Made by a program: the position numbers and the translations under genes. The notes below the pieces were generated by a model, which had not been told where the DNA came from, ran no database searches, and was given only the letters and a program-made list of their open reading frames with translations. Shown here piece by piece: positions 1 through 64,000 of a DNA stretch of 64,000 nucleotides (position 1 is its first letter; each line of letters opens with the position of its first letter). The stretch lies in the IMG/VR virus record IMGVR_UViG_3300045988_100041; one strand, 5' to 3'. This stretch comes from a virus.

Positions 1-243
1 GCGGCAGAAAAACATACGACGGATACGCAAGAAGAGATTGACTTCTGCCTCAACCACTGCCCGTATGCGAACACGGAATGCTGCAACTGCCTGTCCGGAG
101 GAAAACCGGACACCCGGAAGAAGATTGACCTTGACCGGCTCAAAGAGATGCTTACGCTCAAAAGACCGAACGCGGAGATCTGCAAAGAACTGGGCGTTGA
201 CCGGGCGACCGTGTATCGCAACAGGAAGAAACTTGGAATTTAA
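1..243 (+). CDS. 3' fragment of a small Cys-rich protein ending in a helix-turn-helix
   Basis: Frame 1 is open from the window edge to TAA 241-243. Translation has CLNHCPYANTECCNC and ends KRPNAEICKELGVDRATVYRNRKKLGI (HTH-like). The start lies outside the window. Confidence 0.5.
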   Translation, partial: AAEKHTTDTQEEIDFCLNHCPYANTECCNCLSGGKPDTRKKIDLDRLKEMLTLKRPNAEICKELGVDRATVYRNRKKLGI

Positions 244-289
244 GAGAAGAATATATCTTAGCTGCGTATAAAAGAAATAATTTAGGAGA

Positions 290-919
290 ATGAAACGCAT
301 GAAGACGCAGATTGTAAAAATCAAGGGTGACTGGGAAGAAGTCGTATCGGATTGCCGCGCAACGGTCGGAAAGCCGCCGCTCGGGCACGAACCCAGCACG
401 GAGTTCAAGCGGAAGATCCTGATTTCGGAGCACAGTCCGATTCGGGATATTTCGGTCAAGTGGAAGTGGCACAACATCAAAAGCTGGGTTGCGACGCACT
501 GGGTACGGCACAAGTGGGAGTGCTTCGTTAAGACGCAGCGCACAGACCGGACTGGCATTGACCGGGACAAGCTGCCACAGGACGCGCCAGTTGACTTCAC
601 GGGCGACGCAAACGCACAGGCACTGATTGATACCATGCGGAAGCGTTTGTGCCATACAGCCGCGCCAGAGACGCGGGAGTATGCGGAGGACTTTAAACGT
701 GCGCTACGCGCAATCGAACCGGAACTATCAGATGTGCTGGTCCCTAATTGCTGCTACCGTGGATTTTGCCCGGAGATGCAGTCGTGCGGCATGTGGGAGA
801 ACATTGCAAAAAACCTCACGAAAGAGGATCTTCTGAGTTGGGAGAAACGATATGGAGCATACAACGAACGGCTCTGGTACAGAAAGAAGCGGGACGACGG
901 ACAGAATACTTGTCTGTGA
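290..919 (+). CDS. ThyX-like (flavin-dependent thymidylate synthase fold) protein, divergent
   Basis: 209-aa ORF. ISEHSPIRD...SWVATHWVRHKWECFVKTQRTDR resembles the ThyX H-SP-E and RHR-x7-SxRY signatures but with substitutions. NAQALIDTMRKRLCHTAAPETRE resembles the C-terminal ThyX helix. Confidence 0.5.
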   Translation: MKRMKTQIVKIKGDWEEVVSDCRATVGKPPLGHEPSTEFKRKILISEHSPIRDISVKWKWHNIKSWVATHWVRHKWECFVKTQRTDRTGIDRDKLPQDAPVDFTGDANAQALIDTMRKRLCHTAAPETREYAEDFKRALRAIEPELSDVLVPNCCYRGFCPEMQSCGMWENIAKNLTKEDLLSWEKRYGAYNERLWYRKKRDDGQNTCL

Positions 920-1244
920 CAACTGCGGAAGGGAATTTATCCGGAACGGCTCACACGCGCGGAATGCAAACTTCTGCAATCGGGCGTGTTATCGGGCGGC
1001 TATGAGAAGCGGGAAATTTCTGCCGCTGACAAGAGCAAATGAGCCTCTGGGAATCCCGCACAAGAACGTTTTCATCAGAGTTACGCAGATTCTGGACGTG
1101 TATGAGGATTACAGACCGGATGTAGGAAGGATCTATCCGGCGGAGAAGTACGAAAACCAGAAGATTCCGGGATATGTCGTTGTCGTGAACGGACACCGGG
1201 TATGCGTCCGGTACGGAGAGTGTGAAGAGGTGGAGCATGAGTAA
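852..1244 (+). CDS. Small Zn-ribbon protein, paralog of 57996..58346
   Basis: CDNCGREF...FCNRACY, and a C-terminal YPAEKY...GHRVCVR block shared with the 57996 protein (YPAERY...GHRVNIR). The listed start overlaps the upstream gene by 68 nt, so the true start is uncertain. Confidence 0.55.
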   Translation: MEHTTNGSGTERSGTTDRILVCDNCGREFIRNGSHARNANFCNRACYRAAMRSGKFLPLTRANEPLGIPHKNVFIRVTQILDVYEDYRPDVGRIYPAEKYENQKIPGYVVVVNGHRVCVRYGECEEVEHE

Positions 1245-1710
1245 AGCAGTTTTAATTAGCATCCGCCCAAAGTGGTGCGAGAAGATCATAAGCGGAGAGA
1301 AAACGGTCGAGGTGCGCAAGACGCGCCCGAGGCTGAACCTGCCGTTTAAGTGCTACATCTACCAGACGGGGCAGGGCGGGGTTATCGGCGAGTTTGTGTG
1401 CGATGACATCTTTGAGCGAATCGTGCAGGTAGGGACGAGCTGCGAGACGCCGAAGTATTGCCTTTGCGACTGGAACATGGACTGCACACCGCTTGATAGG
1501 ATTCTTTCGGACGCTTGCTTGACGCTGGACGAGCTGGAAAAGTATCTGGACGGCGGCGCAGGCTACGGCTGGCACATCTCCAATCTCAAAATTTACGATA
1601 CGCCGCGCGAACTAAACGAATTTTTCGTCCTGCTGGAGACAAGATTTGGTGCAGAGCCTGTGCCGATCACGCGCCCGCCGCAGAGTTGGCGCTATGTGGA
1701 GGAAATGTAA
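1237..1710 (+). CDS. ASCH (PUA-like) domain protein
   Basis: MSKAVLISIRPKWCEKIISGEKTVEVRK is a typical ASCH N-terminus. ATG 1237 follows GAGGTGGAG and overlaps the upstream stop. Confidence 0.7.
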   Translation: MSKAVLISIRPKWCEKIISGEKTVEVRKTRPRLNLPFKCYIYQTGQGGVIGEFVCDDIFERIVQVGTSCETPKYCLCDWNMDCTPLDRILSDACLTLDELEKYLDGGAGYGWHISNLKIYDTPRELNEFFVLLETRFGAEPVPITRPPQSWRYVEEM

Positions 1711-1994
1711 TGGACTACATTGAGAAAATCGTATGGCATGAGGTGACGACCAGACCACCTACGGAGGAAGAAAACGAGGAATATAAGCGCATATGGGACG
1801 ATGACCTATGTTTTGTGTTTGACTGCACCATGCCGGAAGATGGGCAGGAAATCCTTGTTAAAACCAAATATGGAGTAGACACGGACGTTTGTTGCATTGA
1901 TGGAGGAACATATCTCGAAGATCGCGGCGATTGGGAAGATGTGCTTGCTTGGGCAGAAATGCCGAAGGGAAAAGGAGATGAAGCGGATGGCTGA
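1710..1994 (+). CDS. DUF551-like phage protein
   Basis: TAATG start/stop overlap at 1708-1712. The C-terminus DGQEILVKTKYGVDTDVCC...RGDWEDVLAWAEMP is paralogous to 61283..61774. Confidence 0.6.
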   Translation: MDYIEKIVWHEVTTRPPTEEENEEYKRIWDDDLCFVFDCTMPEDGQEILVKTKYGVDTDVCCIDGGTYLEDRGDWEDVLAWAEMPKGKGDEADG

Positions 1995-2226
1995 AATTGC
2001 TGCGTCGATCGGGTACTGGTTCATGCTTATTGGAGGGTGGCTGATTGCTGCTGCGTTGCTTGGATTCCTTGGATGGACGGTGTGCAAAGCGTGGAGAGCA
2101 TTCAGTAATATGTTCCGCAACGTCTGCCGTGTGGAAAGCCTGATCTATGAGTATAAGTTCCACAAGCAGGAGTTTTTGGAATGGAAAGCGGAAAGAGAAA
2201 GGGGCGAAAACGATGGACGCTGTTGA
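1987..2226 (+). CDS. Small membrane protein
   Basis: One strong hydrophobic helix (IGYWFMLIGGWLIAAALLGFLGW). AAGGAG lies 11 nt upstream of ATG 1987; ATG 1978 is an alternative start. Confidence 0.5.
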   Translation: MAEIAASIGYWFMLIGGWLIAAALLGFLGWTVCKAWRAFSNMFRNVCRVESLIYEYKFHKQEFLEWKAERERGENDGRC

Positions 2227-2599
2227 ATTTTTGAAAGAAGCGAAAAGATATTGCAAGTGGTGCAAAAACACCACGCAAGATGGCAAGAAACGATTGTGCG
2301 AGGTTTGCTATTTCGAGAAGCTGAATGACCTATTCAACCTTCCCCCAATGGCATATCGTAAATTCGTTGAGACAGTCGAAGAATGGTCAAAAGAGAATCC
2401 TGTAAAGACAAGACAGAGTGAATTTTTGAAGATGTTTCCAAACGCAAGAATCGAGAGTGATGGGATGCCTTCCATTTGTCCAATTGTCGTAGATAAACGA
2501 TGCCACAATAAAGACGCCGATGCTCTCTTCTGCCTTGAGAGAGACGAGGAAGAATGCAGAAAATGTCGCCTTGACTATTGGTTGCAGGAGGTGGAATGA
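2213..2599 (+). CDS. Cys-rich hypothetical protein
   Basis: 128-aa ORF with CKWC...CEVC and C...CRKC pairs. The internal ATG 2213 was chosen because the upstream part overlaps the previous gene. Confidence 0.55.
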   Translation: MDAVEFLKEAKRYCKWCKNTTQDGKKRLCEVCYFEKLNDLFNLPPMAYRKFVETVEEWSKENPVKTRQSEFLKMFPNARIESDGMPSICPIVVDKRCHNKDADALFCLERDEEECRKCRLDYWLQEVE

Positions 2600-2778
2600 T
2601 GGGTGAAATCACATATATGGACTGCTGGCATTATATTGCGCCCTTGATTCCCGTGAAAGCAGACACATTTTCGATAGATGTTTATGTGATGGTGTATCAG
2701 GCGCTCAAAGAGGCGGAAGAACGCCGTGTGGGAACGCCTGATAAGAGGCAAAAAGATGCCGGCATTTCGGAGGGATAG
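2596..2778 (+). CDS. Hypothetical small protein
   Basis: ATGA-type overlap with the upstream stop, preceded by GGAGGTGGA. Confidence 0.45.
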   Translation: MMGEITYMDCWHYIAPLIPVKADTFSIDVYVMVYQALKEAEERRVGTPDKRQKDAGISEG

Positions 2779-2780
2779 AC

Positions 2781-2978
2781 GTGACGGGACTGGTTCGCTG
2801 CCCGAAGGGGCATATTGTCGGAGAATGCCGGGATGGGGCGTTTGTTGTGCAGATGAGAAGGCGGCGCGTTGTTTATCGGGCGGAAAAAGCGGAAATTGAG
2901 ATCGTATGCGAGCAGTGCGGGGATAAAATACGGCTTTCTATGCGGAACGGAGTGATTGAGGTGACAGCAGATGACTAA
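2781..2978 (+). CDS. Small Zn-ribbon-like protein
   Basis: GTG start after GGAGGG. CPKGH...CEQCG spacing. Confidence 0.45.
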   Translation: MTGLVRCPKGHIVGECRDGAFVVQMRRRRVVYRAEKAEIEIVCEQCGDKIRLSMRNGVIEVTADD

Positions 2979-3288
2979 AATATATGCAGGTGAACGGCAA
3001 AGCGGGAAAACAAACATGCTCATCGAAAAATCCGCAGAAACAGGAGCAATCATTGTGGCACCGACGCTCAAAATGGCGAGGTACATTCAAGATATTGCTA
3101 AGAAAATGGAAAAGAAGATCCCAAACCCCATCTCAACACTATGCTTTATCCGCATTCTTTCGGACGAGAATATGGGAAAACACAAGAAGTTTCTCATCGA
3201 TGAGGTTCAAATGGTTCTTGACCAAATGAATGTTGAGATCGCTACGGCTGATAACGATTGCGTTAAGCAGGTGACACGCTATGGCTGA
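2971..3288 (+). CDS. Small P-loop NTPase-like protein
   Basis: Walker A GERQSGKT and Walker-B-like FLIDEV in a 105-aa ORF. Confidence 0.6.
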   Translation: MTKIYAGERQSGKTNMLIEKSAETGAIIVAPTLKMARYIQDIAKKMEKKIPNPISTLCFIRILSDENMGKHKKFLIDEVQMVLDQMNVEIATADNDCVKQVTRYG

Positions 3289-3592
3289 CTATGTAAACAT
3301 GATCGATTTTCTCAATTTTCTGACAGATAGAAGAGAATCAGCCGATGACGCCATGATGGGAATATACAGGAAAATGGTGCTTCTGGAACTGTCTCGTGAC
3401 CTCATTCAGATGAAACCACACCACTTTGTACCGATGGATACAATTCCTTTTGTCGGAGAATGTAATGGATGCAAGTGGAAATTGGTGCGGCCGCAGAAAT
3501 GCTCTTGTTGCAGGCGAAACCGCAATTTGAAGGACTGCTACGAGATGGAAGAGACGGAGGACGACGAAGATGACATGGACGAATACTGCTAG
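3281..3592 (+). CDS. Hypothetical protein with Cys cluster and acidic tail
   Basis: 103-aa ORF. CNGCKW...CSCC, then a C-terminal EETEDDEDDMDE run. Overlaps the upstream stop. Confidence 0.5.
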   Translation: MADYVNMIDFLNFLTDRRESADDAMMGIYRKMVLLELSRDLIQMKPHHFVPMDTIPFVGECNGCKWKLVRPQKCSCCRRNRNLKDCYEMEETEDDEDDMDEYC

Positions 3593-3603
3593 GTGGTAAG
3601 AAC

Positions 3604-3807
3604 ATGAAAATGGAATGGCCAGAAAATGAGGAGTTCAGACCGAACGATATGATTCCTGTTACACACAATGGCAAGGTGATCGGACTTTTGAAGGCAATCC
3701 ATGAGTACGGCGTGGAAGTCGTAGTATGGAGAGGAAACGCCGGACTTGAGTTTATCGATGGAAAAGTTGTTGCCTGCGAGATTCTGGACGAACCGCATGG
3801 TTACTGA
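3604..3807 (+). CDS. Hypothetical small protein
   Basis: 67-aa ORF in a compact same-strand array. Confidence 0.45.
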   Translation: MKMEWPENEEFRPNDMIPVTHNGKVIGLLKAIHEYGVEVVVWRGNAGLEFIDGKVVACEILDEPHGY

Positions 3808-3820
3808 GGAAGGTGTGAGC

Positions 3821-4294
3821 ATGACAGTTAGCGAATACAGAAAGTGGCTTTCCGAGCAACAGAAGAAAAGCGACTCGGACGCGCTGGAACATGGAGACTA
3901 TAAACGGAACATCGGAAGAAGGGACGCATTTCGTGAAGCGCTGAAAAAACTGCCAGATTCCTTTGACCCTGAGAAAGAACCGGAAAAAGAGGGGTTCGAC
4001 TGGACAAAGGTTACGATGAACACAATCGTAAAACACAAGAAATACGGGTATGGAATTGTTGAATTTGTAAATGTGGTTGATGTCGGAATAGCCGGAGAAT
4101 ACCACTTTTTAGAAATGAAGAACAATGACATAACCAGGTACAAGCCGGCACTCATATGGAGAACAGAGGCTGGGGAACGCAAAGGCGTGCTTCTGACCGC
4201 AGACACACTCAAAGATTTTGAAAAAATCGGGAAATGGGGGCCAGATGATTTCCCGAAAGATGCAGAAAGATCATTTTGGAGGCGAGAAATATGA
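3821..4294 (+). CDS. Hypothetical protein, N-terminal paralog of the next gene
   Basis: MTVSEYRKWLSEQ...LKKLPDSFD parallels MTVKEYKEWLTDR...FDKCPDSFE of 4291..5067. Confidence 0.6.
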   Translation: MTVSEYRKWLSEQQKKSDSDALEHGDYKRNIGRRDAFREALKKLPDSFDPEKEPEKEGFDWTKVTMNTIVKHKKYGYGIVEFVNVVDVGIAGEYHFLEMKNNDITRYKPALIWRTEAGERKGVLLTADTLKDFEKIGKWGPDDFPKDAERSFWRREI

Positions 4295-5067
4295 CCGTTA
4301 AAGAGTACAAGGAATGGTTGACTGACAGAAAAGAACATTGCCTTGCGAGACTCAGCCGCTATGAAAATGGCAAAGACCGCAATATGGGGAAAGCGGTTGC
4401 ATTTGAGGAATGCTTTGATAAGTGCCCGGATTCCTTTGAAGATGACGCAAGATCACAAGCCGATAGTAGTTCCATTGCGGCGGAGACTGCTTACACAATG
4501 GAAAAAATCAAAGAATTGCGCGAGGATATGGCTTCCAAAATCCAGTCTAACACAGACAAAATGGAAAATCTCAAGAAGCAGCTCAAGGAATCGAAGGAAC
4601 GAGCTGACAACGGCTGGGAGCGGGTTCATTATCTGGAACGAAAACTTAGGAATACAGAGGCGTTGAACGATCAACTGCTACTGGAACTTGCACGCAGACA
4701 GAATGCGGATGAATCTGGAAAAGTGAAGTATATTACAGTCGGAAAGCCGGAAATCTATATCGGCGGTGAAAAGGCTGGAAATTGTACCGTGACATTGCTT
4801 GACCTGAAACAAACAATTCCGCTGATGCAAAGCGAGGACTATAAGGAGCGGTTCATTGCGGAGTGGGCGCAGACGAAAATTCGGCTCAGTAAGCTGAACC
4901 GGATGCTCTTACGGTACTATGATGGGACACTTGATTTCGCGCCGACGTGTCCGACGCTTTTGCTTGAGAAGCAGTCTCTTGCAATGCAACAGTATCTCGA
5001 TATGCTGGAAATCCGTGCAGCGATTGAGAATGTTGAACTTCCGACTGGTAAGCTGATGGACTGCTGA
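4291..5067 (+). CDS. Coiled-coil hypothetical protein
   Basis: ATGA overlap with the upstream stop; GGAGG RBS. The central region is heptad-like (KIKELREDMASKIQSNTDKMENLKKQLKESKE). Confidence 0.6.
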   Translation: MTVKEYKEWLTDRKEHCLARLSRYENGKDRNMGKAVAFEECFDKCPDSFEDDARSQADSSSIAAETAYTMEKIKELREDMASKIQSNTDKMENLKKQLKESKERADNGWERVHYLERKLRNTEALNDQLLLELARRQNADESGKVKYITVGKPEIYIGGEKAGNCTVTLLDLKQTIPLMQSEDYKERFIAEWAQTKIRLSKLNRMLLRYYDGTLDFAPTCPTLLLEKQSLAMQQYLDMLEIRAAIENVELPTGKLMDC

Positions 5068-5137
5068 TAAACTCAGCACTGGAAGGAAAGAACCTGACCG
5101 GTTTAGCTGGCATCAAAGCATAAAAATACAATTTCTA

Positions 5138-5166
5138 TTGCAATTTCATAAAAAGTGTGGTATAAT
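5138..5166 (+). promoter_or_regulatory. Near-consensus sigma-A type promoter of the late operon
   Basis: TTGCAA (5138-5143), 17 nt containing TGG, then TATAAT (5161-5166). First strong promoter upstream of the terminase genes. Confidence 0.55.
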
Positions 5167-5193
5167 CCAGTAAAAGAAAAAGTATGACCACAC

Positions 5194-5242
5194 GCCGTTT
5201 CGGTGTTTTCCCGTATGGGAGGACTACCGGAACGGCTTTTTT
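5194..5242 (+). terminator. Leader terminator between the late promoter and the first late gene
   Basis: GCCGTTTCGG (5194-5203) pairs with CCGGAACGGC (5227-5236) and is followed by TTTTTT (5237-5242). It sits ~20 nt upstream of the RBS of 5261. Confidence 0.5.
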
Positions 5243-5260
5243 GTTTGTCAGGAGGTACAA

Positions 5261-6235
5261 ATGGCGCAGGATAACAACGAGTTTGAACAGCAGGAGTATT
5301 ATAACGAGCTTGCGAAAAAAACGTCGGAAAGTCTTGCGTATTTTTATTGCTGCGTCAAGTATGACGTTCCGTTCGCAAGAGACTGCGTACCGCGCGACGA
5401 AAGCAGGGACCGATGGCTTTCGTATATTGACAATCTGCATCTGAAAAAGCGGGATGTCAACAAGGCAGGACAGCCGCTTGGCTTCCTCGACGGGCTGACG
5501 GACATCACAAAGATATTTGGAGAAGGACTGAAAGACGGGGAGTTTACAAAGGCGGTATACGCAGAAAAGAACGCGCAGAGCGCAAAAGCCGGAACGGTGC
5601 GGCAGCGCAAGGACTGGGGACTGGGAAGCGAAAGCAACCCGTATACGAACGAGGATTACGCAGAGTTTGACCGGATTTACACGATTCTCGTAACTGACCT
5701 CGGCGGCGAGGACGCAGTGAGCGCGAAGCAGGAGCTGATTCTGCGGAACGTTGCAAGGTGGACAAAGCAGATGAATGATGCTTCCGCAGCCGGGAAATTC
5801 GACGCGGCAAAGAAGCTTTCGACTTTAATTCAGGAGAACCTTGCAAGCGACAATCTTCGAAAAAAGGACATCCGGCCGGCAGATATTATCCGAATCGACG
5901 AGATTACGGATAAGCTGGAAAAAGCGGGGCTTTTGAAAAACGGAAAGCAGTGCAGCCCGGATGAAATGTTTGCGTTTTTCTTCGGCAGACCGCCGAAGTA
6001 TCCGTATACGGCAGACGCGGTTGACCAGATGATCTTGATTAACGAAAACCGGATGCGGCAAAATGATGGAATGCCGGAGCTTTCCATGCTGCCGGATGAA
6101 ATGCGGATTCACGACGATCTGGGAGAGTTTGCAGAAGAACCGAACAAGGAAGAGCAGGAAGCCTATGATAAGCTTGGGCTGATCCGGATGCCGCCGGTCA
6201 AAGAGGGCGGAAAGAAAAAGAACGGAGATCAATAA
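5261..6235 (+). CDS. Putative terminase small subunit (by position)
   Basis: 324-aa ORF immediately upstream of the large terminase; strong AGGAGG RBS. No recognisable motif, so the call rests on position only. Confidence 0.45.
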   Translation: MAQDNNEFEQQEYYNELAKKTSESLAYFYCCVKYDVPFARDCVPRDESRDRWLSYIDNLHLKKRDVNKAGQPLGFLDGLTDITKIFGEGLKDGEFTKAVYAEKNAQSAKAGTVRQRKDWGLGSESNPYTNEDYAEFDRIYTILVTDLGGEDAVSAKQELILRNVARWTKQMNDASAAGKFDAAKKLSTLIQENLASDNLRKKDIRPADIIRIDEITDKLEKAGLLKNGKQCSPDEMFAFFFGRPPKYPYTADAVDQMILINENRMRQNDGMPELSMLPDEMRIHDDLGEFAEEPNKEEQEAYDKLGLIRMPPVKEGGKKKNGDQ

Positions 6236-6237
6236 TT

Positions 6238-8088
6238 ATGGCACGACGGGCAGGAAAAGTATGGTCGCCCGGCGTCGGCTGGGTTTCCAAACGGGAAGTT
6301 GAACAGAGAGACTATTCTTCGTTTGAATCAGAATGGTGGGCGTTTCTGGTCTGGGTGATTCGGTGGTATCCGGATAAAGGATGTGACCTTTTCCGGGACG
6401 AATACGCAGATTACGCAAACGAAGAAATCATGCAGCGGCTTATGATGCGGGCGTATGCGCGGTACGCGGACGTCGCATTTACAGGAACGCGAGGCATCAC
6501 AAAGACAAACACGAAATTCAAATATGAGCTGCTGGATGGTTTGGTATGGCCGGGAACGCAGAGCGCGTATTACGGACCGTCGTACAAGCAAATGGCAGCG
6601 ATTGGAAGCAAACAGTTCAAGCAAATCGCACATGACTATCCATCCCTTACAAAAGGATGGCGGATCACGGCAGAGAGTAAGGACGATTTTAAGATCGAGA
6701 CGGATTTAGGGAGTGCATTTTACATCTCCGCATTTCGTGGTGATAACATCCACTGCGTAACGGCGGAAGAATTTGCGCAGGAAGAAAACCCACCGTTTGA
6801 TTTTACGGAATACTCCACGATTGTTTTGCCGGCAGTTCGTTTGCGGCACAACGTAAACGGAAAACCGGATGAAAACTTCGTATCCTACAAAAACCATTCT
6901 ATCACAAGCGCAGGAAGAAAGCAGCACCCGTCGTTCCAGGTACGCTGTGAAACAATGAAAGAAATGCAGCGCGGCGAAAGCGCGTTCGCATACGACATGA
7001 GCTGGGAATGCGTTGTTTTACAGCAAATGCGTCCTTATTCGTGGGCACAGAAGCTGCGGACGAAGCTGACACCGGAGCGATGGATGCGGGAAATGGAATC
7101 GCGCTATACCGGCGCGGACGAATATCCGATCATCTCGGACGAAACGCTTTCGGAGAGCTGCTGCTTGCAGACGATGGAGCGGCAGCACATCTGCAAATAT
7201 CCGGGATACAAGACAGACCCGAAGGACGTTATTTACGTTGTCTGCTACGACGTATCATATGAGGACGCGAAGAAGAACGCAAAGTGCGCGTGCGGCGTGT
7301 GGAAGCTCACGAAGCAGACGGACTTTCTAAAGCGCGACAGGTACTTAAAACAGCTCGTGTGGCTCGATGACTGGCCGCCACCGGACAACGCCATGAAGCA
7401 GGCAAGGCGGCTGAAAGACGTATGGTATCGGTTCTGCTTTGACGGCGGAAATACGACGTATATCGCAATCGACGGATGGCAGTACGGCAAGGCGGTTATT
7501 GAGGACTTGATGAAGGATCTCGGAGATGGACTTCCGCCGCTTTGCGTGTTAGACCACGCGGAATATACGGCGCTGGAACTCGACGGGGCGCTTCCGGTCA
7601 TTTACCCCATCAAGGCGGGCGGCACGGGCGTTACTGACCCGGACGCGGAGATGATCCGGTACGCGCAGATCCAGTTTGACAACCATAATGTGCAGCTTCT
7701 GACGATGAACACCAGAGAGGGCGTTGAAAGTTACAAACGCATGCACAGAATCAAAGACGATGACATGGACTATCAGATCGCGAGACCGTATCAGAAAACG
7801 CGGGAGCTTTCCGGACAGATTCAGAACCTGAAAGCGGTTCCATCCGGCTCGGGCGTCAGCGAGAAACGGATTTCGAAGTCGATACAGCGAGATAGCTGGT
7901 CGGCAATCAAATACGGCTTGCGGCTGGCGCAGAGGCTCGAACGGGCGCTTGCTATCAGCGCGGCGAGAAAGAAAAGCGACTGGGACGAAGAACTCGAAAA
8001 GTTCAGAGGGCAAAGCGCAACGGCGACCGCCGCACCGCACGGAACAGGCCGGATGGTCACGACACGTCGGGGAGGACGATTGTACTGA
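6238..8088 (+). CDS. terL: Terminase large subunit
   Basis: 616 aa, with a deviant Walker-A-like FTGTRGITKT near the N-terminus. Size and position directly upstream of the portal are typical. Confidence 0.75.
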   Translation: MARRAGKVWSPGVGWVSKREVEQRDYSSFESEWWAFLVWVIRWYPDKGCDLFRDEYADYANEEIMQRLMMRAYARYADVAFTGTRGITKTNTKFKYELLDGLVWPGTQSAYYGPSYKQMAAIGSKQFKQIAHDYPSLTKGWRITAESKDDFKIETDLGSAFYISAFRGDNIHCVTAEEFAQEENPPFDFTEYSTIVLPAVRLRHNVNGKPDENFVSYKNHSITSAGRKQHPSFQVRCETMKEMQRGESAFAYDMSWECVVLQQMRPYSWAQKLRTKLTPERWMREMESRYTGADEYPIISDETLSESCCLQTMERQHICKYPGYKTDPKDVIYVVCYDVSYEDAKKNAKCACGVWKLTKQTDFLKRDRYLKQLVWLDDWPPPDNAMKQARRLKDVWYRFCFDGGNTTYIAIDGWQYGKAVIEDLMKDLGDGLPPLCVLDHAEYTALELDGALPVIYPIKAGGTGVTDPDAEMIRYAQIQFDNHNVQLLTMNTREGVESYKRMHRIKDDDMDYQIARPYQKTRELSGQIQNLKAVPSGSGVSEKRISKSIQRDSWSAIKYGLRLAQRLERALAISAARKKSDWDEELEKFRGQSATATAAPHGTGRMVTTRRGGRLY

Positions 8089-8480
8089 TGGGAGATTCAG
8101 AGAAGAGAGCTTACAGGCTGTATGCGCTTGCGGTGTCGAAGCAAGCCGTGGACGAGGCGATGAAGCAGCGGTTCAGCCGGATTTTACCGGAATATATTCT
8201 GATTTATACGCAGGAAGATGCGCGGAACGGCTGGGTAGAGGTTGGAGAAGAAAACCTTTACCGGCTGACAAAAGAGGACTCGGATTGGGTCATGCAGTGC
8301 GCGGCTGCGCTTTTCTTGGAGCGGCTGAAACAGTCTGGCTTCGAGGTATCAAAGCGGCTTGGAGAAATGGTTGATAAGCTTTCTGCCGCGTTGGACGAAG
8401 AGCGCAAAAAACTATCCAGCAACAAGGAGGAAAAGGCACATGGCGATACCGAAAGAGGAACTGAACAAGGTCCAGTATGA
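8088..8480 (+). CDS. Hypothetical protein
   Basis: 130-aa ORF with ATGA-type coupling to terL. Its 3' end overlaps the portal start. Confidence 0.45.
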   Translation: MGDSEKRAYRLYALAVSKQAVDEAMKQRFSRILPEYILIYTQEDARNGWVEVGEENLYRLTKEDSDWVMQCAAALFLERLKQSGFEVSKRLGEMVDKLSAALDEERKKLSSNKEEKAHGDTERGTEQGPV

Positions 8481-10188
8481 GTCTTTTCCGGAGATTTTCG
8501 GTCGATTTCGGAAACTGGCGGCAGAGAATCAGGGAATGCCGATGGCAAGCATTGTATCGGCGTTTGCAGGCATCAACTCCGGGCGCTACGGCATGGCGAA
8601 CCCGTATATCCAGAACCGCCGCGTAAAGCAGATTTCTTCGCTTCCCGCAAACTACACAAAAGACAAGGTTGCGGAAATGCTGACAAGCCCGTATGAGAAT
8701 GAAAAGCCGCTTCGTCAGGTGGGGCATATTCTGGAATATACGGCGTATCCGCTGTTTCATATCCGCAAGACCTATCAGAATCTTTTGACCTACCACAGCT
8801 ATATCGCGCCGAACTTTGTATCGGAAAGCGATATGAAGAAGGACGATTTCTGGCGGGAATACAAGTTGGCAGAAAAGCTCCGGCAGGAGTTTTGCCCGAA
8901 GGAAACGGCACATCAGATCGTTGGGCAGGTCGGAACGGAAGGGAAGGTATTTTACTATCCCAGATACAGCGTAGACAAGAGCCACAACAAGGTTGACTAC
9001 GCATTTTTGCAGCAGCTGCCGTCTGACTGGACGAAGATTACGGGATTCAACAATATTTCGAAGTACACGGTTGCCTTTAACATGATGTACTTCTTACAGC
9101 CGGGATGTGTGCCTGAACAGTTTGGAGATCTGTTTACACCGTATCTCTATGACTTCGCGCAGGTTGTGGAAGCGCCCAAAAAGGCGGACAAGTCGCTTGT
9201 TTTTGCGCAGAAGCGCATTGACATCGGAAAGTTCCGCGCGATTCAGCAGGGACGAGACTTGGTTGGAACGCCGGATGTCTACTATCAGAACGGAAGATGG
9301 TATTATTGGGTGTATCTGCCGCCTGAAAAGGTGTTTACCTTTGAGGCAGACGATGCAAGCAGGACGGCAATCTCGCCGTTTGCAGGACTTTTCCTGAACA
9401 TGATACAGCTGGCGCAGATGGAGCAGATCCAGTTGGAGTTGATTCAAAATCCCCTCGTCAGCCTTCTGCATGGAGAAATCCCGTACAGAGATGAAAAGGT
9501 CGCAACGGACGATGACCAATACAGACTCAGCAACGCAGGGCGGCTTCTTTTTGAAACGCTATGGTATCAGATGCTGTTTGAAAACAACACAAGCGGTATC
9601 GGGCTGTATCTTGCGCCGGTTGAAAACATGAAGCTGGAAAGTCTGTCCGAAGCGCCGTCTGCCATGGATATTGTGAAGCAGGGCTATTCCGATACGATGT
9701 CGCAGGCCGGCATGGGCGCTATTATCCCACTGGGAGACGATACAAGAGCCGCAACGGCACAGATCTCCTTGCAGATTGAAAGCAAGTTCATGGAATGCGT
9801 TTACCGCGACTATGAGCGGATGATGAACGCGATTCTCAAGAGCCTCAACCTCAAGTATGACTTCCGGTTCCGGATGTTTGGAAATCTTGCAGAGGACGAA
9901 AAGACGATGGAACGCGCGATGAAGGGCATGGAGCACGGGATTCTGCCGGATACCTTCTTATACAATGCGCTGCTGGACCGGTCGGTGCTGGATGACATCT
10001 GCTTGTCTGACGCAGTATTTGCAAGCGGCGTGATGGATAAGCGGCTTCCGCTCGTCACATCGTACAGCGCAAAGCAGGACACTTCCAATCTTCCACCGCA
10101 AAAGCAGGGCAGACCCAAAGGGGACGGAGCGGTAACGACAGACGGCTCGGAGGGCGTGATTGACCAATATGGAGCGACAAATGACTGA
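8440..10188 (+). CDS. Portal protein
   Basis: 582 aa. ATG 8440 follows AAGGAGG. Size and position between terminase and scaffold/capsid genes. Confidence 0.7.
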   Translation: MAIPKEELNKVQYESFPEIFGRFRKLAAENQGMPMASIVSAFAGINSGRYGMANPYIQNRRVKQISSLPANYTKDKVAEMLTSPYENEKPLRQVGHILEYTAYPLFHIRKTYQNLLTYHSYIAPNFVSESDMKKDDFWREYKLAEKLRQEFCPKETAHQIVGQVGTEGKVFYYPRYSVDKSHNKVDYAFLQQLPSDWTKITGFNNISKYTVAFNMMYFLQPGCVPEQFGDLFTPYLYDFAQVVEAPKKADKSLVFAQKRIDIGKFRAIQQGRDLVGTPDVYYQNGRWYYWVYLPPEKVFTFEADDASRTAISPFAGLFLNMIQLAQMEQIQLELIQNPLVSLLHGEIPYRDEKVATDDDQYRLSNAGRLLFETLWYQMLFENNTSGIGLYLAPVENMKLESLSEAPSAMDIVKQGYSDTMSQAGMGAIIPLGDDTRAATAQISLQIESKFMECVYRDYERMMNAILKSLNLKYDFRFRMFGNLAEDEKTMERAMKGMEHGILPDTFLYNALLDRSVLDDICLSDAVFASGVMDKRLPLVTSYSAKQDTSNLPPQKQGRPKGDGAVTTDGSEGVIDQYGATND

Positions 10189-10333
10189 GTATGTCAAAAA
10201 AGAGGATCTTTTTCTGATTAACCGCGCACTGAATGACGATAAGGACGTTCGGATTCAGCGAACGAAGGACGGCTACCGCATCGTTGAGGACAGCGTGAAG
10301 GTGATTTTAAAGGCAGTCGTTGAGAAACGGTAA
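10181..10333 (+). CDS. Hypothetical 50-aa protein
   Basis: ATG 10181 overlaps the portal stop. Translates MTEYVKKEDLFLINRALNDDKDVRIQRTKDGYRIVEDSVKVILKAVVEKR. Below the ORF-track size cut-off. Confidence 0.35.
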   Translation: MTEYVKKEDLFLINRALNDDKDVRIQRTKDGYRIVEDSVKVILKAVVEKR

Positions 10334-10444
10334 AAAATCATAGAGAACACCCGCACCGAAATGGCGGAGCGGAAGAGCTAACGGAGCTGACGACACAGAA
10401 ATGTGCCGTTGGCTCCTTTTCTTTTTGGAAAGGAGATGCCTGCA

Positions 10445-10978
10445 ATGGCCCGACTGAAAGAGAAGTTTAATTTTGAAAGCGGCGCGTTTGCCCGTATCCG
10501 GGACGCGGCGAAGGAAGCGACCGGCGCGTATCAGGACGCGGCGCGCAAGCTCGACACACTCAAGGAGTGGGTACTGATCGAGTTTGGAATGCCCAAGACG
10601 GCAGACGTGATTCACAAGCTCGCGCATGCGCAGCCCGTTCGGTTTGACGTGATTGGCGATCTTCTTCACCAGAGGCACATCCTGCAGATCTACCCGGCGA
10701 CCGAGGAATACCGGGGCGAACCGGAGACGCTTGACGATGTGTTTGAGGAAATCATCGACGCGCTGCAGAAGATTGAAAACGCGCTGCATGAATGTGTGAA
10801 GGTATGCGATGAAAGCGGCGTATATCCACTGGGACGCGGATTTGAGAATTTGCAGATGGAAAACAGCGCGAGCTACGAAAAGTTTTTGTATGCGTGGCAG
10901 ATGTATTCCGAGCATGAAATGGGCGCGACGAGCTTTGAGAACTGGATCGAGGATCTTTTTGAGGAAGAGGGTGCGTGA
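10445..10978 (+). CDS. Hypothetical helical protein
   Basis: 177-aa ORF; AAGGAG RBS before ATG 10445. Confidence 0.55.
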   Translation: MARLKEKFNFESGAFARIRDAAKEATGAYQDAARKLDTLKEWVLIEFGMPKTADVIHKLAHAQPVRFDVIGDLLHQRHILQIYPATEEYRGEPETLDDVFEEIIDALQKIENALHECVKVCDESGVYPLGRGFENLQMENSASYEKFLYAWQMYSEHEMGATSFENWIEDLFEEEGA

Positions 10979-10980
10979 CG

Positions 10981-12384
10981 ATGCCGCTTACAAAAACAAA
11001 GCCTTCCAAGTCTTTTGGTCAGATCAGGGTTTTGCAAAAACTCAATGAGTATGAGTTTGGCGTGGAACTCACGATGATGCGAGACGGGCTGAACGAAAAC
11101 AGATGGGAATACCGGAATATCAAAGACCATTATCGGTCGTTTGTCGGTCAACCGATTCTGATTGCCTACGTAATGGGGAAAATCGGAGACGGGCATAACA
11201 GCTCGGAGAAGGTAGACCCTAGGACACGGGAGAAATACTACTCCTACACGGACGGTACAGCGGAGCGGATTGTCGGAACGCTGTCGGATGACATCAATGA
11301 TTTTTCCCTTGTGGAGAGGGATGGTCATACATGGGTTGTGGCGAAGGGAAAGCTGTTTGCATTTTACGCGAAGGAGCTTGTCGACAAGATTGTGCGAACA
11401 GGGCGCATGAGCGTGTCGGTGGAGACCTTGATTCACGAAATGCACAAGGACGGAGATACGGAAGTTTTCACGTCCTGGAGCGGCATCGGTGTCACGATTC
11501 TGGGAGAGGGCGTTGCTCCGGCGATTCCGGGAGCCAACATCGCCCGGTTGTCTGCGATGCAGGATGAATTTAAGACATTGAAACTGCGCGCGGCATCTTT
11601 GCAGAAGTCCCCGGAGAACAACGCCCCCAAGGAAGGGGTAACAACTCGAAAAGGAGTGAAGAAATTGAACACTTATAGCAAGAGACAGCTTACGGAGCTT
11701 TCCGCAAGATTCGAAGGCTACAAGGTTCTGGCTGCCGGAGAGCAGGACGGCAAGGTATATGTTGCACTGCTTTCCAAGGACGGCGCTTTTAAGAGCTACG
11801 TCATGGAAAATGCAGCGGAAACCGTTGTGCCGGAGAAATTTGTAAGCCTGTCTGCAAAAACCGTGGTTCCGTTCGGCGAGGACGCGGAGCTGCGTGTGGA
11901 TGCGATGGACTTTACGGATGCGACAAGCGGAGAGCTGCAAAGCAGACTGAACCACGCAGAAGCAGAACTCAAGACGCTTGGAAAGCAGCTGGAAGATGCG
12001 ACGAAAAAGGTTTCTGACATGGAAACATTTGAAAGCGCACGCCGGCTGAACGCAGCGAAGCAGGCAGCCAAGAACACACTTGCGGCGTTCAACGCGAACC
12101 GCGCAGAAAAGGTTCCCGACAGCGCCATCGACGGCATTCTCAAGGACGTGGAAAGCGGTCTTTATGCCAACTGCATGAAAGACGGCGCTTGGACCGGCGA
12201 GGCAGAGGTCACAAAGTCTGTCTACGCGGTATGCGGCGAGGAAGTTGCAAAGCTGGACGCTGCCGCTGCGCAGAAAAACCGCACGGTATTTGCTTGGGAA
12301 AAGTTCGGTCAGAACGCCCAGCATGACGGCGGCACGATTGGCGACATGCTCAATGGCTGGGGCATCGAGACTGCCAAGGAATAA
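10981..12384 (+). CDS. Putative scaffold / prohead-protease-like protein
   Basis: ~467 aa. Globular N-half, then an Ala/Lys/Glu-rich coiled-coil C-half. Lies between portal and capsid. Confidence 0.45.
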   Translation: MPLTKTKPSKSFGQIRVLQKLNEYEFGVELTMMRDGLNENRWEYRNIKDHYRSFVGQPILIAYVMGKIGDGHNSSEKVDPRTREKYYSYTDGTAERIVGTLSDDINDFSLVERDGHTWVVAKGKLFAFYAKELVDKIVRTGRMSVSVETLIHEMHKDGDTEVFTSWSGIGVTILGEGVAPAIPGANIARLSAMQDEFKTLKLRAASLQKSPENNAPKEGVTTRKGVKKLNTYSKRQLTELSARFEGYKVLAAGEQDGKVYVALLSKDGAFKSYVMENAAETVVPEKFVSLSAKTVVPFGEDAELRVDAMDFTDATSGELQSRLNHAEAELKTLGKQLEDATKKVSDMETFESARRLNAAKQAAKNTLAAFNANRAEKVPDSAIDGILKDVESGLYANCMKDGAWTGEAEVTKSVYAVCGEEVAKLDAAAAQKNRTVFAWEKFGQNAQHDGGTIGDMLNGWGIETAKE

Positions 12385-12401
12385 GAAAGGAGTGAGACAA
12401 G

Positions 12402-12998
12402 ATGTCTTTTACTGCAAAAACCGCGTTTGAAGCGCGTGTAACAAACAACAGAAACAATGACCTCATCAACGTCACCGGTCGGTATCAGGTTTCCCAGAAG
12501 GATGCAGACTGCGACGCCGGCAGACTTGTCATCAGAAACGACAATCTTCCGTGCGCCGGATTTGCGAACGTGAAGAATGAAAACGCATGGTACATGAACG
12601 ACGCGACCTCTACTACGAACGCCGGTGACGTTGTGTACGCGGCGAACACCTATGAGGTTCCGCTTCTTGCAGGCAAGAACGGTCAGCTCTATGCCGTTGG
12701 CACGGAGACGCTCGGTCTTGGCATTCCCGCAGGACGCGACGGCACGTTTACGCAGATCGTCTTTGACGGCACGCATGCGTACCGCTTCGGTATCGGCAAC
12801 GTGACCGGGGAACTCAGCACCAATAAGTTTTTCACCATTGACGCAGGTCAGCTGAAACCTGCCAATGCCGCACCGACCGCGACGGGCGCACTGTACTTCA
12901 AGCTCAGAGGCGAACCCGGCAAGTTCACCGAGGGAACGACTGCCAGCTTTGAATACATCGATGTCATCGCGTTTACGGCTGTTGCCGCAGGCGGCTAA
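12402..12998 (+). CDS. Putative head decoration / minor capsid protein
   Basis: 198-aa Gly/Thr/Ala-rich ORF immediately upstream of the major capsid gene; strong RBS. Confidence 0.45.
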   Translation: MSFTAKTAFEARVTNNRNNDLINVTGRYQVSQKDADCDAGRLVIRNDNLPCAGFANVKNENAWYMNDATSTTNAGDVVYAANTYEVPLLAGKNGQLYAVGTETLGLGIPAGRDGTFTQIVFDGTHAYRFGIGNVTGELSTNKFFTIDAGQLKPANAAPTATGALYFKLRGEPGKFTEGTTASFEYIDVIAFTAVAAGG

Positions 12999-13018
12999 TC
13001 AGGAAGGAGTGAAACAAC

Positions 13019-14257
13019 ATGTCTAAACTGACGCTTAACAGCATTTCCCCGTCTGTGTTTGTTGTGAATGCAGCAGACGGCTCTGGCATCGAACGGCAGC
13101 GCGCCGACATTGTGGCAAAGGGCAGAGTCCTTGCCTATGAGCACGCGGTCAAGGGCAAGAACGCCATGCTCGCGGCAAACGGCAAGGCGGAGTCGGCACA
13201 TTCGATGCTCACCCAGACCGGCTACAGACAGCTCAACGAGAAGTTCCAGCAGGAACACCTTCTGTATGCCGCAAGAATCACCTGCCAGCAGACCGGCGAG
13301 GCGGCTCCGACCGACTTTGACGATTTCCGCCGCAACGGTCAGAGATTTTTCAGAAACAGAAGCTTCTACCGCGTTCTGCAGGGTATCTATCAGGAGATCG
13401 TGACCCCGATCATCCCGGCTGTCTATTCTGAGGCTGTGGATATGTTCGCAGAGACCGTTGAGGTGGGCTTCGGCGAGACGCATATGGTTTCGGTCGGCTC
13501 CAACGACATTCCTGTTTTCCAGGATTCGAGCTGGGGCGCAAGCCGCTCTGTGCCGCGCAACCGCTTCTACAGCAAGGACTACACGCTCAACCCGCAGCCC
13601 AAGACTGCGCAGATCAACGCAAAGTGGTTCCAGCTGGTCGGCAACAATCAGGACTTTGGCGCATTCTTTGCAAACATCGTCGCCGGCATGTATGCAAAGA
13701 CCATGGGCATGTGGAATGCAGCACTGAATGTTGCGAAGGAAGATACAACGCTGATTCCGTCCAACCTGACGTTCTCGTTCGACTCTACGAACTGGATGAC
13801 CGCTGCAAACCGTCTGTCGGCGCTCAACAACACCGGCATCGGCGGCATTTTCGCCACCGGCTCTATGGTTGCGCTGTCGAAAGTTCTGCCGACACAGGCA
13901 AGCGGCTCTTCCAACGTGAACATGGACGCGGCTCTGGCAACGCTTCTTGGCGGCGCTTATAACTCGCGCGGCTATCTGGGCGAGTTTATGAGCATTCCGC
14001 TGCTTCCGCTGCGCGATGTGATCGTTCCCGGTACGCAGAACACCAATCCGGAAACGCTTCTGAGCAACACGGACATCTGGATGATGGCATCGTCCGGCAG
14101 AAAGCCCATGACCATTGCGTACAACGCGGCAACGCCGATCACCATCGAAATCGACCCCGTGATGGACGCGAGCGACTTTGAGATTGCACTCAATCTCACG
14201 ATTGCTCTGGATACTGTTGCAGTATTTTCCAGCAAGATTGCCCACATCACCATCTGA
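13019..14257 (+). CDS. Major capsid protein
   Basis: 412 aa, strong AGGAG RBS, typical size and position, followed by a stem-loop. Confidence 0.7.
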   Translation: MSKLTLNSISPSVFVVNAADGSGIERQRADIVAKGRVLAYEHAVKGKNAMLAANGKAESAHSMLTQTGYRQLNEKFQQEHLLYAARITCQQTGEAAPTDFDDFRRNGQRFFRNRSFYRVLQGIYQEIVTPIIPAVYSEAVDMFAETVEVGFGETHMVSVGSNDIPVFQDSSWGASRSVPRNRFYSKDYTLNPQPKTAQINAKWFQLVGNNQDFGAFFANIVAGMYAKTMGMWNAALNVAKEDTTLIPSNLTFSFDSTNWMTAANRLSALNNTGIGGIFATGSMVALSKVLPTQASGSSNVNMDAALATLLGGAYNSRGYLGEFMSIPLLPLRDVIVPGTQNTNPETLLSNTDIWMMASSGRKPMTIAYNAATPITIEIDPVMDASDFEIALNLTIALDTVAVFSSKIAHITI

Positions 14258-14269
14258 TGCGGGCATCGT

Positions 14270-14298
14270 GGGGAGGGTTCATACCTCCGACCCTCCCC
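14270..14298 (+). terminator. Stem-loop after the capsid gene (partial terminator / RNA stabiliser)
   Basis: GGGGAGGGT (14270-14278) pairs with ACCCTCCCC (14290-14298). Only a weak T tract follows. Confidence 0.35.
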
Positions 14299-14398
14299 AC
14301 ACTTTATATGGCTTGGCAAAGTGCAAGAAGGCGGTGCAAGTCCGCCGAAAGCCGATACGATAACGACAGTGCCATGAAATCTGAAAGGAGTATGAAAG

Positions 14399-15190
14399 AT
14401 GGCTGAAACGAAGAAAAAGACGGGAGAAACGGCAAAAAAAGGCGGCAGACCGCGCAAGGCTGCGGTCGTTCCGGAAACGGCTGCAGAGGATGATTTTTTC
14501 CAGATCGCAGAAGAAGAGGAAAAAATCGAAGTCGACGCGAAGCAGGCAGAAGAAAAAACACCTGAGAAGGAAGCGGAACAGAAAACCTATACCGAAGAGG
14601 ATGTGCAGCGCATGATCTCGATGGCGGTTGCAAAGGCGATGCAGAGCGTTCCCACGCAGCCGGCAGCGCCGCAGATCATTCAGGTTGCAGCGGATACGGA
14701 GAAGGTACATTTTCTTTGGCAGGCAGAGGTTGCAGACGACAACATTGTGCGCTTCGGAGAGGGCGGCATGTATGGGCAGATCGTTGGAAAGACGGGAAGC
14801 TTCTATGTGCCGAAGAGCGAGCTTTCCAGAGTTCTGACAGAGCGCAACCGCGTATTTTTAAAGCGCAGATGGCTGATTGTCGTGTCTGGGCTTGACAAAG
14901 AGGAACGAGAGGCGCTTGGCGTTGATTATCAGGACGGGGAAATTCTCGACCAGAAGGCATTTCAGAAGATGGTAGAGCTTGGAGACGAGCTGCTTGACAT
15001 TTATCCGAAGCTCTGCGAGGGGCATAGAAAGATGGTTGCAAAGAGATGGGCAGAAGCCTATGAGCAAGGAAACCGGAATGTCACAAGACAGCGCACGGTC
15101 AAGCTCAATGATATGAGCAAGGCGCTCGGCGGCGGACGCGGAGATTTTGTCGGAATTATCGAGAAAATGAACGCGCAGGACGCGCAGTAA
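14399..15190 (+). CDS. Hypothetical structural-module protein
   Basis: 263 aa with a charged, low-complexity N-terminus (EEEEKIEVDAKQAEEKTPEKEAEQK). Confidence 0.55.
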   Translation: MAETKKKTGETAKKGGRPRKAAVVPETAAEDDFFQIAEEEEKIEVDAKQAEEKTPEKEAEQKTYTEEDVQRMISMAVAKAMQSVPTQPAAPQIIQVAADTEKVHFLWQAEVADDNIVRFGEGGMYGQIVGKTGSFYVPKSELSRVLTERNRVFLKRRWLIVVSGLDKEEREALGVDYQDGEILDQKAFQKMVELGDELLDIYPKLCEGHRKMVAKRWAEAYEQGNRNVTRQRTVKLNDMSKALGGGRGDFVGIIEKMNAQDAQ

Positions 15191-15220
15191 CAGGAAATAT
15201 GGAAGGGCGGCGGTTTTGTA

Positions 15221-15373
15221 ATGAATGACAAGGAAAAGATCGAGGCGCTATGTGCGGTAATCGAAGAGATTCTTGAGCTGGTTCAGGACGAAACCGCCGC
15301 AGAATGTTACAGGGAGAAATATCGGCAGGCGGTTGCTTGCGAGGATGCGTTTGAGGACGAGAGGTGGAACTGA
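15221..15373 (+). CDS. Hypothetical 50-aa protein
   Basis: MNDKEKIEALCAVIEEILELVQDE... The stop overlaps the next start (TGATG). Confidence 0.35.
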   Translation: MNDKEKIEALCAVIEEILELVQDETAAECYREKYRQAVACEDAFEDERWN

Positions 15374-16086
15374 TGGGAACGCCGTGGAGTGAAATTATCA
15401 CAGATTATGCAATGGTCGTGATCGGCGACACAAGGATGCGAGAGGATCTTGCAACGAACCCGGCACTTTTCTTCCGGAGGATGGCAGGGTGGATGCAGAT
15501 GTCGATTCCGATGTTAAAGTCTCCACCGGAGCTTCTGGTCTATCTGACGCAAGGACTGATACCGCCAGAGTTTTCGGACTTTTCCTGGCAGAGCACGCAG
15601 GAAAGCACGGTGACGGAAACGAGCGTTGAAACGGGGAAAACAGGATTTGAGCTATGCTCGTGCGTGCAGGTGATTCGGCAGAGAAACGGCGATGCGGTGT
15701 ATGCGCCGTACGCGGATTTTACTTACAACGCGGAGACTGGCGTTGTGACGTTTCCGCAGCAGGACAACGCTGGAACGGAATACAGTCTGGATTTTTACAC
15801 AGACGGACAGTTTTTACACGAACTGAGCTTAAAACAGAAGCGGCTTCTGGCGCTGGCAGTTGCGGTGAATTGGGACAACCGATTCAACCGCGAATGGCTG
15901 AATATTCAGCCGAAAATTCACGACAGGAGTTTTAACCCGCCGAACGAGAACACGACGATGAAGGAATCTACGGCGCGGTATGAAAAAAATGCACAGCTAT
16001 TTTATGCAGAGCTGCGCGGATATGAGCAGGAATGCGCGTATATGCGGACGGTAAATCCGGCGCGGCGCGTTTTCCAACTGCTTTGA
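15373..16086 (+). CDS. Putative head-tail connector/adaptor protein
   Basis: 237 aa. Call rests on position in the head-completion region only. Confidence 0.45.
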   Translation: MGTPWSEIITDYAMVVIGDTRMREDLATNPALFFRRMAGWMQMSIPMLKSPPELLVYLTQGLIPPEFSDFSWQSTQESTVTETSVETGKTGFELCSCVQVIRQRNGDAVYAPYADFTYNAETGVVTFPQQDNAGTEYSLDFYTDGQFLHELSLKQKRLLALAVAVNWDNRFNREWLNIQPKIHDRSFNPPNENTTMKESTARYEKNAQLFYAELRGYEQECAYMRTVNPARRVFQLL

Positions 16087-16115
16087 GAGGAAGAAAACAG
16101 GGGGGGTGATACCGC

Positions 16116-17435
16116 TTGGCAATTACAGACAGCATCAAAAACGGCATGATTTCGGAAGGGAAACTGCATCAGGCGGCAAAAAACACCCCGTCAGAATATG
16201 CAGACAGAAAACGGCAGTATCTTTCAGATCCAACGACACAGTTTGTGCATGAGTACGCAAAGTACGCAGCGAACTTCTTCGAGGCAAGGGTGCAGGGGCT
16301 GAATCCGGATGACCCATACGAATGGGAGACGGTACTGATTCGGATGGCAGACATCGCGCCCGACTCTGCCTCGACGCTTCGGAAAAAGGACGATTACAAG
16401 ATCGTTTTGTTTGCTGACGCGAGCATCGATTATGTCCCAGAGGGGGCAAAGATCGAGTGTATTGGTTCAACGTGGCTGGTTATCAATCCGCAGAACATTT
16501 CAAGCGAAACGGCAAACGCAGTGGTTCAGCGGTGCAGGTCGGTATGGAACCATCTGGACTGGTACGGAAATCTTCTTTCCGAACCGCTTTGTGTGGATAA
16601 GGCACTGCTTTTGTCGAACGATTCAGACATGCAGGACTACGCGCTGATCTCGAAGGGATATGTAAACGTTTCGTGCCAATGCAACGAGCAGACAAGAAAG
16701 CTTGGAACGAACAGCAGAATTATTTTGGGGTCCGGGGCATACCGGATCACGGGATTCAGCGATTATTCGATGGAGTTTACGGGGGACTACAGCTCGGTAC
16801 GGATGCTGGAATTTTCCGCGCGGTATGAACCTGCGAACATGGAAATAGACGATATGGAGCGGCACGTGGCAGGCGGCAAGGCGTTTTCCTGGGAAATCCG
16901 GATTACGGGAAACACGGTTATCAAAACGGGCGCAGCAAGCCTCCTCGCGGCGCAGAGCATCCGTATGGGAAAGACGGTAGAGACAAGCTGCGAACGGGCA
17001 ATCGGCTATCTTTGGAAGAGCAGCAACCCGGATGTTTTGGAGGTTGGGCTTGACGGGAGCATCTTCGGTATTTCAGAAGGCGAGAGCGTTGTTACATGCA
17101 CGCTGGCGCAGAACAGGGAAATTCAGCAGAGCGTGAGGGTTACGGTTGTGCCGGCAGAGGGAGAAAACGAGGTCGCTTTCCTCGGAAACATTCCGAAGAG
17201 CATCCGCGCGTATGAGTCTTTGACGCTGGAAGCGGCGTATTTTGAAGGCGGAGAGCAGCGGCTTGATCGGGTCTCGTATTCCCTGTCCGGCGCAGAGCGC
17301 ATGAGCTATTCCTTCGAGGTTTTTGAAAACCGTCTGACTGTAAACTGCTGGGGAGACAGCAAAACGCCGCTTGAGATTACAGCGACGGTTGGAGACTACT
17401 CCACAAGCGTAAAACTCGGATTGGAGGGGCTTTAA
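16116..17435 (+). CDS. Structural protein with Ig-like (Big_2-type) domains
   Basis: 439 aa. The C-terminal half has Big_2-like repeats (SSNPDVLEV...VTCTL...VRVTVVP). TTG start listed; ATG 16146 is an alternative. Confidence 0.6.
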   Translation: MAITDSIKNGMISEGKLHQAAKNTPSEYADRKRQYLSDPTTQFVHEYAKYAANFFEARVQGLNPDDPYEWETVLIRMADIAPDSASTLRKKDDYKIVLFADASIDYVPEGAKIECIGSTWLVINPQNISSETANAVVQRCRSVWNHLDWYGNLLSEPLCVDKALLLSNDSDMQDYALISKGYVNVSCQCNEQTRKLGTNSRIILGSGAYRITGFSDYSMEFTGDYSSVRMLEFSARYEPANMEIDDMERHVAGGKAFSWEIRITGNTVIKTGAASLLAAQSIRMGKTVETSCERAIGYLWKSSNPDVLEVGLDGSIFGISEGESVVTCTLAQNREIQQSVRVTVVPAEGENEVAFLGNIPKSIRAYESLTLEAAYFEGGEQRLDRVSYSLSGAERMSYSFEVFENRLTVNCWGDSKTPLEITATVGDYSTSVKLGLEGL

Positions 17436-17437
17436 GT

Positions 17438-18145
17438 ATGGCAATTTCGCTCATGCAGGGTGACAGCTACCCGCTGCCGTTTGTGCTTCGGATGATGGAC
17501 GGGACGTTAATCACGGAGGACTTGGTTGAGATCGTGGTTTTGAATCTCGGCGGCATGTCTCGGCAGTATCCGGGCGATGTGGAGTACCGGGACGGGAAAT
17601 GGCTGTTTCCGGTGACGCAGAAGCAGAGCTTTTCGCTCAAGGGAAGCGTGGAGCCGCAGGCAAGAGTCCAGTTTAAGGGCGGCAATATCTTTGGAGGAAT
17701 CGGAAGAGCGATTGACGTTTTTTCGTCTCTGAGCAAGGGCGTTCTTCCGCAGAGCGGCGCGGCAGGCGGCGAGTCCGGGACGCAGGACGTGCCGGTGGAT
17801 ATTCCGGCAGTCTGCGGAAATGTCCATGTGACGGTCATGGCGGCGAGCGCGAATATTGCGCTTGGCGCAGTCCGTTATGATATTGCGCAGAATCTGACAC
17901 CGGAGCAGAAGCAGCAGGCGAAGGAAAACCTTGGCATCGGTTCCGGCGATGACCGGCACTTTACATTCACGCAGAGAACTGCGTCTGATCTTTGGATGAT
18001 CCAACATGACCTTGGAAAATATCCTTCTGTGTCGGTGGCGGACAGCGGAGGAAACGAGGTCGTTGGTGAGGTCACATACCTGACAAAAAATAAACTGAGC
18101 ATCGCATTTACAGCACCATTTTCCGGAGAAGCGTATCTCAACTGA
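17438..18145 (+). CDS. Hypothetical structural protein
   Basis: 235-aa ORF tightly packed after 16116..17435. Confidence 0.55.
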   Translation: MAISLMQGDSYPLPFVLRMMDGTLITEDLVEIVVLNLGGMSRQYPGDVEYRDGKWLFPVTQKQSFSLKGSVEPQARVQFKGGNIFGGIGRAIDVFSSLSKGVLPQSGAAGGESGTQDVPVDIPAVCGNVHVTVMAASANIALGAVRYDIAQNLTPEQKQQAKENLGIGSGDDRHFTFTQRTASDLWMIQHDLGKYPSVSVADSGGNEVVGEVTYLTKNKLSIAFTAPFSGEAYLN

Positions 18146-18172
18146 TTTTAACCCGAAAGAGAGGAATTTCAC

Positions 18173-19702
18173 ATGAGCAGAAAAGTTCTTACAAACCTTG
18201 ATTTAAGCAAAAACGAGATCCAAAACGCCGTCATTCAGCCGCTGGCTTCGCCCCCTGCAAACCCGAAGCTTGGGCAGATCTACACAAACTCTGCCGATAA
18301 GGTCATTTACCAGTATGACGGGGAGAAGTGGAAGCCGGTCGGCGTTGTGTATCAGCAGGAAGGAAGCACCGGGGCGGTAATCGTTGGGCTGGACAGCAGC
18401 GGAAACGTTACGACCAAGAAGGTTATTGAGCTGACGCTGACGGGCTATCAGCCGGTAGAGGGCGGATATATTGCAGACGGCGATACGCTCCAAAAAGCGC
18501 TTTCTGCGCTCGATACCGCCATCAAAAACGCGGTTGCAGGAGGCGGCGAGGTAAACCAGAACGCCTTTTCCAATGTTACCGTTCCGCAGCAGAGCACGAA
18601 CGACACCGCCGAAGTTGCAGGTCAGAATGCAGCGGCAACGGTTTCTGCAACCAGCAAGACGGATACCTTCTCGCTGGCTTCCGGCGACAAGTGGATTCAT
18701 GTCAATGCGGATGGAACGACAAAGGTTATTACGTTTGGACATGCGTTCTCCGGTGCAGATGCGAAGAAATACGGCGATGGAACACATGTGGTTTCCTTCA
18801 CGATAGACAAGGCAGGACACGTTGTAGCGGCAGAAGTTGTGGAGATCGCCGGGGCGCAGTATATTGCCGGGCTGACTTCCGACGCGCAGGAACAGCTTAA
18901 TTCCAAGATTCCAGCATCGGAAAAGGGAAAGGCAAACGGCGTCGCAACCCTTGGTGCAGACGGTCTTGTTCCGTCTGGCCAGCTGCCCAGCTATGTCGAT
19001 GATGTCGTTGAGGCGTATATCGTTGGGTCTACGCCGCTTGCAAATGACTGGCTTTCTTTGACGGCAGGGGGCGCGGCACTTACGCCGGAGACCGGAAAGA
19101 TCTACGTCGTTATGACGGAGGGCGCGTATCAGAACAAGCAGTACCGCTGGGGCGGAACAACCTACGTTCTTTGCAATCCTTCGGACGTAAACTCGGTCAA
19201 CGGAAAAACCGGTGTTGTTGTGCTGACACAGGACGATATCGGCGAGGGCGAAACCTATACGCAGTTCAGCAAAGAGGACAAGACAAAGCTGGGTGCCGTT
19301 GCCGAGGGTGCAACCAAGAATACCATTACACAGAACGGTACAGAAACGGCGAATCCGACGTTCTATGCACCGACGACAGGCGGAGAAGTTGGTCAGGTTC
19401 TGACCTCTAACGGCGAGGGACAAGCACCGACATGGCAAGCAGCACCGGAGAATCTTCACAAGTATACCGCGACAAACCCGACGATCACAGCAAATGGAGG
19501 TGCTTTTACATGGACCATCGACGCGCAGGCGAACGGTCCGAAGTATCCGATGCTGGTGCAGGTGTATGAGGCGGCGACAAACGCGATGGTGCTTGCGGAT
19601 GTGGTCACAAACGCAAGCGGAAGCATCGTTATCACGATCAATGACACGGAAAACGCCGGTTCTCTTACAGCCGGAACATATCGGGCGGTTGCAATCGGCT
19701 GA
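18173..19702 (+). CDS. Fibre-like structural protein
   Basis: The N-terminus LTNLDLSKNEIQNAVIQPLASPPANPKLGQIY is of the type seen at phage fibre N-termini. The remainder is Gly/Thr/Ala-rich. Confidence 0.55.
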   Translation: MSRKVLTNLDLSKNEIQNAVIQPLASPPANPKLGQIYTNSADKVIYQYDGEKWKPVGVVYQQEGSTGAVIVGLDSSGNVTTKKVIELTLTGYQPVEGGYIADGDTLQKALSALDTAIKNAVAGGGEVNQNAFSNVTVPQQSTNDTAEVAGQNAAATVSATSKTDTFSLASGDKWIHVNADGTTKVITFGHAFSGADAKKYGDGTHVVSFTIDKAGHVVAAEVVEIAGAQYIAGLTSDAQEQLNSKIPASEKGKANGVATLGADGLVPSGQLPSYVDDVVEAYIVGSTPLANDWLSLTAGGAALTPETGKIYVVMTEGAYQNKQYRWGGTTYVLCNPSDVNSVNGKTGVVVLTQDDIGEGETYTQFSKEDKTKLGAVAEGATKNTITQNGTETANPTFYAPTTGGEVGQVLTSNGEGQAPTWQAAPENLHKYTATNPTITANGGAFTWTIDAQANGPKYPMLVQVYEAATNAMVLADVVTNASGSIVITINDTENAGSLTAGTYRAVAIG

Positions 19703-19761
19703 GAAAACGAGGGTTCACCATCTCAAAACGATGGTGAACCTATAAGCAGGAGGCAGAGGGT

Positions 19762-20205
19762 ATGAAGAACTTAGGCGTATACGACAACAATTTATCCACG
19801 CCACGGAAAAAGGACGTTGACGAGCGGCAGGAGAAAATTCCTGTTACGGCGGCTGACAACGGCAAGGTTATGATGGTTGTTGACGGAAGGTGGACAAAGA
19901 GCGATGCTTCGTCCGGAACGAAGGTTACGCAGTATTCGGGAACTCTGCTGGCAAATAGCTGGGCAGAGGATGCATACGGCTACCAGGCGCAGACGATCGT
20001 GATCACGGGACTGAAAGCGTCCTACGATGTCGACCCGCAGTGGGACGTGGCGCTCTCGGGCACGGACCCGGACGCGGACGCTGCACTTTTGGAGGGCTTC
20101 GCACTCATCCACAACTACGTAACTGGCGCGAACTCTTTGACCGCGCAGTGCATCGGCAAAGCGCCGACGGTGAATATCCCCGTGAAGGTGGTGGTCTTCG
20201 GATGA
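19762..20205 (+). CDS. Hypothetical structural protein
   Basis: 147-aa ORF; ATGA coupling to the next gene. Confidence 0.5.
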   Translation: MKNLGVYDNNLSTPRKKDVDERQEKIPVTAADNGKVMMVVDGRWTKSDASSGTKVTQYSGTLLANSWAEDAYGYQAQTIVITGLKASYDVDPQWDVALSGTDPDADAALLEGFALIHNYVTGANSLTAQCIGKAPTVNIPVKVVVFG

Positions 20206-20885
20206 GCGGAAGGAGCCCAAGATGGTTTACTGGAATTAAGCCTTCATATGAGGCAAATTTTTCGGATAATACCTGGGAACAGATCATTGCTATCTGCCAG
20301 AAAAAGGTTGTCCCCTCAACGTGGAAGATTGGAGATCAGAAGGCGATGATGATTGGCTCCACGGACTATCTGGTTGACATTATCGGTATCAATCACGATG
20401 ACTATTCCGACGGCTCGGGAAAAGCCCCGTTTACCTTCCAGCTGCACGACTGCTACGGCGAACTGAAGAACATGAACAGCTCCAGAACAAACAACGGCGG
20501 CTGGACGAGCTGTGTCATGCGGCAAACGCACCTGCCTGCCATTCTCTCCAAGATGCCGACAGAGGTGAGGAATAACATCCGCGAGGTGAACAAGCTTACT
20601 TCAGCGGGCAACCAGAGTGCTACCATCAACACCACGGCGGACAAACTGTTTCTGCTGAGCGAGATCGAGATTTTCGGCAGCGTCAGCCATTCCAAGAGCG
20701 GAGAGGGCACGCAGTACGACTACTACAAGGCGGGAAACAGCCGGGCGAAGGACGGTGCGGACTCCTGGTGGGAGCGCGGTCCGAATGGCAACGACTCCAC
20801 GCATTTCTGCTTTGTCCTCCGTGGCAACGCCAGCAGCTCCAACGCGAACTATGCAACTGGCGTGGCTTTCGGCTTCTGCTTCTAG
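20202..20885 (+). CDS. Hypothetical structural protein
   Basis: 227 aa from internal ATG 20202, which overlaps the upstream stop. Confidence 0.55.
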   Translation: MSGRSPRWFTGIKPSYEANFSDNTWEQIIAICQKKVVPSTWKIGDQKAMMIGSTDYLVDIIGINHDDYSDGSGKAPFTFQLHDCYGELKNMNSSRTNNGGWTSCVMRQTHLPAILSKMPTEVRNNIREVNKLTSAGNQSATINTTADKLFLLSEIEIFGSVSHSKSGEGTQYDYYKAGNSRAKDGADSWWERGPNGNDSTHFCFVLRGNASSSNANYATGVAFGFCF

Positions 20886-20897
20886 GGGGTGTGGCTC

Positions 20898-21260
20898 ATG
20901 GGAATGTTTTTACGAAGAGGTCCGGCGGAAAAGCCAGTGCAAACAGTAGATGTTATAATTTCAGGAGACACGCACGCGAGCTACGCTTACGTCGAAATTG
21001 ATGGAACGAAATATACTGCAAAAGGTACATATACAATCCCCGTCGGGGTTACTGCTATTGTACACTGTTATAACTTGTTTGGAACATCTGGGGAAATTGT
21101 TAGCAAAATTACGCTTAATGGGAAGACAGTTAAAACAGCAAAGGAGAGTAATTCAACGATAACATATTCTTTTTCTGTCGAATCCAGCACAGCTTTTGCG
21201 TTTAGTATTAAATCTGTATATGGAGCTGCAAACTATTTCTGCGACATCACGACGAGCTAG
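20898..21260 (+). CDS. Hypothetical beta-rich protein
   Basis: ~120 aa. This stretch is visibly more AT-rich than its flanks. Confidence 0.45.
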   Translation: MGMFLRRGPAEKPVQTVDVIISGDTHASYAYVEIDGTKYTAKGTYTIPVGVTAIVHCYNLFGTSGEIVSKITLNGKTVKTAKESNSTITYSFSVESSTAFAFSIKSVYGAANYFCDITTS

Positions 21261-21268
21261 GAGGGACT

Positions 21269-21937
21269 ATGTACATCACACACGACAATCAAACCTACGC
21301 GAACGTCCGGGTATACAGCACCTCCGGCTCGGTCCGGTTTACGGGCGATTCTCTTTCGGTGACAGAACTGACCGGTCCGGTCACGGTCTATGCGGACAAT
21401 GATTTTGAGCTGCGCGTCTACACGCCGGGCAACTTTCTACGGCAAGAGATCACGGACGGCAGCTGGCTACTGACGAATATCCCGCTGCCGGAGCCGCAGC
21501 CGGTTGTTGCAACGCCTGTTGTCTATGATCTGCTGCCATCCACGGCGAATATGGTGCGGATGCTGATGAAGGGCGAGAAGCCAAAGACGGCAGATGAAAT
21601 CATCATGTGCTCAGCACTCTACGATGAATGGACTCCGGGCAAACACGTTGTCGGAGACATTTTCTCTGTCGGAGGAGACATATGGGAATGCTTCCAGAAT
21701 TATGATAATGCTGTATATCCCGATATCGTCCCCGGCAACGCGGCGTGGTTCACGTTCAACAGACCCTACCACGGCACGTCACGCGAGACGGCGCGGAATT
21801 TCGTACACCCAACGGGCGCGCACGACCTGTACAAAGCAGGGGAATGGGCCGTGCAAGACGGTAAGTTCACCAAAGCGAACCAGGATACAGCATATAGTCT
21901 AGCAGAATACCCGCAGGCGTGGGATGTGGAAGAGTAA
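21269..21937 (+). CDS. Protein with C-terminal carbohydrate-binding (CBM5/12-like) motif
   Basis: The C-terminal aromatic pattern GDIWECFQNY...YPDIVPGNAAWFTF...YKAGEWAVQDGKFTKA resembles CBM5/12 modules. Confidence 0.45.
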   Translation: MYITHDNQTYANVRVYSTSGSVRFTGDSLSVTELTGPVTVYADNDFELRVYTPGNFLRQEITDGSWLLTNIPLPEPQPVVATPVVYDLLPSTANMVRMLMKGEKPKTADEIIMCSALYDEWTPGKHVVGDIFSVGGDIWECFQNYDNAVYPDIVPGNAAWFTFNRPYHGTSRETARNFVHPTGAHDLYKAGEWAVQDGKFTKANQDTAYSLAEYPQAWDVEE

Positions 21938-22034
21938 CCGCCAGAGGGAGAGAAAGGAGAACACATATGGCGGACGGGCAGAAGAAGCGGAAGGTTCGGG
22001 AGACTTATCCCGACGAAGAAAAGGAAGCGGAAGG

Positions 22035-22220
22035 ATGAACGGGAAGTGCGAGTACGCTTACCGGAAAAACGGGGACGTTAGCCTTCACTGCCGGTATCTG
22101 ACGCAGAACGGAGCGCGGCACGACTGGTGCGCGCATCAGTATCTTTGTGGCAGAACGAGGCGGTGGGAGGTTTCCGAGGGGGCATACGGGTGCGATGTCC
22201 GAAAGGAAAAGAAGAAGTAA
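22035..22220 (+). CDS. Small Cys-rich protein
   Basis: 61 aa from ATG 22035, containing 5 Cys. Confidence 0.35.
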   Translation: MNGKCEYAYRKNGDVSLHCRYLTQNGARHDWCAHQYLCGRTRRWEVSEGAYGCDVRKEKKK

Positions 22221-22260
22221 GCACAAGACCATGAGAAAATCTGAAAGGAATGGGGAAATC

Positions 22261-22842
22261 ATGGAAAAATTCACGATGACAAAGGAACACTTGATGCAGA
22301 TGCGGGACTATGTGCCTCTGGAAGAGAAGATGAGGTTTATCAAGGAGGCGGCAGACGGCTGCTTTGACCGGATGGAGCTTCGAATTTCCGGCGGCGCAGA
22401 GAGCCTTCCAATGCCTCCCATGTACAAGGACAACACGTCGATCAAAAGCAGGATGCTGATGGGTGCGTTTTCCAGACTGTATCTTGGACTTTCATATGAG
22501 CAGGAGGGGGAAAACCCGTGGCTGATGAGCGTTTGCGACTATGACGCGCTGGCAGGAAGCCATATTTTCAACCAGATTGAACGGCTCAAGGCAGAAGGGG
22601 GCGCGGTGCGCGACAAGGCATTTGACGTGCTTTCCGACTGGCGAGATCTTGAAAAGCGGTTTAACACCGAGGTCTACAATATGATGCAGGTGATGAATGA
22701 GCCGGTGAGCCGGATTATGATGGCGATGCAGATGCAGACGACACCGGAGACCATGCAGGGGCTAAAGGAAGAGCTGGAAAGCGTCAAGAAGGAAATTGAC
22801 AATTATGCCGCGCAGAAGAAAGCGACGGTGAAAGTAAAATGA
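22261..22842 (+). CDS. Hypothetical head-tail joining region protein
   Basis: 193 aa from ATG 22261; ATGA overlap with the next gene. Confidence 0.55.
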   Translation: MEKFTMTKEHLMQMRDYVPLEEKMRFIKEAADGCFDRMELRISGGAESLPMPPMYKDNTSIKSRMLMGAFSRLYLGLSYEQEGENPWLMSVCDYDALAGSHIFNQIERLKAEGGAVRDKAFDVLSDWRDLEKRFNTEVYNMMQVMNEPVSRIMMAMQMQTTPETMQGLKEELESVKKEIDNYAAQKKATVKVK

Positions 22843-23528
22843 GCATGGTTTCGGTCAACTCCGACACATATCCCTATGAGAGAGTGCAGACGGGGTTTAA
22901 CCGGCTCAAGGGTTCGGAGGAAATCCCACTGAAAATTCTGCGGTATCTGATGGACCTGCCGAGCGAAGGGTATACGCCGAAGGACGACAACAGCCGCGCA
23001 CGGGTGAGGCTGATGAAATATCTCTGGCACGACGGGGCAAGACCTCTTGAGCAGCCGCTTCCGACGGCGAAGGAAAAGCTCTCGATGCTGTTTGACGGAG
23101 AACACCCGGCACTCAACACGCAGGAGGAAAAGGCGGCGCATCCGAAGGGGTATCGCATTTATCCGCAGAGGGTGTGGGGGCAGAGCGACACGGAAGCCGG
23201 GGTCACGCTGAAACTCTACATGGGAAGAAGCATTGCGCGGGATAATTTCCACACGATGCTTGGGCTGCAGTTTGAGATTCTTGTGAATGTCAACCTGGAA
23301 AACACGACGAGGACAGATGCGTATGCAAGAAGCTATGACATTGAGCAGTGCATCATTGAGGCTTTGCATGGGGTAAATATTACGGGAATCGGCGTTGTGG
23401 ATTTTTCGAGGATTTCCCACGCAGACAACGGAAGCACAAGCATTTTTGACTACGGCACGCACTGCGGAAGAAAGCTCCATATGAGCGTGATGTGGTGTGA
23501 TTCTGAAATGGATGTGCCGGTGGAGTAA
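22839..23528 (+). CDS. Hypothetical tail/neck protein
   Basis: 229-aa ORF, translationally coupled to the upstream gene. Confidence 0.55.
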   Translation: MSMVSVNSDTYPYERVQTGFNRLKGSEEIPLKILRYLMDLPSEGYTPKDDNSRARVRLMKYLWHDGARPLEQPLPTAKEKLSMLFDGEHPALNTQEEKAAHPKGYRIYPQRVWGQSDTEAGVTLKLYMGRSIARDNFHTMLGLQFEILVNVNLENTTRTDAYARSYDIEQCIIEALHGVNITGIGVVDFSRISHADNGSTSIFDYGTHCGRKLHMSVMWCDSEMDVPVE

Positions 23529-23649
23529 AAAGAGAAGAACAGATTCTTCCGCGAAACGGCGCGGAGGAAACAGCTGGGAGAGCTGACAGGGCATGGGTTC
23601 ATGCACTGCCGGCTCTTTTTTGTTGGCTATCGGAAAGGAAAACAAAAAT

Positions 23650-24486
23650 ATGAACGACCTTTCTTACAGCATGGTTCGGGCAATCGACCGATACCAGACG
23701 ATAGAGGTTGAGGGCTTGCACCTATATCCAATCCGCGTCATGGAACTCGACGAGTTTATGCTGGCGCGACCTGCGATTGAGTTTTTGCAGCAAAGTCTCC
23801 CTGTGACTTTGATCTCCAAACCTCTTTTGCAGGCGTTTTACCAGATGGATTTTGACGCGGCGGCAAAGGGAGAGCCGGGGACGGGCCTTTTCTTCCGGAG
23901 CTTGCTTTTCCTGCTGCTTGCGCTGCGGGCAGGGGAGGGGCAAAGCGCGGAGGAACGGCTTGGACTTGTCTCCATTTTACCGGACGAAAGAAACCAAAAA
24001 AAGCTGAAAAGTGTCCGCATTCAGACCGGAAGCAGAACGTTTGCAGACATTACGCCGATTCAATTTCAAAGGCTTCGCCCAATTTTGGCGGCTCAGAACG
24101 GAATAGAGCTTGTGTCGGAGAGCGCCAACCCTGAACTTGTGCAGGCTGAGAAGGACTTGGCGGAAATGAAAGCGCCGAAGCTTCGGTATGAGGCAGCGTC
24201 TGTGAAAGCGTCTATTTCGCTCATCAGCGGAATATCGGACGTGGAGATGGACGAATGGCCGGTGCTGCGGTTTCAGCGGCAGAAGGACGCTGTGGTGCGG
24301 ATGATGGGGTATCTCAACTGCGGCATGGCGGAGGCGCAGGGGGCAAAATGGCCGCACGGCAACCCGTATCCAAGCCCCCTTTATGACCGGGAAATCGACT
24401 ACTGCGGCGGTGTGATCGATATGGCGTCGTTTGCAGGCGGAGCCGGTATGCGCGCGGTAAAAAATGCGGGCAGCAAGACAACATGA
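23650..24486 (+). CDS. Hypothetical tail-module protein
   Basis: 278 aa from ATG 23650. Confidence 0.55.
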   Translation: MNDLSYSMVRAIDRYQTIEVEGLHLYPIRVMELDEFMLARPAIEFLQQSLPVTLISKPLLQAFYQMDFDAAAKGEPGTGLFFRSLLFLLLALRAGEGQSAEERLGLVSILPDERNQKKLKSVRIQTGSRTFADITPIQFQRLRPILAAQNGIELVSESANPELVQAEKDLAEMKAPKLRYEAASVKASISLISGISDVEMDEWPVLRFQRQKDAVVRMMGYLNCGMAEAQGAKWPHGNPYPSPLYDREIDYCGGVIDMASFAGGAGMRAVKNAGSKTT

Positions 24487-24518
24487 CACTTTAAATCTTC
24501 AAAAGGAGTGAACAAAGA

Positions 24519-25643
24519 ATGATTCAGTTTACCGACAAGAGACTTTACCTCAAGGGTACTTCCGAAGCGATCTGTACCGATAAAGTTACCGGTGACATCG
24601 TGTATTTCTCCAACAAGTTCCAGAGCGGCAACGTGACCACGAGCGTCACCATGGGCGAAATCCGCGCGGGTCTTGGCAACGCTGTTGCGGCGATCATCCC
24701 GTCTGATGCGACGGTCAACGTGGAGTTTGTGGCGGCGGACTTCTCGCTGTTTGCAAAGTCTGCACAGCTCGGCGCAACGCTCAAGTATTCTGCGCCCGTT
24801 ATGACGTGCCAGAATGTCACGGCGGACGGCACTTCCCTCACCATCGACGTCACCAAGGGCACACCGGTTGCGCAGCTCGGCATGGCAAAGCCGCAGTGCT
24901 ATGTGCAGGAGATCGGCGCGGCAAGCCCCATCGCCGTTGGCGGCAAGGCGTATGACATTTCCGCAGCAGGAGAGGTCGCAGGATTTACGGCAGTGTCCGG
25001 AAAGACCTATAAGGTCTGGTATTTTGCAAGCCGCGCGGACGCACAGCTGGCAACCGTTACCACGATGCTTGACCCGAAGGTTGTGCATTTTACGGCGGCA
25101 ATGGCAGTGTATGCAAACGAGTCCGGTTCTGCGCAGAATGAAGGCACCCGTCAGGGTACGCTTTATGTGATTATCCCGTCGCTCAAGTTCGGCGCGAACG
25201 GCGGCGTGACCGGCGATCAGGGCAACAATGACACCACGTCCCTTTCCGGTCAGGCGGTCATCAACGACTCGACCATCATTGGCGATTCCTGCGACGAATG
25301 CTCCGGCGGCGGCGCAGAGCTGGCGTACTACCTGTATGTGCCGTGCAGCTCGGACGCAGAGAGCGTGGAGGGCATTGTTGCAAATGTCGGCAGCATTTCC
25401 GTTGCACAGTCCGGCAAGTATCAGATGCAGCCGAGAATCGTGATGATGAACGGCGAACTGGTCAAGGGCGACGCCAACACCTTTACCTACACGGCGACCG
25501 GCGCTCCGACCGGCACGACTGTCGGTGCAAGCACCGGCCTGATTACCGCCGGCACGACTGCTGGCGATTTCGAGGTCGAGGTTTCCTACACGGTGGGCGA
25601 AAAGACCTTCAAGGACAGCTGCGATGTCAGCGTGACCGCGTAA
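24519..25643 (+). CDS. Putative major tail protein with C-terminal Ig-like domain
   Basis: 374 aa; strong RBS (AAAGGAG). C-terminal Big_2-like TAGDFEVEVSYTVGEKTFKDSCDVSVTA. Positioned upstream of the tape measure and followed by stem-loops. Confidence 0.55.
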   Translation: MIQFTDKRLYLKGTSEAICTDKVTGDIVYFSNKFQSGNVTTSVTMGEIRAGLGNAVAAIIPSDATVNVEFVAADFSLFAKSAQLGATLKYSAPVMTCQNVTADGTSLTIDVTKGTPVAQLGMAKPQCYVQEIGAASPIAVGGKAYDISAAGEVAGFTAVSGKTYKVWYFASRADAQLATVTTMLDPKVVHFTAAMAVYANESGSAQNEGTRQGTLYVIIPSLKFGANGGVTGDQGNNDTTSLSGQAVINDSTIIGDSCDECSGGGAELAYYLYVPCSSDAESVEGIVANVGSISVAQSGKYQMQPRIVMMNGELVKGDANTFTYTATGAPTGTTVGASTGLITAGTTAGDFEVEVSYTVGEKTFKDSCDVSVTA

Positions 25644-25654
25644 ACAGGAAAAAT

Positions 25655-25677
25655 CCCGGAGGGCATAACCCTCCGGG
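25655..25677 (+). terminator. Stem-loop after the major tail gene
   Basis: CCCGGAGGG (25655-25663) pairs with CCCTCCGGG (25669-25677). A second AATGCGCAA/TTGCGCATT helix with a T tract follows by ~25735. Confidence 0.35.
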
Positions 25678-25750
25678 AAATGCGCAAGCGTATCAAGGGA
25701 TAAAGCGTTGGTGCGTTTGCGCATTTCTTTTGAATGAAAGGCGGCTTTCT

Positions 25751-26191
25751 ATGGCAATCGAGGATATTGTGGCGCGGTTCAACACGGAGCTGGACGCGGC
25801 AATCGGGCGAGTGATGGAAAACGATGTTGCGGTCATTGTGCGCGTGGCGATGGCGAATGCGGTAGAGACAGAGGTTTATGACGCTTATACGCCGGTTGCT
25901 TATTGGAGGCGCGGAGATTACGGCGGATTGATCGATCAAAGCCCGGAGAATATGGTTGCGGAGTATGACCCGGAGAATATGCTTTTGACCGTTCAGAACA
26001 TGAACAGGGACGATGACACGGGGAGACTGGTCGCGCCGGTCGTTGAGAGCGGAAAAGGGTATCAGTATCGGTGGTCAGGGCAAAAGCCGCGTCCGTTTCA
26101 CAACGTTGCACAGAAGAATGTTGTAGAGGACGGATGGTTTGAAGGGGCGCTTTTGTCCGGGCTTCGCACGGAAGGGTTCAATGTCGAATGA
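25751..26191 (+). CDS. Putative tail assembly/completion protein
   Basis: 146 aa between the major tail and tape measure genes. I saw no slippery frameshift site. Confidence 0.5.
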   Translation: MAIEDIVARFNTELDAAIGRVMENDVAVIVRVAMANAVETEVYDAYTPVAYWRRGDYGGLIDQSPENMVAEYDPENMLLTVQNMNRDDDTGRLVAPVVESGKGYQYRWSGQKPRPFHNVAQKNVVEDGWFEGALLSGLRTEGFNVE

Positions 26192-26208
26192 TGGGAGGAT
26201 TCTGAAAG

Positions 26209-29200
26209 ATGGCTGGAAATATTGATAAGGTTCAACTACAGGTAGAGGTCGTTCGCAATCAGCTCGACACGCTGATTAAGGACGTAAACAACCTGAAAAG
26301 CCAGAAGCTTTCCATCACGGTAGATTCTACCGGCATGGACGCAATCAACAAATTCAATGCGTCTATGCGGACGCTGACGCAGAATGCGGACGGATTGGGC
26401 GGAAAGTTCACGCAGGTTTGGAACGGCATTGCAGAGGGCGCGCCGGTTCGGACGATTGAGACGGTCAATCAGGGGATTGGAAGAACGACCGAGATCATCC
26501 GGACGCTGAACGAGGAAACGCAGTCGTATTCTGAGGTTCAGACAAAGACGACAACCAACTATGACGCGATTGCAAAAGCCGCGCAGAAGGCGGCAGAAGC
26601 CAACCAGAAGGCGTTTTCTGCGGCGCAGAAGGGGATGCCGACGCTTCAAAAGCAGTTTGCAGATCTGGAACGGCAGATTGGAAGCGCGGTAAGCAAATAT
26701 CCAAGCGGAACATTTGACAAGCTTTCCGGAGAGGTCAAGGGCGCAAGGGCAACTCTTGCTACGCTGGACAGCGATCTTGCAGAGGGGAAAATCGGATACG
26801 AAGCGTATACGAGCGGTGTAGACAGTGCGAAGGCGAGTCTCAAGGAGCTTCAAAGCGAGTTTTCCCAGACGCAGACCGACACAGAAAAGCTCAAAAACTC
26901 CACGAACGTGCTTGGAGACAGCCTTGGCAATATCGTAAAGAAAATCGTTGCATGGCAGGTTATCAACGCCTCGGTTGCAACGGTCATTCGGTCGTTCCGG
27001 GAAGCGGTAAAGACCATGAAAGAGGTCGACACGGAGCTGACCGCCATTCAGAAGGTCACGAACAACACCGACGCGGAGATGGAAAAGCTCAGCCAGCACG
27101 CCTATGAGGTCGCTTCGCAGTATGGCGTGGCGGTGACGGACTATTTGGAATCGACGGGAACGTTCGCAAAAGCCGGCTACAAAGAACTGTCGGAAGACAT
27201 GGCGGAGCTTGCAACAAAGACGCAGCTGGTCGGTGATGTGAACGCGGAGACGGCAAATCAGTTCCTTCTTGCTGCGGACGCAGCGTTCAAGATGAAGGGC
27301 AATGTCACGGAGCTGTCCACAGTTCTCGATAAAGCCAACGTCATTGAGAACAAATACGCAACGTCCATCGAGAAGATTTCAGAGGGATTCCCAATCGTTG
27401 CAAATGTGGCGTCGATGGCGAATATGTCCATTGACCAGCTGATGGCGATGCTCGGAACGATCACGGCTGTGACCCAGGAGTCAGGCACCAAAGCCGCGAC
27501 CGCTGCTCGCGCTCTCATCTTGAATATTATGGGAGATACCGAGACGGAGCTTGAAAACGGCGTTACATGGACGAAGGATGAAATCGAAAGTCTGACGCAG
27601 GTTCTTTGGACGTATTCCGAGGAAGCCATGAAAGCGGCGCAGGCAACTGGAACCATCGTAAACCCGATGGAAGCGGTAGCGGGACTTGCAAAGGCGTATA
27701 AAGAGGGCGTTCTGACGCAGGCAGAGCTTGCGAAAATCGAGTCTGACCTCGGCGGCAAGCTGCGGACGAACCAGTTGGACGCGCTCATCAAGAACTTTGA
27801 CATGTATAGCGATATGCTGGACAAAGTCAAGGATTCTGCCGGCAGCGCCGATCAGGAAGTCAGCATTATGCTCACGAGCTGGGAGAGCAAGGCAAATATC
27901 CTACAGAATACGTGGACGGAGTTCATCTCCAAGACAATCGACACGAGCTGGGCAAAGGGGAGTCTCGATGCGGTCACATGGCTGATTGAGGGGTTCGGCG
28001 ATCTAGGCACTGCAATTACGATTTTCGGCGGTGCGCTTGCTACGGTAAAGTGGAACGAAATCACAACTGGATTTGGAACACTGAAATCTGTTATTTCGGC
28101 TCTCCCAATGCTATTCAGCAAGGCAAAGGGCGGCGCGGAAGGATTCAACAACGGCATGAAGTCGATGAATCTGACGCTCACCAGCACGCAGCTGATTGTT
28201 GGCAGCGTGGTTGCGGTTATTTCGGCGCTTACCATCGCTTATAACCACTACAAGCAGAAGCAGGAAGAATCGTGGAAGGCGTCGATTGAAGCCGGAAATG
28301 CAGCAGTGGAGGAAGCAAGGTCTCTTGAAGAACTCTACGGCGCGTATCAGGGCGCAGACAAGGCAATTTCCGACGGAACAGGCTCTAAAAAGGAATTTGA
28401 ATCTGCAACCTACGATTTACTGAATGCAATCGGATATGAAACGACCGCGCTTGACGAGCAGATCACGCGGTACGGTTCTCTCAAGGCGGCAATCGATGCG
28501 AATAAGGGCGCTGTCACAGAGCTTTTGCAGGCAAAAATCGAGTCTGCGCTATATGACGCGAAAGCGGGCGTAACGGCGGCAGGAGAGCAGCTGAGCAGCG
28601 CAAGCGGAAAAGTCGGACTTGCGGCAGGTTCCAGCGCTGGAACGGTTCTCGATTATTATAACGACCTGGTTCGCCGCAGAAACGAGATGCTGGACAGCGG
28701 AGACGAAGGCACATACCTGTATAAGGAAATTGCAGACAAAATCTCAACGCTTACACCGCTTGTCGAGGAATACAATGCGGCGCTTGAGAACCAGACGTAT
28801 CTTGAAAACCTTGCGGAAGACGCGAAGGACGGCGTGATTGAGAGCTATGAGCGGGAAAACGAGGCGATTTCCGACAACACGGACGCGCTGGATGAGAACG
28901 CGGATGCGGCTTCGAAAAACGCAGAAAAAATAGCGGAAGCAGCAAAAACGCTCAAGCAGCAGGAATCAGACCTTCGGACGGTATCGAAGGCGCTTGCGGA
29001 GTATCAGGCAACTGGACGTATTTCCTCGGCAACGATGAAGTCCTTGCTTGGAATCAGCAGCCAATATATTAACCTTCTGACGGACGAAAACGGAAAGCTC
29101 CGGATGACGGAAGATGGGCTTCGCGGCGTTGCAGAGGCGATCATGGCAGACGTGGATGCAACGGAAGATCTTGTTGGCATCACGAAATCGTCCAGCGGAG

Positions 29201-31221
29201 CGATGGACAGCTTTGTTGCAGGACTGATTGACGCGGCAAAGCAGGCAGGCGCGACAGACAGCGAAATCAACAGCCTTGTTGCGCGCATGATTATCTTCAA
29301 TAACACGGGGCTTGATGTGCGCGGGAAAATCGCCGCATTGCAGGCGCTTGCTTTGCAGGCAGGCGTTACAAACTCCGCCATCGCCGGAATCAGCCTGGAT
29401 GCCATCGGTAAAGACGCCGGAATGACGGTTGCGGATGCGCAGAAGAAATACGGCATGCCTTTAAAGGAGGCAGAGCGGTATGTGGCAAGCCAGAAGAAAA
29501 AGGCGCAGAACAACGATCAGGCGCTTTTGGACTACTGGAACACGCTGGCAGACAAAATTCCAGAGCCGAGCGGAACAAGCTCCGGCGGAGGCGGCGGAGG
29601 ACGCGCTTCTGACGAGATACTTGATTCGCACAAGGAAAGAGTATCGCTTCTTAAATCCGAGCTTACACTCATGGAAAAGCAAGGGGCAAGCGAGGAAGAT
29701 CAGAAGAACAAGATGCGGCAGATCCAGCAGGCGCTTCACGCGCAGGCGGAGTATCTTCGTTCCATTGGCGCAAGTCAGGCGGATATTAACGGACTTTCCG
29801 CAGAATGGTGGGAATGGCAGGAGAAGATCAACGGAGAGCTTAAAAGCGCGGACGATCTTCTGAGCGAGCTGAAAAGCGCATTGCAGGAGTCCTTAGACCG
29901 GCAGTCGGATGCGCTGGATGATGAAATCGCGGCAATCGACGCGCAGATCGAGGCGCTGAAAAAGCGCAAGGAGTCGAAAGACGAAGAGCTGACGCTGGAA
30001 GAGAAGATTCTCGCAGTGCAGCAGGCGCAGAAAAATCTTGCAGACGCGCAGAATGAGCGGACAATCCGGCAGTATAACGCAAGAGCCGGTCAGTGGGAAT
30101 GGGTCGCAGACCAGAAGGAAATCAAGTCGGCAGAGGATGCACTCGACAAGGCGAAAGATGACTTGGAGGACTACAGGGAAAAACTCCAATACAACGCAGA
30201 ACTGGCGGCTTTGGAAGCGCGGAAGGACGCAATCAAAGCCCAGCAGGACGCACTTGACCGGCAGTATAAAAATTTCCTCAACTCCCTCAAGGAAAAGACG
30301 CGCGGCATCGGGGAGATCCTACAGGACATCTGGAAGAACGCAACGCCGGAACTCAAGGCAATCATCTTAGAAAACGCAGAGCTATTCAGGGCGCTTGGCG
30401 TGGATGTGACGAAGCTTGCAGACAGCATCGTAGCGGCATCGAACCGGATTGTGAAGGTTGGAGCGGACGGAAAGGCACCGTCCGGGCTTGCCGTTGGAGA
30501 CAGAGTTGTTACAGGCGGCGGCACTTACGAAATTACAGGCGTCAATCCGGACGGAACGTATGAATCGAAGCTTGTTGATAAGAATCAGACAACCTACAAC
30601 TATACCGGAGGGTATGACAATGCGCCGGGCGGCGGTTCGGGTGGTTCAGGTTCTGGCGGCGGCTCTGGCGGAGGCGGCGGAAACCGATACAGCGGAACCG
30701 TGTATGCAGAGCCGGACGACGGAAAGGGCGGATACTACAAAATTTCCAGCGCGAACGGTCTGAACTTTTTGAACAACGCCGGCGCAGGAGACACGATGCG
30801 AGGCGGAGACGGGTCTTATTGGGTGAAGAACCGGAACGGCACGACATCGATCACGGACGGATACGGACGGAAATTCACGGTATATGACGAGGGCGGTATC
30901 CTTCGGGGGCTTGGCGGTATCAAGGCGACGAGCGCGGACGAGATGGTTTTGCCGCCGGAGATCACAAAGAAGATGCTCGCGCCGATGGCAGACGCGCGGT
31001 TTGAGCAGAGAATCCGGGAGCTGGGTCTTTTGTACGGGGCGAGAAACGATATGCCGCTTGCAGGTGGGGCAAGGTTTGACAACCATGCAATCGGCACGCA
31101 GCACAACGGAAATGTGTATCGGCTCGGCGGAATTTCCATCAGCGAGGGAAAGGCAAGAACGACAAGCGTATATGAGCTTGCGCGGATGGCGCAGACGCTC
31201 ACCATTTCAAGCGGCTCCTGA
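26209..31221 (+). CDS. Tail tape measure protein
   Basis: 1670 aa. Long coiled-coil stretches, hydrophobic segments, and Gly-rich linkers (GGGGGGRASD, GGGSGGSGSGGGSGGGGGN). Confidence 0.85.
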   Translation: MAGNIDKVQLQVEVVRNQLDTLIKDVNNLKSQKLSITVDSTGMDAINKFNASMRTLTQNADGLGGKFTQVWNGIAEGAPVRTIETVNQGIGRTTEIIRTLNEETQSYSEVQTKTTTNYDAIAKAAQKAAEANQKAFSAAQKGMPTLQKQFADLERQIGSAVSKYPSGTFDKLSGEVKGARATLATLDSDLAEGKIGYEAYTSGVDSAKASLKELQSEFSQTQTDTEKLKNSTNVLGDSLGNIVKKIVAWQVINASVATVIRSFREAVKTMKEVDTELTAIQKVTNNTDAEMEKLSQHAYEVASQYGVAVTDYLESTGTFAKAGYKELSEDMAELATKTQLVGDVNAETANQFLLAADAAFKMKGNVTELSTVLDKANVIENKYATSIEKISEGFPIVANVASMANMSIDQLMAMLGTITAVTQESGTKAATAARALILNIMGDTETELENGVTWTKDEIESLTQVLWTYSEEAMKAAQATGTIVNPMEAVAGLAKAYKEGVLTQAELAKIESDLGGKLRTNQLDALIKNFDMYSDMLDKVKDSAGSADQEVSIMLTSWESKANILQNTWTEFISKTIDTSWAKGSLDAVTWLIEGFGDLGTAITIFGGALATVKWNEITTGFGTLKSVISALPMLFSKAKGGAEGFNNGMKSMNLTLTSTQLIVGSVVAVISALTIAYNHYKQKQEESWKASIEAGNAAVEEARSLEELYGAYQGADKAISDGTGSKKEFESATYDLLNAIGYETTALDEQITRYGSLKAAIDANKGAVTELLQAKIESALYDAKAGVTAAGEQLSSASGKVGLAAGSSAGTVLDYYNDLVRRRNEMLDSGDEGTYLYKEIADKISTLTPLVEEYNAALENQTYLENLAEDAKDGVIESYERENEAISDNTDALDENADAASKNAEKIAEAAKTLKQQESDLRTVSKALAEYQATGRISSATMKSLLGISSQYINLLTDENGKLRMTEDGLRGVAEAIMADVDATEDLVGITKSSSGAMDSFVAGLIDAAKQAGATDSEINSLVARMIIFNNTGLDVRGKIAALQALALQAGVTNSAIAGISLDAIGKDAGMTVADAQKKYGMPLKEAERYVASQKKKAQNNDQALLDYWNTLADKIPEPSGTSSGGGGGGRASDEILDSHKERVSLLKSELTLMEKQGASEEDQKNKMRQIQQALHAQAEYLRSIGASQADINGLSAEWWEWQEKINGELKSADDLLSELKSALQESLDRQSDALDDEIAAIDAQIEALKKRKESKDEELTLEEKILAVQQAQKNLADAQNERTIRQYNARAGQWEWVADQKEIKSAEDALDKAKDDLEDYREKLQYNAELAALEARKDAIKAQQDALDRQYKNFLNSLKEKTRGIGEILQDIWKNATPELKAIILENAELFRALGVDVTKLADSIVAASNRIVKVGADGKAPSGLAVGDRVVTGGGTYEITGVNPDGTYESKLVDKNQTTYNYTGGYDNAPGGGSGGSGSGGGSGGGGGNRYSGTVYAEPDDGKGGYYKISSANGLNFLNNAGAGDTMRGGDGSYWVKNRNGTTSITDGYGRKFTVYDEGGILRGLGGIKATSADEMVLPPEITKKMLAPMADARFEQRIRELGLLYGARNDMPLAGGARFDNHAIGTQHNGNVYRLGGISISEGKARTTSVYELARMAQTLTISSGS

Positions 31222-31245
31222 GACGGGAGAGAAAGGAAGAAAACT

Positions 31246-34197
31246 ATGCTTTATCAGCCGACAAACATTTCTCCAAGCATGCTGGGGCCGCTTGGAAACG
31301 GTGTCATTGACGCGAACGAGGATTTTGTGCTCAGTTTTCAGGTAAACGGCAACTCTCCGCTGGTGAGGTTTGGGCTTTTTATCGTAGGGGCTGACGAACC
31401 CTCGCAGATTGTTTTGGGCAGAACGCTGGAACAACCGTTTTATGGGACAGACTACGCAGGAAACGTGCAGATGTTCCACGCGAATCTTGAATCACTCAGT
31501 ATCACAAACGGGAAAAGCTACAAGCTGCGCATCCGGCAGTATTGGAGTGAAACGGAGTATGTTGACCAGCAGAGCCAGAGCACATTTATTACAAGAGACC
31601 GTCCGACCATTTCTTTTCTTGGAGACTTCTACGACGGAAGTTCTTTCAACCAAAAATCCGTTACGTTCCGAGCAAAGTACACGCAGAAGCAGGGAGACGG
31701 AATCAACTGGGTCCGATGGAGAATCGCGGAAGAACCGGAGAATTATAACTACGAGACTGAGCCGGAGAACATCATCCGAGACACAGGCAATATTTACGGA
31801 ACTGCACAGCTACAATACACGTTTGATGGAATTTTCCCCGGAAAAAGGTATCTTGTGCAGTGTATTGTCCAGTCTGAGACGGGAATGGAGAACATACCGG
31901 AATGGTTTTCTTTCAGTGGGGACGACTACCAGGAAGAAATGTTTGAGGCATCCGTCACGGCATGCACGGACGCAAAGAGCAATGGCGTTCGGCTGATTCT
32001 TCCGGAGGCAAGCAGCATAGAACCCAGCGTTTTTGGAACGCTTCCGAGCGAGCTGAACGGAGAACTTTTTGTCGATATAAACGGGAAAACAAAAGACGTT
32101 TCCTGGTATACCGGACAAGGATACAGTGAGAGCGCGAAGGCACCATTTAACTTTGCGTGGTGCGGCAGCACGGATGTGGATTCTGCTCCAATTCATCTTA
32201 TTTGCGAGACGAGCGACCGAAAAAGAACGCAATCGTATTTCTCGCTTTCTTCCAATATGGCATGTGAGGGAACTTATCCGATCTCCGGAAGCGGGACATG
32301 GAGAACGGTTGTTTGCGGCTACGGAGAAGGCAAGTTGTATATGGCGCTTGGGGATGCCGGCGTTGCGTATTCGCGCGATGCAAAGACATGGACAATGGCG
32401 ACAATCCCGGCGGAGCTTTCAAGGAATCTATCTGCGCTTTCTCTTTGCGAGGGATACATCGAAAACGCAAGTCAGTTTTTCCTTGTTTCAAGCGCGACGA
32501 CAGCCGCTGCGTACACAGAAGACGGCGTAACCTGGACCAGCGTTACGATGGACAAGCCGGTAAAGAATGTCTTTTTTAGCTACGGCAGATTCTTTGCAAA
32601 CTATGTGTCCGGCGGCATTTCGTATTCCGAAAATCTGCGCAGATGGTATGAATGCAAGATTGAAGGATACGGCGGAACGGAAGAGATCACCGGAGTTGTG
32701 TATGGAAATGAGATCTGGGTGTGTCTGTACGGAAACGGGAAATGCGCGACGACCGACGATCTTAACAACTGGGAATCCTCCACCGTTGCAGAAGATTCGA
32801 CAACGCCGTTTTACGGGCTTTGCTTTTTGAAGGGAAAGTTTTTTGCAAGGGACAATGGCGGAGAAATCTATGTATCGGAAAACGGAAGCTTTTGGTCCAT
32901 ACGAACAAGCGCTCTGTTTCAGAGTAATGCAAGCGGAAGCAACACGGTAACAAACGATATGATCCTTGCGGTTGGAAGCCAAAACCAGATTCTTATCAGC
33001 GCGGACGGCGGAATATGGAAGGCTGCGGCGGAGGGAACAACCGGAGACTGGAAAAGCGGATGCTTTGACGGGGAAAACTTCGTGTTTGTTGGAGGCGGCG
33101 GAAAGGCGGCAATTTTCCACCTCTGCGTCGATTTTCAGCTGACAAGCGGTCGCACGGAGCTTTGCAGCGGGAAAATTTATGCAAACGAAAGATTCACACT
33201 GATTTTGGACGGAAAGAAGCTCTATACCAGCTCCGGATACGGAAAGCGGAAGGAAGAATATGCAGCGGATTTTCAATGGACGGACGATGTAAGACTGCGT
33301 GAAGTTTTGCTTGCAAACCGACAGACCTGCTACTGGATGCTGGTAAGCAACGGGAATTTGACGGAAAACGAAAGAGACGAGCTTTTGAACGGCACATCGT
33401 ATACAGCGCTTAATTTCCCGACGTATCTTTACACAAACTTCTGGGGAACGGCAAACGCCGGGCAGTACGGAAGAACGGGATACAGCAAGCTCGCGATCTA
33501 CCGGCAGGAGGGAGAAGAGGAAGCCATCCAGCATGTCGGGGACATTACCGTAGATCAAGGGAATGTTTTTGTTGACGCTTCGGCGGTCAATGGAAGGAAA
33601 TACACGTATTACGCATACGGGATTGGAGAGTCGTATTCCGCCGCCATCGTCAGCGGTCAGATTCAAACCTGCGGCTGGGACTGGCATCTGCTGGCTTGCA
33701 CGAAGGATGACGCGGGCGCGTATCATGTGCAAAAAATTTACAGGTTTGGAAAGAATCTTTCCAGCGGTTCTGTCAGCAACAACGCGGTTCCTAGCGTGCT
33801 TCAAAATTTCACGAGGTATCCGGTTGTTCAAAATTCGCCTTGGAACTACAGAAGCGGGATGCTGACAAGCATGATCGGATACACAGAAAACGGCGTGTAT
33901 TTTGACAACACGAAACTCCGAGACGAAATTGCGGCGCTTACCACAAGCGGATACGCACTTTTCCTCAAAAACCGAAAAGGAGACGTTATCCACATTGCAA
34001 TCTCCGGCGCAATCGAAATGGAGACGATGGACAATTCCGCGCAGCAGGCGCAGACGGTGAAGCTGCCTTGGGTGGAGATTGCGGACGCAAGCAGCGCGCA
34101 GATCATCATTACCAAAAACGACGGCGCATTTTTGCAGGAGATTCCGTCTTTGGCTTCTGAACATGGAATCGACACTGCTGCGGTGTACTTTGGCTGA
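31246..34197 (+). CDS. Large distal tail / receptor-binding candidate with beta-propeller-like repeats
   Basis: 983 aa directly after the tape measure. Six spaced Sx(D/E)xxxxW repeats lie in the central third. Confidence 0.65.
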   Translation: MLYQPTNISPSMLGPLGNGVIDANEDFVLSFQVNGNSPLVRFGLFIVGADEPSQIVLGRTLEQPFYGTDYAGNVQMFHANLESLSITNGKSYKLRIRQYWSETEYVDQQSQSTFITRDRPTISFLGDFYDGSSFNQKSVTFRAKYTQKQGDGINWVRWRIAEEPENYNYETEPENIIRDTGNIYGTAQLQYTFDGIFPGKRYLVQCIVQSETGMENIPEWFSFSGDDYQEEMFEASVTACTDAKSNGVRLILPEASSIEPSVFGTLPSELNGELFVDINGKTKDVSWYTGQGYSESAKAPFNFAWCGSTDVDSAPIHLICETSDRKRTQSYFSLSSNMACEGTYPISGSGTWRTVVCGYGEGKLYMALGDAGVAYSRDAKTWTMATIPAELSRNLSALSLCEGYIENASQFFLVSSATTAAAYTEDGVTWTSVTMDKPVKNVFFSYGRFFANYVSGGISYSENLRRWYECKIEGYGGTEEITGVVYGNEIWVCLYGNGKCATTDDLNNWESSTVAEDSTTPFYGLCFLKGKFFARDNGGEIYVSENGSFWSIRTSALFQSNASGSNTVTNDMILAVGSQNQILISADGGIWKAAAEGTTGDWKSGCFDGENFVFVGGGGKAAIFHLCVDFQLTSGRTELCSGKIYANERFTLILDGKKLYTSSGYGKRKEEYAADFQWTDDVRLREVLLANRQTCYWMLVSNGNLTENERDELLNGTSYTALNFPTYLYTNFWGTANAGQYGRTGYSKLAIYRQEGEEEAIQHVGDITVDQGNVFVDASAVNGRKYTYYAYGIGESYSAAIVSGQIQTCGWDWHLLACTKDDAGAYHVQKIYRFGKNLSSGSVSNNAVPSVLQNFTRYPVVQNSPWNYRSGMLTSMIGYTENGVYFDNTKLRDEIAALTTSGYALFLKNRKGDVIHIAISGAIEMETMDNSAQQAQTVKLPWVEIADASSAQIIITKNDGAFLQEIPSLASEHGIDTAAVYFG

Positions 34198-34214
34198 GAA
34201 GGGAGGCGCGGACG

Positions 34215-35480
34215 ATGGCGTTTACGACATATGCAGAGCGGACGCAGGATTATTTCCGGATGCTCCGAAAGCCGTTTACAAAAATATGCCGGCTGCGATT
34301 TTTGCAGCCGGACGGCTCGACGGCGTTTGCCCTCGACAATAACCCTCTGAACCGGAGGAGCGGCGCTTTTTTGCAGGACGGCAGCATCAGCGTGAACCTT
34401 CAAAACGGGCAGAGACGGACGGCAAGCGTGACGCTTTCCAACATTGACGCGGCGTTTGACTACAATGTGAACAAGGTCTGGTTCGGGCAGCAGATTGCCA
34501 TTGACGAAGGGCTGATTTTGTCAGATGGGTCGGAGTATTATCTTCCGCAGGGAATTTTCTACATTGCAGAGCCGCAGGAGACCTTGCAGCCGAATCTTCG
34601 GACGATCACATATCCGCTGGTTGACAAGTGGGCGTATCTGGACGGGACGCTTTTTGGGCGGCTGGAAGGGACGTATGAGGTTCCGGTCGGGACGAATATT
34701 TTTGAGCCGATGCAGGCAATCTTAGACCTTGACCGGGGAAACGGCATGAAGGTTGATGCGGTTCGCCCAATCTTTACGGAGTATTACAACGAAAAGAAGC
34801 AGAAGCTTCCGGACGGAACGACGGTTAGCCTTGTGAAGTCTCCGTATACGCTGCGGGTAGATTCTGACGATGGAACGTATGCAGACGTTATTCTGGGACT
34901 TTCGGAGATGGTAAACGGGCTGGTTGGGTATGACCAATCGGGCGCGCTTCGCATTGACCCGTCTCAAGATGACGTTCTGGACGCGCAGAAGGCGGTTCTC
35001 TGGCGGTTTTCCACAAAGGAAGCACAGCTGCTGGGCGCGACGTATACCGTCAAAAACACAGAGGTATACAACGACTATATTGTGCTCGGAGAACAGACCT
35101 CAGAATATGCACAGGCGGCAGGACGGGCGCAGAATCTTGACCCGGCGAGCGATACGAACGTGTATATCATCGGAAGAAAAACCTACAGAGAGACGGCAAG
35201 CGGATATTACACGCAGACGCAGTGCAAGGATCTTGCAGAGTGGAAACTCAAGCGGACGGCAGTTTTGCAAAAGGCAGTTTCTATTTCCTGCACGCAGATG
35301 TTCCACATTGTTGAAAACAATCTGATTGAGCTGACAAGGACGGATAAGCCCGGTTCTCCCACGGAGCGGCATTTGATTCAGGGCTTTACAAGACCGCTTA
35401 CCTCGACGGGAGAAATGACAATATCGGCGGTATCTGTCGCAGACTTCCCGATTGCGACGATCACCGGATGGCCGGAATAA
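34215..35480 (+). CDS. Tail-tip / baseplate-like protein
   Basis: 421-aa ORF in the position of a tail-associated protein. Confidence 0.55.
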   Translation: MAFTTYAERTQDYFRMLRKPFTKICRLRFLQPDGSTAFALDNNPLNRRSGAFLQDGSISVNLQNGQRRTASVTLSNIDAAFDYNVNKVWFGQQIAIDEGLILSDGSEYYLPQGIFYIAEPQETLQPNLRTITYPLVDKWAYLDGTLFGRLEGTYEVPVGTNIFEPMQAILDLDRGNGMKVDAVRPIFTEYYNEKKQKLPDGTTVSLVKSPYTLRVDSDDGTYADVILGLSEMVNGLVGYDQSGALRIDPSQDDVLDAQKAVLWRFSTKEAQLLGATYTVKNTEVYNDYIVLGEQTSEYAQAAGRAQNLDPASDTNVYIIGRKTYRETASGYYTQTQCKDLAEWKLKRTAVLQKAVSISCTQMFHIVENNLIELTRTDKPGSPTERHLIQGFTRPLTSTGEMTISAVSVADFPIATITGWPE

Positions 35481-35501
35481 TCAAGAGGAAGGGGGAACAG
35501 C

Positions 35502-35690
35502 ATGGACGAGGCAAAGAAGAAGGTCAAGCGCCGCGTGAAGCTCACGTTTTTAAACGGAGATACGCGGTACGCAGTCAAAGAGGACTGGAAATACTGGTAT
35601 TGTGAGGGCGCGCGGTATCGGAAAAATAACCCAGCAATCGTATCGGCAGAAAAAGAGGCGATGCAGAGAAAGGAGAAAGAAGATGCGTAA
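35502..35690 (+). CDS. Hypothetical small basic protein
   Basis: 62-aa ORF with a GGGGGA RBS. Confidence 0.4.
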   Translation: MDEAKKKVKRRVKLTFLNGDTRYAVKEDWKYWYCEGARYRKNNPAIVSAEKEAMQRKEKEDA

Positions 35691-35790
35691 TTTTTCAAAG
35701 CTTGCATGGTGGTCTTTTTACCGGAAGGATGCAAAGGCATGGTTTTTCCCGCTGAAATGGCTGCACCCTCCCGAGTATTTGCAGATCTGA
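35683..35790 (+). CDS. Hypothetical 35-aa Trp-rich peptide
   Basis: ATG 35683 follows AAGGAG and overlaps the upstream stop. Translates MRNFSKLAWWSFYRKDAKAWFFPLKWLHPPEYLQI. Confidence 0.3.
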   Translation: MRNFSKLAWWSFYRKDAKAWFFPLKWLHPPEYLQI

Positions 35791-35814
35791 GGAAGAAGAA
35801 GGACATGAGGACGC

Positions 35815-36252
35815 ATGGGAGAAAGAGATATGAGTGATGCAATGACCGTTTTGGTCGCGGTTCTTGGAAGTTCGGCGTTTTCCATCGTTGTCAAGGAAAT
35901 CATAGACAGCCGGAAGGCAAAGAAGCGCGGCGTGAGCACTGTGGGAGAGAAGCTTGAGCAGCTGTCAAGAAAGATCGACGAGCGGGAAAGAATATTCTCG
36001 GAAAAAATCGACGAGATCTGGGACCGGCTCGACGGCAGAATTGAAAAGCTGGATAAAAAGCTGGACGTTCAGAAGGAGGCTGTTGAAAAACAGCATCTGG
36101 ACATTTTGCGGCTGACAATTATGAGTCCGAATATGCCGGTATCAGAGCGGTTGATTGCCGGGTCTGAGTATATCAAAAAGGGCGGAAACGGGGACGTGAA
36201 GAAATACGTTCATACGCTGGAAGAGCGATGTCAGAACGGGATGGAAAAATGA
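35815..36252 (+). CDS. N-terminally membrane-anchored coiled-coil protein (lysis-module associated)
   Basis: Hydrophobic AMTVLVAVLGSSAFSIVV followed by a charged coiled coil. Immediately upstream of the holin-like genes. Confidence 0.5.
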   Translation: MGERDMSDAMTVLVAVLGSSAFSIVVKEIIDSRKAKKRGVSTVGEKLEQLSRKIDERERIFSEKIDEIWDRLDGRIEKLDKKLDVQKEAVEKQHLDILRLTIMSPNMPVSERLIAGSEYIKKGGNGDVKKYVHTLEERCQNGMEK

Positions 36253-36533
36253 AACGGATCAGGGAAATGGAGTGCAGCAAAAAACTGCTGATTTTTTCCT
36301 ATACGGTGCTCTTGTTTCTGATCCTTGTTTTCCTGCTTGCAAGCGACAAATCCTCTGCGGCGACGGTTCTTTGCGCGTGGATTGCGGAGTGCGGCGTTGC
36401 AACGGGGTTTTATTTCTGGAAGGCGAAGAACGAGAACAGGAGCAAGTACGCGCTGCAATTTGTGCAGGAGCTTGCACAGACGTATGGCATTGACGCGACG
36501 GCGCGGATTATTGAGACAGTTTTAAAAGATTGA
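36249..36533 (+). CDS. Holin-like membrane protein
   Basis: ATGA overlap with the upstream stop. Two hydrophobic helices (LLIFSYTVLLFLILVFLLA; VLCAWIAECGVATGFYFW). Upstream of the endolysin. Confidence 0.5.
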   Translation: MKRIREMECSKKLLIFSYTVLLFLILVFLLASDKSSAATVLCAWIAECGVATGFYFWKAKNENRSKYALQFVQELAQTYGIDATARIIETVLKD

Positions 36534-36547
36534 GAGGGGTAGAGAAT

Positions 36548-36775
36548 ATGAACAACAAATGGTGGCAGGTGCTGATTTCGAATCTTTTCAAGGTGAAGTC
36601 GCTCGTGACGATCATGCTGACATCGGCTTTCGTTGCGATGTCTTTGCGTGGGAAGGTTGAGCCGAAGGATTTCTATTCCATCATTGTGATGGTCCTGACG
36701 TTCTATTTCGGCTATCAGAGCGCGAAAACGGAAGACCAGACGGGAGGTGGCAGCGATGGCAAAGCTGGTAATTGA
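36548..36775 (+). CDS. Holin-like two-TM protein
   Basis: 75 aa with two TM segments and a charged C-tail. Overlaps the endolysin start. Confidence 0.5.
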   Translation: MNNKWWQVLISNLFKVKSLVTIMLTSAFVAMSLRGKVEPKDFYSIIVMVLTFYFGYQSAKTEDQTGGGSDGKAGN

Positions 36776-37439
36776 CAAAAGCATTCGGGCAAGCAGAATT
36801 GGCGGCAAGCGCCCTGTTTCGGCAGTTAAGGCAATCGTATTCCATTACACGGCGAACACTGGGAAAAGCGCGACTGCGAAGGGAAATGCCAGGTATTTTG
36901 CCGCAGGAAGCGAAGGACGCGCCGCCAGCGCCCATTACTGTGTTGACGAGGGTAACGTAGTATATGAGTGCGTTCCGCTCGATACGGTGGCGTGGAGCGT
37001 CGGAGACGGGAAGTCCGGAAAGTACGGAAGCCTATACAGCAACTACAACACAGTCTCCATCGAGATGGTCAGCCACACAGACGCATCAGGGACGTATTAC
37101 ATCCCGGAAAAGACGATGGAAAACGCGGCAAGGCTGTATCAGATGCTTTTGCCGCAGCTGCCGAACGTTCAGGCGGCAATCCGGCACTATGATGTGAGCG
37201 GAAAGCTGTGTCCGCTGCCGCTGATTAACGAGGAAAAATGGGAGAAGTTCCAGAAGCTTTTGAAGGAGGTAGATGAAGTGGTTGAAAAGAGCAAGATCAT
37301 TGTAGACGGAAAGGAAGTTGCCGTTGATCGGATTTTGAAGGACGGCACAAACTATGTAAAGGTACGCGATATTGCGGCGGCGCTCGATCTCAAGGTATCG
37401 AACAAGGGAAATATCGCGGTGCTTGAAACGAAGAAGTAA
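36756..37439 (+). CDS. Endolysin: N-acetylmuramoyl-L-alanine amidase (amidase_2/PGRP-type) with C-terminal wall-binding-like domain
   Basis: IVFHYTANTG...ASAHYCVD...WSVGD...IEMV...HYDVSGKLCP are amidase_2 hallmarks. The C-terminal DGKEVAVDRILKDGTNYVKVRDIAAALDLKV resembles copper-amine-oxidase-N-like repeats. Confidence 0.85.
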   Translation: MAKLVIDKSIRASRIGGKRPVSAVKAIVFHYTANTGKSATAKGNARYFAAGSEGRAASAHYCVDEGNVVYECVPLDTVAWSVGDGKSGKYGSLYSNYNTVSIEMVSHTDASGTYYIPEKTMENAARLYQMLLPQLPNVQAAIRHYDVSGKLCPLPLINEEKWEKFQKLLKEVDEVVEKSKIIVDGKEVAVDRILKDGTNYVKVRDIAAALDLKVSNKGNIAVLETKK

Positions 37440-37445
37440 GAGCAC

Positions 37446-37481
37446 AAAAAGCCGGGGGATCGACAATCCCTCGGCTTTTTG
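37446..37481. terminator. Bidirectional intrinsic terminator where the rightward and leftward gene arrays converge
   Basis: AAAAAGCCGGGGGA (stem 37450-37459), a 7-nt loop, then TCCCTCGGCTTTTT (stem 37467-37476). 10-bp stem with one G-U, an A tract to the left and a T tract to the right. Confidence 0.7.
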
Positions 37482-37494
37482 CATATATTGGAGG

Positions 37495-37785
37495 TTATAG
37501 GTTTGAAAGCGTTCCGTCACCGATGACGACGGCGTTTGTGAGGTCGCTGCCAAGGACAAAGACTGTGACCTGAGAGCCGACAGGCGCACTTGCGATGCTC
37601 GAAACATAGGGAAGGGCGATTTCTTTGTCGAAGGGGCGCTGGACGGTGAGCTTGCCGCCGGAGGCTCTTTTTGTGACCTCGGCGCGGAAGAACCAGACAT
37701 TTGAATGCGTCAGCTCTTCGACCTTTGGCTTAAAATAATCCCAGAGCCTGTCTGCAAAGCGTTTCATTTCCAGATTTTCATCCAT
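37495..37785 (-). CDS. Small OB-fold-like protein (resembles small phage baseplate/spike proteins)
   Basis: 96 aa from ATG 37785 (GGAGGAACTTCCA precedes it). FFRAEVTKRASGGKLTVQRPFDKEIALPYVSS...GSQVTVFVLGSDLTNAVVIGDG is a beta-rich OB-like pattern. Confidence 0.45.
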   Translation of the reverse strand: MDENLEMKRFADRLWDYFKPKVEELTHSNVWFFRAEVTKRASGGKLTVQRPFDKEIALPYVSSIASAPVGSQVTVFVLGSDLTNAVVIGDGTLSNL

Positions 37786-37972
37786 TGGAAGTTCCTCCTG
37801 TTCTGGATTCTTCAATCAGTATCGTAAAGAATCGATCTTCCGGCAGTTTCAGCGCCGCAGAATCAACGCTTTCGGCTTCAACGGTGATGATTTCGTTCGG
37901 TCTGTCATCACGGTAAACGACTTCGAAGGTGTATTTTTGTTTTACTACGTTTGATCTGAGATCCAGCGTCAT
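37778..37972 (-). CDS. Hypothetical small protein
   Basis: 64 aa; ATGA overlap with the upstream stop at 37969-37972. Confidence 0.45.
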   Translation of the reverse strand: MTLDLRSNVVKQKYTFEVVYRDDRPNEIITVEAESVDSAALKLPEDRFFTILIEESRTGGTSNG

Positions 37973-38319
37973 TCTTTCCACACTCCCTGAACGCCGAAGG
38001 TGATGCGCAGGGTTTCTCCGGACGGCGCGGCAAAACTCACATCGTCGGCACTTGCAATGAGGGCAGATAGTCTTTTGCGGACGCTTTCGTTGAAAATTCC
38101 AACAGGAAGGGGAATGTCCAGCATGACCATAGCGTTTCGCGCGGTGTTTTCCGGGGGACGGACGGTAACGGCTGCGTGCATGAGGTGCGCGAGTTCTTCT
38201 GCCTGACGGCGAAGGTCTGCAAAGAGGTTCATTTTCTCTTCATCAACAGAGGTTCCACGGAAGTTTTCATTTCGTTCGAGCATGGCTTCTACCATGGCGG
38301 CGGTTTTGGGATCTGTCAT
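37969..38319 (-). CDS. Hypothetical protein
   Basis: 116 aa; AAGGAG RBS. Preceded by a copy of the GGGACA-N15-TAGAAT box. Confidence 0.55.
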   Translation of the reverse strand: MTDPKTAAMVEAMLERNENFRGTSVDEEKMNLFADLRRQAEELAHLMHAAVTVRPPENTARNAMVMLDIPLPVGIFNESVRKRLSALIASADDVSFAAPSGETLRITFGVQGVWKE

Positions 38320-38365
38320 AATAAGTTCTCCTTTTCAAATTGAGTTTTGATCGTCTACATATTGG

Positions 38366-38394
38366 ATTCTACCGGGAATTTTCAGTTGTCCCGC
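38366..38394 (-). promoter_or_regulatory. GCGGGACA-N15-TAGAAT promoter-like box (copy a)
   Basis: - strand reads GCGGGACAACTGAAAATTCCCGGTAGAAT. It overlaps the 3' end of the desulfurase gene and lies ~45 nt upstream of the 38319 start. Confidence 0.45.
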
Positions 38395-39491
38395 TTTGCG
38401 GAAAGATTTTTCAGTTCTTTCACACACTGCGCAGTGATTTTCACTGCTTCATCGATCTTGGCAAAGTCTTTTTCCTGTTCGGCTCCGAATCTTGGCTGAT
38501 ATTCGTCCATCGGAAGCCGGAGCGTATAGTCAAAAGAAAACCGGACGGCGCTTCGGGCGCGTTCTTCCTGGTATCCAGCGGCAAGCAGGACTCTCGACGG
38601 CTTATTGTCTCCGCTGGAACACGCCGCACCGCCAGACACCATGACATTCTCAGAAGAAAGTCTCAGGACAAGGGCGGTATTTTCAACGCCTGGGAACGAG
38701 ATATTTGCGATATAGGGAGACTGCGAAGATTTGTTTCCTTCGTAGACGCTGCCGTTTAATTTTGCGTCCGGGATCTCGTTCATCATACCATCAATGAGCC
38801 GGTCGTGCAAGCGGCCTGCCATTTCTGCAAACTCCGCAAGATGCTGTGTCCGGAACCAGAGCGCCTGAGAAAACGCCGCAGCGAGTGCGACAGAAGGGGT
38901 TGCGAAATGTTCCAGTTCATAGATGCTTTCCGGATCTTTTGCAATCAGAACACCGATGCCGACGGGCGCGCCGAATTTATGGCCGCCGCCTGCAATGTAG
39001 TCGATTCCGTCCGACTTGTAATTGAGCTGGAATTTTCCCATGGCTGCGGTGCAGTCGGAAAAGCATACATTCCACGCGCCTGTGTTTTCTAGGTCGTAAA
39101 TGAATCCGGTTTCGTTGCAGGTGTGGATATGCGCAAGAGCGGCTTCTTTTTTGCGGGACCTGCTGTGAATCTTACCGTAATCGGGAAGTCTTTTATAGAC
39201 TGCGTCGTGTTCGTAGGAAGAACAAAGCGCGTCTCGATAATCGTTCAGGAGGCGAAGCGCTGCAAGGCGGCAGCTTTCGGTGGCGCTGGATGTGAAGATG
39301 ACCTGCTCCGGTTCGCAGTTTATGCACGCTGCGACGATTTTTTTCTGTTCCTGCAAAAAGGCGTTGTTTCTTGTCCCGCTTGCGTGGATGCTGTTTGGAT
39401 TCCCGACTTCACCACGGCATACCCTTGCAAATTCGCGCATGGATGAGGAAAGCACCGGCGATGTGGCTGCGTAGTCGAGGTAGATCAGCAT
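38382..39491 (-). CDS. Class V aminotransferase / cysteine desulfurase (NifS/IscS-like)
   Basis: 369 aa. IYLDYAATSP N-terminus, PLP-lysine motif GGHKFGAPVGIG, active-site loop SGGAACSSG, and His in SSYEHDAV. Confidence 0.85.
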   Translation of the reverse strand: MLIYLDYAATSPVLSSSMREFARVCRGEVGNPNSIHASGTRNNAFLQEQKKIVAACINCEPEQVIFTSSATESCRLAALRLLNDYRDALCSSYEHDAVYKRLPDYGKIHSRSRKKEAALAHIHTCNETGFIYDLENTGAWNVCFSDCTAAMGKFQLNYKSDGIDYIAGGGHKFGAPVGIGVLIAKDPESIYELEHFATPSVALAAAFSQALWFRTQHLAEFAEMAGRLHDRLIDGMMNEIPDAKLNGSVYEGNKSSQSPYIANISFPGVENTALVLRLSSENVMVSGGAACSSGDNKPSRVLLAAGYQEERARSAVRFSFDYTLRLPMDEYQPRFGAEQEKDFAKIDEAVKITAQCVKELKNLSAKRDN

Positions 39492-40000
39492 GGCGCGGTC
39501 CCTCCGAAGTTTGGAACGAAGGAAGAAAGAAGCTGATGATAGAACTTATTTTGCGCCTGCAGCTCAATGCACCGCTCTTTCAGCGAGGATAGTTCTGCGT
39601 CCGGTTCTTTGGAAACGGGAAGCACGCCGGAAGGCCCCGGATTTTTGGGTTCATTTGCGCCGCTCAGACCGATGGACACCAGAAGGGCGCTGTCTACGAG
39701 CTGCATTTCATGCTGCTCCAAGGTCGAGATATAGCTTCCAAGGCGTTCTTTGCTGACGGTATAGATGTTTTCACACAGGACGGTATTTTTCACGCCTTTC
39801 ATTGTGATTTCCACGTGCGTCGGAAGGGGCTTTTTCTTCTCTGCGGTCGTTAAGTAGCAGATCTCTATGTTCGGAGAAAATAGGTTATTTTTCTCGTTTG
39901 AAACGACAACGGCAGGTCTTGACTTGCGAATTTCACTTCCAAGCCCGTCTTTCCAGTTATCTACCCAGAAAATATCGCCGCGATGGATGCTACGTTCCAT
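39485..40000 (-). CDS. MazF/PemK-family endoribonuclease-like protein with ~60-aa C-terminal extension
   Basis: RGDIFWVD...RKSRPAVVVSN...CYLTT...THVEI...VLCENIYTVSKERL matches the PemK fold pattern. An extra coiled-coil tail (ELSSLKERCIELQAQNKFYHQLL) follows. The stop overlaps the desulfurase start (ATGCTGA). Confidence 0.7.
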   Translation of the reverse strand: MERSIHRGDIFWVDNWKDGLGSEIRKSRPAVVVSNEKNNLFSPNIEICYLTTAEKKKPLPTHVEITMKGVKNTVLCENIYTVSKERLGSYISTLEQHEMQLVDSALLVSIGLSGANEPKNPGPSGVLPVSKEPDAELSSLKERCIELQAQNKFYHQLLSSFVPNFGGTAPC

Positions 40001-40101
40001 TTCTTTCGTCCTTTCTTTCACATTTTTCTATGTACGGCGGCACGTCCGCACGATATGCCGCCTATTCAGTTTAATTGCGTTTGAACTGAATATTGAGGGT
40101 G

Positions 40102-40374
40102 TTATCTCACTGCGTCTTTCAGCGCCTTTGCGGGGCTGAAACGAACGACGAAGTGCTGGGGAACGTCGATGGTTTTGCCGGTATTCGGATTTCTCGACTG
40201 CTTGCTGGCGCAGTATTTCGCGGCGAATTTGCCGAAGCCCGGAACGTTCACGGTGTCATGCACGATGAGCGCTTCCTGCACCGCATCGAACACGGCATTT
40301 ACTGCGCAGATCGCCTGCGTCTTCGGAACGTCCATCCGGTTCGCTACGGCGGTTACGAGTTCGTCTTTGTTCAT
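40102..40374 (-). CDS. hup: HU/IHF-family DNA-binding protein
   Basis: 90 aa. MNKDELV...GFGKF...R.GRNP.TG..I-like pattern (SKQSRNPNTGKTIDVPQHFVVRFSPAKALKDAV). GGAGG RBS. Confidence 0.85.
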   Translation of the reverse strand: MNKDELVTAVANRMDVPKTQAICAVNAVFDAVQEALIVHDTVNVPGFGKFAAKYCASKQSRNPNTGKTIDVPQHFVVRFSPAKALKDAVR

Positions 40375-40401
40375 GATTTTCCTCCTTTCCCGAAAATTTC
40401 A

Positions 40402-40477
40402 TGGTGAGCCGTCCCGGAGTCGAACCGAGATTTTACCAGTTATGAGCTGGTCGCTCTAGCCTTTGAGATAACGGCCC
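40402..40477 (-). tRNA. tRNA-Met/Ile2 (anticodon CAT), CCA encoded
   Basis: Reverse complement folds as a cloverleaf: GGGCCGT / ACGGCTC acceptor, ACCAG-CTCATAA-CTGGT anticodon arm, CTCGG-TTCGACT-CCGGG T arm, ACCA end. No initiator features. Confidence 0.85.
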
Positions 40478-40853
40478 ATCGATTCCGGCTTGACGTACCG
40501 GCCGCGAGGTCTTGTGCACAGACCAACGGCAAATCAGGTGATTGCACACCGTCTCCACCTTGTTATCCTCATGATGGACGATCTGAGTGGGGAGTTCCCA
40601 TTTCGCTTGTTTACTCCCAAACTTCGCTATCGGCTATATCAACCCGACGACACCGCTGCCAGATGCGGAGGTTTCATTCCATCGGGGGAAGTCATCCGAT
40701 GGCGGGCATGGGCGGCTTGGCAGAATCGAACTGCCTCGGGTCAGTTGCTCGTCGCTTCCCTTTACCAAATGCCGCGTGTTGCCACACTGACGCAGTGGCC
40801 GCGGAGGGTTGGCTTTATTTATAACGCGCCACGACTCCCACAAGAGGGCGCTT
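40478..40853 (-). ncRNA. Unassigned structured non-coding segment (candidate large ncRNA)
   Basis: 376 nt with no credible ORF, co-oriented with the flanking tRNAs. Contains a T-loop-like hairpin GGCAG-TTCGATT-CTGCC (40719-40735) and helices GGGAGT/ACTCCC (40590-40618) and TGTGCA/TGCACA (40513-40548). Confidence 0.3.
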
Positions 40854-41012
40854 TGGCGGATGCGGCGGGGATTTGAACCCCGCATGGTGCAGACAGTATG
40901 CGACGAGCTTTATTCCCGTCCGAGGTGGCTGCTTGAACCCCAATAGGTTTGAGTGTGCCGCGCTTTCCTGCACCGCATACCCTTGCTACCTTTTCCATTC
41001 GGCCACGCATCC
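40854..41012 (-). ncRNA. 159-nt tRNA-like RNA: acceptor/T-arm minihelix with a ~120-nt non-tRNA insert, GCCA 3' end
   Basis: - strand: GGATGCG (41006-41012) pairs with CGCATCC (40858-40864). T arm GCGGGG-TTCAAAT-CCCCGC, discriminator G, CCA encoded. The interior has competing helices GTATGCG/CGCATAC and GGTGCAG/CTGCACC, and I found no anticodon arm. Confidence 0.45.
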
Positions 41013-41021
41013 ATATTTTGC

Positions 41022-41345
41022 TCAGATTTTTGCGGTACAGCGGTATTTGCAGGTTTTCCAGTCCGCGAGGCTGCACGACTCGAAGATGCAGGGTGATCCG
41101 GCGTACTCCGGCTTGTCGCAGAATTCGTGGATCAGCTCCGGATACAGGGCGTTCATTGCAAAAAGGTTTCTTGCCGAATCCGGCCCGACAAACATCGGCT
41201 TTCCTTTCGGTGCGTAGTCACGGATCTGATAGGGGATTTCGTCCCGTTCGCTGTAGAAATGGACCGCGACCGGCGTCACGTCCTTCTCTACGACGACGTA
41301 GACATTTTTCGTGCCGTTGGTGAGATAGCGAATGTCCAAGCTCAT
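41022..41345 (-). CDS. Hypothetical 107-aa protein embedded in the RNA island (C-terminal Cys cluster)
   Basis: Strong RBS AAGGAGGAAAACAAATG. MSLDIRYLTNGTKNVYVVVEKD...CDKPEYAGSPCIFESCSLADWKTCKYRC. Confidence 0.6.
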   Translation of the reverse strand: MSLDIRYLTNGTKNVYVVVEKDVTPVAVHFYSERDEIPYQIRDYAPKGKPMFVGPDSARNLFAMNALYPELIHEFCDKPEYAGSPCIFESCSLADWKTCKYRCTAKI

Positions 41346-41713
41346 TTGTTTTCCTCCTTGCTTTGTTTTCTTGGTTTTGTACAGCCTGCCTCCCGGCTCC
41401 GGAGCCGCCGTTACTCGACGCCTAGACGCTCCCGTGCAGAAGTTGGTCTGCGTCGCCACGCCGGTTTTTCTTCCATCCTTTACGCCTCACAGCGGACTGT
41501 CGGAAGGCCGGGAGGGTAAGCCACGGAACTTTTCAGCCCTGCGCCGGTGCATCGGTCGCATCCGTTTTTTCACACATTAAGCCGGAGCCAGCTAATTAAA
41601 TTCGCAATCTGTCGTACTTGCACTACCTACAGATTGAGCGGATGGCCGGATATATCGTTTCACCAAGCCTTTGGAACCTCAAAACTTTCCCTGAGTCCGC
41701 CGCAATACCCATG
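41346..41713 (-). other. 368-nt GC-rich leader/non-coding segment between tRNA-Gly and the 41345 CDS
   Basis: No credible ORF; many local helices (e.g. GGCTCCGGAGCC at ~41394-41405). Function unknown. Confidence 0.3.
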
Positions 41714-41787
41714 TGGAGTGCGTGAGGAGAATCGAACTCCCACCATCAGATTGGAAGTCTGATGTTCTGCCATTAAACTACACGCAC
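41714..41787 (-). tRNA. tRNA-Gly (anticodon TCC), copy 1
   Basis: GTGCGTG/CACGCAC acceptor, TCAGA-CTTCCAA-TCTGA anticodon arm, GGGAG-TTCGATT-CTCCT T arm, U73, CCA encoded. Confidence 0.85.
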
Positions 41788-41794
41788 ATAAATG

Positions 41795-41916
41795 GCTCCC
41801 CGTTTTACTCCGGTGCGGGAGCGTTCTTCCCGAAAACCCATAGCCAGGCTTCCCAGCTTGGAGCACCGGAATCTCTGAAATGTTCCGGTGAGCGCCTTCG
41901 CTTACATGGGTGACGC
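41795..41916. ncRNA. Repeated structured element X, copy 1 (122 nt)
   Basis: ~84% identical to 42126..42239. Shared helices carry compensatory changes; details are in the findings. Strand unresolved. Confidence 0.5.
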
Positions 41917-41927
41917 TTTAAAGAGTA

Positions 41928-42001
41928 TGGAGCGGCATACGGGAGTTGAACCCGCGTTTTCAGATTGGAAGTCTGACGTGCTTCCGCTGCACCAATGCCG
42001 C
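41928..42001 (-). tRNA. tRNA-Gly (anticodon TCC), copy 2
   Basis: GCGGCAT/ATGCCGC acceptor, anticodon arm identical to copy 1, GCGGG-TTCAACT-CCCGT T arm, U73, CCA encoded. Only ~60% identical to copy 1 outside the anticodon arm. Confidence 0.85.
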
Positions 42002-42125
42002 ATAAGGCGCGCATAGGATGGAAGAGGTACAAGACCATCCCATGCACTTCCGGTCTTTCCCGGCTGCCAGAACAATCCCTATGGAGGGGCAGGCGGGAGG
42101 CTCGTGAACCACTGCCTGCATAGAA

Positions 42126-42239
42126 GCTCCCCATTTTACTTGGGTGCGGGAGCGCTCCTACCCAAAACCAACAGCCAAGCTTCCCATCTTGGAGCGCCGG
42201 ACGATTCCGGCGAGCGCCTGCGCTTACGTTGGCGGTCGC
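42126..42239. ncRNA. Repeated structured element X, copy 2 (114 nt)
   Basis: Paralog of 41795..41916, with a shortened hairpin loop and compensated stem positions. Confidence 0.5.
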
Positions 42240-42300
42240 TTTTCTGCACAGAAAGGAGACATTACGCCTCGCCGCAGCAGCACAGAAGGGAGCTGCGGCA

Positions 42301-42371
42301 TGGTGGGAAAATGCGGAATTGAACCGCAGCATGAAGGCTTTATGTTCCTCCCTAGCGCACCTGCTTTTCCC
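42301..42371 (-). ncRNA. 71-nt tRNA-like minihelix RNA or attP-type tRNA remnant next to the integrase
   Basis: - strand: GGGAAAA...TGCGG-TTCAATT-CCGCA-TTTTCCC-A-CCA gives a perfect acceptor and T arm. There is no canonical D arm or anticodon arm. Confidence 0.4.
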
Positions 42372-42400
42372 GCATGGCGTGACGGGTCACGCCTTGTTTT

Positions 42401-43501
42401 CTATGCGATCTCCGACCGGCTTTTTTTGACGGTAGGCTGCGGCCGGAGGTTTGAGAAAAAATCATCGCCCTGCATTTCAAGATACCGCTTGTTGCGGTCT
42501 GCCTGACGGTCTTTTTCTTCCTGCACAAGAAGCGTCTGGCGGCGTTTCCTGCGGCTGGTGAGTTTGCCGGAATAGATCTGCGTGACTTCTGCCGATTCAT
42601 GCCCGAGCTTTGCTTGCAGTTCTTCCAGAGGCATGCCGCCGTTGAGATCGAGCCGCGCGCCGACGTGCCGCAGGTCGTGGGACCGGACATTATCTACACC
42701 TGTCACGCGCTTTACATGGCGGCGGACAAGCTCTGTCAGCCATTGACGGCTGCCGGCGTGCCAGGATTCTGCGTTGAAGTTTCTGGACGTTCTGACTTTT
42801 TCTGCGCAGGTTCCAAAGAGCGGGTCATCGTCTTTTGCATAGGAAGGGCGGATGCCGCTTTTAAGATAGAGCCTTACGGCGGTCTGCGCGATGGGCGGGA
42901 AGTCTACAACGCGGTATTTGTTGCCCTTGCCGTGCTCTACGGTCAGCTCTTCGTTTTCCCAGTCCAAGTCGGCAGGCGTGAGGGCGAGAAGTTCGCAGTT
43001 TCTGATCTCTGTGGACAGAAACAGGACGGCGATTGCATAGTTTCGCTCCCATTCCGGAACGCCGCTTGATTTTGGGGAGTTGTTCCGCCACAAAAGTGCC
43101 GCCTGTTCGTCGGTCAGAATCTGGTCATAGGGTCTTGCATCTTCCTGACGGGTGTCCGGCATGAGGAATTTGGAGACGGGGTTTTTGTCATAAAAGCGGT
43201 AGTCTCCAAGCTGGGGAGACGAGGCGTATTCATAAAATCCGGAAAGAACTTTCAGATACTGCTTGACGGTGGACGGTTTTCTGCCGGTTGCAAGCAGCAT
43301 ATCACGCCACGCCTGAATGTCTGTGAAGGATACCTCGTGGTTCCAGTTGTCCCGATCTTCAATCATAAAGAGGCTGAACAGTTTTATCACGTTGTCGATA
43401 TTTTCAACCGTATTTTCTGAGCGCCCGATGGCGATCATGTTTGAACGGTAGGAACGGTAGGCTTCCATGAACTTCTTTTCTTCCTTGATGGGCGGTGCCA
43501 T
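42401..43501 (-). CDS. int: Tyrosine recombinase / phage integrase
   Basis: 366 aa. N-terminal SAM-like core-binding region, and a C-terminal catalytic pattern ...R...HDLRHVGA...LGHESAEVTQIYSG (R-H-R-H/Y). Confidence 0.9.
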   Translation of the reverse strand: MAPPIKEEKKFMEAYRSYRSNMIAIGRSENTVENIDNVIKLFSLFMIEDRDNWNHEVSFTDIQAWRDMLLATGRKPSTVKQYLKVLSGFYEYASSPQLGDYRFYDKNPVSKFLMPDTRQEDARPYDQILTDEQAALLWRNNSPKSSGVPEWERNYAIAVLFLSTEIRNCELLALTPADLDWENEELTVEHGKGNKYRVVDFPPIAQTAVRLYLKSGIRPSYAKDDDPLFGTCAEKVRTSRNFNAESWHAGSRQWLTELVRRHVKRVTGVDNVRSHDLRHVGARLDLNGGMPLEELQAKLGHESAEVTQIYSGKLTSRRKRRQTLLVQEEKDRQADRNKRYLEMQGDDFFSNLRPQPTVKKSRSEIA

Positions 43502-43524
43502 ATGTATTGCTCCTTTCTGTTTTC

Positions 43525-43555
43525 ACTATATCAAATGGAAAAAGCGAATGTGCAA
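43525..43555 (-). promoter_or_regulatory. TTGCAC-N19-TATAGT promoter-like element upstream of int (family copy 1)
   Basis: - strand reads ATGTTGCACATTCGCTTTTTCCATTTGATATAGT. The same 19-nt-spacer architecture recurs at 44314..44344 and 52558..52588. Confidence 0.4.
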
Positions 43556-43607
43556 CATGGGAATTTATTATCTTCCGGCTATCTTTTCTTCTGCCGGGGA
43601 GCGGGAG

Positions 43608-43617
43608 TTTGTCCCGC
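43608..43617 (-). promoter_or_regulatory. GCGGGACAAA box inside a long hairpin (copy b, no TAGA box at the standard spacing)
   Basis: - strand CTGCCGGGCGGGACAAACTCCCGCTCCCCGGCAG followed by AAGAAAAGATAGCCGG. Near-identical to the element at 44085-44130. Confidence 0.35.
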
Positions 43618-43632
43618 CCGGCAGGAAAATAT

Positions 43633-43800
43633 TTAATACGTCCAGTTCTTTAAGATCTCAGAGCCAAACTGAATGCGCGGACGGAAGCGACCGCAGGTAT
43701 TTTCGTTCATGCGCCGCGCGGCGGCTCTTGCTTCTTCCAGGGTCTGGTAGGTTCCGACGAGAATCGGAGTATCGAAAAATGTATCGTAAAGGAAATACAT
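43633..43800 (-). CDS. Hypothetical 55-aa protein
   Basis: MYFLYDTFFDTPILVGTYQTLEEARAAARRMNE...; ATGA overlap with the upstream stop at 43800. Confidence 0.4.
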   Translation of the reverse strand: MYFLYDTFFDTPILVGTYQTLEEARAAARRMNENTCGRFRPRIQFGSEILKNWTY

Positions 43801-44030
43801 CACAGAACCCCCACACTCTTTGTAATAGCGCAGCAGGCGGCGATTGCGAGGATACAGGCGGCGGCGAGAACGAGGGCAATGAATCTGCGTTCTTTGATTT
43901 TGCGGCGCTTGTTGGCGGCGTAGGCGTTTCTGGCGCGCACCTGATCGGCGTGGTGACAGACGATGTGGCTGAAAACATCCTCGGGAAGAAGCTCCGGGAC
44001 GCAGGCGATGGCGGTACATTTCTTTTTCAT
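43800..44030 (-). CDS. Small C-terminally membrane-anchored protein
   Basis: 76 aa from ATG 44030 (AAGGAG RBS). Hydrophobic FIALVLAAACILAIAACCAI near the C-terminus. Confidence 0.45.
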   Translation of the reverse strand: MKKKCTAIACVPELLPEDVFSHIVCHHADQVRARNAYAANKRRKIKERRFIALVLAAACILAIAACCAITKSVGVL

Positions 44031-44103
44031 TGGTATGGTCTCCTTTTTGAATTTTCTACAGGCGCGGACGCCCGGCATCTTTTCTTCTGCCGGGGAAGCG
44101 GGA

Positions 44104-44113
44104 TTTGTCCCGC
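44104..44113 (-). promoter_or_regulatory. GCGGGACAAA box inside a 13-bp hairpin (copy c)
   Basis: - strand CCGGGGGAAGCGGGACAAATCCCGCTTCCCCGG followed by CAGAAGAAAAGATGCCGG. Confidence 0.35.
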
Positions 44114-44132
44114 TTCCCCCGGAGAAATTGGG

Positions 44133-44255
44133 TCATTTTTTGTTTTCCTGTTCGCGAAGAAGCTCCTGTATCTTTTCTTCGAGAAGCTTTTTCTGCTCGT
44201 CGGTCAGTCGTGAAACAATTTTCAAAAGTTCCACGGTTTCGTTTTCGTTTTTCAT
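44133..44255 (-). CDS. Hypothetical 40-aa helical protein
   Basis: Strong RBS GTCAGGAGGTACGCAGATG. Translates MKNENETVELLKIVSRLTDEQKKLLEEKIQELLREQENKK. Below the ORF-track cut-off. Confidence 0.45.
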   Translation of the reverse strand: MKNENETVELLKIVSRLTDEQKKLLEEKIQELLREQENKK

Positions 44256-44313
44256 CTGCGTACCTCCTGACTTAATCGTTCCTTTTTGTTTGGGGATTCA
44301 TCATCCTATTATT

Positions 44314-44344
44314 AGGATACCAATCGCAAAAAGGAAATGTGCAA
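44314..44344 (-). promoter_or_regulatory. TTGCAC-N19-TATCCT promoter-like element (family copy 2)
   Basis: - strand reads ATGTTGCACATTTCCTTTTTGCGATTGGTATCCT, upstream of the 44255 start. Confidence 0.35.
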
Positions 44345-44353
44345 CATAGGGAG

Positions 44354-44560
44354 CTACGCGGTGACGATTTCGGTCAGTACGTCGATGGATGCGTCTACGT
44401 GACCGTCAACGATGTTGAAGTAGACGGTTTTTATGACGAAGTTTCCGATGCCTTTCATAATGACGGGGCTTGCCAGATCGACATTGTTAGAGCCGCCGTC
44501 CACGCAGACGTGCCAGCGGGTCACATTTAGAGATGTTTCGTATAGTTCTTTGATGGTCAT
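44354..44560 (-). CDS. Hypothetical small protein
   Basis: 68 aa from ATG 44560 (GGGAGGAATCACAATG). Confidence 0.45.
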   Translation of the reverse strand: MTIKELYETSLNVTRWHVCVDGGSNNVDLASPVIMKGIGNFVIKTVYFNIVDGHVDASIDVLTEIVTA

Positions 44561-44581
44561 TGTGATTCCTCCCATATAAAA

Positions 44582-45379
44582 TCAGGCAATTTTTGCTGCC
44601 GCGAGGCTCGCGGCTTTACGCTGGACGATGCTTGTGAAGATCTCGCAGAGTTTTACATCCTGAGAAATGACGGCGAGTTTGCTGACTGCCTGACACTCGG
44701 CATATTTTGCGCCGCCCTGCTTCATGCGTTTGCGCAGGTTGTTCAGGCGCGTGTCAATGTTGCAGTGAGCGGATTCTTCCAGTTCTTTGTAGAGCTGACC
44801 GGTGAAGGTCTGGAAGTTCAGCTCGTATTCCATGCAGAGCTGACGGATTTTATTTCGCATGGCATCCTGCCAGCTGTTCCGGTCTACGGATGGGGCGGCC
44901 AGTTCGGAGAATGCGGTCTGCATGGCACTGTGGATCTGTTTCTGCCCAGATTCCAAAGCGGTCAGGCGGCGTTCCTGTTCTACCATGATTTGCGCTTGCG
45001 CAAGAAGCTGCTCCGCTGGGGTTGATGCTCGCGCCTGTTCCTTGGCGCGGAAGTATCCCTTGACAAGTTCACGCTGCACTCTCCACGCCAGATCGTCCGT
45101 GAAAGACTTTACCAGCATGAGGTATCCGGATTCTGTGATGAGCGTCACGTCTTCCGTAGCCTTTGCCGGAATGTCGTTCCAGTGCGTCCGAAATTCGGAC
45201 GCGCAAATTTTGAAGTAATCTTCTCCGTCAACGAACCGCTCCCGGTTGTCGTTGAAGCGCTTTCTTGCCGTTCCGTCAGGTCTGCCATGCACGGCGTCAA
45301 TGTCCTTGAACGTCACGACACGCTGTCCTTGATATTCCTTCACGGAAATGTCTGTATTGTTGATGGTCTGCAATTTCAT
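44582..45379 (-). CDS. ORF6N-domain antirepressor-like protein
   Basis: EYQGQRVVTFKDIDAVHGRPDGTARKRFNDNRERFVDGEDYFKI matches the ORF6N/KilA-N-type pattern. AGGAGG RBS before ATG 45379. Confidence 0.7.
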   Translation of the reverse strand: MKLQTINNTDISVKEYQGQRVVTFKDIDAVHGRPDGTARKRFNDNRERFVDGEDYFKICASEFRTHWNDIPAKATEDVTLITESGYLMLVKSFTDDLAWRVQRELVKGYFRAKEQARASTPAEQLLAQAQIMVEQERRLTALESGQKQIHSAMQTAFSELAAPSVDRNSWQDAMRNKIRQLCMEYELNFQTFTGQLYKELEESAHCNIDTRLNNLRKRMKQGGAKYAECQAVSKLAVISQDVKLCEIFTSIVQRKAASLAAAKIA

Positions 45380-45432
45380 TTCAAAAATTCCTCCTGTCAC
45401 TTAAAAAAGGGTATAAAAATCCCACGCATGAC

Positions 45433-45462
45433 TTGACATCCGCGCGGCGCTTCGTCTATAAT
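45433..45462 (+). promoter_or_regulatory. Consensus sigma-A promoter firing rightward, antisense to the RHH gene
   Basis: TTGACA (45433-45438), 18 nt, then TATAAT (45457-45462). Confidence 0.55.
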
Positions 45463-45469
45463 TGGGTAG

Positions 45470-45552
45470 ACAAAGCCCTTGCGGTTTTGGCACAAGAGCA
45501 ATCGTAGTGGGTCGCCAAACTTAGCTACGGTTGCTCATTTCGTTATTTATCT
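45470..45552 (+). ncRNA. Candidate ~80-nt antisense/small RNA
   Basis: Predicted start ~7 nt after the TATAAT. A 12-bp hairpin GAGCAATCGTAG (45496-45507) / CTACGGTTGCTC (45525-45536) is followed by ATTTCGTTATTTATCT. It overlaps the 3' end of 45543..45701 on the other strand. Confidence 0.3.
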
Positions 45553-45701
45553 CTTGTTTGGTTGAGATATTCGAGGACTGCAAAGCGAATATAGCCGCTT
45601 ACTGTCATTCCGCGCCGCTTCGCTTCTTCCTTCATTTTCTCAATCGCATCCGGCGGGAAAAACACGGTTATTCGCTCTGTGTTCTCTTTCGGTCGTGCCA
45701 T
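45543..45701 (-). CDS. Ribbon-helix-helix (CopG/Arc-like) DNA-binding protein
   Basis: 52 aa from ATG 45701 (AAGGAGGG RBS). ERITVFFPPDAIEKMKEEAKRRGMTVSGYIRFAVLEYL shows a beta-strand / helix / helix pattern. Confidence 0.65.
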   Translation of the reverse strand: MARPKENTERITVFFPPDAIEKMKEEAKRRGMTVSGYIRFAVLEYLNQTRDK

Positions 45702-45724
45702 ATTCTGCCCTCCTTTCTGGTATA

Positions 45725-45753
45725 ATAATAGCACCATTTTATTATGCTGTCAA
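45725..45753 (-). promoter_or_regulatory. Sigma-A type promoter of the RHH gene
   Basis: - strand reads TTGACA (45748-45753), 17 nt, then TATTAT (45725-45730). Confidence 0.5.
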
Positions 45754-45797
45754 TATCAATTTAAGCAACTTATAGAAATTTCTGATGGGCATCTTTT

Positions 45798-45826
45798 GAT
45801 CTACACATTTTTTCGGTTTGTCCCGC
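45798..45826 (-). promoter_or_regulatory. GCGGGACA-N15-TAGATC promoter-like box (copy d)
   Basis: - strand reads GCGGGACAAACCGAAAAAATGTGTAGATC, upstream of the RHH gene's canonical promoter. Confidence 0.4.
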
Positions 45827-45931
45827 TGGGGGGATATTCGCCCCCGCTTTTTTACAATATCACGTTTGGAAAGCGAAACATAGCGCAAAGAGGCGAAAGC
45901 GTTTCATAATTGATCGTTGGAGGTATTATTT

Positions 45932-47281
45932 ATGCGTGAATCGGAAAGCATTATTATGCAGATTGACATTGTTGATTCCCTGATTCATTTTATTAAGTCA
46001 AAATACGGAGTTAGAACGAAAGCTATCTTAATGTACGAGCGAACCGAACAAATACCTTTGGAACTACTTGAACCATATGTTGACCTTCTGAATAAGAATG
46101 AGATGAAATTCATAGAAATTTTAAGCCGAACTGATGATATGGTTATTATCCGGTATGTTGATAACGCACTCTTGCAAAAAAAACCGTTTTATTTCGCCAG
46201 AAACGACCTGTTCAATAAGTATAAAGAGGAAAATGATTATTTCCAGCTTTCAATAAAAAACAACGTTTGGGGAAACATGTGGGAAAACGAAAAATCCATT
46301 CCATATGTCAGGAAACTAACGTCTGGCTATTCCTATATTTGCTTTGAAAAGAAGTATTCAACCATTGTTGCGTATAATGTATCTCAACAATTTCACTTTA
46401 CCCCGGAAATTATTGACGTGGATGACATCCCAGAAGTTTGTTATATGGTTGAAGAAATTCCTTCCTCACCAATGCCTAGATACTGCAAAGATAACAATGC
46501 GCGTCTCGGAATTTGGTCATATATTACTCAAAATCTTATGATCCCCGCTGTTCAAATAGATGACATCAAAGGGGAAATCAAATTACAGCACAGATCAGCG
46601 GTTTCGGATGAGATCATACAATACAGACAAGGGATGCGTGTCGATATTAAACATGTTGCGCGCAGTTCATGGGAAGCAAACATTTCAAGAATATTTCAAA
46701 AACTTGGCGTTCCGTATGAGTACGAACGGGAAGCATTCAGCTTTGATGATTTCATCTATGTACCAGATTTTTTTCTCCCAAACAATATAATCGTAGAAGT
46801 GAAAGGATTCTGGGATAATAATAGCAGGAGAAAGGTTGTTGCTCTTAAAAAGAATCGACCGGAATATACTATTCTTCCAATTGATTCTGATATGTACGAA
46901 TCTTTGAGGCTGAAATATTCGAGTCAGATTTCGCAATGGGAAGAAAATGTTTCTGTCAGTTGCAGAGATTATGAAGTTAGCATTGTCGGTATGAAATTCT
47001 GTGCAAGCAAAGAGACGCTGCAATCATTAACTGTTGGAGACAATCTGCTTTTAGAGCGAGAACCAAAAAATAGATTTGATAAGAATGCCATTCTAGTAAA
47101 AACAATGAGCGGCGCACCGATAGGACATTTTTGTGCTGATTGGGCTGCTGTATTCGCTCCGAAAATGGACATTGGAATGACTTACCATGCGAAGATCTCA
47201 GACATTCAGCGAAGTGCAATTTGCGCGACTGTGAGAAGAAGCAATTTCGATGCTGAAATTCTATATGATTTTTTCACCTGA
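45932..47281 (+). CDS. Three-part protein: unknown N-domain, PD-(D/E)xK nuclease-like core, C-terminal HIRAN domain
   Basis: 449 aa from ATG 45932 (GGAGG RBS). SSWEANISRIF...YVPDFFLPNNIIVEVKGF gives an E...PD...ExK nuclease signature. VSIVGMKF...GDNLLLEREPKNRFDKNAILV...IGH is a HIRAN signature. The gene is visibly AT-rich relative to its flanks. Confidence 0.8.
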   Translation: MRESESIIMQIDIVDSLIHFIKSKYGVRTKAILMYERTEQIPLELLEPYVDLLNKNEMKFIEILSRTDDMVIIRYVDNALLQKKPFYFARNDLFNKYKEENDYFQLSIKNNVWGNMWENEKSIPYVRKLTSGYSYICFEKKYSTIVAYNVSQQFHFTPEIIDVDDIPEVCYMVEEIPSSPMPRYCKDNNARLGIWSYITQNLMIPAVQIDDIKGEIKLQHRSAVSDEIIQYRQGMRVDIKHVARSSWEANISRIFQKLGVPYEYEREAFSFDDFIYVPDFFLPNNIIVEVKGFWDNNSRRKVVALKKNRPEYTILPIDSDMYESLRLKYSSQISQWEENVSVSCRDYEVSIVGMKFCASKETLQSLTVGDNLLLEREPKNRFDKNAILVKTMSGAPIGHFCADWAAVFAPKMDIGMTYHAKISDIQRSAICATVRRSNFDAEILYDFFT

Positions 47282-47297
47282 AATTCTCCTTCTCGTA

Positions 47298-47332
47298 GGA
47301 AAACCGCTCCGGAGGGAGCGGTTTTCCTTTTT
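47298..47332. terminator. Strong bidirectional terminator after the HIRAN gene
   Basis: GGAAAACCGCTCC (47298-47310), loop GGAG, GGAGCGGTTTTCC (47315-47327), then TTTTT. Perfect 13-bp stem. Confidence 0.75.
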
Positions 47333-47351
47333 CGTGGGGTCACGAAAATGG

Positions 47352-47579
47352 TCATATTTTTATGACGGCGGATTTATAGAGCGTTGCTTTGCCGTCGAGG
47401 GTTGCCGCTTCGCGGTAGATGGACATGACTTCTTTTCCGTAGGTTTCGATGGGGGAAATATCATCCGGTTCACAGTATGAGACAAGACCGACCAGATCTC
47501 CACTGTTCAGTGGCTGACCGGAAGTGGCGGAGAAAAATTCTCCGCCTTTGATTTCGTATTCACCGGGTTTATAAAACAT
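47352..47579 (-). CDS. Hypothetical small protein
   Basis: 75 aa, AAGGAGG RBS. Has its own sigma-A-like promoter: - strand TTGAAA (47636-47641), 16 nt, then TATACT (47614-47619). Confidence 0.5.
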   Translation of the reverse strand: MFYKPGEYEIKGGEFFSATSGQPLNSGDLVGLVSYCEPDDISPIETYGKEVMSIYREAATLDGKATLYKSAVIKI

Positions 47580-47637
47580 TTGTGTTCTGGTTCCTCCTTT
47601 TTCCGTTTCTTTCAGTATAGCAGGATTTCCTGCAATT

Positions 47638-48222
47638 TCAAGCTACGGTGTGAAGCTGATAGCCGTGGTTTTTGACTTGCGCGGTGGTGTAGTAGATGCG
47701 GTCAGACCACGATACCCAGACAGGGCGCTTGCGGCCTGCGATGGTCGCTTTTTGCAGCAGGATTTCTTCGCCGCGCCTGTTCACCTTAACGGTCGCATTG
47801 AGTGGGAGATTTTCCAGACTGTTCGGGTCTTTCCTAGCTGCTGCCTTTTTCGTGGCGTTTTCCAGGCAAGCCTTGCGCCATTCGACGGCGTATTCATATT
47901 CTGTCGTGGACAGCAGATTCAGGATGGATACCGGGCAGTCGCGCTGGAATGGTCCCATGGATTCGTCCATGTCTTTATAGCCGAAGTTGCAGTATTCCTT
48001 GCTGTCGAGCCGTGTCAGGCAGACGCCGGCGAAAACATACGGTTTTTCGTTCGGTCTGGTTCTTTCGCAGGCTCCATACCATGTGGAGCCGACCATAGAG
48101 GATTTCAGGACGCGGCAGGAATCTCCGGTCTGTTCGTTGTTCCAGGTATAGAGCGCGTCGCACTCTGCTTTGCGGTCAATCTTTCCGTTCCATGCGTCTA
48201 CATGATAAAATGTCCATCCCAT
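47638..48222 (-). CDS. Conserved-looking hypothetical protein (MGWTFYH... N-terminus)
   Basis: 194-aa ORF tightly coupled to the upstream gene. I did not recognise a motif with confidence. Confidence 0.6.
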   Translation of the reverse strand: MGWTFYHVDAWNGKIDRKAECDALYTWNNEQTGDSCRVLKSSMVGSTWYGACERTRPNEKPYVFAGVCLTRLDSKEYCNFGYKDMDESMGPFQRDCPVSILNLLSTTEYEYAVEWRKACLENATKKAAARKDPNSLENLPLNATVKVNRRGEEILLQKATIAGRKRPVWVSWSDRIYYTTAQVKNHGYQLHTVA

Positions 48223-48240
48223 GATATGTACCTCCCTCGA

Positions 48241-48462
48241 TTATTTGAACAGCTGGCGGACGTTGCCGCGACTTACGTACCATGTCCAGTCCTCTTTATT
48301 TGTCGTGGGACGAAATGCGTTTTTGCCGGTCTTTTCGTGATACCACTGTTTGCAGATCGCGCAGGCTTCTTTCGCGGTATTTGCTTCGATAACGACTTCG
48401 TTTAAGTATTCCGTCCGGTTCTCCTTCGTGAAGAAGTAGACTGTGTAGTTTTTCAGCGCCAT
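48241..48462 (-). CDS. Hypothetical small protein
   Basis: 73 aa; CAGGAGGTAC RBS. Preceded by promoter-like box e. Confidence 0.5.
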   Translation of the reverse strand: MALKNYTVYFFTKENRTEYLNEVVIEANTAKEACAICKQWYHEKTGKNAFRPTTNKEDWTWYVSRGNVRQLFK

Positions 48463-48506
48463 GTTATGTACCTCCTGAACTGTTTGGGCGTTCTGTTCTA
48501 TATTTG

Positions 48507-48536
48507 ATTCTACCGGAAGCGGGGGTTTTGTCCCGC
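48507..48536 (-). promoter_or_regulatory. GCGGGACA-N16-TAGAAT promoter-like box (copy e)
   Basis: - strand reads GCGGGACAAAACCCCCGCTTCCGGTAGAAT. The -35-like box lies in a hairpin that, read on the + strand, is followed by TTTTTT. Confidence 0.5.
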
Positions 48537-48551
48537 CTCCGGCTTTTTTAT

Positions 48552-48737
48552 TTACTCATTTGCGGCTGCCGGATAGTGCGCTTTGATCTCGGCGTAGGAC
48601 GCTTTCAGGCAGAAACCGTGCGGCGTCTGGTAGGTGATGTTTTTGGGCCCGGTGGAAAGCACGACGCATTTTTCATCGTACCGGACTTTTACGAAATCGC
48701 CTTTTTTGACGTTCTCCCGGCTGTACGGTACGCCGCC
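48552..48737 (-). other. Start-less 61-codon reading frame, in frame with and directly after the TAG stop of 48738..49511
   Basis: After TAG (48738-48740) the same frame stays open for GGVPYSRENVKKGDFVKVRYDEKCVVLSTGPKNITYQTPHGFCLKASYAEIKAHYPAAANE up to TAA 48552-48554. It has no ATG or RBS of its own. Confidence 0.35.
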
Positions 48738-49511
48738 CTACGCGTCGATGCAGGACTGATAATAGCAAGCCCTTGAGATTTCGGATTCGATGCGCTCGGC
48801 GCTGTTTTCCATCCATTGCAGAACTTCGTCGCGTGTGATTTCTGTTCCGTCGTAGCGTTTGAGCGTTTCGCCTGCGTCGAGTTTGGAAAGATATTTGCGA
48901 TAGCTGTCCATGTTTTTATTCTGGGCGCGGATGTTCTTTTCTGCGTCCTGCACTCTGCGATAACAGAAATCCTTGCTCGGTTTTTTCGCGGTATCTGCTG
49001 TTCTGCGGGCGGCTTCGGCACGTTCGGCGTAGTATTCCGATTTTTTGAACTCGTCCATGCCGCGATCAAAGGCGGCAAACATTTTTTCGCGCTGGCGCGT
49101 GAAGGCACGCCCGGAGGATGTGTTGATGTTGGGCTGGGTGAAGAACGCAATATCGCCGCGCCTGGCGTTGATGGGCTTTTGCAGCTGTTCGCCGCGCTGC
49201 TCTGCTGCATCGGCGCGCGCGTCCATGCGCTCGGCTCGTTCTTCCGCGCGGGCTGCTTTTCGCTCCATTTTTTCCTCGAAGGAAAGAAGTTCGCCCGTCT
49301 TTCCCTGATTCTCCGCGCCAAGGCTCTTTGCAACCTGTTCTGCACGCCAGAGGTTCGGGATTTTTGCGCGGCTGACCCAACAGCCGCCGTATCTTGAAAA
49401 GAGGAAGTTGCTTTTGATGGTGGATTTTTGATCGTCAGAAAGCGCCTGGTATTCGGATTTATCAAAATGAAGCTCCAGCTTCTCGGTTTCTCGGTTGATG
49501 ATGTAATACAT
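48738..49511 (-). CDS. DUF3560-like protein (as annotated up to the TAG)
   Basis: 257 aa. The pattern EEKMERKAARAEERAERMDARADAAEQRG...FDRGMDEFKKSEYYAERAEAARRTA is the charged-helix plus YY..RA pattern I associate with DUF3560 (from memory). Confidence 0.6.
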   Translation of the reverse strand: MYYIINRETEKLELHFDKSEYQALSDDQKSTIKSNFLFSRYGGCWVSRAKIPNLWRAEQVAKSLGAENQGKTGELLSFEEKMERKAARAEERAERMDARADAAEQRGEQLQKPINARRGDIAFFTQPNINTSSGRAFTRQREKMFAAFDRGMDEFKKSEYYAERAEAARRTADTAKKPSKDFCYRRVQDAEKNIRAQNKNMDSYRKYLSKLDAGETLKRYDGTEITRDEVLQWMENSAERIESEISRACYYQSCIDA

Positions 49512-49545
49512 GGTTTTTCTCCCTTCTTATCTAAAATCGTGCGAT

Positions 49546-49755
49546 TCAAAGTCTTCTATGGTCACGTTCTTCTTGTGCAACTTGTTCTATGTGCGCCCGG
49601 ACACACTGCGGAAGATCCTGTTTGTAGTAGGTGATTTCTCCGCTAGAGGATATGTGGGCGACCGTCTGATAGTCGTGATTTACCTCTTTCGCCCTGTTCC
49701 ATACCGTCAGCCCATTTCCGAGATACCCAAAGCCGAGTCTGTAGTCATCTTTCAT
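49546..49755 (-). CDS. Hypothetical small protein
   Basis: 69 aa from ATG 49755, which overlaps the upstream stop. GFGYLGNGLTVWN motif. Confidence 0.45.
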   Translation of the reverse strand: MKDDYRLGFGYLGNGLTVWNRAKEVNHDYQTVAHISSSGEITYYKQDLPQCVRAHIEQVAQEERDHRRL

Positions 49756-49951
49756 GGCGGTTTTCTCCCTTCTCATCCTTGCCGAGTTCGTATGCTTCCA
49801 TCAGGGCGTCCCGAAGTCCCCAAACAGCAACATTGAGAAAGTCCTCGCTGTCTGAGTTGCGCGTTTTCAAGTCTCCACGATCTGCAACGGGCGGCATATG
49901 CTGCATGGCAATTTCCAGAAGCTTACGTTCCGTTTTTTTGCTGTATTTCAT
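49745..49951 (-). CDS. Hypothetical small protein
   Basis: 68 aa; GGAGGTGCAACC RBS. Preceded by box f. Confidence 0.5.
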   Translation of the reverse strand: MKYSKKTERKLLEIAMQHMPPVADRGDLKTRNSDSEDFLNVAVWGLRDALMEAYELGKDEKGENRHER

Positions 49952-49982
49952 GGTTGCACCTCCGGTTTCTGTTCTGGTTTTA

Positions 49983-50012
49983 TATCTACGGGAAAAGGCG
50001 GGATTGTCCCGC
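49983..50012 (-). promoter_or_regulatory. GCGGGACA-N16-TAGATA promoter-like box (copy f)
   Basis: - strand reads GGCGGGACAATCCCGCCTTTTCCCGTAGATA. Confidence 0.5.
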
Positions 50013-50023
50013 CATTTTTAAAA

Positions 50024-50665
50024 TCAGGCGCTGAGAATGTCGTAGACCTCCTGCGTTTCGTAGCGGATGACCGCGCGCCCCTGGCTGTCCTCGCCGTCGT
50101 ACATGGGACCGCAGAAGTTCTTGAGCTTCGGCGCGCCCTGCAATTCCGCCCGGCACGATACGCTGCGGAACTCGCCGGAAGTCTCGAATGCTTTTTTCAG
50201 ATCTTCGGCAGATTCAAAGGTTGCGGCATGGCGAAGATCAGACACGACCTTGTAGACCTTCTTTTTGTTTTGCAACTCCGGCAGGTGGACGCGCTCCGAT
50301 TCCTCCGCAAGTTTCAGCTCCTGCGGGAAGCTGTCTGCGAGGGAATAAAACAGGTTTTTGTCGAAGCAAAGGAAGCTTCCGGGCTGCTTCCATGAGGTTT
50401 CCTGCCAGCCGGAGAAAATCGCGATGGGTTTTGTGCCATAAAATCGCATGCCGTAGACCATGCGGCCGCCGCGCTTTTTAAAGCAGATGGTCAGAGCTTC
50501 GTTGTACTGCGCATAGGGCTTTACTTCGGCGGAAACGGCGTTGATGTGCAGGAAATACGCGCAGCCGAGTTCGCCCTCCACGGCGAGGGTCAGTCTGGGG
50601 TTTTTGGATTTTGCCGCGTCGTTCACGGCGAGGGCGATTTTCTGGTAGATTTCGAGCTGTTTCAT
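50024..50665 (-). CDS. Hypothetical protein
   Basis: 213-aa ORF; CAGGAGGCTAC RBS. Preceded by box g. Confidence 0.6.
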   Translation of the reverse strand: MKQLEIYQKIALAVNDAAKSKNPRLTLAVEGELGCAYFLHINAVSAEVKPYAQYNEALTICFKKRGGRMVYGMRFYGTKPIAIFSGWQETSWKQPGSFLCFDKNLFYSLADSFPQELKLAEESERVHLPELQNKKKVYKVVSDLRHAATFESAEDLKKAFETSGEFRSVSCRAELQGAPKLKNFCGPMYDGEDSQGRAVIRYETQEVYDILSA

Positions 50666-50707
50666 TGTATGTAGCCTCCTGTTTTCTTGGTTTTCTCTAC
50701 ACCTATA

Positions 50708-50737
50708 TATCTACCGGCGCAGTGGCATTTGTCCCGC
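50708..50737 (-). promoter_or_regulatory. GCGGGACA-N16-TAGATA promoter-like box (copy g)
   Basis: - strand reads GCGGGACAAATGCCACTGCGCCGGTAGATA. Confidence 0.5.
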
Positions 50738-50752
50738 TGCGCCGGTGATTTT

Positions 50753-51019
50753 TTATTCGACTTCCCGCTGGACGATCTTCAAACTGTAAATCGTGGCAGG
50801 GTTTGAATAACCACGCTCGTCTCTGCCTAAGTAAATCTCCGATGGTTCGTCCCATGTCATATCCTCATCCCAGAAATCTTCGTCAAACTCTTTGCGGATA
50901 GCGTCTGCTTCGACCTCGATCTGCTCACGGGCTTTCTCAAAGTTCGAGTAAACGCCCAAGATTTCGCTGCCCTCGTTGTCGGGCGTGTCCCACGTGTGAA
51001 GGGCAATGTATACGGTCAT
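50753..51019 (-). CDS. Acidic hypothetical protein
   Basis: 88 aa, rich in D/E/W (FDEDFWDEDMTWDEPSE). Confidence 0.55.
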   Translation of the reverse strand: MTVYIALHTWDTPDNEGSEILGVYSNFEKAREQIEVEADAIRKEFDEDFWDEDMTWDEPSEIYLGRDERGYSNPATIYSLKIVQREVE

Positions 51020-51035
51020 GTTCTGTTCCTCCTGT

Positions 51036-51248
51036 TCAGATTATGTAGATGTTGATTTTTTCAAGCTCGTCCTGCTCGTATGCTGCTCCAACAGGCGCGA
51101 GCGCTGCCCATGCCGCAATCTCGATGGCTGTTTCCCAAGAAAAGCCTATCCCGTTCAGATATTCAGCGTTGTACTGTTCGTCGTCGCAGGAATGATAGTG
51201 ATTGATGTTTCCCGTGTTTATGACGAGCGTGCCGTAGTCTCCATTCAT
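51036..51248 (-). CDS. Hypothetical small acidic protein
   Basis: 70 aa; ACAGGAGGCATAAAAATG RBS. Confidence 0.5.
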   Translation of the reverse strand: MNGDYGTLVINTGNINHYHSCDDEQYNAEYLNGIGFSWETAIEIAAWAALAPVGAAYEQDELEKINIYII

Positions 51249-51263
51249 TTTTATGCCTCCTGT

Positions 51264-51428
51264 TCAGATGTAATACCAGACGATAAACTTGTGTTCTGTT
51301 CCGTCTGCCGATGTCCACGGGGTCAGGTACGCCTTGCGGCGCTGCTTTTTGCGAGCCGCCACAAATGCGGCGGCTTGCTGTTCTGTGCTGAAAAATTCAA
51401 AGGTTTCGCGGTGCTGGTTTCGTTTCAT
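51264..51428 (-). CDS. Hypothetical 54-aa protein
   Basis: ATGA overlap with the upstream stop. Translates MKRNQHRETFEFFSTEQQAAAFVAARKKQRRKAYLTPWTSADGTEHKFIVWYYI. Confidence 0.4.
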   Translation of the reverse strand: MKRNQHRETFEFFSTEQQAAAFVAARKKQRRKAYLTPWTSADGTEHKFIVWYYI

Positions 51429-51577
51429 TTATTTCTCTCCTGCGTGATGCGAAGTTCGTGAATCAGATCTTGCAGTTCATACAGTTTTTCAATCTGCGTA
51501 TTTGTCAGGTTCTTGTTGTGGAATTTGAAATAACTGAAAATTTCGTCGATGCTTCGGATGATCTCGCTGTATTTCAT
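51425..51577 (-). CDS. Hypothetical 50-aa protein
   Basis: ATG 51577 follows CAGGAGGG. Translates MKYSEIIRSIDEIFSYFKFHNKNLTNTQIEKLYELQDLIHELRITQERNK. Confidence 0.4.
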   Translation of the reverse strand: MKYSEIIRSIDEIFSYFKFHNKNLTNTQIEKLYELQDLIHELRITQERNK

Positions 51578-51593
51578 GGTCGTGCCCTCCTGT

Positions 51594-51941
51594 TTATGCT
51601 GCTTCCGTTTCCGCGAACTCGGCGCGGATTTTCTCAAGACAGAATTTCTTCACGGCTGCTCGGCTCATGGTTTTTTCGTCGTAGCTGCTCGGCCTGTCCC
51701 AGACGCGGACGCGAAAAACGCCGTTGTCGATGTCTGCGATCTCGCGGTAGATGCAGACCGTCACACCGCCTGAGAAGCAGAGCTTTAAAGCGTTCATGGT
51801 GCTGGCATCGCCCCGGAAGATCTTCATGCCTGCATCAAACAGCTTCGAGGCGGCTTCTTCGGAAAATGCCAGGGCGTGATACTCGACAGCCTCAAAGCAT
51901 CCGAAGATGTTTTTTGCGTCGTGGTGTGCGATAAATTCCAT
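51594..51941 (-). CDS. Hypothetical protein
   Basis: 115 aa from ATG 51941 (GGGAGGACACAAAAATG). The listed longer ORF starts at a TTG. Confidence 0.55.
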   Translation of the reverse strand: MEFIAHHDAKNIFGCFEAVEYHALAFSEEAASKLFDAGMKIFRGDASTMNALKLCFSGGVTVCIYREIADIDNGVFRVRVWDRPSSYDEKTMSRAAVKKFCLEKIRAEFAETEAA

Positions 51942-51955
51942 TTTTGTGTCCTCCC

Positions 51956-52066
51956 TCAAAGAATCAGGTTTACAAGCGCATCCGCGCCGACGATCAGGAA
52001 AAAGACGATGGCAAGTCCTGCGAGCTGGCAGGCGATCTTTGCGATGGCTTTGATGTTTTCGTTCAT
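51956..52066 (-). CDS. 36-aa hydrophobic peptide
   Basis: Translates MNENIKAIAKIACQLAGLAIVFFLIVGADALVNLIL. GGAGGAATCACCCATG RBS. First gene after box i. Confidence 0.35.
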   Translation of the reverse strand: MNENIKAIAKIACQLAGLAIVFFLIVGADALVNLIL

Positions 52067-52105
52067 GGGTGATTCCTCCGTTTCGGTGTTGTCCTCTTGT
52101 CTTTC

Positions 52106-52135
52106 TATCTACCGGGTGGAGCGGGTTTGTCCCGC
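52106..52135 (-). promoter_or_regulatory. GCGGGACA-N16-TAGATA promoter-like box (copy i)
   Basis: - strand reads GGAGCGGGACAAACCCGCTCCACCCGGTAGATA. Confidence 0.5.
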
Positions 52136-52139
52136 TCCG

Positions 52140-52460
52140 TCAGAAATCAATTTCTGCGATAATGGAGCTGCCATTTTCCAGATCTTCCGAAAATTCTGCG
52201 GCGGTATATACGCCGGTGAAGCCGCTGGACGTGTCGCAGTTCGCATACAAATCATCGAAGCTGTTCCATTCCGCGATAGAGCGAAGCCAATTCTCGGCAA
52301 TCGTCTTGCGCTCCGAAGCTTCCGATTCATCCCAATCCGGACTGCTGCTCGGGTAGTTTTCTTCCATACCATCCTGCCACATATAGCAGGCGCGTCCGTC
52401 ATCGCTTGTTGCGACTGTCATATAGCCGCCGTTCGTTTCCACAAAGTACAATTTATTCAT
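52140..52460 (-). CDS. Highly acidic small protein (DNA-mimic / anti-restriction candidate)
   Basis: 106 aa with a dense D/E/S/W composition (SSSPDWDESEASE...FDDLYANCD...EFSEDLENGSS). Confidence 0.5.
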   Translation of the reverse strand: MNKLYFVETNGGYMTVATSDDGRACYMWQDGMEENYPSSSPDWDESEASERKTIAENWLRSIAEWNSFDDLYANCDTSSGFTGVYTAAEFSEDLENGSSIIAEIDF

Positions 52461-52500
52461 AATTCAATCCTCCATTTTCTGTTTTATCTTTACATCTTCA

Positions 52501-52529
52501 TATCTACGCAGAATCTGCGTTTGTCCCGC
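52501..52529 (-). promoter_or_regulatory. GCGGGACA-N15-TAGATA promoter-like box (copy j)
   Basis: - strand reads GCGGGACAAACGCAGATTCTGCGTAGATA. Confidence 0.5.
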
Positions 52530-52557
52530 TGCTTGAGAAATTTTTCTTTCTGTTTCC

Positions 52558-52588
52558 AGCGTAGCAAATGAAAAAAGGAACTATGCAA
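52558..52588 (-). promoter_or_regulatory. TTGCAT-N19-TACGCT promoter-like element (family copy 3)
   Basis: - strand reads GTGTTGCATAGTTCCTTTTTTCATTTGCTACGCT, immediately upstream of box j. Confidence 0.3.
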
Positions 52589-52603
52589 CACGCAGACAAA
52601 AAG

Positions 52604-52631
52604 AAAAGCCGCCCCGGATGGAGCGGCTTTT
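52604..52631. terminator. Bidirectional terminator after 52633..52980
   Basis: AAAAGCCGC (52604-52612) pairs with GCGGCTTTT (52623-52631), with a 10-nt loop. Uridine tracts follow on both strands. Confidence 0.55.
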
Positions 52632-52632
52632 T

Positions 52633-52980
52633 TCATGCTCGGGTGGTCAGCGGCTGGACTTGCGCGGCGGTGAAGAAGTGGGAAAGTTTCAGGCGGCAAT
52701 AGCCGCCGGTTTTTTCGGATTCTTCCGTGTCCGGGAGATCGTCCGCCTCTTTTCCTTTGATATACTTCCAGATCGAAAAGCTCGCGACGGCGTGTTCGCC
52801 CTTTTTCACGCAATAGCCGCGCTGTTTCCAGGCGTTAAAGGTGTGGATTTCTTCCGGGAGTTCCAGCCGTTCGGTGGTTCCGTCATCGTTTTCGACTTCC
52901 ACGAAGCGGCCCGTGCCGGTTAAAACGCCCTCATTCATCAGGCGGAAGGATTCGTTCAGGATAATCGATTCGTTTGTCAT
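52633..52980 (-). CDS. ArdC-N-terminal-like (ssDNA-binding, antirestriction-associated) small protein
   Basis: 115 aa from ATG 52980 (CGGAGGTAAACACCATG). HTFNAWKQRGYCVKKGEHAVASF resembles the W..Q....G..V.KGE core of ArdC N-domains (from memory). Confidence 0.45.
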   Translation of the reverse strand: MTNESIILNESFRLMNEGVLTGTGRFVEVENDDGTTERLELPEEIHTFNAWKQRGYCVKKGEHAVASFSIWKYIKGKEADDLPDTEESEKTGGYCRLKLSHFFTAAQVQPLTTRA

Positions 52981-53135
52981 GGTGTTTACCTCCGTTTTTT
53001 GGTGAGAATTATTTTGAGTTGAAATTTTTGAAGCTTGAAAGTTGAACTCGTTCACAAAAGAAGCACAAATGCCACTCTCGCAAAATATGAGTTTAAGTAA
53101 ATCGACTGTTTTGTGTTTGGTTTGTTCTGTTTTCA

Positions 53136-53162
53136 GTTCTACGGCGTTTTTTCATTTGTACC
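53136..53162 (-). promoter_or_regulatory. GGTACA-N15-TAGAAC promoter-like box (variant copy o)
   Basis: - strand reads CCGGTACAAATGAAAAAACGCCGTAGAAC. A ~150-nt AT-rich leader with four TTGAA repeats follows. Confidence 0.4.
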
Positions 53163-53235
53163 GGTGATTTTTCACTTTTTTTCAGCTTTTTCAGGGCAAA
53201 AAAATAGACCGGATTTCTCCGGCCTTGCGGTTTTT

Positions 53236-53562
53236 TCAGAGTTTTCGCATGAGTTCTGCTATCAGGTCTTCACTTCCGGCGAGAAGTTCCGCGATTTTTT
53301 CCGGCGTGTAGATTGTTTCCGTGTCGCTTTTCAGCCATTCTACGGAGTTGATGTAGTCGCAGATTTTCGGGTTATAGTTCAGGCGCTGGACGTATTCGCA
53401 GAGTTCCTGCTTTACGTCGTTTTCCGTTCTGCAGTCCAGCGCTCGCGTGATGGGTTCGACGATTTCCTGGAAAACTTCTGCGTATCCGGATACGGCGGTG
53501 TAGAAGTCGTGCGCGTTGTACGGCGTGCCGTCGGCGCGGTCTAAAATCAGGTCGATAATCAT
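53236..53562 (-). CDS. Hypothetical protein
   Basis: 108 aa; AAGGAGAC RBS. Preceded by box k. Confidence 0.55.
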   Translation of the reverse strand: MIIDLILDRADGTPYNAHDFYTAVSGYAEVFQEIVEPITRALDCRTENDVKQELCEYVQRLNYNPKICDYINSVEWLKSDTETIYTPEKIAELLAGSEDLIAELMRKL

Positions 53563-53604
53563 TTTTTCAGTCTCCTTTACGGTTTGTTTTGCTTTCTATC
53601 TTCG

Positions 53605-53633
53605 GTTCTACCGGTTTTTTGCGGTTGTCCCGC
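53605..53633 (-). promoter_or_regulatory. GCGGGACA-N15-TAGAAC promoter-like box (copy k)
   Basis: - strand reads GCGGGACAACCGCAAAAAACCGGTAGAAC. Confidence 0.5.
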
Positions 53634-53641
53634 TGACGGGC

Positions 53642-53681
53642 AAAAAAAATCCGGGTGATTTTTCACGTCCCCCGGTTTTTT
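53642..53681. terminator. Bidirectional terminator after 53748..53972
   Basis: AAAAAAAATCCGGGTGA...TCCCCCGGTTTTTT: a stem with one mismatch, flanked by A and T tracts. Confidence 0.5.
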
Positions 53682-53747
53682 GCGAAAATTGCGAAAAGCA
53701 CTGCATATTTTTTGTGAATAAATATGCAGCTGAGCGCGGCGATTGTT

Positions 53748-53972
53748 TCAGCGGTGCAGCGGCAGACCGCCGATGCCGTAGGAATCAAAGGAAAAGTTCC
53801 AGAAAACCGCCGAAATCTTCAAGGAATCGATAAATTTGATGGCTTTTGTGTTGGTTGGGAAGTTCTCCTCGAAGTCGAGAATGTCGCCGGTGACGGACGA
53901 TGGCCAGTTGTAGCGCACAAGGAACCCAGCAGGGGTTTTGCTGAGATTCGCGACGATTTTTGTTTTTTTCAT
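53748..53972 (-). CDS. Hypothetical small protein
   Basis: 74-aa ORF preceded by box l. Confidence 0.5.
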   Translation of the reverse strand: MKKTKIVANLSKTPAGFLVRYNWPSSVTGDILDFEENFPTNTKAIKFIDSLKISAVFWNFSFDSYGIGGLPLHR

Positions 53973-54005
53973 GGCGTTTCGTTCCTTTCTGATGTTCTAT
54001 CTTCA

Positions 54006-54034
54006 AATCTACCGCGTTTTTCACGCTGTCCCGC
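54006..54034 (-). promoter_or_regulatory. GCGGGACA-N15-TAGATT promoter-like box (copy l)
   Basis: - strand reads GGCGGGACAGCGTGAAAAACGCGGTAGATT. Confidence 0.5.
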
Positions 54035-54071
54035 CGCAAAAAAGAAAATTTTTCTGTTCAGGAAATACGAA

Positions 54072-54098
54072 AGCGCCCCGGAAGTCATCCGGGGCGCT
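54072..54098 (-). terminator. Stem-loop terminator after 54119..54343
   Basis: AGCGCCCCGGA (54072-54082) pairs with TCCGGGGCGCT (54088-54098), an 11-bp stem. Confidence 0.5.
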
Positions 54099-54118
54099 GT
54101 TCTGTATTTTGCGGCTGT

Positions 54119-54343
54119 TCAGGCCGCGCGGAACGGCTCAATATCCGTATCGTGCCGTTCCCAATCGTCGCGGACACAATCCGCGCCGCCGCAGCCGCGC
54201 CCGCAGGGGCAAGTAACGCCGCGCCAGACCACTGCGCCGCCAACGTCGACGATCTCGACGTTGCAGAGATCACCAGCCCCGCACGTCGGGTCGTTGCTTG
54301 AAAAGTCTCCAAAGCGGAGACGCAAGCCGTTTTTCAAAACCAT
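54119..54343 (-). CDS. Small Cys/Gly-rich protein
   Basis: 74 aa from ATG 54343 (GGGAGGTAAAATTATG). CGAGDLC...CPCGRGCGGADC. Confidence 0.45.
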   Translation of the reverse strand: MVLKNGLRLRFGDFSSNDPTCGAGDLCNVEIVDVGGAVVWRGVTCPCGRGCGGADCVRDDWERHDTDIEPFRAA

Positions 54344-54401
54344 AATTTTACCTCCCGTTTCGGTTCGGCGGCTGTTCAGGCCGCTGCTGTTCACGGTTTT
54401 A

Positions 54402-54430
54402 ACTCTACCGCTGTTCTGCGTTTGTCCCGC
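54402..54430 (-). promoter_or_regulatory. GCGGGACA-N15-TAGAGT promoter-like box (copy m)
   Basis: - strand reads GCGGGACAAACGCAGAACAGCGGTAGAGT. Confidence 0.45.
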
Positions 54431-54457
54431 TCGCCGGAAGATTTTTTTCGCCGCTGT

Positions 54458-54808
54458 TCAGGGATTTTCAGGCTGTTCAGGAGATTTCCGCGCGGGCTGT
54501 TCAGGCGCTGGAACTTCTGGGGAGTTTTCCGGCGGCTGTTCTGAGCGTGCGCGTTCCGGCTGCTCTGGTTTTTTTGCCGCCGGTGGCAGGCTCCCGCGGT
54601 CCAGGCAGGCGCGGACATACTCCACCAGCGCGGCGTTTACCGTCTGGCCGGACGCTTCGCAGATCGCCCGGAAGCGCTCGCCCGTGGCCGTGTCCACCTT
54701 GGCTGCAAGCGTGATTCGGTTAACCGCCGCCCATGCGTTTTGTGTCCGCCGCGCCGCGTCCGTCCGTCTGCTGTTTGGGTTCTTTGCAATCGACATTTTA
54801 AAATGCAT
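54458..54808 (-). CDS. Ribbon-helix-helix protein with PEQP-repeat tail; first gene of the leftward array
   Basis: NRITLAAKVDTATGERFRAICEASGQTVNAALVEYVRACL has an RHH pattern. The C-tail is KKPEQPERARSEQPPENSPEVPAPEQPARKSPEQPENP. The start is ATG 54808 or 54796. Confidence 0.55.
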   Translation of the reverse strand: MHFKMSIAKNPNSRRTDAARRTQNAWAAVNRITLAAKVDTATGERFRAICEASGQTVNAALVEYVRACLDRGSLPPAAKKPEQPERARSEQPPENSPEVPAPEQPARKSPEQPENP

Positions 54809-54836
54809 CCTCGCTTTCGTTCGCTTTACACTTTTT

Positions 54837-54864
54837 ATTCTACCGGCGCAGGCCGGTTTGTACC
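54837..54864 (-). promoter_or_regulatory. GGTACA-N16-TAGAAT leftward promoter (variant copy n)
   Basis: - strand reads TGGTACAAACCGGCCTGCGCCGGTAGAAT, ~30 nt upstream of the RHH start. Confidence 0.5.
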
Positions 54865-54886
54865 ATCGGCAAAATGAACAAAAATA

Positions 54887-54894
54887 GGTTAACC
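54887..54894. promoter_or_regulatory. Operator-like palindrome GGTTAACC (site 1)
   Basis: AAAATAGGTTAACCGATT. One of three copies in the divergent intergenic region. Confidence 0.5.
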
Positions 54895-54923
54895 GATTCG
54901 TACATTTTTTCATAAATTAAGTG

Positions 54924-54952
54924 TTGAAAATAGGTTAACCAATGATTATAAT
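54924..54952 (+). promoter_or_regulatory. Rightward early promoter with an operator in its spacer
   Basis: TTGAAA (54924-54929), a 17-nt spacer containing GGTTAACC, then TATAAT (54947-54952). Confidence 0.6.
54933..54940. promoter_or_regulatory. Operator-like palindrome GGTTAACC (site 2)
   Basis: AAAATAGGTTAACCAATG, inside the spacer of the rightward promoter. Confidence 0.5.
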
Positions 54953-54965
54953 ATAGATATTAAGA

Positions 54966-54973
54966 GGTTAACC
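54966..54973. promoter_or_regulatory. Operator-like palindrome GGTTAACC (site 3)
   Basis: TAAGAGGTTAACCAATC, just downstream of the predicted rightward transcription start. Confidence 0.5.
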
Positions 54974-55033
54974 AATCAAGCGAAACAACGAACGCCCCGC
55001 AGGGCATAGGCCAAAGGCCGGAAAGGAAAACAG

Positions 55034-55648
55034 ATGAAATACACAATCGAGCTTCAATCGAAAGATATTAGCAGCCTTTGCAGGGCCTGCACACACATCC
55101 AGAGCGATTTTATCAAAGACGCCGACGATCTCACAATCAGCGAGGAACGCCGCGAACAGTGCGCGAGATCGGCGGAATATTGGGGCAGCCTGCGCGCCAA
55201 CATCCGCAAGCAGTGGAACGCAGCAATGGACGCCGCCGACGCCGCACGCGAGGCAAAGCAAGCCGCCAATCAGGAGCAGGAAGCCCCCGCGCAGGACACC
55301 GCCGAGATCATGCAGCAGGCCGTGACGCTCCCGCAGCGCGTCGCCTTGTACGTCCCCGGCACGCAGGGAGCCGACACCGCAACCGATAACGCCGCGCAAG
55401 TCGAGCGCGTCGCGGCGGAGTTCTCCCGGATGTTTGGCGGCGCGACCGCCCAGGAATCAAACGGCTTTTGGATGTCCAATACCGCCGGACTGGTCCGGGA
55501 GACCGTGACCATCGTTTACGCCAACTGCACCGCCGACCAGCTCCGCGAACGCCTGCCGGACGTGCTGACGCTGGCCCAGCAGATCAAGCGCGAAATGGCG
55601 CAGGAAGCCGTCAGCGCCGAGATCAACGGCACACTGTACATCATCTGA
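55034..55648 (+). CDS. Hypothetical protein, first rightward early gene
   Basis: 204-aa ORF with a GGAAAGGAAAACAGATG RBS. A 9-bp hairpin (55661-55682) follows. Confidence 0.6.
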   Translation: MKYTIELQSKDISSLCRACTHIQSDFIKDADDLTISEERREQCARSAEYWGSLRANIRKQWNAAMDAADAAREAKQAANQEQEAPAQDTAEIMQQAVTLPQRVALYVPGTQGADTATDNAAQVERVAAEFSRMFGGATAQESNGFWMSNTAGLVRETVTIVYANCTADQLRERLPDVLTLAQQIKREMAQEAVSAEINGTLYII

Positions 55649-55702
55649 ATTATTGCCATCCCCGGCGGCACACGCCGCCGGGAACCGAGAAAGGAGCACA
55701 AA

Positions 55703-55942
55703 ATGCAGAATCTACCGATCAACATTTCTCCCACCTGCGCGGGAATCTGGCACATGCCCGAAGAGATCCGCGCCGCAGCCGCCGACGGTCTGCGAATCGA
55801 CTACAACGCCGGACGCGGGCACGTCATCCGCTGCCGGAAGGCGGCAAGCGTCGCAGGATGGATTACAGCCGTAACCGTCAGCGGCTCCATTTTGCAGGCG
55901 TGGGCCGGTGAATTTACTGTTGCCGGGGAGGTGAGAGCATGA
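55703..55942 (+). CDS. Hypothetical small protein
   Basis: 79 aa; AAAGGAGC RBS; ATGA overlap with the next gene. Confidence 0.5.
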   Translation: MQNLPINISPTCAGIWHMPEEIRAAAADGLRIDYNAGRGHVIRCRKAASVAGWITAVTVSGSILQAWAGEFTVAGEVRA

Positions 55943-56214
55943 GCACAACCAACCAGCAGGCGCACCGCCTGCCCCTGCTGCACATCAACGCCGACGAACG
56001 GCACGCGCTCGAAAGCTTCGGCGAGTGGTCCCCGGCAATGGCCCGCGCCTGCATGGAGCGAAACCGCCTGAATTTCGACGATGTGGAGCAGATCAACAAT
56101 CACTTTGAATCGCACCGTTGGGGAAGCGATACGGATAGGCGATACCGCAAAGCCGCCGTAAACCGCGCCATTAAAGCCGTAGCGGCCAACCCTGCCGCAT
56201 ATCTGGCCGATTGA
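55939..56214 (+). CDS. Hypothetical small protein
   Basis: 91 aa, translationally coupled to the upstream gene. Confidence 0.5.
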   Translation: MSTTNQQAHRLPLLHINADERHALESFGEWSPAMARACMERNRLNFDDVEQINNHFESHRWGSDTDRRYRKAAVNRAIKAVAANPAAYLAD

Positions 56215-56305
56215 TACCGGCCGCCCCGGACACCCTAGCAGAGCCGCACCGGGCACCAAAGCGGCCCCGCCCCATCAAATAAAACGAAAAAGGAGATCAT
56301 CACCA

Positions 56306-57040
56306 ATGAGAAAATCACAGATCATGCGGCAGGCGTGGAGCCTTTACCGCGCCACCGTCGCGGAGTTCCCGGAAACCCGCAGCCGCGCACAGTTCGCGCT
56401 TTGCCTGAAAGAAGCGCACCGCATCGCAAACACCGCCGCGAACGCCCGCCGCGAGTGGGAGCAAATGACCGGCGCGCAGCAGTTTGAAGCCTTAACGCGC
56501 ATGGCGTGGGCGGTCCGGAAGCGCGCAGAAGCCACCGGGCGCGGAATCGATACAGAGTGGATACGCACCACGGACGACGCGCAGACCGTCGCCGCCGACG
56601 CATGGCCGCGCGTTTTGTCTGCGCTGGACCGCAACGACCAGCGCGAGGACCCGCGCCCCCTTGTGTTTATCCTTTACGCCGCCTGCACCCAGGCAGCGCA
56701 CAGCATCAGCCGCGCCGAAATCCGGCACGTTTCCGCCTGCATCAGCGCAGACGCCATCACCCAAGCCGCGCAGCTTGAAACGGCAGGCGCACAATCCCCA
56801 CTTGATATGCTCCCCAGCGTCACCGCGTCCCGCTTCGGCGGAGACCTGGAAGAAGGCTACAGCATCCGCGCCGCCCTGGACACCGCCGCCGGAGACAAGG
56901 ACGGACGCGCCATCGTCGCAGGCATCGCCGCCGGTTACACGGTCCGCGAGATTGCCGATCAACTAGGCATGAGCAAAAGCGCCGTACAGCGCCGCATTGA
57001 CAAGATACGCGCCGCCTACCTCGCGCAGATGCAGGCATAA
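56306..57040 (+). CDS. Sigma-70-family-like protein (region 2-like and region 4 HTH)
   Basis: 244 aa. The C-terminal AIVAGIAAGYTVREIADQLGMSKSAVQRRIDKIRAAY is a region-4.2 / LuxR-type HTH. DDAQTVAADAWPRVLSAL...FILYAACTQAA is region-2-like. AAAGGAG RBS. Confidence 0.55.
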   Translation: MRKSQIMRQAWSLYRATVAEFPETRSRAQFALCLKEAHRIANTAANARREWEQMTGAQQFEALTRMAWAVRKRAEATGRGIDTEWIRTTDDAQTVAADAWPRVLSALDRNDQREDPRPLVFILYAACTQAAHSISRAEIRHVSACISADAITQAAQLETAGAQSPLDMLPSVTASRFGGDLEEGYSIRAALDTAAGDKDGRAIVAGIAAGYTVREIADQLGMSKSAVQRRIDKIRAAYLAQMQA

Positions 57041-57742
57041 CAGCACCAACGACACCACCAGCCGCCCCGGAACACCCCGGAGCGGCTTAATCATGCCTAG
57101 CCCATCATATCACCCCGCCGCCACCGCCAAAGCCCCCAGCATCCACCAGACAGCCCCCCACGGCGTGCCTACCACGCCACCGCCCCGCCGCCCTCGCGTA
57201 TGCGCGCACACGTACTATATTATAATCGCGTGCGTGCGCGTGCGTTGATTGCCCGCGCAGTATAAAAAGATATACTAGAGTACACCAAAGAGCCAACCAC
57301 CACGCCAAACCAGAGCCAACCAACGCCCACTTGATCAAGAGTTCACCCACTCAAGCAAGCATTCAGCAGGTCAAAAGAGAGGACACAAGGAGGGAGGGGA
57401 GGAAGTGTTCGCGGCTTTGCCGTGTTCAGAACCCCGTGAAACAATGTTTTCCACTGTTTCACGAAATTGCACCGCCGAAGTCGGAGTTTTCCGCATTGAA
57501 ATACGCCAGCTTTAAGCAACCTACCGCAGAAAGCATGTAAAAATCAGATATTTGTTTACATTTCTGTTAGTAATGTAAACGACTGTCAGCCCGTCCGACC
57601 GTCACAGCGGCACAAACGCAGCAGCCCCACCCCCATTTTACAATCCCCGAAGGTCTTTTGTACGCGCTACCGCGCATAGCTCTTCCCCCTCCATCCATGT
57701 TCCACACCTCTCGCCGCGTCAGCCAACAAAGCCACGACCACG

Positions 57743-57772
57743 CCACCTACACAGAAATAGGTGGTGTTTTTT
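57743..57772 (+). terminator. Intrinsic terminator inside the 57.0-58.0 kb non-coding region
   Basis: CCACCTA (57743-57749), an 8-nt loop, TAGGTGG (57758-57764), then TGTTTTTT. Confidence 0.55.
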
Positions 57773-57995
57773 GCGCCTATAGGGGGGTACTTTCTAATTC
57801 CTGCGGGAAAAATTGAATCTGGGGAAACAAAAAGCCAAAAAATAAAATTTGCGCGGTTGCCTTTCGGCAACATAACAGAAGGCCTACGGACGCATAGTGG
57901 GTAAGGCTTGCGTATATGGCAGATCGCAGGCGGGGCGGTGTTGCATGTTTTCTTTGGGCGTTTGCTATGCTGAGAATGTAAGGGAGGTTTGAAGG

Positions 57996-58346
57996 ATGTC
58001 TTTTACATTCCAGTGCGATTATTGCGGAGCCACGGTAACGAGCGAGAGAAGGAACAGGAAATCTCCGCACAGATTTTGTGGGTATTCATGCGCGGCAAAG
58101 TGGAGATCTAAATACGGCTGTGCTCGAACAGGCCCAAGAAGCGCGGCTGGTGGACTTCCACATGAGAATGTGCGTATCCGGATGACAAAGGAATTGGAAT
58201 TATTTCCGGAGTTCCGACCGGAGCGTGGAGAAACGTATCCTGCGGAGCGATACGCAGGGCAGGGCGGAGTAAAAAGAGCGGGATATGTCATATGCGTGAA
58301 TGGGCATCGGGTAAATATCCGGGCGGATGAGTGCGTGGAGGTGTGA
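57996..58346 (+). CDS. Small Zn-ribbon protein, paralog of 852..1244
   Basis: CDYCG...FCGYSCAAKW, and a C-terminal YPAERY...GHRVNIRADECVEV block. GGGAGG RBS. Confidence 0.6.
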   Translation: MSFTFQCDYCGATVTSERRNRKSPHRFCGYSCAAKWRSKYGCARTGPRSAAGGLPHENVRIRMTKELELFPEFRPERGETYPAERYAGQGGVKRAGYVICVNGHRVNIRADECVEV

Positions 58347-58354
58347 GGGTAAGC

Positions 58355-58756
58355 TTGAGGGAGATTTTATTCAGAGGAAAGCGTGTAGACAGCGGCGCGT
58401 GGTCATATGGTTCTTTGGTCATCCGGAAGAAAGACGATGGCGGAAGGAAATACTTCATCAGTGGGTTTGAACCGTTCAGCAAGGCAGGCGAGGTCTTAGG
58501 AGAAACCGTCGGAGAATACACAGGCTTCCGGGACACAAGCGGGAACGCGGTGTTTGAGGGGGATGTTGTGGAAGATCTTGCGTTTGGCGTGTACGATGTG
58601 GTGATGACGATGTGGGGCTTCCGGGCGGTTGACAGAAAGACCGGGGCAAGCTATGGACTGCGGGAGTTTGGCGGGCTTCGGCGCGTTGGAACGGTGTTTG
58701 ATGAACCGTACAGGAAGAAAGAAGAAAATCAGGGTGAAGAAGGGCAGGCGGAATGA
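58355..58756 (+). CDS. YopX-domain protein
   Basis: Starting at TTG 58355 gives MREILFRGKRVDSGAW..., the usual YopX N-terminus. YTGFRDTSGNAVFEGDVV also fits. The listed ORF starts at GTG 58331. Confidence 0.65.
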   Translation: MREILFRGKRVDSGAWSYGSLVIRKKDDGGRKYFISGFEPFSKAGEVLGETVGEYTGFRDTSGNAVFEGDVVEDLAFGVYDVVMTMWGFRAVDRKTGASYGLREFGGLRRVGTVFDEPYRKKEENQGEEGQAE

Positions 58757-59220
58757 ACTGCAAGAAGAAAGACTGCTTCAACTGCCCGTATCCGGACTGC
58801 ATCAATGACTATGTGAAAAAAGAGTATGACCGTCCTGCAGCCTATATCAAAAAGCAGGTGGAGCGGCAGTCAGAGAGAATCCAACAGCGTGCGGAGGCGG
58901 GGCTTTGCACAACATGTGGGAAAAGACCACCGAGGAATGGATACCGAACGTGCGCAGAGTGTCAGGCAAGGAGCAGACGGTATGCAAACCGGCACAACCG
59001 AAGCATCGGGAGAGTACCGGAGAGTTTGCTGGATGGCGTGAGCTTATGCAAGCGGTGCGGAAAAGCTCCGCCGACAAGCGGGTATAAGCTCTGCGAGCGG
59101 TGCTTGGAATCGGCACGAAGGGCGCTGGACCATACACCATCACACAGCGGAATTTTCGTGGATAACAATTTTACGCGGGCGCTTCGCGCCGATGCAGAAA
59201 GGATGAAAGCAAAAACATGA
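58753..59220 (+). CDS. Multi-Zn-ribbon protein
   Basis: CFNCPYPDC, then two repeats C(T/K)xCGKxPPxxGYxxCxxC. Confidence 0.55.
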   Translation: MNCKKKDCFNCPYPDCINDYVKKEYDRPAAYIKKQVERQSERIQQRAEAGLCTTCGKRPPRNGYRTCAECQARSRRYANRHNRSIGRVPESLLDGVSLCKRCGKAPPTSGYKLCERCLESARRALDHTPSHSGIFVDNNFTRALRADAERMKAKT

Positions 59221-59879
59221 GTTATTTCGAGAAATACGACGAGATGTTTTCGGAGCCGTCAAAAGCCGAGCAGATCATTGAGGACGCAAAGGCTGCGCTC
59301 TGGAATGAGCTGACCGAGGAAGTCAAGCAGCTGATGGACGATGCCAACGAGGCAAGTACGAAGGCCAATAAGCTCATAGCAGAGATATCCAGCCTTAATT
59401 TTGAGAAAACGGAGCTGGAAAAAGAAATCAAGCAGCTTCGTGAGCAGAAGGTCTATGTCGAAACGCACGAGGTTCCTGCAAGGCAGGTCAAGGCAATCGT
59501 TAACCATCTGACGAAGGACTTCCGCCCCGGCGATGAGTGCTGGGTGATCGGTGCGGAATACGAACGGCATACTTGCGAGAAGTGCGGCGGAAGCGAGAAA
59601 GTGTCTGCTGTCATTGGCGGGGAGACGTTTGAAATTGACTGTCCCACGTGCAGAGGCTACGGAACAGTTTCAAAATCAACGTATTTCCCCAAAAAGTCAA
59701 AAGTCACGGAAGTCAGGATGTTACTCTGCTTCAATTCTAACAACCGCATGAATGAATGGAGTATGGAAACGTTGAGAGTTGACAGTCGCGATGACTGTAG
59801 CAGAGCGGGTTCCGTATTCAAGACGGAAGAAGAGGCAAAAGCGGCGATCAAAGAAAGGTACGGGGACGAAAATGGATGA
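59217..59879 (+). CDS. Coiled-coil protein with DnaJ-type CxxCxGxG zinc finger
   Basis: CEKCGGSEKV...CPTCRGYGTV; N-terminal coiled coil. Confidence 0.55.
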   Translation: MSYFEKYDEMFSEPSKAEQIIEDAKAALWNELTEEVKQLMDDANEASTKANKLIAEISSLNFEKTELEKEIKQLREQKVYVETHEVPARQVKAIVNHLTKDFRPGDECWVIGAEYERHTCEKCGGSEKVSAVIGGETFEIDCPTCRGYGTVSKSTYFPKKSKVTEVRMLLCFNSNNRMNEWSMETLRVDSRDDCSRAGSVFKTEEEAKAAIKERYGDENG

Positions 59880-60102
59880 TTTTCTGAGATTCTTCGACAA
59901 AGTAAGGTCGCGGATACCGATGCACATCGAAATTGGCTATAGCAGTGTCGTGGACTGGATGATCGTGATTTATGAAGGCCGGTCCTATGCGGAAAGCCAA
60001 AAGGAAATCGTCAACGTGCAAAACTGCGATATGGAGCTGTGCTTTGCAATGGCACAGGTTGAGCTTAAAGAATGGCTGCTGAAAGAATGTGGAGGGTATT
60101 GA
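59872..60102 (+). CDS. Hypothetical small protein
   Basis: 76 aa from ATG 59872, which overlaps the upstream stop. Confidence 0.45.
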   Translation: MDDFLRFFDKVRSRIPMHIEIGYSSVVDWMIVIYEGRSYAESQKEIVNVQNCDMELCFAMAQVELKEWLLKECGGY

Positions 60103-60105
60103 GCT

Positions 60106-60321
60106 ATGAGCTGTGTAAAGAAGGTCAGAGACGTTGACCCAGCCTGCGCGATTGTCGAGGTCACGGATAAAGAAGCGTTTGAGAAATCCGTTGTTTATCA
60201 CGGCACATTCAAATCTCAGACGTTCAAAACTGAAATCACGCTCGGAGAGGACGAAGCTTGGAGTGAAATTCAAGCCATGGATGCGAAAGGTAGAACGGAG
60301 GATAGCAATGGCAAAAGTTAA
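60106..60321 (+). CDS. Hypothetical small protein
   Basis: 71-aa ORF. Confidence 0.45.
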   Translation: MSCVKKVRDVDPACAIVEVTDKEAFEKSVVYHGTFKSQTFKTEITLGEDEAWSEIQAMDAKGRTEDSNGKS

Positions 60322-60451
60322 GTACATCAAGCTTTCCGACACGCTTGAAATGCTACAAAAACTGGATACGGCTGGTCACAATTCTTCTCCGCAATGGTCA
60401 TTTTCAAGTGACGGGGTGCAGCTATGGAGAGCTTACGAGCGACACAGATGA
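60308..60451 (+). CDS. Hypothetical 47-aa protein
   Basis: ATG 60308 follows GGAGG. Translation begins MAKVKYIKLSDTLEMLQKLDTAGH... Confidence 0.35.
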   Translation: MAKVKYIKLSDTLEMLQKLDTAGHNSSPQWSFSSDGVQLWRAYERHR

Positions 60452-61026
60452 TTGGCGGGAATGGTGAACAAGATCGACGCCCGACAGATCTTTATCCTAC
60501 CCCGCCAGATGTCACAGAAGCGCTTTTACGGTTCCTAGATATTCCGTCATTTTTCCGTGTTTGGGACCCTGCAGCTGGTGAAGGTGATATGGCGAGGCAA
60601 ATTGCAATGCATGGTCACACGGTCTATGAGTCTGACATTATGACAGGAACCGATTTCTTAACCGTCGATGGTCCACCTAACGCAGAACTATGGCTGCCGT
60701 GTGACTGGATTATTACAAATCCGCCGTTTGCGCTTTCGGAGCAGTTTATTCGCCACGCAAATGAACTTAGGCATCCGTTCGCTATGCTGTTGAAATCGCA
60801 GTATTGGCACGCATCAAAAAGGCTGAGATTGTTCCGAGAGATACGACCGGATTATGTGCTGCCGCTTACATGGAGACCGAACTTCTACTTCAAGGAAGAA
60901 CACGGAGGCGCACCACTTATGGATGTGATGTGGTGTGTGTGGAGTGCAGAAAACGGGCGGAAATCGCATCAACCTACAATTTTTAAACCGTTGGAGAGAC
61001 CTAAAATGCGAGAGGAGAATCCATGA
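60424..61026 (+). CDS. Orphan N6-adenine-type DNA methyltransferase-like protein
   Basis: YPTPP, motif I-like VWDPAAGEGDM, and motif IV-like ITNPPF. No cognate nuclease is visible. ATG 60448 is an alternative start. Confidence 0.65.
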   Translation: MESLRATQMIGGNGEQDRRPTDLYPTPPDVTEALLRFLDIPSFFRVWDPAAGEGDMARQIAMHGHTVYESDIMTGTDFLTVDGPPNAELWLPCDWIITNPPFALSEQFIRHANELRHPFAMLLKSQYWHASKRLRLFREIRPDYVLPLTWRPNFYFKEEHGGAPLMDVMWCVWSAENGRKSHQPTIFKPLERPKMREENP

Positions 61027-61286
61027 AACAATACTGCCGCTACTGCGTAAATGCTTATCTTCAAGGTGATGACATGATTTGGTGCAAGCCAAAAGACGAA
61101 ATTCGAACTGACCGTCAGATAACGCGGCTGAACCGCTGCCCACACTTCGAATTTTGCTCGATAGACGTTCTTAACCCAGAACGGGAGTACAGGCCGGTTG
61201 AGAAACGGAGGGCGGCGCAGAAAAAGGAACCGGACATGGAGCAAACCACTATGTTCGGCGGCTTGGAATGGGAGAAAAGAAAATGA
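61023..61286 (+). CDS. Small Cys-containing protein
   Basis: 87 aa. CRYC...C...CPHFEFC. Confidence 0.5.
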   Translation: MKQYCRYCVNAYLQGDDMIWCKPKDEIRTDRQITRLNRCPHFEFCSIDVLNPEREYRPVEKRRAAQKKEPDMEQTTMFGGLEWEKRK

Positions 61287-61774
61287 GTAAACCAAAATAC
61301 ATGAAAGGCGATTGCATTCGGTCGCTGGACGATTTGGTTCTGCAAGAAAACATCTATTGGAACGGGAGAATTTGGAATCGAAAGTGGTTCATGAACCTTC
61401 AGATTCAAATGCTTCTGTCTCTAATCAAGCACAAGGCACTACAGTACGCTGTGAGGCGGGACGGCATCACAACGGGAGAGTTTGTCGAGCCGGTGTTATG
61501 GCATAAACTCAACGAACGCCCACTGACGGATGCGGAAAAATCTGAATTTTCCGAGCATGGCTATTCGGATTTTGAAATCCCAGAGTATATGTTCGACTGC
61601 CCTATGCCTGATGATGAGCAGGAAATCCTAGTCGCAACCGAGTGGGGAGTGGACAAGGATGTGTGCTGTGCCGATACCGACGATTGGGGAAACCATTCGT
61701 TTGGATTGGAGGGACGCGGAGATTGGGACGACGTGATCGCGTGGGCGGAAATGCCGAAGTACGATTCTGAGTGA
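61283..61774 (+). CDS. DUF551-like protein, paralog of 1710..1994
   Basis: ATGA overlap with the upstream stop. EYMFDCPMPDDEQEILVATEWGVDKDVCC...GRGDWDDVIAWAEMP. Confidence 0.6.
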   Translation: MSKPKYMKGDCIRSLDDLVLQENIYWNGRIWNRKWFMNLQIQMLLSLIKHKALQYAVRRDGITTGEFVEPVLWHKLNERPLTDAEKSEFSEHGYSDFEIPEYMFDCPMPDDEQEILVATEWGVDKDVCCADTDDWGNHSFGLEGRGDWDDVIAWAEMPKYDSE

Positions 61775-62238
61775 CGGAAATTCCAGCGCGAATGGTGCCG
61801 CCCGATTATCACTGGGAAAAAGTTCAACGAATTTTGGAAGGAGACGACATGACAGACAAGGAAATTATACAGGTACTGCGTATCTGCGCGACGCATATAG
61901 AGAAGGGTTGCGGGCTTTGCCCACAAATGAAGTATGTGCGTTGCACGGAGCGGCTGGCGGATGAAGCTATCACCATGATCGAGCGCCTGACCGCCGAGAA
62001 TGCGGCGCTGCGGGAGAAAGTGCCGCAGTGGGTCAGCGTAGATGACAGGCACCCAAAGCCTGGGACGCGCGTTCTTGCTACGGACGGCGTATTTGTTGGA
62101 GAAGCATACCGAACAAGCGCTGATACGTGGCGCAGATATGATGGCATTGCAATGCGGGACTGCATCGGCAGCGTAGTCACCCACTGGATGCCGCTGCCGG
62201 AAGCGCCGGAAACGCCGGAGGGAGGAGAAAAGGCATGA
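61771..62238 (+). CDS. Protein with C-terminal DUF551-like domain
   Basis: WVSVDDRHPKPGTRVLATDGVFVGEAYR...VTHWMPLPEAP. GTG start listed; internal ATGs are possible. Confidence 0.5.
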   Translation: MTEIPARMVPPDYHWEKVQRILEGDDMTDKEIIQVLRICATHIEKGCGLCPQMKYVRCTERLADEAITMIERLTAENAALREKVPQWVSVDDRHPKPGTRVLATDGVFVGEAYRTSADTWRRYDGIAMRDCIGSVVTHWMPLPEAPETPEGGEKA

Positions 62239-62495
62239 GCAAAATCAAAAAGGTAGGATTTGGGTATACGGTGCCGAAAGAACGGTACCAGGAAGCCGCG
62301 GAGAATATCCAAAAGCTTGGCGCTATGTACGCAGAGTACCTGCAGAAGAAAAATTTCGATGGGCTTGGAGAGCAAGATGCGCAAGAGCTCATGGCCGACA
62401 TCCTGCTTGCCTGCACTGCGCTGCTCTATGTCGCAGAATTTGCGGCAGATAAATGCCATATGGTGCCGCTGCCGGGAAAGGATGGAAAAGCATGA
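62235..62495 (+). CDS. Hypothetical small protein
   Basis: 86 aa; ATGA coupling on both sides. Confidence 0.45.
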   Translation: MSKIKKVGFGYTVPKERYQEAAENIQKLGAMYAEYLQKKNFDGLGEQDAQELMADILLACTALLYVAEFAADKCHMVPLPGKDGKA

Positions 62496-62773
62496 AGATT
62501 TACATCGCCGGTAAAATCACGGGCGATCAGGGGTGTCAGGCGAAATTTCAAAGGGCGGCAGTGGGGTTGCGGATGTGTGGGAACATCGTGCTGAATCCGG
62601 CGGAGCTGCCGGAGGGGATGGAGGCTGCGGACTATATGCGCATTTGTATGGCGATGATCGACGTAGCGGACTTGGCCGTTTTCCTGCCAGACGCGAAGGA
62701 CAGCGCAGGCGCGCGCCTCGAGAAAGCATATTGTGAATACGTCGGGAAGGAGTATGTGACATGGAACGACTGA
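62492..62773 (+). CDS. DUF4406-like (nucleoside 2-deoxyribosyltransferase-like) protein
   Basis: MKIYIAGKITGD... N-terminus and the ~93-aa size match what I recall for DUF4406. Confidence 0.55.
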   Translation: MKIYIAGKITGDQGCQAKFQRAAVGLRMCGNIVLNPAELPEGMEAADYMRICMAMIDVADLAVFLPDAKDSAGARLEKAYCEYVGKEYVTWND

Positions 62774-63240
62774 CTTATTTCAAAGACGGATACTGGCGAG
62801 TAAATTTCAGCGGAGTGCAGTACCAGGCGGATTTTGTTGATCGACTTGCGGCCTATGAGGACACGGGGCTGTACCCGGAAAGCGTAGAGGCACTCAAACT
62901 GTCCATGATGGGCAAGGCAATTTCGGAGATCACGGAATTCGACGGTTTGCCGATTGACCGCCTCCGCGAGCTTGCCGAGGCCGACAAGGACGGGCGCGTC
63001 GTGGTGCTGCCGTGCAAAGTGGGCGATACGGTTTATTTCGTAAACAAGCAGATTCTCGAATTTGCGGTGGTAGGGTACGCGGTGGACGAAACAGGTATCT
63101 CATGGGTTCACAGTGAGCACGTCGATAAAATAGGGAATACGAATGAGCGCACGTTTAGCCCGGATAGATTCGGAAAGACCACATTTTTGAGCCGCGAAGA
63201 AGCCGAGAAGGCTTTGCAGGAAATGGAGGGCAAGGGATGA
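62761..63240 (+). CDS. Hypothetical protein
   Basis: 159-aa ORF. Confidence 0.5.
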   Translation: MERLTYFKDGYWRVNFSGVQYQADFVDRLAAYEDTGLYPESVEALKLSMMGKAISEITEFDGLPIDRLRELAEADKDGRVVVLPCKVGDTVYFVNKQILEFAVVGYAVDETGISWVHSEHVDKIGNTNERTFSPDRFGKTTFLSREEAEKALQEMEGKG

Positions 63241-63404
63241 CGGGAACTATGGAAATTCGCCCTTGCGGTGGAGACTGGAAGTGCTGCGCTGGGGCTTGCA
63301 GCGAGTGCCCAGCCAAGAAAACGTATACGCTGACAACATCGACGGAGAACAAACCGACGTGGATAACGGATGGCAAGAATGATGGCAACGAAACGAGTAT
63401 GTGA
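63237..63404 (+). CDS. Hypothetical 55-aa Cys-rich protein
   Basis: ATGA overlap with the upstream stop. Translation begins MTGTMEIRPCGGDWKCCAGACSECPAKK... Confidence 0.3.
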   Translation: MTGTMEIRPCGGDWKCCAGACSECPAKKTYTLTTSTENKPTWITDGKNDGNETSM

Positions 63405-63567
63405 CCGCTGCGGGGCGGAGATAAACCCCGTGAGTTCTGCGACGTATGTAAACGTGCGAAGCGCGTTCCATGAAGAATCACCTGATATTGAGCTTTGCTG
63501 TTCGTGCGCGATGCAAATCAAAGAATGGCTTAAGTCGCGTGTAGAGGAGGGCAAGAAGGATGGCTGA
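63370..63567 (+). CDS. Small Zn-ribbon protein
   Basis: CDRCG...CCSC. The start is ambiguous (63370 / 63379 / 63382). Confidence 0.4.
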   Translation: MARMMATKRVCDRCGAEINPVSSATYVNVRSAFHEESPDIELCCSCAMQIKEWLKSRVEEGKKDG

Positions 63568-63841
63568 ACTGAAACCGTGCCCGTTCTGTGGCGGTGAAGT
63601 TAGTCTTGTTCCGTGCGATGACGAAGGGAATCTACATGATGAGGCATATAGAGAACATCCATATAGTGGACTTGGCTTTATGCTTCACCATGCTCACGAG
63701 GACAACCCGGAATGCCCGATTGCAAGCTATGAGTGCGATGGCGGGATTTTAGGTGGTGTGTATATTTATGACACAGAAGAACAAGCCACTGAAGCATGGA
63801 ACAAGAGGGATGAAAATTATGATGAAGGTGCATTTTGGTAA
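63560..63841 (+). CDS. Lar-family-like (restriction alleviation) protein
   Basis: The N-terminal LKPCPFCGGEV motif is typical of Lar-like proteins (from memory). Confidence 0.5.
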   Translation: MAELKPCPFCGGEVSLVPCDDEGNLHDEAYREHPYSGLGFMLHHAHEDNPECPIASYECDGGILGGVYIYDTEEQATEAWNKRDENYDEGAFW

Positions 63842-63894
63842 TACGGCAAGTTGATATGTGTCAACTATTGAGGCATGGAACAGGAGGGTAAATG

Positions 63895-64000
63895 ATGGCT
63901 GATTATATCCGGCGCGAGGATGCGCTATTTGCGATACGGAAAGCAGAACGCGGTGGAAGCATGACGGCACTAACACGGTTGGAACGCGCATATGCCGAAA
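63895..64000 (+). CDS. 5' fragment of a hypothetical gene
   Basis: ATG 63895 follows AGGAGGG. Open to the window edge (MADYIRREDALFAIRKAERGG...). Confidence 0.4.
   Translation, partial: MADYIRREDALFAIRKAERGGSMTALTRLERAYAE

Follow-up and report, generated by a model that had tools for sequence, protein, structure and literature searches.

The window analysed here is a 64,000-nt stretch of viral DNA (IMG/VR record IMGVR_UViG_3300045988_100041). Directly downstream of a phage integrase gene it contains a group of structured RNAs on the minus strand, which I will refer to as the RNA island and whose order is a tRNA-like element, an element termed X, tRNA-Gly, and a second unclassified structured RNA termed Z. 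The tyrosine integrase gene (42401..43501, minus strand; Pfam Phage_integrase, E 1e-16) is transcribed towards the island. Directly after its stop codon comes the tRNA-like element (42301..42371, minus strand), which has a 7-bp acceptor stem, a T arm, an ACCA end, and an aberrant middle. It reaches 15.7 bits (E 6.7) with the tRNA-Sec model, and its acceptor stem covaries between relatives. The element may derive from an attachment site; a search for an identical host tRNA gave no exact match. At the other end of the island, Z (41380..41713, minus strand; about 320 nt) starts right after the last tRNA gene. Distant phages without X preserve a 60-nt core of Z unchanged, and 28 predicted pairs covary. 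The same phage also carries a RAGATH-5 motif.

X and tRNA-Gly are both present twice in the window. Copy X1 (41795..41919, minus strand; from AAAGCG to GGGAGC, as delimited by sequence) extends from the 3' end of one tRNA gene, tRNA-Gly2, to 7 nt before the other, tRNA-Gly1, so that it exactly fills the gap between the two. Copy X2 (42126..42242, minus strand) was delimited by sequence, by a search with covariance model R1, and by coordinates. The 152 bits that R1 gives to X1 are a match by construction, since X1 is in the seed alignment. Both tRNA genes were called by ARAGORN as tRNA-Gly(UCC) with an encoded CCA end: tRNA-Gly1, of type 1 (41714..41787, minus strand; Rfam tRNA 71.5 bits), lies 7 nt downstream of X1, and tRNA-Gly2, of type 2 (41928..42001, minus strand; 68.8 bits), lies 124 nt downstream of X2, beyond a spacer (42002..42125, minus strand) that by inspection is itself structured.

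A repeat finder reports the duplication as two direct-repeat blocks, 41795-41870 with 42126-42201 (84%) and 41883-41910 with 42205-42232 (86%). In a global alignment the two copies are identical at 95 of 113 aligned positions (84%) and differ by a 9-nt indel inside one hairpin loop. A preliminary description of this DNA, made from the sequence alone, had put the identity of the copies at about the same value and above that of the neighboring tRNA genes. This is borne out: the tRNA genes are about 65-69% identical overall, with identical anticodon arms, and outside that arm only 31 of 59 positions agree (53%). X appears more conserved than the tRNAs because the two tRNA-Gly genes represent divergent types whereas the X copies are homologous. 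The two types occur as alternative alleles among related phages, and the locus in the window appears to consist of two cassettes in tandem. One related contig, L298, carries a chimera of X2 and X1, as would be expected from recombination between the copies.

About 90 homologues of X, comprising more than 50 distinct sequences, were found in IMG/VR and in human-gut metagenome contigs of 40-120 kb. Their helices are kept by compensatory substitutions. All come from one lineage of human-gut phages. Among GenBank phages there were no homologues of X, only matches to the tRNA itself, and GTDB genomes gave only chance matches. The motif is not described in the literature covered, which did not extend to the supplements of the IMG/VR catalogue paper (PMC10690425), a possible source.

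The homologues show that X is a real folded RNA, previously uncatalogued, made of a four-armed junction and a small pseudoknot. The junction of X1 (41837..41910, minus strand), defined by covariation, consists of a closing stem P1 (CCCAU/AUGGG), a hairpin P2 (41891-41902; AGCG-AAGG-CGCU), an 8-bp arm P3 with an 11-nt loop (41864-41890), and an arm P4 (41844-41861; CCAAGC-UGGGAA-GCCUGG) that contains an A.C mismatch seen in X1 alone. RNAalifold recovers the same four helices independently and without guidance. In X2 the junction lies at 42168-42232 (minus strand), with P2 at 42213-42224, P4 at 42175-42192, and P3, here 7 bp with a 4-nt loop, at 42195-42212. P1 of X2 reads CCAAC/GUUGG and thus differs from that of X1 by two compensatory changes. 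Across homologues P1 has 5-6 bp, P2 is invariant, P3 ranges over 7-11 bp and its loop has 4, 7, or 11 nt, and P4 (minus strand CCAAGC/GCUUGG) occurs in at least 7 covarying versions, capped by U-GNRA-A; its loop alternates between GGGA and GAGA, as fits a GNRA tetraloop.

Half of the junction pairs (14 of 28) change on both sides, a number reached in none of 500 shuffles, and 97.4% of the paired alignment cells can indeed pair, as compared to 35-46% after displacement of the partners by 1-3 columns. Even in two contigs with a diverged junction (L404 and L406), where the sequences of P1 and P3 are new, the pairing is kept. An all-against-all covariation scan for extra tertiary pairs, limited to the alignment of X, was dominated by phylogenetic signal. 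The exchange of CACCGGA/TCCGGTG for CGCCGGA/TCCGGCG noticed earlier is a real compensatory change, and the homologues confirm the helix, which is P3; among 50 distinct sequences the A-T/G-C pair in question is G.U in 35, A-U in 8, and G-C in 5. The stem GCTTC/GGAGC proposed in the same description gives way to P4, which the homologues show at that region, and the T-G wobble read there on the plus strand is the private A.C mismatch of X1. The earlier set of helices therefore stands for P3 and for the two pseudoknot stems discussed below, but it overlooked the closing stem P1 and the invariant P2. Pairing of the 5' strand of P1 with a CAUGGGU trailer of the tRNA was considered and dropped: the trailer stays unchanged when P1 covaries.

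The pseudoknot sits on the 3' side of the junction and is optional. In X1 (41795..41836, minus strand) it is of the H type, with a 4-bp stem S1 (UCGG/CCGG), a 7-nt loop 1 (GAAGAAC), a 6-bp stem S2 formed by GCUCCC (41817-41822) and GGGAGC (41795-41800), and a 9-nt, A-rich loop 3 (AGUAAAACG); three pairs of S1 and one of S2 covary. Its counterpart in X2 occupies 42126-42167 (minus strand). The change from CGG/CCG to GGGT/ACCC described previously is compensatory and belongs to S1, as homologues confirm, and the suggested pairing of GCTCCC with GGGAGC is S2, which varies to GCACCC/GGGUGC, with GCGCCC/GGGUGC as a G.U intermediate. An extension of S1 by UUU/AAA alongside S2 is sterically implausible (it leaves only 2 nt to span a stem of 8 bp), and I therefore read the run of A as loop 3. 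The pseudoknot is cleanly absent from 17 of 82 copies, in which the tRNA is unchanged, and is found without the junction arms in an unrelated contig, L360, 4 nt upstream of a tRNA. X thus consists of two separable modules, not the single unit that was first supposed. Looser pseudoknot patterns hit only coincidences in coding regions apart from L360, and no further copies were found upstream of other tRNAs in the related loci examined. The original reading survives in its core, namely that X is a conserved, structured element whose compensatory changes are genuine and which includes an H-type pseudoknot, but not in its GCTTC/GGAGC stem, its single unit, or its doubt about the strand.

That doubt is settled by the homologues. 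The functional strand of X is, judging from its pairing, the minus strand, the same as that of the tRNA genes. It is the strand on which G.U pairs prevail, each of which would turn into an A.C mismatch on the other strand: the minus-strand cells contain 109 G.U and 47 A.C, most of the latter from alignment shifts. These counts rule out the plus strand despite its slightly better folding of single sequences (z-scores of -2.1 and -2.4, against unremarkable values of -0.85 and -0.77 on the minus strand). No reading frame on either strand stays open across all variants, which excludes a protein-coding X. X2 is preceded by a further hairpin, P0 (42241..42259, minus strand; UUUCU-GUGC-AGAAA, with CUCC before it), which X1 lacks. 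Its UUUCU is invariant, U.G pairs occur in 7 distinct sequences, and the region reads CCUCCUUUCU in most homologues. On the plus strand the bases of P0 resemble a ribosome-binding site, and a Shine-Dalgarno-like AGAAAGGAGG can be read, followed by inspection in the window and its relatives by unrelated short reading frames, none of them conserved.

A same-strand tRNA-Gly(UCC) gene lies downstream of X in 80 of 82 copies, at a distance of 7 nt or less in 68 of them and behind a spacer of 120-145 nt in 12. The same phages also have Met, Pro, and Gln tRNAs, but no intact copy precedes any of these; the tRNA downstream is tRNA-Gly(UCC) in every case. The same type of X is joined to either type of tRNA-Gly (about 65% identical to each other), and recombination breakpoints fall exactly at the boundary between X and the tRNA, so that X and the tRNA remain neighbors through changes of tRNA type. 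In L404 and L406 an insertion that carries a TTGACA promoter-like sequence comes between, and the junction and the tRNA are about 300 nt apart. As the homologues represent one phage lineage only, the linkage may reflect nothing more than a gene order passed down by descent.

No family of Rfam 15 matches X, whether the whole window is searched at the gathering threshold, the region 41300-42500 at E up to 10 (where the tRNA-Gly genes score 69-72 bits), or nine related loci at E up to 0.5 or 1. The families covered include riboswitches, hammerhead, twister, twister-sister, pistol, hatchet, T-box, EAR, YrlA, ROOL, and GOLLD; apart from the tRNA clan, these scans returned only sub-threshold and apparently chance matches. 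A known RNA family was rejected on these scans. X does have what is generally looked for in structured non-coding RNA: compensatory helices, strand-specific G.U pairs, and no conserved reading frame. Type III toxin-antitoxin RNAs (ToxI-like) are tandem pseudoknot repeats of 34-48 nt immediately upstream of a toxin gene of the ToxN/CptN/AbiE type. X is not one of them: there is one pseudoknot per locus across about 90 contigs and no adjacent toxin gene, the nearest toxin-like gene, a homologue of MazF/PemK, being 1.7 kb away beyond other genes.

One of the closest parallels is in phage T4, whose tRNA cluster contains rnaC (species 1) and rnaD (species 2), small stable RNAs of 139 and 119 nt that are matured with the tRNAs and whose function is still unknown (PMC9697503). 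Examination of the T4 genome shows that they abut tRNA-Arg on the same strand; X likewise is a small non-tRNA RNA gene abutting a same-strand tRNA in a phage tRNA cluster. The likeness ends there. T4 rnaC and rnaD lie downstream of their tRNA in a phage of E. coli, whereas X lies upstream of tRNA-Gly in phages of gut Clostridia, and there is no similarity in sequence or structure: R1, with filters off, scores at best 5 bits in T4 69500-74500, and nothing at rnaC or rnaD.

The reading I consider the most likely, with a probability of roughly 0.4, is that X is a small structured RNA cut from a tRNA precursor by the tRNA-processing enzymes and acting on its own. The RNA island (tRNA-like element, X, tRNA-Gly(UCC), and the 320-nt RNA) would be transcribed from the minus strand as a polycistronic precursor. 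The 3' end of X would be left by RNase P, cutting where tRNA-Gly begins, 4-7 nt beyond the pseudoknot; the 5' end would come from 3' processing, presumably by RNase Z, of the preceding tRNA or tRNA-like element. The released RNA, tightly folded and about 90-150 nt long, would accumulate as a small stable RNA, with the pseudoknot perhaps serving as a nuclease-resistant 3' cap, and would act in trans, with a protein or some other RNA as its most plausible binding partner. In favor of this reading are the covarying fold, the lack of a conserved frame, the position beside tRNA-Gly, the independence of X from the type and, in L404 and L406, from the proximity of the tRNA, and the precedents of T4 rnaC and rnaD and of ROOL and GOLLD. 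No partner protein (Ro60/Rsr, RtcB, an RNA ligase, or similar) is recognizable among the genes of the window. If X is such a free RNA, it would be a new phage-encoded effector in abundant phages of human-gut Clostridia.

The exclusive linkage to tRNA-Gly(UCC) and the position of the lone pseudoknot of L360, likewise 4 nt from a tRNA, are explained at least as readily by a role in cis. X would then be a 5' leader that affects the folding of tRNA-Gly(UCC), its processing by RNase P, its 5' stability, or read-through transcription, with no role once removed, and as an RNA element devoted to the control of a tRNA gene it would be a rarity. I know of no structured leader dedicated to one tRNA that has been described in bacteria. 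That nearly every copy precedes this tRNA, most of them at 7 nt or less, that each tRNA-Gly of the tandem has its own X while other tRNAs of the same phages have none, and that the breakpoints preserve adjacency across tRNA types all speak for a leader. Even so I regard it as rather unlikely, for nothing like a terminator or other expression platform lies between X and the tRNA, 12 copies are 120-145 nt away, L404 and L406 keep the junction about 300 nt away behind a promoter-like insert, and 17 copies dispense with the pseudoknot while the tRNA stays the same. Nor is there covarying complementarity between X and the tRNA. T-boxes, which are found upstream of genes for aminoacyl-tRNA synthetases or amino-acid genes and not of tRNA genes, resemble X in being structured leaders functionally tied to one tRNA species, but X has no specifier loop, T-box sequence, terminator/antiterminator, or Rfam match. 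A T-box-like pairing of the P4 loop with the anticodon was rejected: the GGA-like triplet varies (GGGA or GAGA) while the anticodon loop is constant, and the P4 loop fits a GNRA tetraloop. It is improbable that X, an embedded tRNA-Gly(UCC), and Z are domains of a new class of multi-domain phage RNA, with the junction and pseudoknot at its 5' end presenting the covalently embedded tRNA, controlling its release, or aiding assembly of a higher-order RNA particle. ROOL and GOLLD are phage or prophage RNAs of unknown function, often near tRNA islands, and GOLLD joins a variable 5' region to a conserved 3' region, sometimes with tRNAs in the linker (PMC12286853). X too stands in a tRNA island, followed by a tRNA and by Z, itself conserved and covarying, and in single-copy relatives the three together span about 550 nt, the size of ROOL. 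Yet X is only 75-125 nt long and occurs independently of the downstream domain, Z is found without X in more distant phages (L402/L407, L405, and L408), and the insertion in L404 parts X from tRNA-Gly and Z. No covarying long-range pairing of X with Z (complementarity was sought by eye) and no Rfam match to GOLLD or ROOL were found.

The cloverleaf topology, with a 4-bp P2 in the place of the D stem and P1 plus P4 (11-12 bp) in that of the stacked acceptor and T arms, and the location within an array of tRNA and tRNA-like genes suggest a tRNA-derived mimic, a decoy or substrate that engages RNase P, modification enzymes, or host anticodon nucleases. The 3' ends of TMV and TYMV, tRNA-like structures with upstream pseudoknots, are comparable in that here also a pseudoknot lies directly beside a tRNA-shaped structure, but those plant-virus elements terminate RNA genomes. 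I think a mimic quite unlikely, however. X gives no Rfam tRNA match at E up to 10 and no tRNA or tmRNA call by ARAGORN, standard or relaxed (-ps80, an 80% threshold, with introns allowed); it lacks a 7-bp acceptor, an anticodon arm of 5 bp and 7 nt, a conserved triplet in the P3 loop, a T loop, and a CCA end; its "D loop" has 4 nt and its junction spacers are unlike those of tRNA. Very unlikely, in my view, is a ligand-sensing aptamer or self-cleaving ribozyme, typical features of which (a compact pseudoknot whose third loop is A-rich, a junction with a GNRA cap, an invariant P2 hairpin) are nevertheless present, in a phage that has a RAGATH-5 motif. The preQ1-I and SAM-II aptamers are H-type pseudoknots with a short stem 1, a loop that pairs downstream, and an A-rich third loop. 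X has the same topology, and its A-rich loop could lie in the minor groove of stem 1, but the dimensions differ, no ribosome-binding site, terminator, or other expression platform is coupled to it, scans at E up to 10 match it to none of the riboswitch or ribozyme families (a result with which a new class is still compatible), and natural variants show that neither the pseudoknot nor the P3 loop is essential. I give hardly any weight to action as DNA, with X a part of the integrase attachment site or a recombination hotspot whose hairpins form in DNA. X lies within 150-300 bp of the end of the integrase gene and its two copies have evidently recombined in L298, but strand-asymmetric G.U/G.T pairing and covariation over five helices and the pseudoknot indicate a single-stranded transcript, and X stays with the tRNA gene and not at a fixed position relative to the integrase gene.

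Phage tRNA islands have repeatedly yielded structured RNAs of unknown role, T4 rnaC and rnaD some fifty years ago and ROOL and GOLLD more recently. X is a small and probably tractable case, with a well supported fold and a strict tie to one tRNA species, and natural variants that lack the pseudoknot or have a short P3 loop are at hand. The presence of Z at the same locus makes it a good entry point to what RNA islands do. Z lies outside X, though in the same island, and is the more widely distributed of the two. The spacer between X2 and tRNA-Gly2 also has relatives: by inspection, its hairpins GCAGGC/GCCUGC and CCGG-GAAAGA-CCGG, the latter with AAGUGC, are found again in related phages, where they precede tRNAs and their stems covary.

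X is a real structured RNA with strong covariation and a resolved strand, and its structural model has been corrected. It is found in the DNA of a tailed phage: portal protein, tape-measure protein, amidase and endonuclease I/HIRAN are all encoded in the window, and relatives of the portal protein come mainly from Eubacteriales MAGs. About 1 kb (41346-42400) lacks a credible gene, and the tyrosine integrase gene (42401-43501, minus strand) is transcribed into this region. Read along the minus strand, the integrase stop codon is followed by a palindromic hairpin, a tRNA-like element (42371-42301), a hairpin, the hairpin P0, and X2 (42242-42126). Then come a 124-nt spacer, the called gene for tRNA-Gly2 (UCC; 41928-42001), X1 (41919-41795), 7 nt, and the called gene for tRNA-Gly1 (UCC; 41714-41787), all on the same strand. 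About 330 nt of conserved non-coding sequence and then a small ORF lie 3' of tRNA-Gly1.

A repeat search finds X1 and X2 as direct repeats in two blocks, 84% and 86% identical, and over their whole length they agree at 95 of 113 aligned positions, while the two tRNA-Gly genes are about 65-69% identical overall and agree at 31 of 59 positions outside their identical anticodon arm. The preliminary description was therefore right that X is duplicated and that its copies are more alike than the adjacent tRNAs. X looks more conserved because the locus in the window is best understood as two tandem cassettes (X2-spacer-Gly2 and X1-Gly1) in which homologous X is joined to two divergent types of tRNA-Gly. 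This reading follows from the relatives, where one X type occurs with either tRNA type and the breakpoints between X and the swapped tRNAs fall at the boundary between the two. The contig L298 (ERZ1034680) shares 99% identity with the part of the window that lies downstream of tRNA-Gly1. Its single X (9756-9898) resembles X2 as far as GUAAAA and X1 beyond, which is the recombinant or deletion form that recombination between the two copies of the window's tandem would be expected to yield.

The further homologues anticipated for X were found by pattern scans, followed by BLAST and covariance-model filtering, in 31 IMG/VR contigs and in another 49 contigs, about 80-120 kb long, from metagenomes (human gut samples wherever a source is named). 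There are also a few more diverged copies (loci L354, L355, L369, L376, L381 and L404/L406). Nothing resembling X appeared in Rfam or GenBank phages, nor any copy in GTDB representative genomes. The main alignment contains 82 copies (50 distinct sequences), and only the window has two in one contig. A tRNA-Gly(UCC) gene lies 3' on the same strand in 80 of the 82, the other two being cut off by contig ends; the distance is at most 7 nt in 68 copies and is a structured spacer of 120-145 nt in 12. The range of X is narrow, being confined to a single lineage of gut phages apart from a stray pseudoknot in the contig L360.

RNAalifold, applied to a plain MAFFT alignment, gives a four-way junction. 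P1 (5-6 bp) leads through the junction GUA to P2 (the invariant AGCG-NAGG-CGCU), then to P3 (7-11 bp, its loop being 4, 7 or 11 nt long), and, after the junction CU, to P4 (6 bp, capped by a U-GNRA-A loop in which GNRA is GGGA or GAGA), from which the junction CY leads back into the 3' strand of P1. In an alignment fitted to the model (an unfitted one gives the same picture), both partners have changed in 14 of the 28 pairs (3 in P1, 4 in P3, 5 in P4 and 2 in P0), a number equalled in none of 500 shuffles, and 97.4% of cells hold canonical pairs in the junction alignment, diverged copies included, as compared to only 35-46% when partners are slid by 1-3 columns. The compensatory changes taken earlier as a sign of structure are thus borne out. 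The homologues uphold three of the four helices first proposed and speak against the fourth.

The functional strand, which the preliminary description left open, is the minus strand. On that reading 109 cells are G.U and 47 A.C, most of the latter due to alignment shifts, and one pair of P3 is G.U in 35 of the 50 distinct sequences and would be C.A on the plus strand. The supposed plus-strand wobble is an A.C mismatch private to P4 of X1; the 98%-identical copy L204 has G-C there. No reading frame is open in all variants, on either strand.

Most copies carry 3' of P1 the H-type pseudoknot that had been proposed. Its S1 (4 bp) appears as UCGG/CCGG, UGGG/CCCA, UUGG/CCAA, CGGU/GCCG or CAGG/CCUG, and its S2 (6 bp) covaries from GCUCCC/GGGAGC to GCACCC/GGGUGC through GCGCCC/GGGUGC. 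L1 has 7 nt, L2 has 3 nt, and L3 is A-rich (NGUAAAAYN). A U-run 5' of S1 could pair with the A-run, but just 2 nt would then have to cross an 8-bp stem, so I infer that the A-run is loop 3.

Natural variants show X to be modular. In seventeen of the 82 copies a clean deletion of some 43 nt has removed the pseudoknot and left the junction 6 nt from the tRNA, and the P3 loop is 4 nt instead of 11 nt in X2 and in the copy L318. In L404/L406 the junction is kept with a new P1 (CCCGC/GCGGG) and a new P3 (CACCAUGUGCA/UGCAUUUGGUG) and no pseudoknot; some 300 nt, including an inserted segment with a TTGACA promoter-like sequence, separate it from the tRNA. Conversely, L360 (IMGVR_UViG_3300032038_000289), an unrelated viral contig of 37 kb, has the pseudoknot and a small P1-like hairpin, with no P2-P4, between two tRNA-like genes and 4 nt upstream of the second; the locus spans 411-710. 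Both of these genes have insertions of 30-60 nt in the anticodon region, and one of them reaches 45 bits against the Rfam tRNA model. Looser pseudoknot patterns matched nothing beyond L360, and no extra copies occur upstream of other tRNAs in the related loci collected.

The fold, the strand, the linkage and the modularity of X are demonstrated; the mechanism that follows is a proposal. X would be transcribed together with the tRNAs. RNase P, cutting at the 5' end of tRNA-Gly, and the trimming of the upstream tRNA or tRNA-like element at its 3' end would together free an RNA some 90-150 nt long, to which the compact junction and 3' pseudoknot may lend stability. I put the probability that X is such an independent small RNA at roughly 0.4, a tentative preference. 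A purely cis-acting tRNA leader would account for the exclusive tie of X to tRNA-Gly(UCC) and for a pseudoknot 4 nt from a tRNA in L360. I nonetheless think it less likely, since the junction survives both separation from the tRNA (in L404 and in copies with the spacer) and a swap of tRNA type, and since maturation of small RNAs by tRNA-processing enzymes is well attested, as for T4 rnaC and rnaD, while dedicated tRNA leaders are not.

The other explanations are less likely than either of these. That X forms one domain in a bigger RNA of the GOLLD kind that embeds a tRNA (cf. PMC12286853) seems improbable, and equally so that it mimics a tRNA; an aptamer or ribozyme is more doubtful still, and an attachment-site element acting at the level of DNA is the least credible. 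Should X prove to control tRNA-Gly or to belong to a larger tRNA-embedding RNA, its significance would rise sharply.

X fails the tests for membership in tRNA (Rfam tRNA models, ARAGORN) and in every Rfam family, and the test for homology to T4 rnaC and rnaD, which adjoin tRNA-Arg and whose function is still unknown (PMC9697503). Because of this, and because genomic habit is the only trait it has in common with phage tRNA-island RNAs, I class X as a new family within the phage tRNA-cluster-associated structured RNAs of unknown function. The literature searched held no description of it, though it might be listed in a large set of candidate RNAs compiled from IMG/VR (PMC10690425).

X belongs to an RNA island in which several structured modules alternate with tRNA and tRNA-like genes; the island also holds Z, the tRNA-like element and a spacer hairpin. 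Z (41380-41713, minus strand), an unclassified structured RNA of about 320 nt without a match in Rfam, begins right after tRNA-Gly1. RNAalifold predicts 89 pairs for it in close relatives, and 28 predicted pairs covary. More distant phages share its 60-nt core, GAACGGAUGCGACCGAUGCACCGGCGCAGGGCUGAAAAGUUCCGUG, without any change; there X is absent and Z stands 3' of a tRNA or tRNA-like gene (three lineages examined). Z has the wider distribution of the two, and its importance may exceed that of X.

The tRNA-like element (42301-42371, minus strand) lies immediately 3' of the integrase stop codon. It combines a T arm, an ACCA end and an acceptor stem of 7 bp, whose pairs covary between relatives, with an aberrant middle. 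It is not called by ARAGORN, and no GTDB genome contains an exact match to its 3' half; it may derive from the attachment site. The spacer between X2 and tRNA-Gly2 (42002-42125, minus strand) contains hairpins, particularly stem-GAAAGA-stem followed by AAGUGC. Judged by eye, these hairpins reappear 5' of tRNAs in phages both related and more distant (L211, L404, L405, L408), and their stems covary.

The sequence CCUCCUUUCU, half of which forms the P0 hairpin, lies 5' of X in nearly all homologues (42241-42259, minus strand, in the window). It matches exactly the 3' end of the 16S rRNA of Firmicutes. Its plus-strand reading is a perfect ribosome-binding site, yet no conserved ORF follows it in the window or the homologues.

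The tRNA islands of relatives contain matches resembling tRNA-Sec near the gathering score of 47, in L142 (7860-7942, minus strand; 44 bits) and L211 (5022-5104, minus strand; 39.6 bits); the window itself encodes a class-V aminotransferase (38382-39491). Phages of the L182 type have a 160-nt insert 3' of tRNA-Gly (L182 8173-8332) that by inspection is closed by an 11-bp stem and has an ACCA end; it looks like another tRNA-end-like structured RNA. Elsewhere the window encodes a 178-aa homologue of MazF/PemK-like toxins (39485-40021, minus strand), with no recognisable antitoxin adjoining and an HU-like DNA-binding protein as its upstream neighbour. A RAGATH-5 RNA motif lies at 56226-56281 (plus strand; 54.2 bits against a gathering score of 50).

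Follow-up and report, generated by a model that had tools for sequence, protein, structure and literature searches.

The gene at 45932..47281 (+ strand) of the stretch of viral DNA analyzed here (64,000 nucleotides; the window) encodes a 449-residue protein in which a T7 endonuclease I-type nuclease is followed by a HIRAN domain, and it is dispensable cargo of a defense hotspot, not a core replication factor. The phage belongs to a family of temperate phages whose hosts are Clostridia, probably Oscillospiraceae. Judging by the company it keeps in this hotspot, nuclease-HIRAN is a promising candidate for a previously undescribed type of defense by one phage against another. The eukaryotic HIRAN domain has been studied in depth and senses 3' ends at stalled forks; for its prokaryotic counterparts, which are still uncharacterized (PMC11090510), no function has been demonstrated. 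Here, a compact, confidently modeled protein encoded by a single gene joins HIRAN directly to a predicted junction-cutting nuclease, in a slot that otherwise holds SNIPE, a proven defense nuclease, or Ltp, from a family of known exclusion proteins, among others.

Sister phages carry different cargo in the same slot

We collected 23 sister phages through the neighboring 194-aa gene, which leaves the sample unbiased with respect to cargo. All of them have common flanks and differ in what lies between. Nuclease-HIRAN is present in 9 of the 23 and missing from the other 14. Eight carry a DUF4041+T5orf172 protein, identified as PD-Lambda-1/SNIPE (PADLOC E 1.9e-150), in the same position and orientation and 84-94 bp from the ribbon-helix-helix (RHH) gene on the left flank. 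Pairs of membrane proteins (Zn-ribbon and Cu_amine_oxidN1) are found in five, and an Ltp lipoprotein (PF07553, E 8e-31) occurs alone in one phage and together with nuclease-HIRAN in four. The approximate limits of the swappable cassette, 45757..47421 (no strand assigned), were set by breaks in DNA homology to the SNIPE-carrying L012 and L020: homology to both ends at 45756, returns at 47422 in L012, and is detected from ~47800 in L020. The right limit is soft because the adjoining 75-aa gene is just 51-58% identical.

This variable occupancy across the 23 sister phages makes the nuclease-HIRAN gene dispensable cargo, and the arrangement as a whole, with changing content between conserved flanks and known defense genes as alternatives, is that of a hotspot. 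The variability of the slot is described here for the first time. An earlier note on this DNA, made from its letters alone, had proposed a defense or superinfection-exclusion role; the slot-mates, SNIPE/PD-lambda-1 or Ltp, lend that idea circumstantial support, and the function itself is our inference. Experiments have proven SNIPE to be a defense nuclease, which cleaves phage DNA as it is injected (PMC13190303).

The same pattern could also be produced by a selfish gene resembling a homing endonuclease, which would cut sister phages without the gene at coinfection and spread by recombinational repair, leaving the host unaided. The gene does encode a free-standing nuclease, shows presence/absence polymorphism, and coincides exactly with a mosaic boundary among the sister phages; moreover, phage exchange boundaries are known to hold nuclease genes, the T5orf172/GIY-YIG type of the slot-mate being typical (PMC10448857). 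We nevertheless regard this explanation as very unlikely: T7 endonuclease I and HIRAN read DNA structure rather than sequence, and the protein showed no domain that would read sequence. In addition, non-nuclease cargo (Ltp, membrane proteins) also occupies the slot, members of the family exist outside phages, and the slot-mate nuclease SNIPE protects its host.

Reading frame and base composition

The reading frame, called from the open reading frame and its ribosome-binding site (GGAGGT, 45920-45925), starts with an ATG at 45932 and runs for 449 codons plus a stop codon; four other public contigs carry an identical called 449-aa product. In near-identical contigs, all other genes called in the region that begins with the lysis module and extends past the DUF3560 gene lie on the opposite strand, which agrees with the description of a lone + strand gene in a leftward array. 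The AT skew turns positive over this gene only, as fits a + strand gene within a − strand array.

The gene is also the AT-rich island that had been noticed by eye. Its GC content is 37.4% (GC3, 36.2%) versus a window mean of 52.0%, equivalent to a z score of -3.95 against all 1350-bp windows, the lowest of which elsewhere reaches 44.6%; it is thus the strongest compositional outlier within the 64 kb. The earlier note took this AT-richness as a sign of recent acquisition, a reading that we reject. Family members 38-45% identical to this protein have a GC content of 0.37-0.43 inside phages of 0.50-0.57 in every case, and slot cargo of every type is low in GC. Since low GC is a trait of the whole nuclease-HIRAN family and of every slot occupant, it does not show recent acquisition. 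A megablast search of 37-56 kb against deposited phages returned trivial matches only.

The RHH-antirepressor operon and transcription signals

The immediate neighbors of the nuclease-HIRAN gene are the RHH gene, an antirepressor gene, and the genes for the 75-aa and 194-aa proteins. The Arc-like RHH gene (45543..45701, − strand; 52 aa; RHH_5/NikA-like in Pfam and Arc-like repressor in PHROG) lies outside the cassette and has a promoter, TTGACA-17-TATTAT at 45753-45725, that matches 11 of 12 positions. It heads an operon in which an antirepressor always follows, although the type of the latter varies (pRha, AntA/ANT, ORF6N, or P22_AR_N). The RHH flank reported in the earlier note is real, but the gene is not a partner of the nuclease, because RHH and antirepressor are kept with any cargo. 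A candidate antisense RNA maps to 45468-45556. Because RHH is kept with every type of cargo, we also rejected it as the nuclease's own regulator or antitoxin.

No strong sigma-70 promoter for the nuclease-HIRAN gene was returned by a consensus scan. A candidate extended -10 element (TGGTATAAT; 45718..45726, + strand), read directly from the letters, overlaps the -10 element of the divergent RHH promoter and may drive the cargo gene; it was unlisted in the scan because its -35 element is weak. The equivalent hexamer is kept as TACAAT and CATAAT in siblings with other cargo and as TATAAT (9939-9944) in L005. In the 5' leader, a GC-rich hairpin followed by a T-run (45827..45852, + strand) forms a terminator-like site; L005, with an intergenic gap of just 84 bp, lacks it. 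The fold of the leader is no better than that of shuffled sequence (z = -0.02), and an Rfam scan for a riboswitch or attenuator matched no family. Downstream, the gene has its own intrinsic terminator, as the earlier note had stated (47297..47338, + strand), made of a 14-bp stem at 47297-47328 with 8 GC pairs and a 4-nt loop, followed by a T-run. The terminator, the opposite strand, and the deviant GC content are features of an autonomous unit, to which the promoter can be added as a candidate only.

Nuclease and HIRAN domains

Pfam searches bear out the three-part architecture proposed for the protein: an N-domain without a family match, a T7 endonuclease I-type PD-(D/E)xK core (Phage_endo_I, PF05367; aa 241-320, 46652..46891, + strand), and a HIRAN domain (PF08797; aa 347-417, 46970..47182, + strand). 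The former domain scores 44.5 bits against a gathering cutoff of 29.1 (E 1.6e-11; profile positions 13-96 of 149), and the latter scores 45.5 bits against a cutoff of 24.7 (E 7e-12). The motifs quoted in the earlier note are all present, namely, E248, P278-D279, E289-x-K291, and EREPKNRFDKNAILV. The AlphaFold2 (AF2) model of the 449-aa protein has a pLDDT of 92.9 and a pTM of 0.84.

The nuclease core matches PDB 1m0d with an E value of 7.6e-10, or 6e-12 using a profile. In the alignment to T7, E248 (46673-46675), D279 (46766-46768), E289 (46796-46798), and K291 (46802-46804; all codons on the + strand) fall onto T7 E20, D55, E65, and K67, and in a set of 43 sequences each of these four catalytic positions is either invariant or conserved to at least 90%. 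Active sites of the T7 endonuclease I type cut branched DNA; the form expected of this family is a domain-swapped homodimer with composite active sites that cleaves four-way junctions.

The best Foldseek matches of the HIRAN region are the HIRAN domain of HLTF and lp_0118 (E ~1e-5; TM to target, 0.65-0.85). HIRAN domains bind a free single-stranded 3'-OH end. Aligning LEREPKNRFDKNAILV with LQRDPNNPYDKNAIKV places F382 (47075-47077) on HLTF Y93, which stacks against the bound dinucleotide (PMC4666394), and D383 (47078-47080) on D94. Together with N380 (47069-47071), these + strand codons specify the pocket residues recognized by the HLTF alignment and by conservation; N380 and D383 are invariant in the 43 sequences. 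By eye, the VGMKF / VGLRYY motif suggests that F356 may be the equivalent of HLTF Y72.

An intact active site of the T7 endonuclease I family raises the possibility that the gene encodes an optional enzyme of phage DNA metabolism. Like T7 gp3, such an enzyme would resolve or debranch intermediates of the phage's own replication and recombination before packaging, or degrade host DNA, and HIRAN would steer it to forks and D-loops. This would be consistent with the proposed origin of HIRAN in the replication apparatus of tailed phages (PMC3417536), and no other resolvase was recognized by PHROG among the ten genes at 55-64 kb, most of which are without annotation. Even so, we consider this explanation unlikely. 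The absence of the gene from 14 of the 23 sister phages, in which SNIPE, Ltp, or membrane proteins take the slot, argues against it, as does its transcription against the array, beside the integrase/antirepressor region and not in a replication module. Whatever the phage background, the base composition of the gene is foreign to it, and the endonuclease I-HIRAN architecture occurs in none of 50,697 deposited phage genomes.

The orphan N-domain

Residues 1-235 (45932..46636, + strand) form two ferredoxin-like alpha/beta modules and a small beta-hairpin unit; modeled alone by AF2, this domain has a pLDDT of 86. It has no family match in Pfam, PHROGs, NCBIfam, or PADLOC, and a structure search against BFVD gave no match. 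Against the PDB, Foldseek returned tandem ferredoxin-like, ACT, BMC, and KH folds, all weak (TM 0.2-0.3, rmsd above 13 Å); as these are topology-level matches only, we rejected homology to any of them. An N-domain profile run against 1.84 billion cluster representatives found eight matches, six of them endonuclease I-HIRAN members or an endonuclease I fragment, the other two stretches of ~100 aa from the N-domain. No combination with any other effector domain was found among these representatives, with a Pfam check on three of the matches. Identity to full-length homologs is 17-46% in the N-domain versus 50-73% in the C-terminal half. The N-domain may be a new sensor or autoinhibitory module.

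Nucleases of the T7 endonuclease I type are toxic if freely expressed, and a divergent N-domain that resembles a sensor or autoinhibitory module would suit an abortive-infection toxin. The N-domain would then restrain the nuclease until an infection cue led to the shredding of host and phage DNA and to cell death. Tandem ACT-like/ferredoxin-like folds are typical ligand-binding regulators, with the caveat that the structural match here is weak. No evidence separates this mechanism from direct defense, but the slot-mate SNIPE acts directly at DNA entry, as does Ltp, and we judge the abortive-infection explanation decidedly unlikely.

Distribution of the family

The nuclease-HIRAN family is rare, comprising ~100 protein clusters and appearing in 17 of 185,579 species genomes; at least 43 homologs have the same two Pfam domains. 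The endonuclease I-HIRAN core is constant, and the N termini vary, including a ferredoxin-like domain, topoisomerase-type Zn ribbons, and short forms. Homologs are found not in replication modules, the setting that the earlier note had linked to a normal replication or repair factor, but in islands rich in integrases or adjacent to genes for an integrase and an antirepressor. In other phage backbones, homologs 38% identical are again a lone opposite-strand gene by antirepressor and integrase genes, and this lone opposite-strand layout is also seen in an unrelated phage. Further homologs are located close to the end of a prophage, with serine recombinases and an insertion sequence alongside, among three integrases in Paenibacillus, and, in one case, among housekeeping genes. 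Clostridium formicaceticum also carries a homolog. PADLOC, applied to the neighbors of distant homologs, gave a single candidate match, PDC-M68B.

A different HIRAN protein, ThaL, is encoded in the lysogeny modules of pneumococcal prophages, according to a study on the conflict between prophages and transformation. By analogy, nuclease-HIRAN might guard the prophage by degrading incoming transforming or conjugative single-stranded DNA, whose free 3' end HIRAN could bind, and so block chromosomal curing. This strikes us as most improbable: the passage of that study on thaL assigns it no function, the Oscillospiraceae hosts may not be competent, and nucleases of this type prefer branched duplex DNA.

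Proposed role

On balance, it is probable, if by no means certain, that the gene is a moron that protects the lysogen, and with it the prophage, from other phages or mobile DNA. In favor of this are the variable slot, the recurrence of the lone opposite-strand layout in other phages, the conserved catalytic and pocket residues, the constant core behind varied N termini, the presence of HIRAN proteins in pneumococcal lysogeny modules, and the gene's own terminator and low GC, features of all cargo in the slot. The slot separates the early leftward operon from the Arc-like RHH-antirepressor operon, and the gene would be expressed in lysogens. Its product would be a cytoplasmic, structure-specific DNA endonuclease in which a T7 endonuclease I-type site is tethered to HIRAN. 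The HIRAN domain would hold a free single-stranded 3'-OH end, and foreign DNA would be cut where such an end adjoins a duplex or branch. Predicted target sites are the ends of injected linear genomes, D-loops, and forks left exposed when replication is recombination-dependent or of the rolling-circle type. As a regulator or sensor, the orphan N-domain, which evolves fast, would keep a potentially toxic nuclease off host DNA.

A more specific version of this proposal, possible but doubtful, is that HIRAN has an innate-immune function, sensing free 3' ends of DNA and docking the junction-cutting nuclease on injected linear phage genomes or on 3' ends exposed in phage replication intermediates. 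The circular, replisome-protected chromosome would offer no such ends. If true, this would be structure-based discrimination of self from non-self without sequence, modification, or membrane anchoring, and nucleases would have another means of distinguishing foreign DNA from self.

The case for defense is one of guilt by association, and hotspots carry non-defense morons too. Several counterpoints apply to it: T7 endonuclease I canonically serves the DNA metabolism of its own phage, HIRAN may derive from the tailed-phage replication apparatus, no strong sigma-70 promoter was found, one homolog lies among housekeeping genes, PADLOC has no model for the whole protein, and both host forks and the induced prophage's own replication would have to escape cutting. 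Whether 3'-end recognition can drive anti-phage immunity is now a testable question. The gut Clostridia that host these phages are little studied, and the hotspot could be a source of further cargo.

Comparison with known systems

In agreement with the earlier note, nuclease-HIRAN fits no named system; PADLOC, PHROGs, and NCBIfam return no defense system for the whole protein. The one PADLOC match is to the candidate system PDC-M03, which pairs a HipA kinase with a HIRAN protein proposed to be an antitoxin. PDC-M03B models match with an E value of 3e-10, confined to the HIRAN part (model positions 130-218). We rejected PDC-M03 identity, as the HIRAN part alone matches and no HipA-like gene is nearby.

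T7 endonuclease I (gp3; PF05367, PDB 1M0D/2PFJ) belongs to the same nuclease family, the alignment spanning T7 residues ~14-96; about two-thirds of the profile aligns. However, T7 gp3 is a stand-alone protein of 149 aa from the replication module of lytic phages, whereas here the core lies in the middle of a 449-aa fusion, the product of a dispensable cargo gene that a temperate phage carries in its lysogeny region. The HIRAN domains of HLTF/Rad5 and of Lactobacillus lp_0118 (PF08797; PDB 4S0N, 4XZF, and 3K2Y) have the same fold, with the NxFDKNAI motif conserved. In eukaryotes, HIRAN guides a fork-reversing SWI/SNF translocase; in nuclease-HIRAN, it is fused to a nuclease.

Shedu (SduA, DUF4263) likewise belongs to the PD-(D/E)xK superfamily, and in both proteins the nuclease core is conserved while the N-terminal domains, sensors in Shedu and putative sensors in nuclease-HIRAN, vary widely. 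Sensing of DNA ends has been reported for Shedu. Shedu is a single-protein defense nuclease, whereas the defense function of nuclease-HIRAN is predicted. The nuclease subfamily differs, the end-binding module of nuclease-HIRAN (HIRAN) is C-terminal, and neither Pfam nor PADLOC finds a DUF4263 or SduA match in the protein at E values up to 1.

SNIPE/PD-lambda-1 (DUF4041 plus GIY-YIG/T5orf172) is also a single-gene nuclease defense; sister phages carry it in this very slot, oriented the same way. Its domains are unrelated, DUF4041 and GIY-YIG both being absent from nuclease-HIRAN by Pfam and PADLOC. The studied Escherichia coli SNIPE spares self DNA through a transmembrane anchor, whereas neither the sequence of nuclease-HIRAN nor its AF2 model gives evidence of a transmembrane segment. 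The two are nevertheless joined in one member of the family, P0004, in which a coiled-coil leader corresponding to about the first 100 residues of a phage SNIPE-like protein (E 2e-12) is fused ahead of the endonuclease I-HIRAN core.

Alternative cargo between common flanks

Forty-four viral loci were fetched with the neighbouring 194-aa protein as bait, and 23 of them, the sister phages L011-L033, have a slot bordered by genes for a 75-aa protein, the 194-aa protein, and a DUF3560 protein at one edge and by an RHH gene with an antirepressor gene at the other. The nuclease-HIRAN gene fills the slot between these flanks in 9 of the 23 loci. In eight, one of them with a truncated copy, the slot holds a gene for a DUF4041+T5orf172 protein of 500-507 aa (PADLOC PD-Lambda-1, E 1.9e-150), which has the same position and orientation as the nuclease-HIRAN gene and lies 84-94 bp from the RHH gene. 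Five loci have a zinc-ribbon membrane protein together with a Cu_amine_oxidN1 protein. An Ltp lipoprotein (PF07553, E 8e-31; the superinfection-exclusion protein of TP-J34 belongs to this family) occurs alone in one locus and with the nuclease in four, and L033 has an IS605 TnpB insertion (6050-7162; IS200/IS605-type, OrfB_IS605, with a Cas12f-like TNB domain). PD-lambda-1 now goes by the name SNIPE; this nuclease cleaves the DNA of a phage as it is being injected (PMC13190303). Because the contents differ between common flanks in 23 loci, the nuclease-HIRAN gene is cargo that a phage can swap or do without, and the slot is a hotspot for defence and exclusion genes. Homology to L012, a sibling with SNIPE in the slot, stops at 45756 and restarts at about 47422, which sets the limits of the cassette; homology to the sibling L020 is detected again only from about 47800.

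The SNIPE homologs of these gut Clostridia phages (L012 9771-11273, L020 9170-10693, and those of other sister phages) have a long coiled-coil N terminus where a transmembrane segment would be, and no such segment is evident in them. The copy in L022 is shortened to 215 aa.

Composition of the nuclease-HIRAN gene

The 449-aa reading frame (45932..47281, + strand) begins with an ATG 7 nt past a GGAGGT ribosome-binding site. The earlier note had described an AT-rich island holding the lone + strand gene of a leftward array and ending in its own terminator, and each of these features is confirmed. The gene has a GC content of 37.4% (GC3, 36.2%) against a window mean of 52.0%, and it is the lowest stretch of the 64 kb by windowed GC (z = -3.95 among all 1350-bp windows; the remainder never falls below 44.6%). 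A sign flip of the AT skew is confined to it within the window. In near-identical public contigs, all other called genes from the lysis module to the DUF3560 gene lie on the opposite strand, and a 14-bp hairpin and T-run lie beyond the stop codon (47297-47338).

Recent acquisition, which had been read from this AT-richness, cannot be deduced from it. Genes of the family have a GC content of 0.33-0.43 in every background checked, with flanks at 0.41-0.57, and the low values are common to lineages with a mutual identity of only 38-45%. All the remaining slot cargo is likewise at 0.42-0.44 against 0.50 in the flanks; thus, low GC marks mobile cargo rather than a recent event. In low-GC Bacilli, the gene is near the GC of its host, either equal or lower by at most about 0.08, and low-GC Bacillota are perhaps the source of this cargo.

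The RHH-antirepressor operon and the neighbouring array

The earlier note had also named the RHH gene as flanking the nuclease-HIRAN gene. In the sister loci, it is kept with every cargo type, an antirepressor gene (pRha, AntA/ANT, ORF6N, or P22_AR_N) comes after it in every case, and its own promoter is close to consensus, so that it is no partner of the nuclease-HIRAN gene. It is instead the "arc" of an arc-ant-like operon, whose layout resembles P22 immI. Since its -10 region overlaps the candidate -10 of the cargo gene, the RHH gene may still co-regulate that gene.

The antirepressor is a second mosaic point adjoining the slot, being swapped among otherwise near-identical phages (44582-45400, - strand; equivalents in the loci L001, L002, L005, and L007). 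The gap between it and the RHH gene contains a candidate small antisense RNA (45433-45556, + strand) with a perfect TTGACA-18-TATAAT promoter (45433-45462), after which about 90 nt fold into a pair of hairpins with a U-run behind the second one (MFE -29.6, z = -3.86). Sister phages have this stretch at almost 100% identity, against about 80% for the adjoining RHH reading frame; it matched no Rfam family, and in layout it is reminiscent of sar RNA in the arc-ant region of P22 immI.

Elsewhere in the leftward array, three tRNA genes (Met-CAT and two Gly-TCC; 40402-42001, - strand) are placed between lysis-proximal genes and the integrase (42401-43501). An Aminotran_5-family gene overlaps a PemK-type toxin gene, and a gene for an HU-like DNA-binding protein comes after them (38382-40021, - strand; L001 2649-4636), and this trio is found again in more distant relatives that carry nuclease-HIRAN. 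The early leftward operon (47638-49511, - strand, and the L005 and L007 arrays) encodes DUF3560, DUF6900, DUF6927, and an HNH gene, with LPD25 in relatives. Conjugative-element or polyvalent proteins typically carry domains such as the three DUFs and LPD25, and the operon may serve in anti-defence or in establishment.

Domain architecture

The layout suggested by the earlier note, an unfamiliar N-domain followed by a nuclease core and a HIRAN domain, was borne out by Pfam, by PDB alignments, and by structure prediction. Phage_endo_I covers aa 241-320, and PDB sequence searches matched T7 endonuclease I (1m0d) at an E value of 7.6e-10, which a family profile lowered to 6e-12. E248, D279, E289, and K291 align with the T7 catalytic residues E20, D55, E65, and K67 and are invariant or nearly so among 43 homologs. 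HIRAN covers aa 347-417; in its alignment with HLTF (LEREPKNRFDKNAILV in the query, LQRDPNNPYDKNAIKV in HLTF), F382 falls on Y93, which stacks on the bound dinucleotide (PMC4666394), and D383 on D94. An AlphaFold2 model of the full-length protein from the 43-sequence alignment was confident (pLDDT 92.9, pTM 0.84), and a Foldseek search of the PDB with it returned the HLTF HIRAN domain and lp_0118 first and T7 endonuclease I next. The protein combines a predicted junction-nuclease active site, a predicted 3'-end-binding pocket, and a variable N-terminal module.

Residues 1-235 matched no family in Pfam, PHROGs, NCBIfam, or PADLOC. Modelled alone (pLDDT 86), they form two beta-alpha-beta-beta-alpha-beta-like modules and a small hairpin unit; their likeness to tandem ferredoxin-like or ACT-like proteins is topological only (TM 0.2-0.3), and a BFVD structure search found no viral relative. 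A profile of the N-domain had eight matches among 1.84 billion cluster representatives, six of which belong to the endo I-HIRAN family or are a fragment with endo I, and two of which are pieces of about 100 aa of the N-domain alone; in the matches checked, it was not paired with another effector domain. Identity to full-length homologs is 17-46% in the N-domain, 54-69% in the nuclease, and 50-73% in HIRAN.

The same slot encodes a chimeric family member of 547 aa, P0004 (L059 1471-3114), in which a complete nuclease-HIRAN protein stands behind about 100 residues that share homology with the coiled-coil leader at the N terminus of the SNIPE-like slot-mate (E 2e-12). The two types of cargo may have recombined, or they may have a common N-terminal targeting module.

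Spread of the family

A word-indexed search of 5.8 billion clusters returned 43 relatives, all with the endo I-HIRAN pair, and a C-terminal-half profile brought in some 50 more. Those that have a name in the sources are called just "HIRAN domain-containing protein" or "Phage endonuclease I." All keep the endo I-HIRAN core, whereas the N terminus varies; its variants include a ferredoxin-like domain, topoisomerase-type zinc ribbons, and short forms. A scan of one genome per species (185,579 species) gave 17 loci, all in Bacillota; the two full-length relatives, in uncultured Clostridia and Oscillospiraceae MAGs, adjoin an ORF6N antirepressor and an integrase. The architecture is absent from 50,697 deposited phage genomes, where the nuclease part alone matches T7-like endonucleases.

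Homologs with 38% identity are lone opposite-strand genes of other temperate phages, with antirepressors and an integrase adjoining, and an unrelated phage likewise has a short-N form that stands alone on the opposite strand. One homolog is found close to the end of a prophage, where serine recombinases, an IS3 element, and a DUF2326 (PDC-M68B-like) gene accompany it, that of Paenibacillus macquariensis sits amid three integrases, and another sits amid housekeeping genes. That the protein is a homing-type selfish nuclease seems to us quite improbable. HIRAN is reportedly paired with a restriction-fold nuclease, a computational observation of Iyer, Babu, and Aravind in 2006 and of the Pfam text. 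The same authors trace HIRAN back to phage replication (PMC3417536), and the protein might be an optional enzyme for the phage's own DNA metabolism. We consider this rather unlikely; the earlier note had held that homologs in replication modules would speak against defence, and none of the homolog contexts examined is a recognisable replication module.

Proposed function and known systems

The variability of the slot among the 23 sister phages is the main new result; it shows that the nuclease-HIRAN gene is accessory and that alternative occupants include defence genes. We lean slightly towards a role in defence or exclusion. HIRAN would dock the protein on free 3'-OH ends beside duplex or branched DNA, and cutting there would destroy linear genomes that have been injected or phage replication intermediates left exposed. 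A guard against transformation appears remote. The N-domain might restrain or trigger the nuclease; we regard an abortive-infection toxin as unlikely.

Our literature search found no characterisation of a T7-endonuclease-I-HIRAN fusion, and prokaryotic HIRAN domains have been called uncharacterised (PMC11090510). The earlier note could not assign the protein to a named defence system; it falls in none, and we class it as a candidate among single-gene, prophage-borne nuclease defences. It has no DUF4263 or SduA match in Pfam or PADLOC and so lies outside Shedu, yet Shedu, which combines a conserved PD-(D/E)xK core with varied N-terminal sensors and senses DNA ends, is its nearest working analogue.
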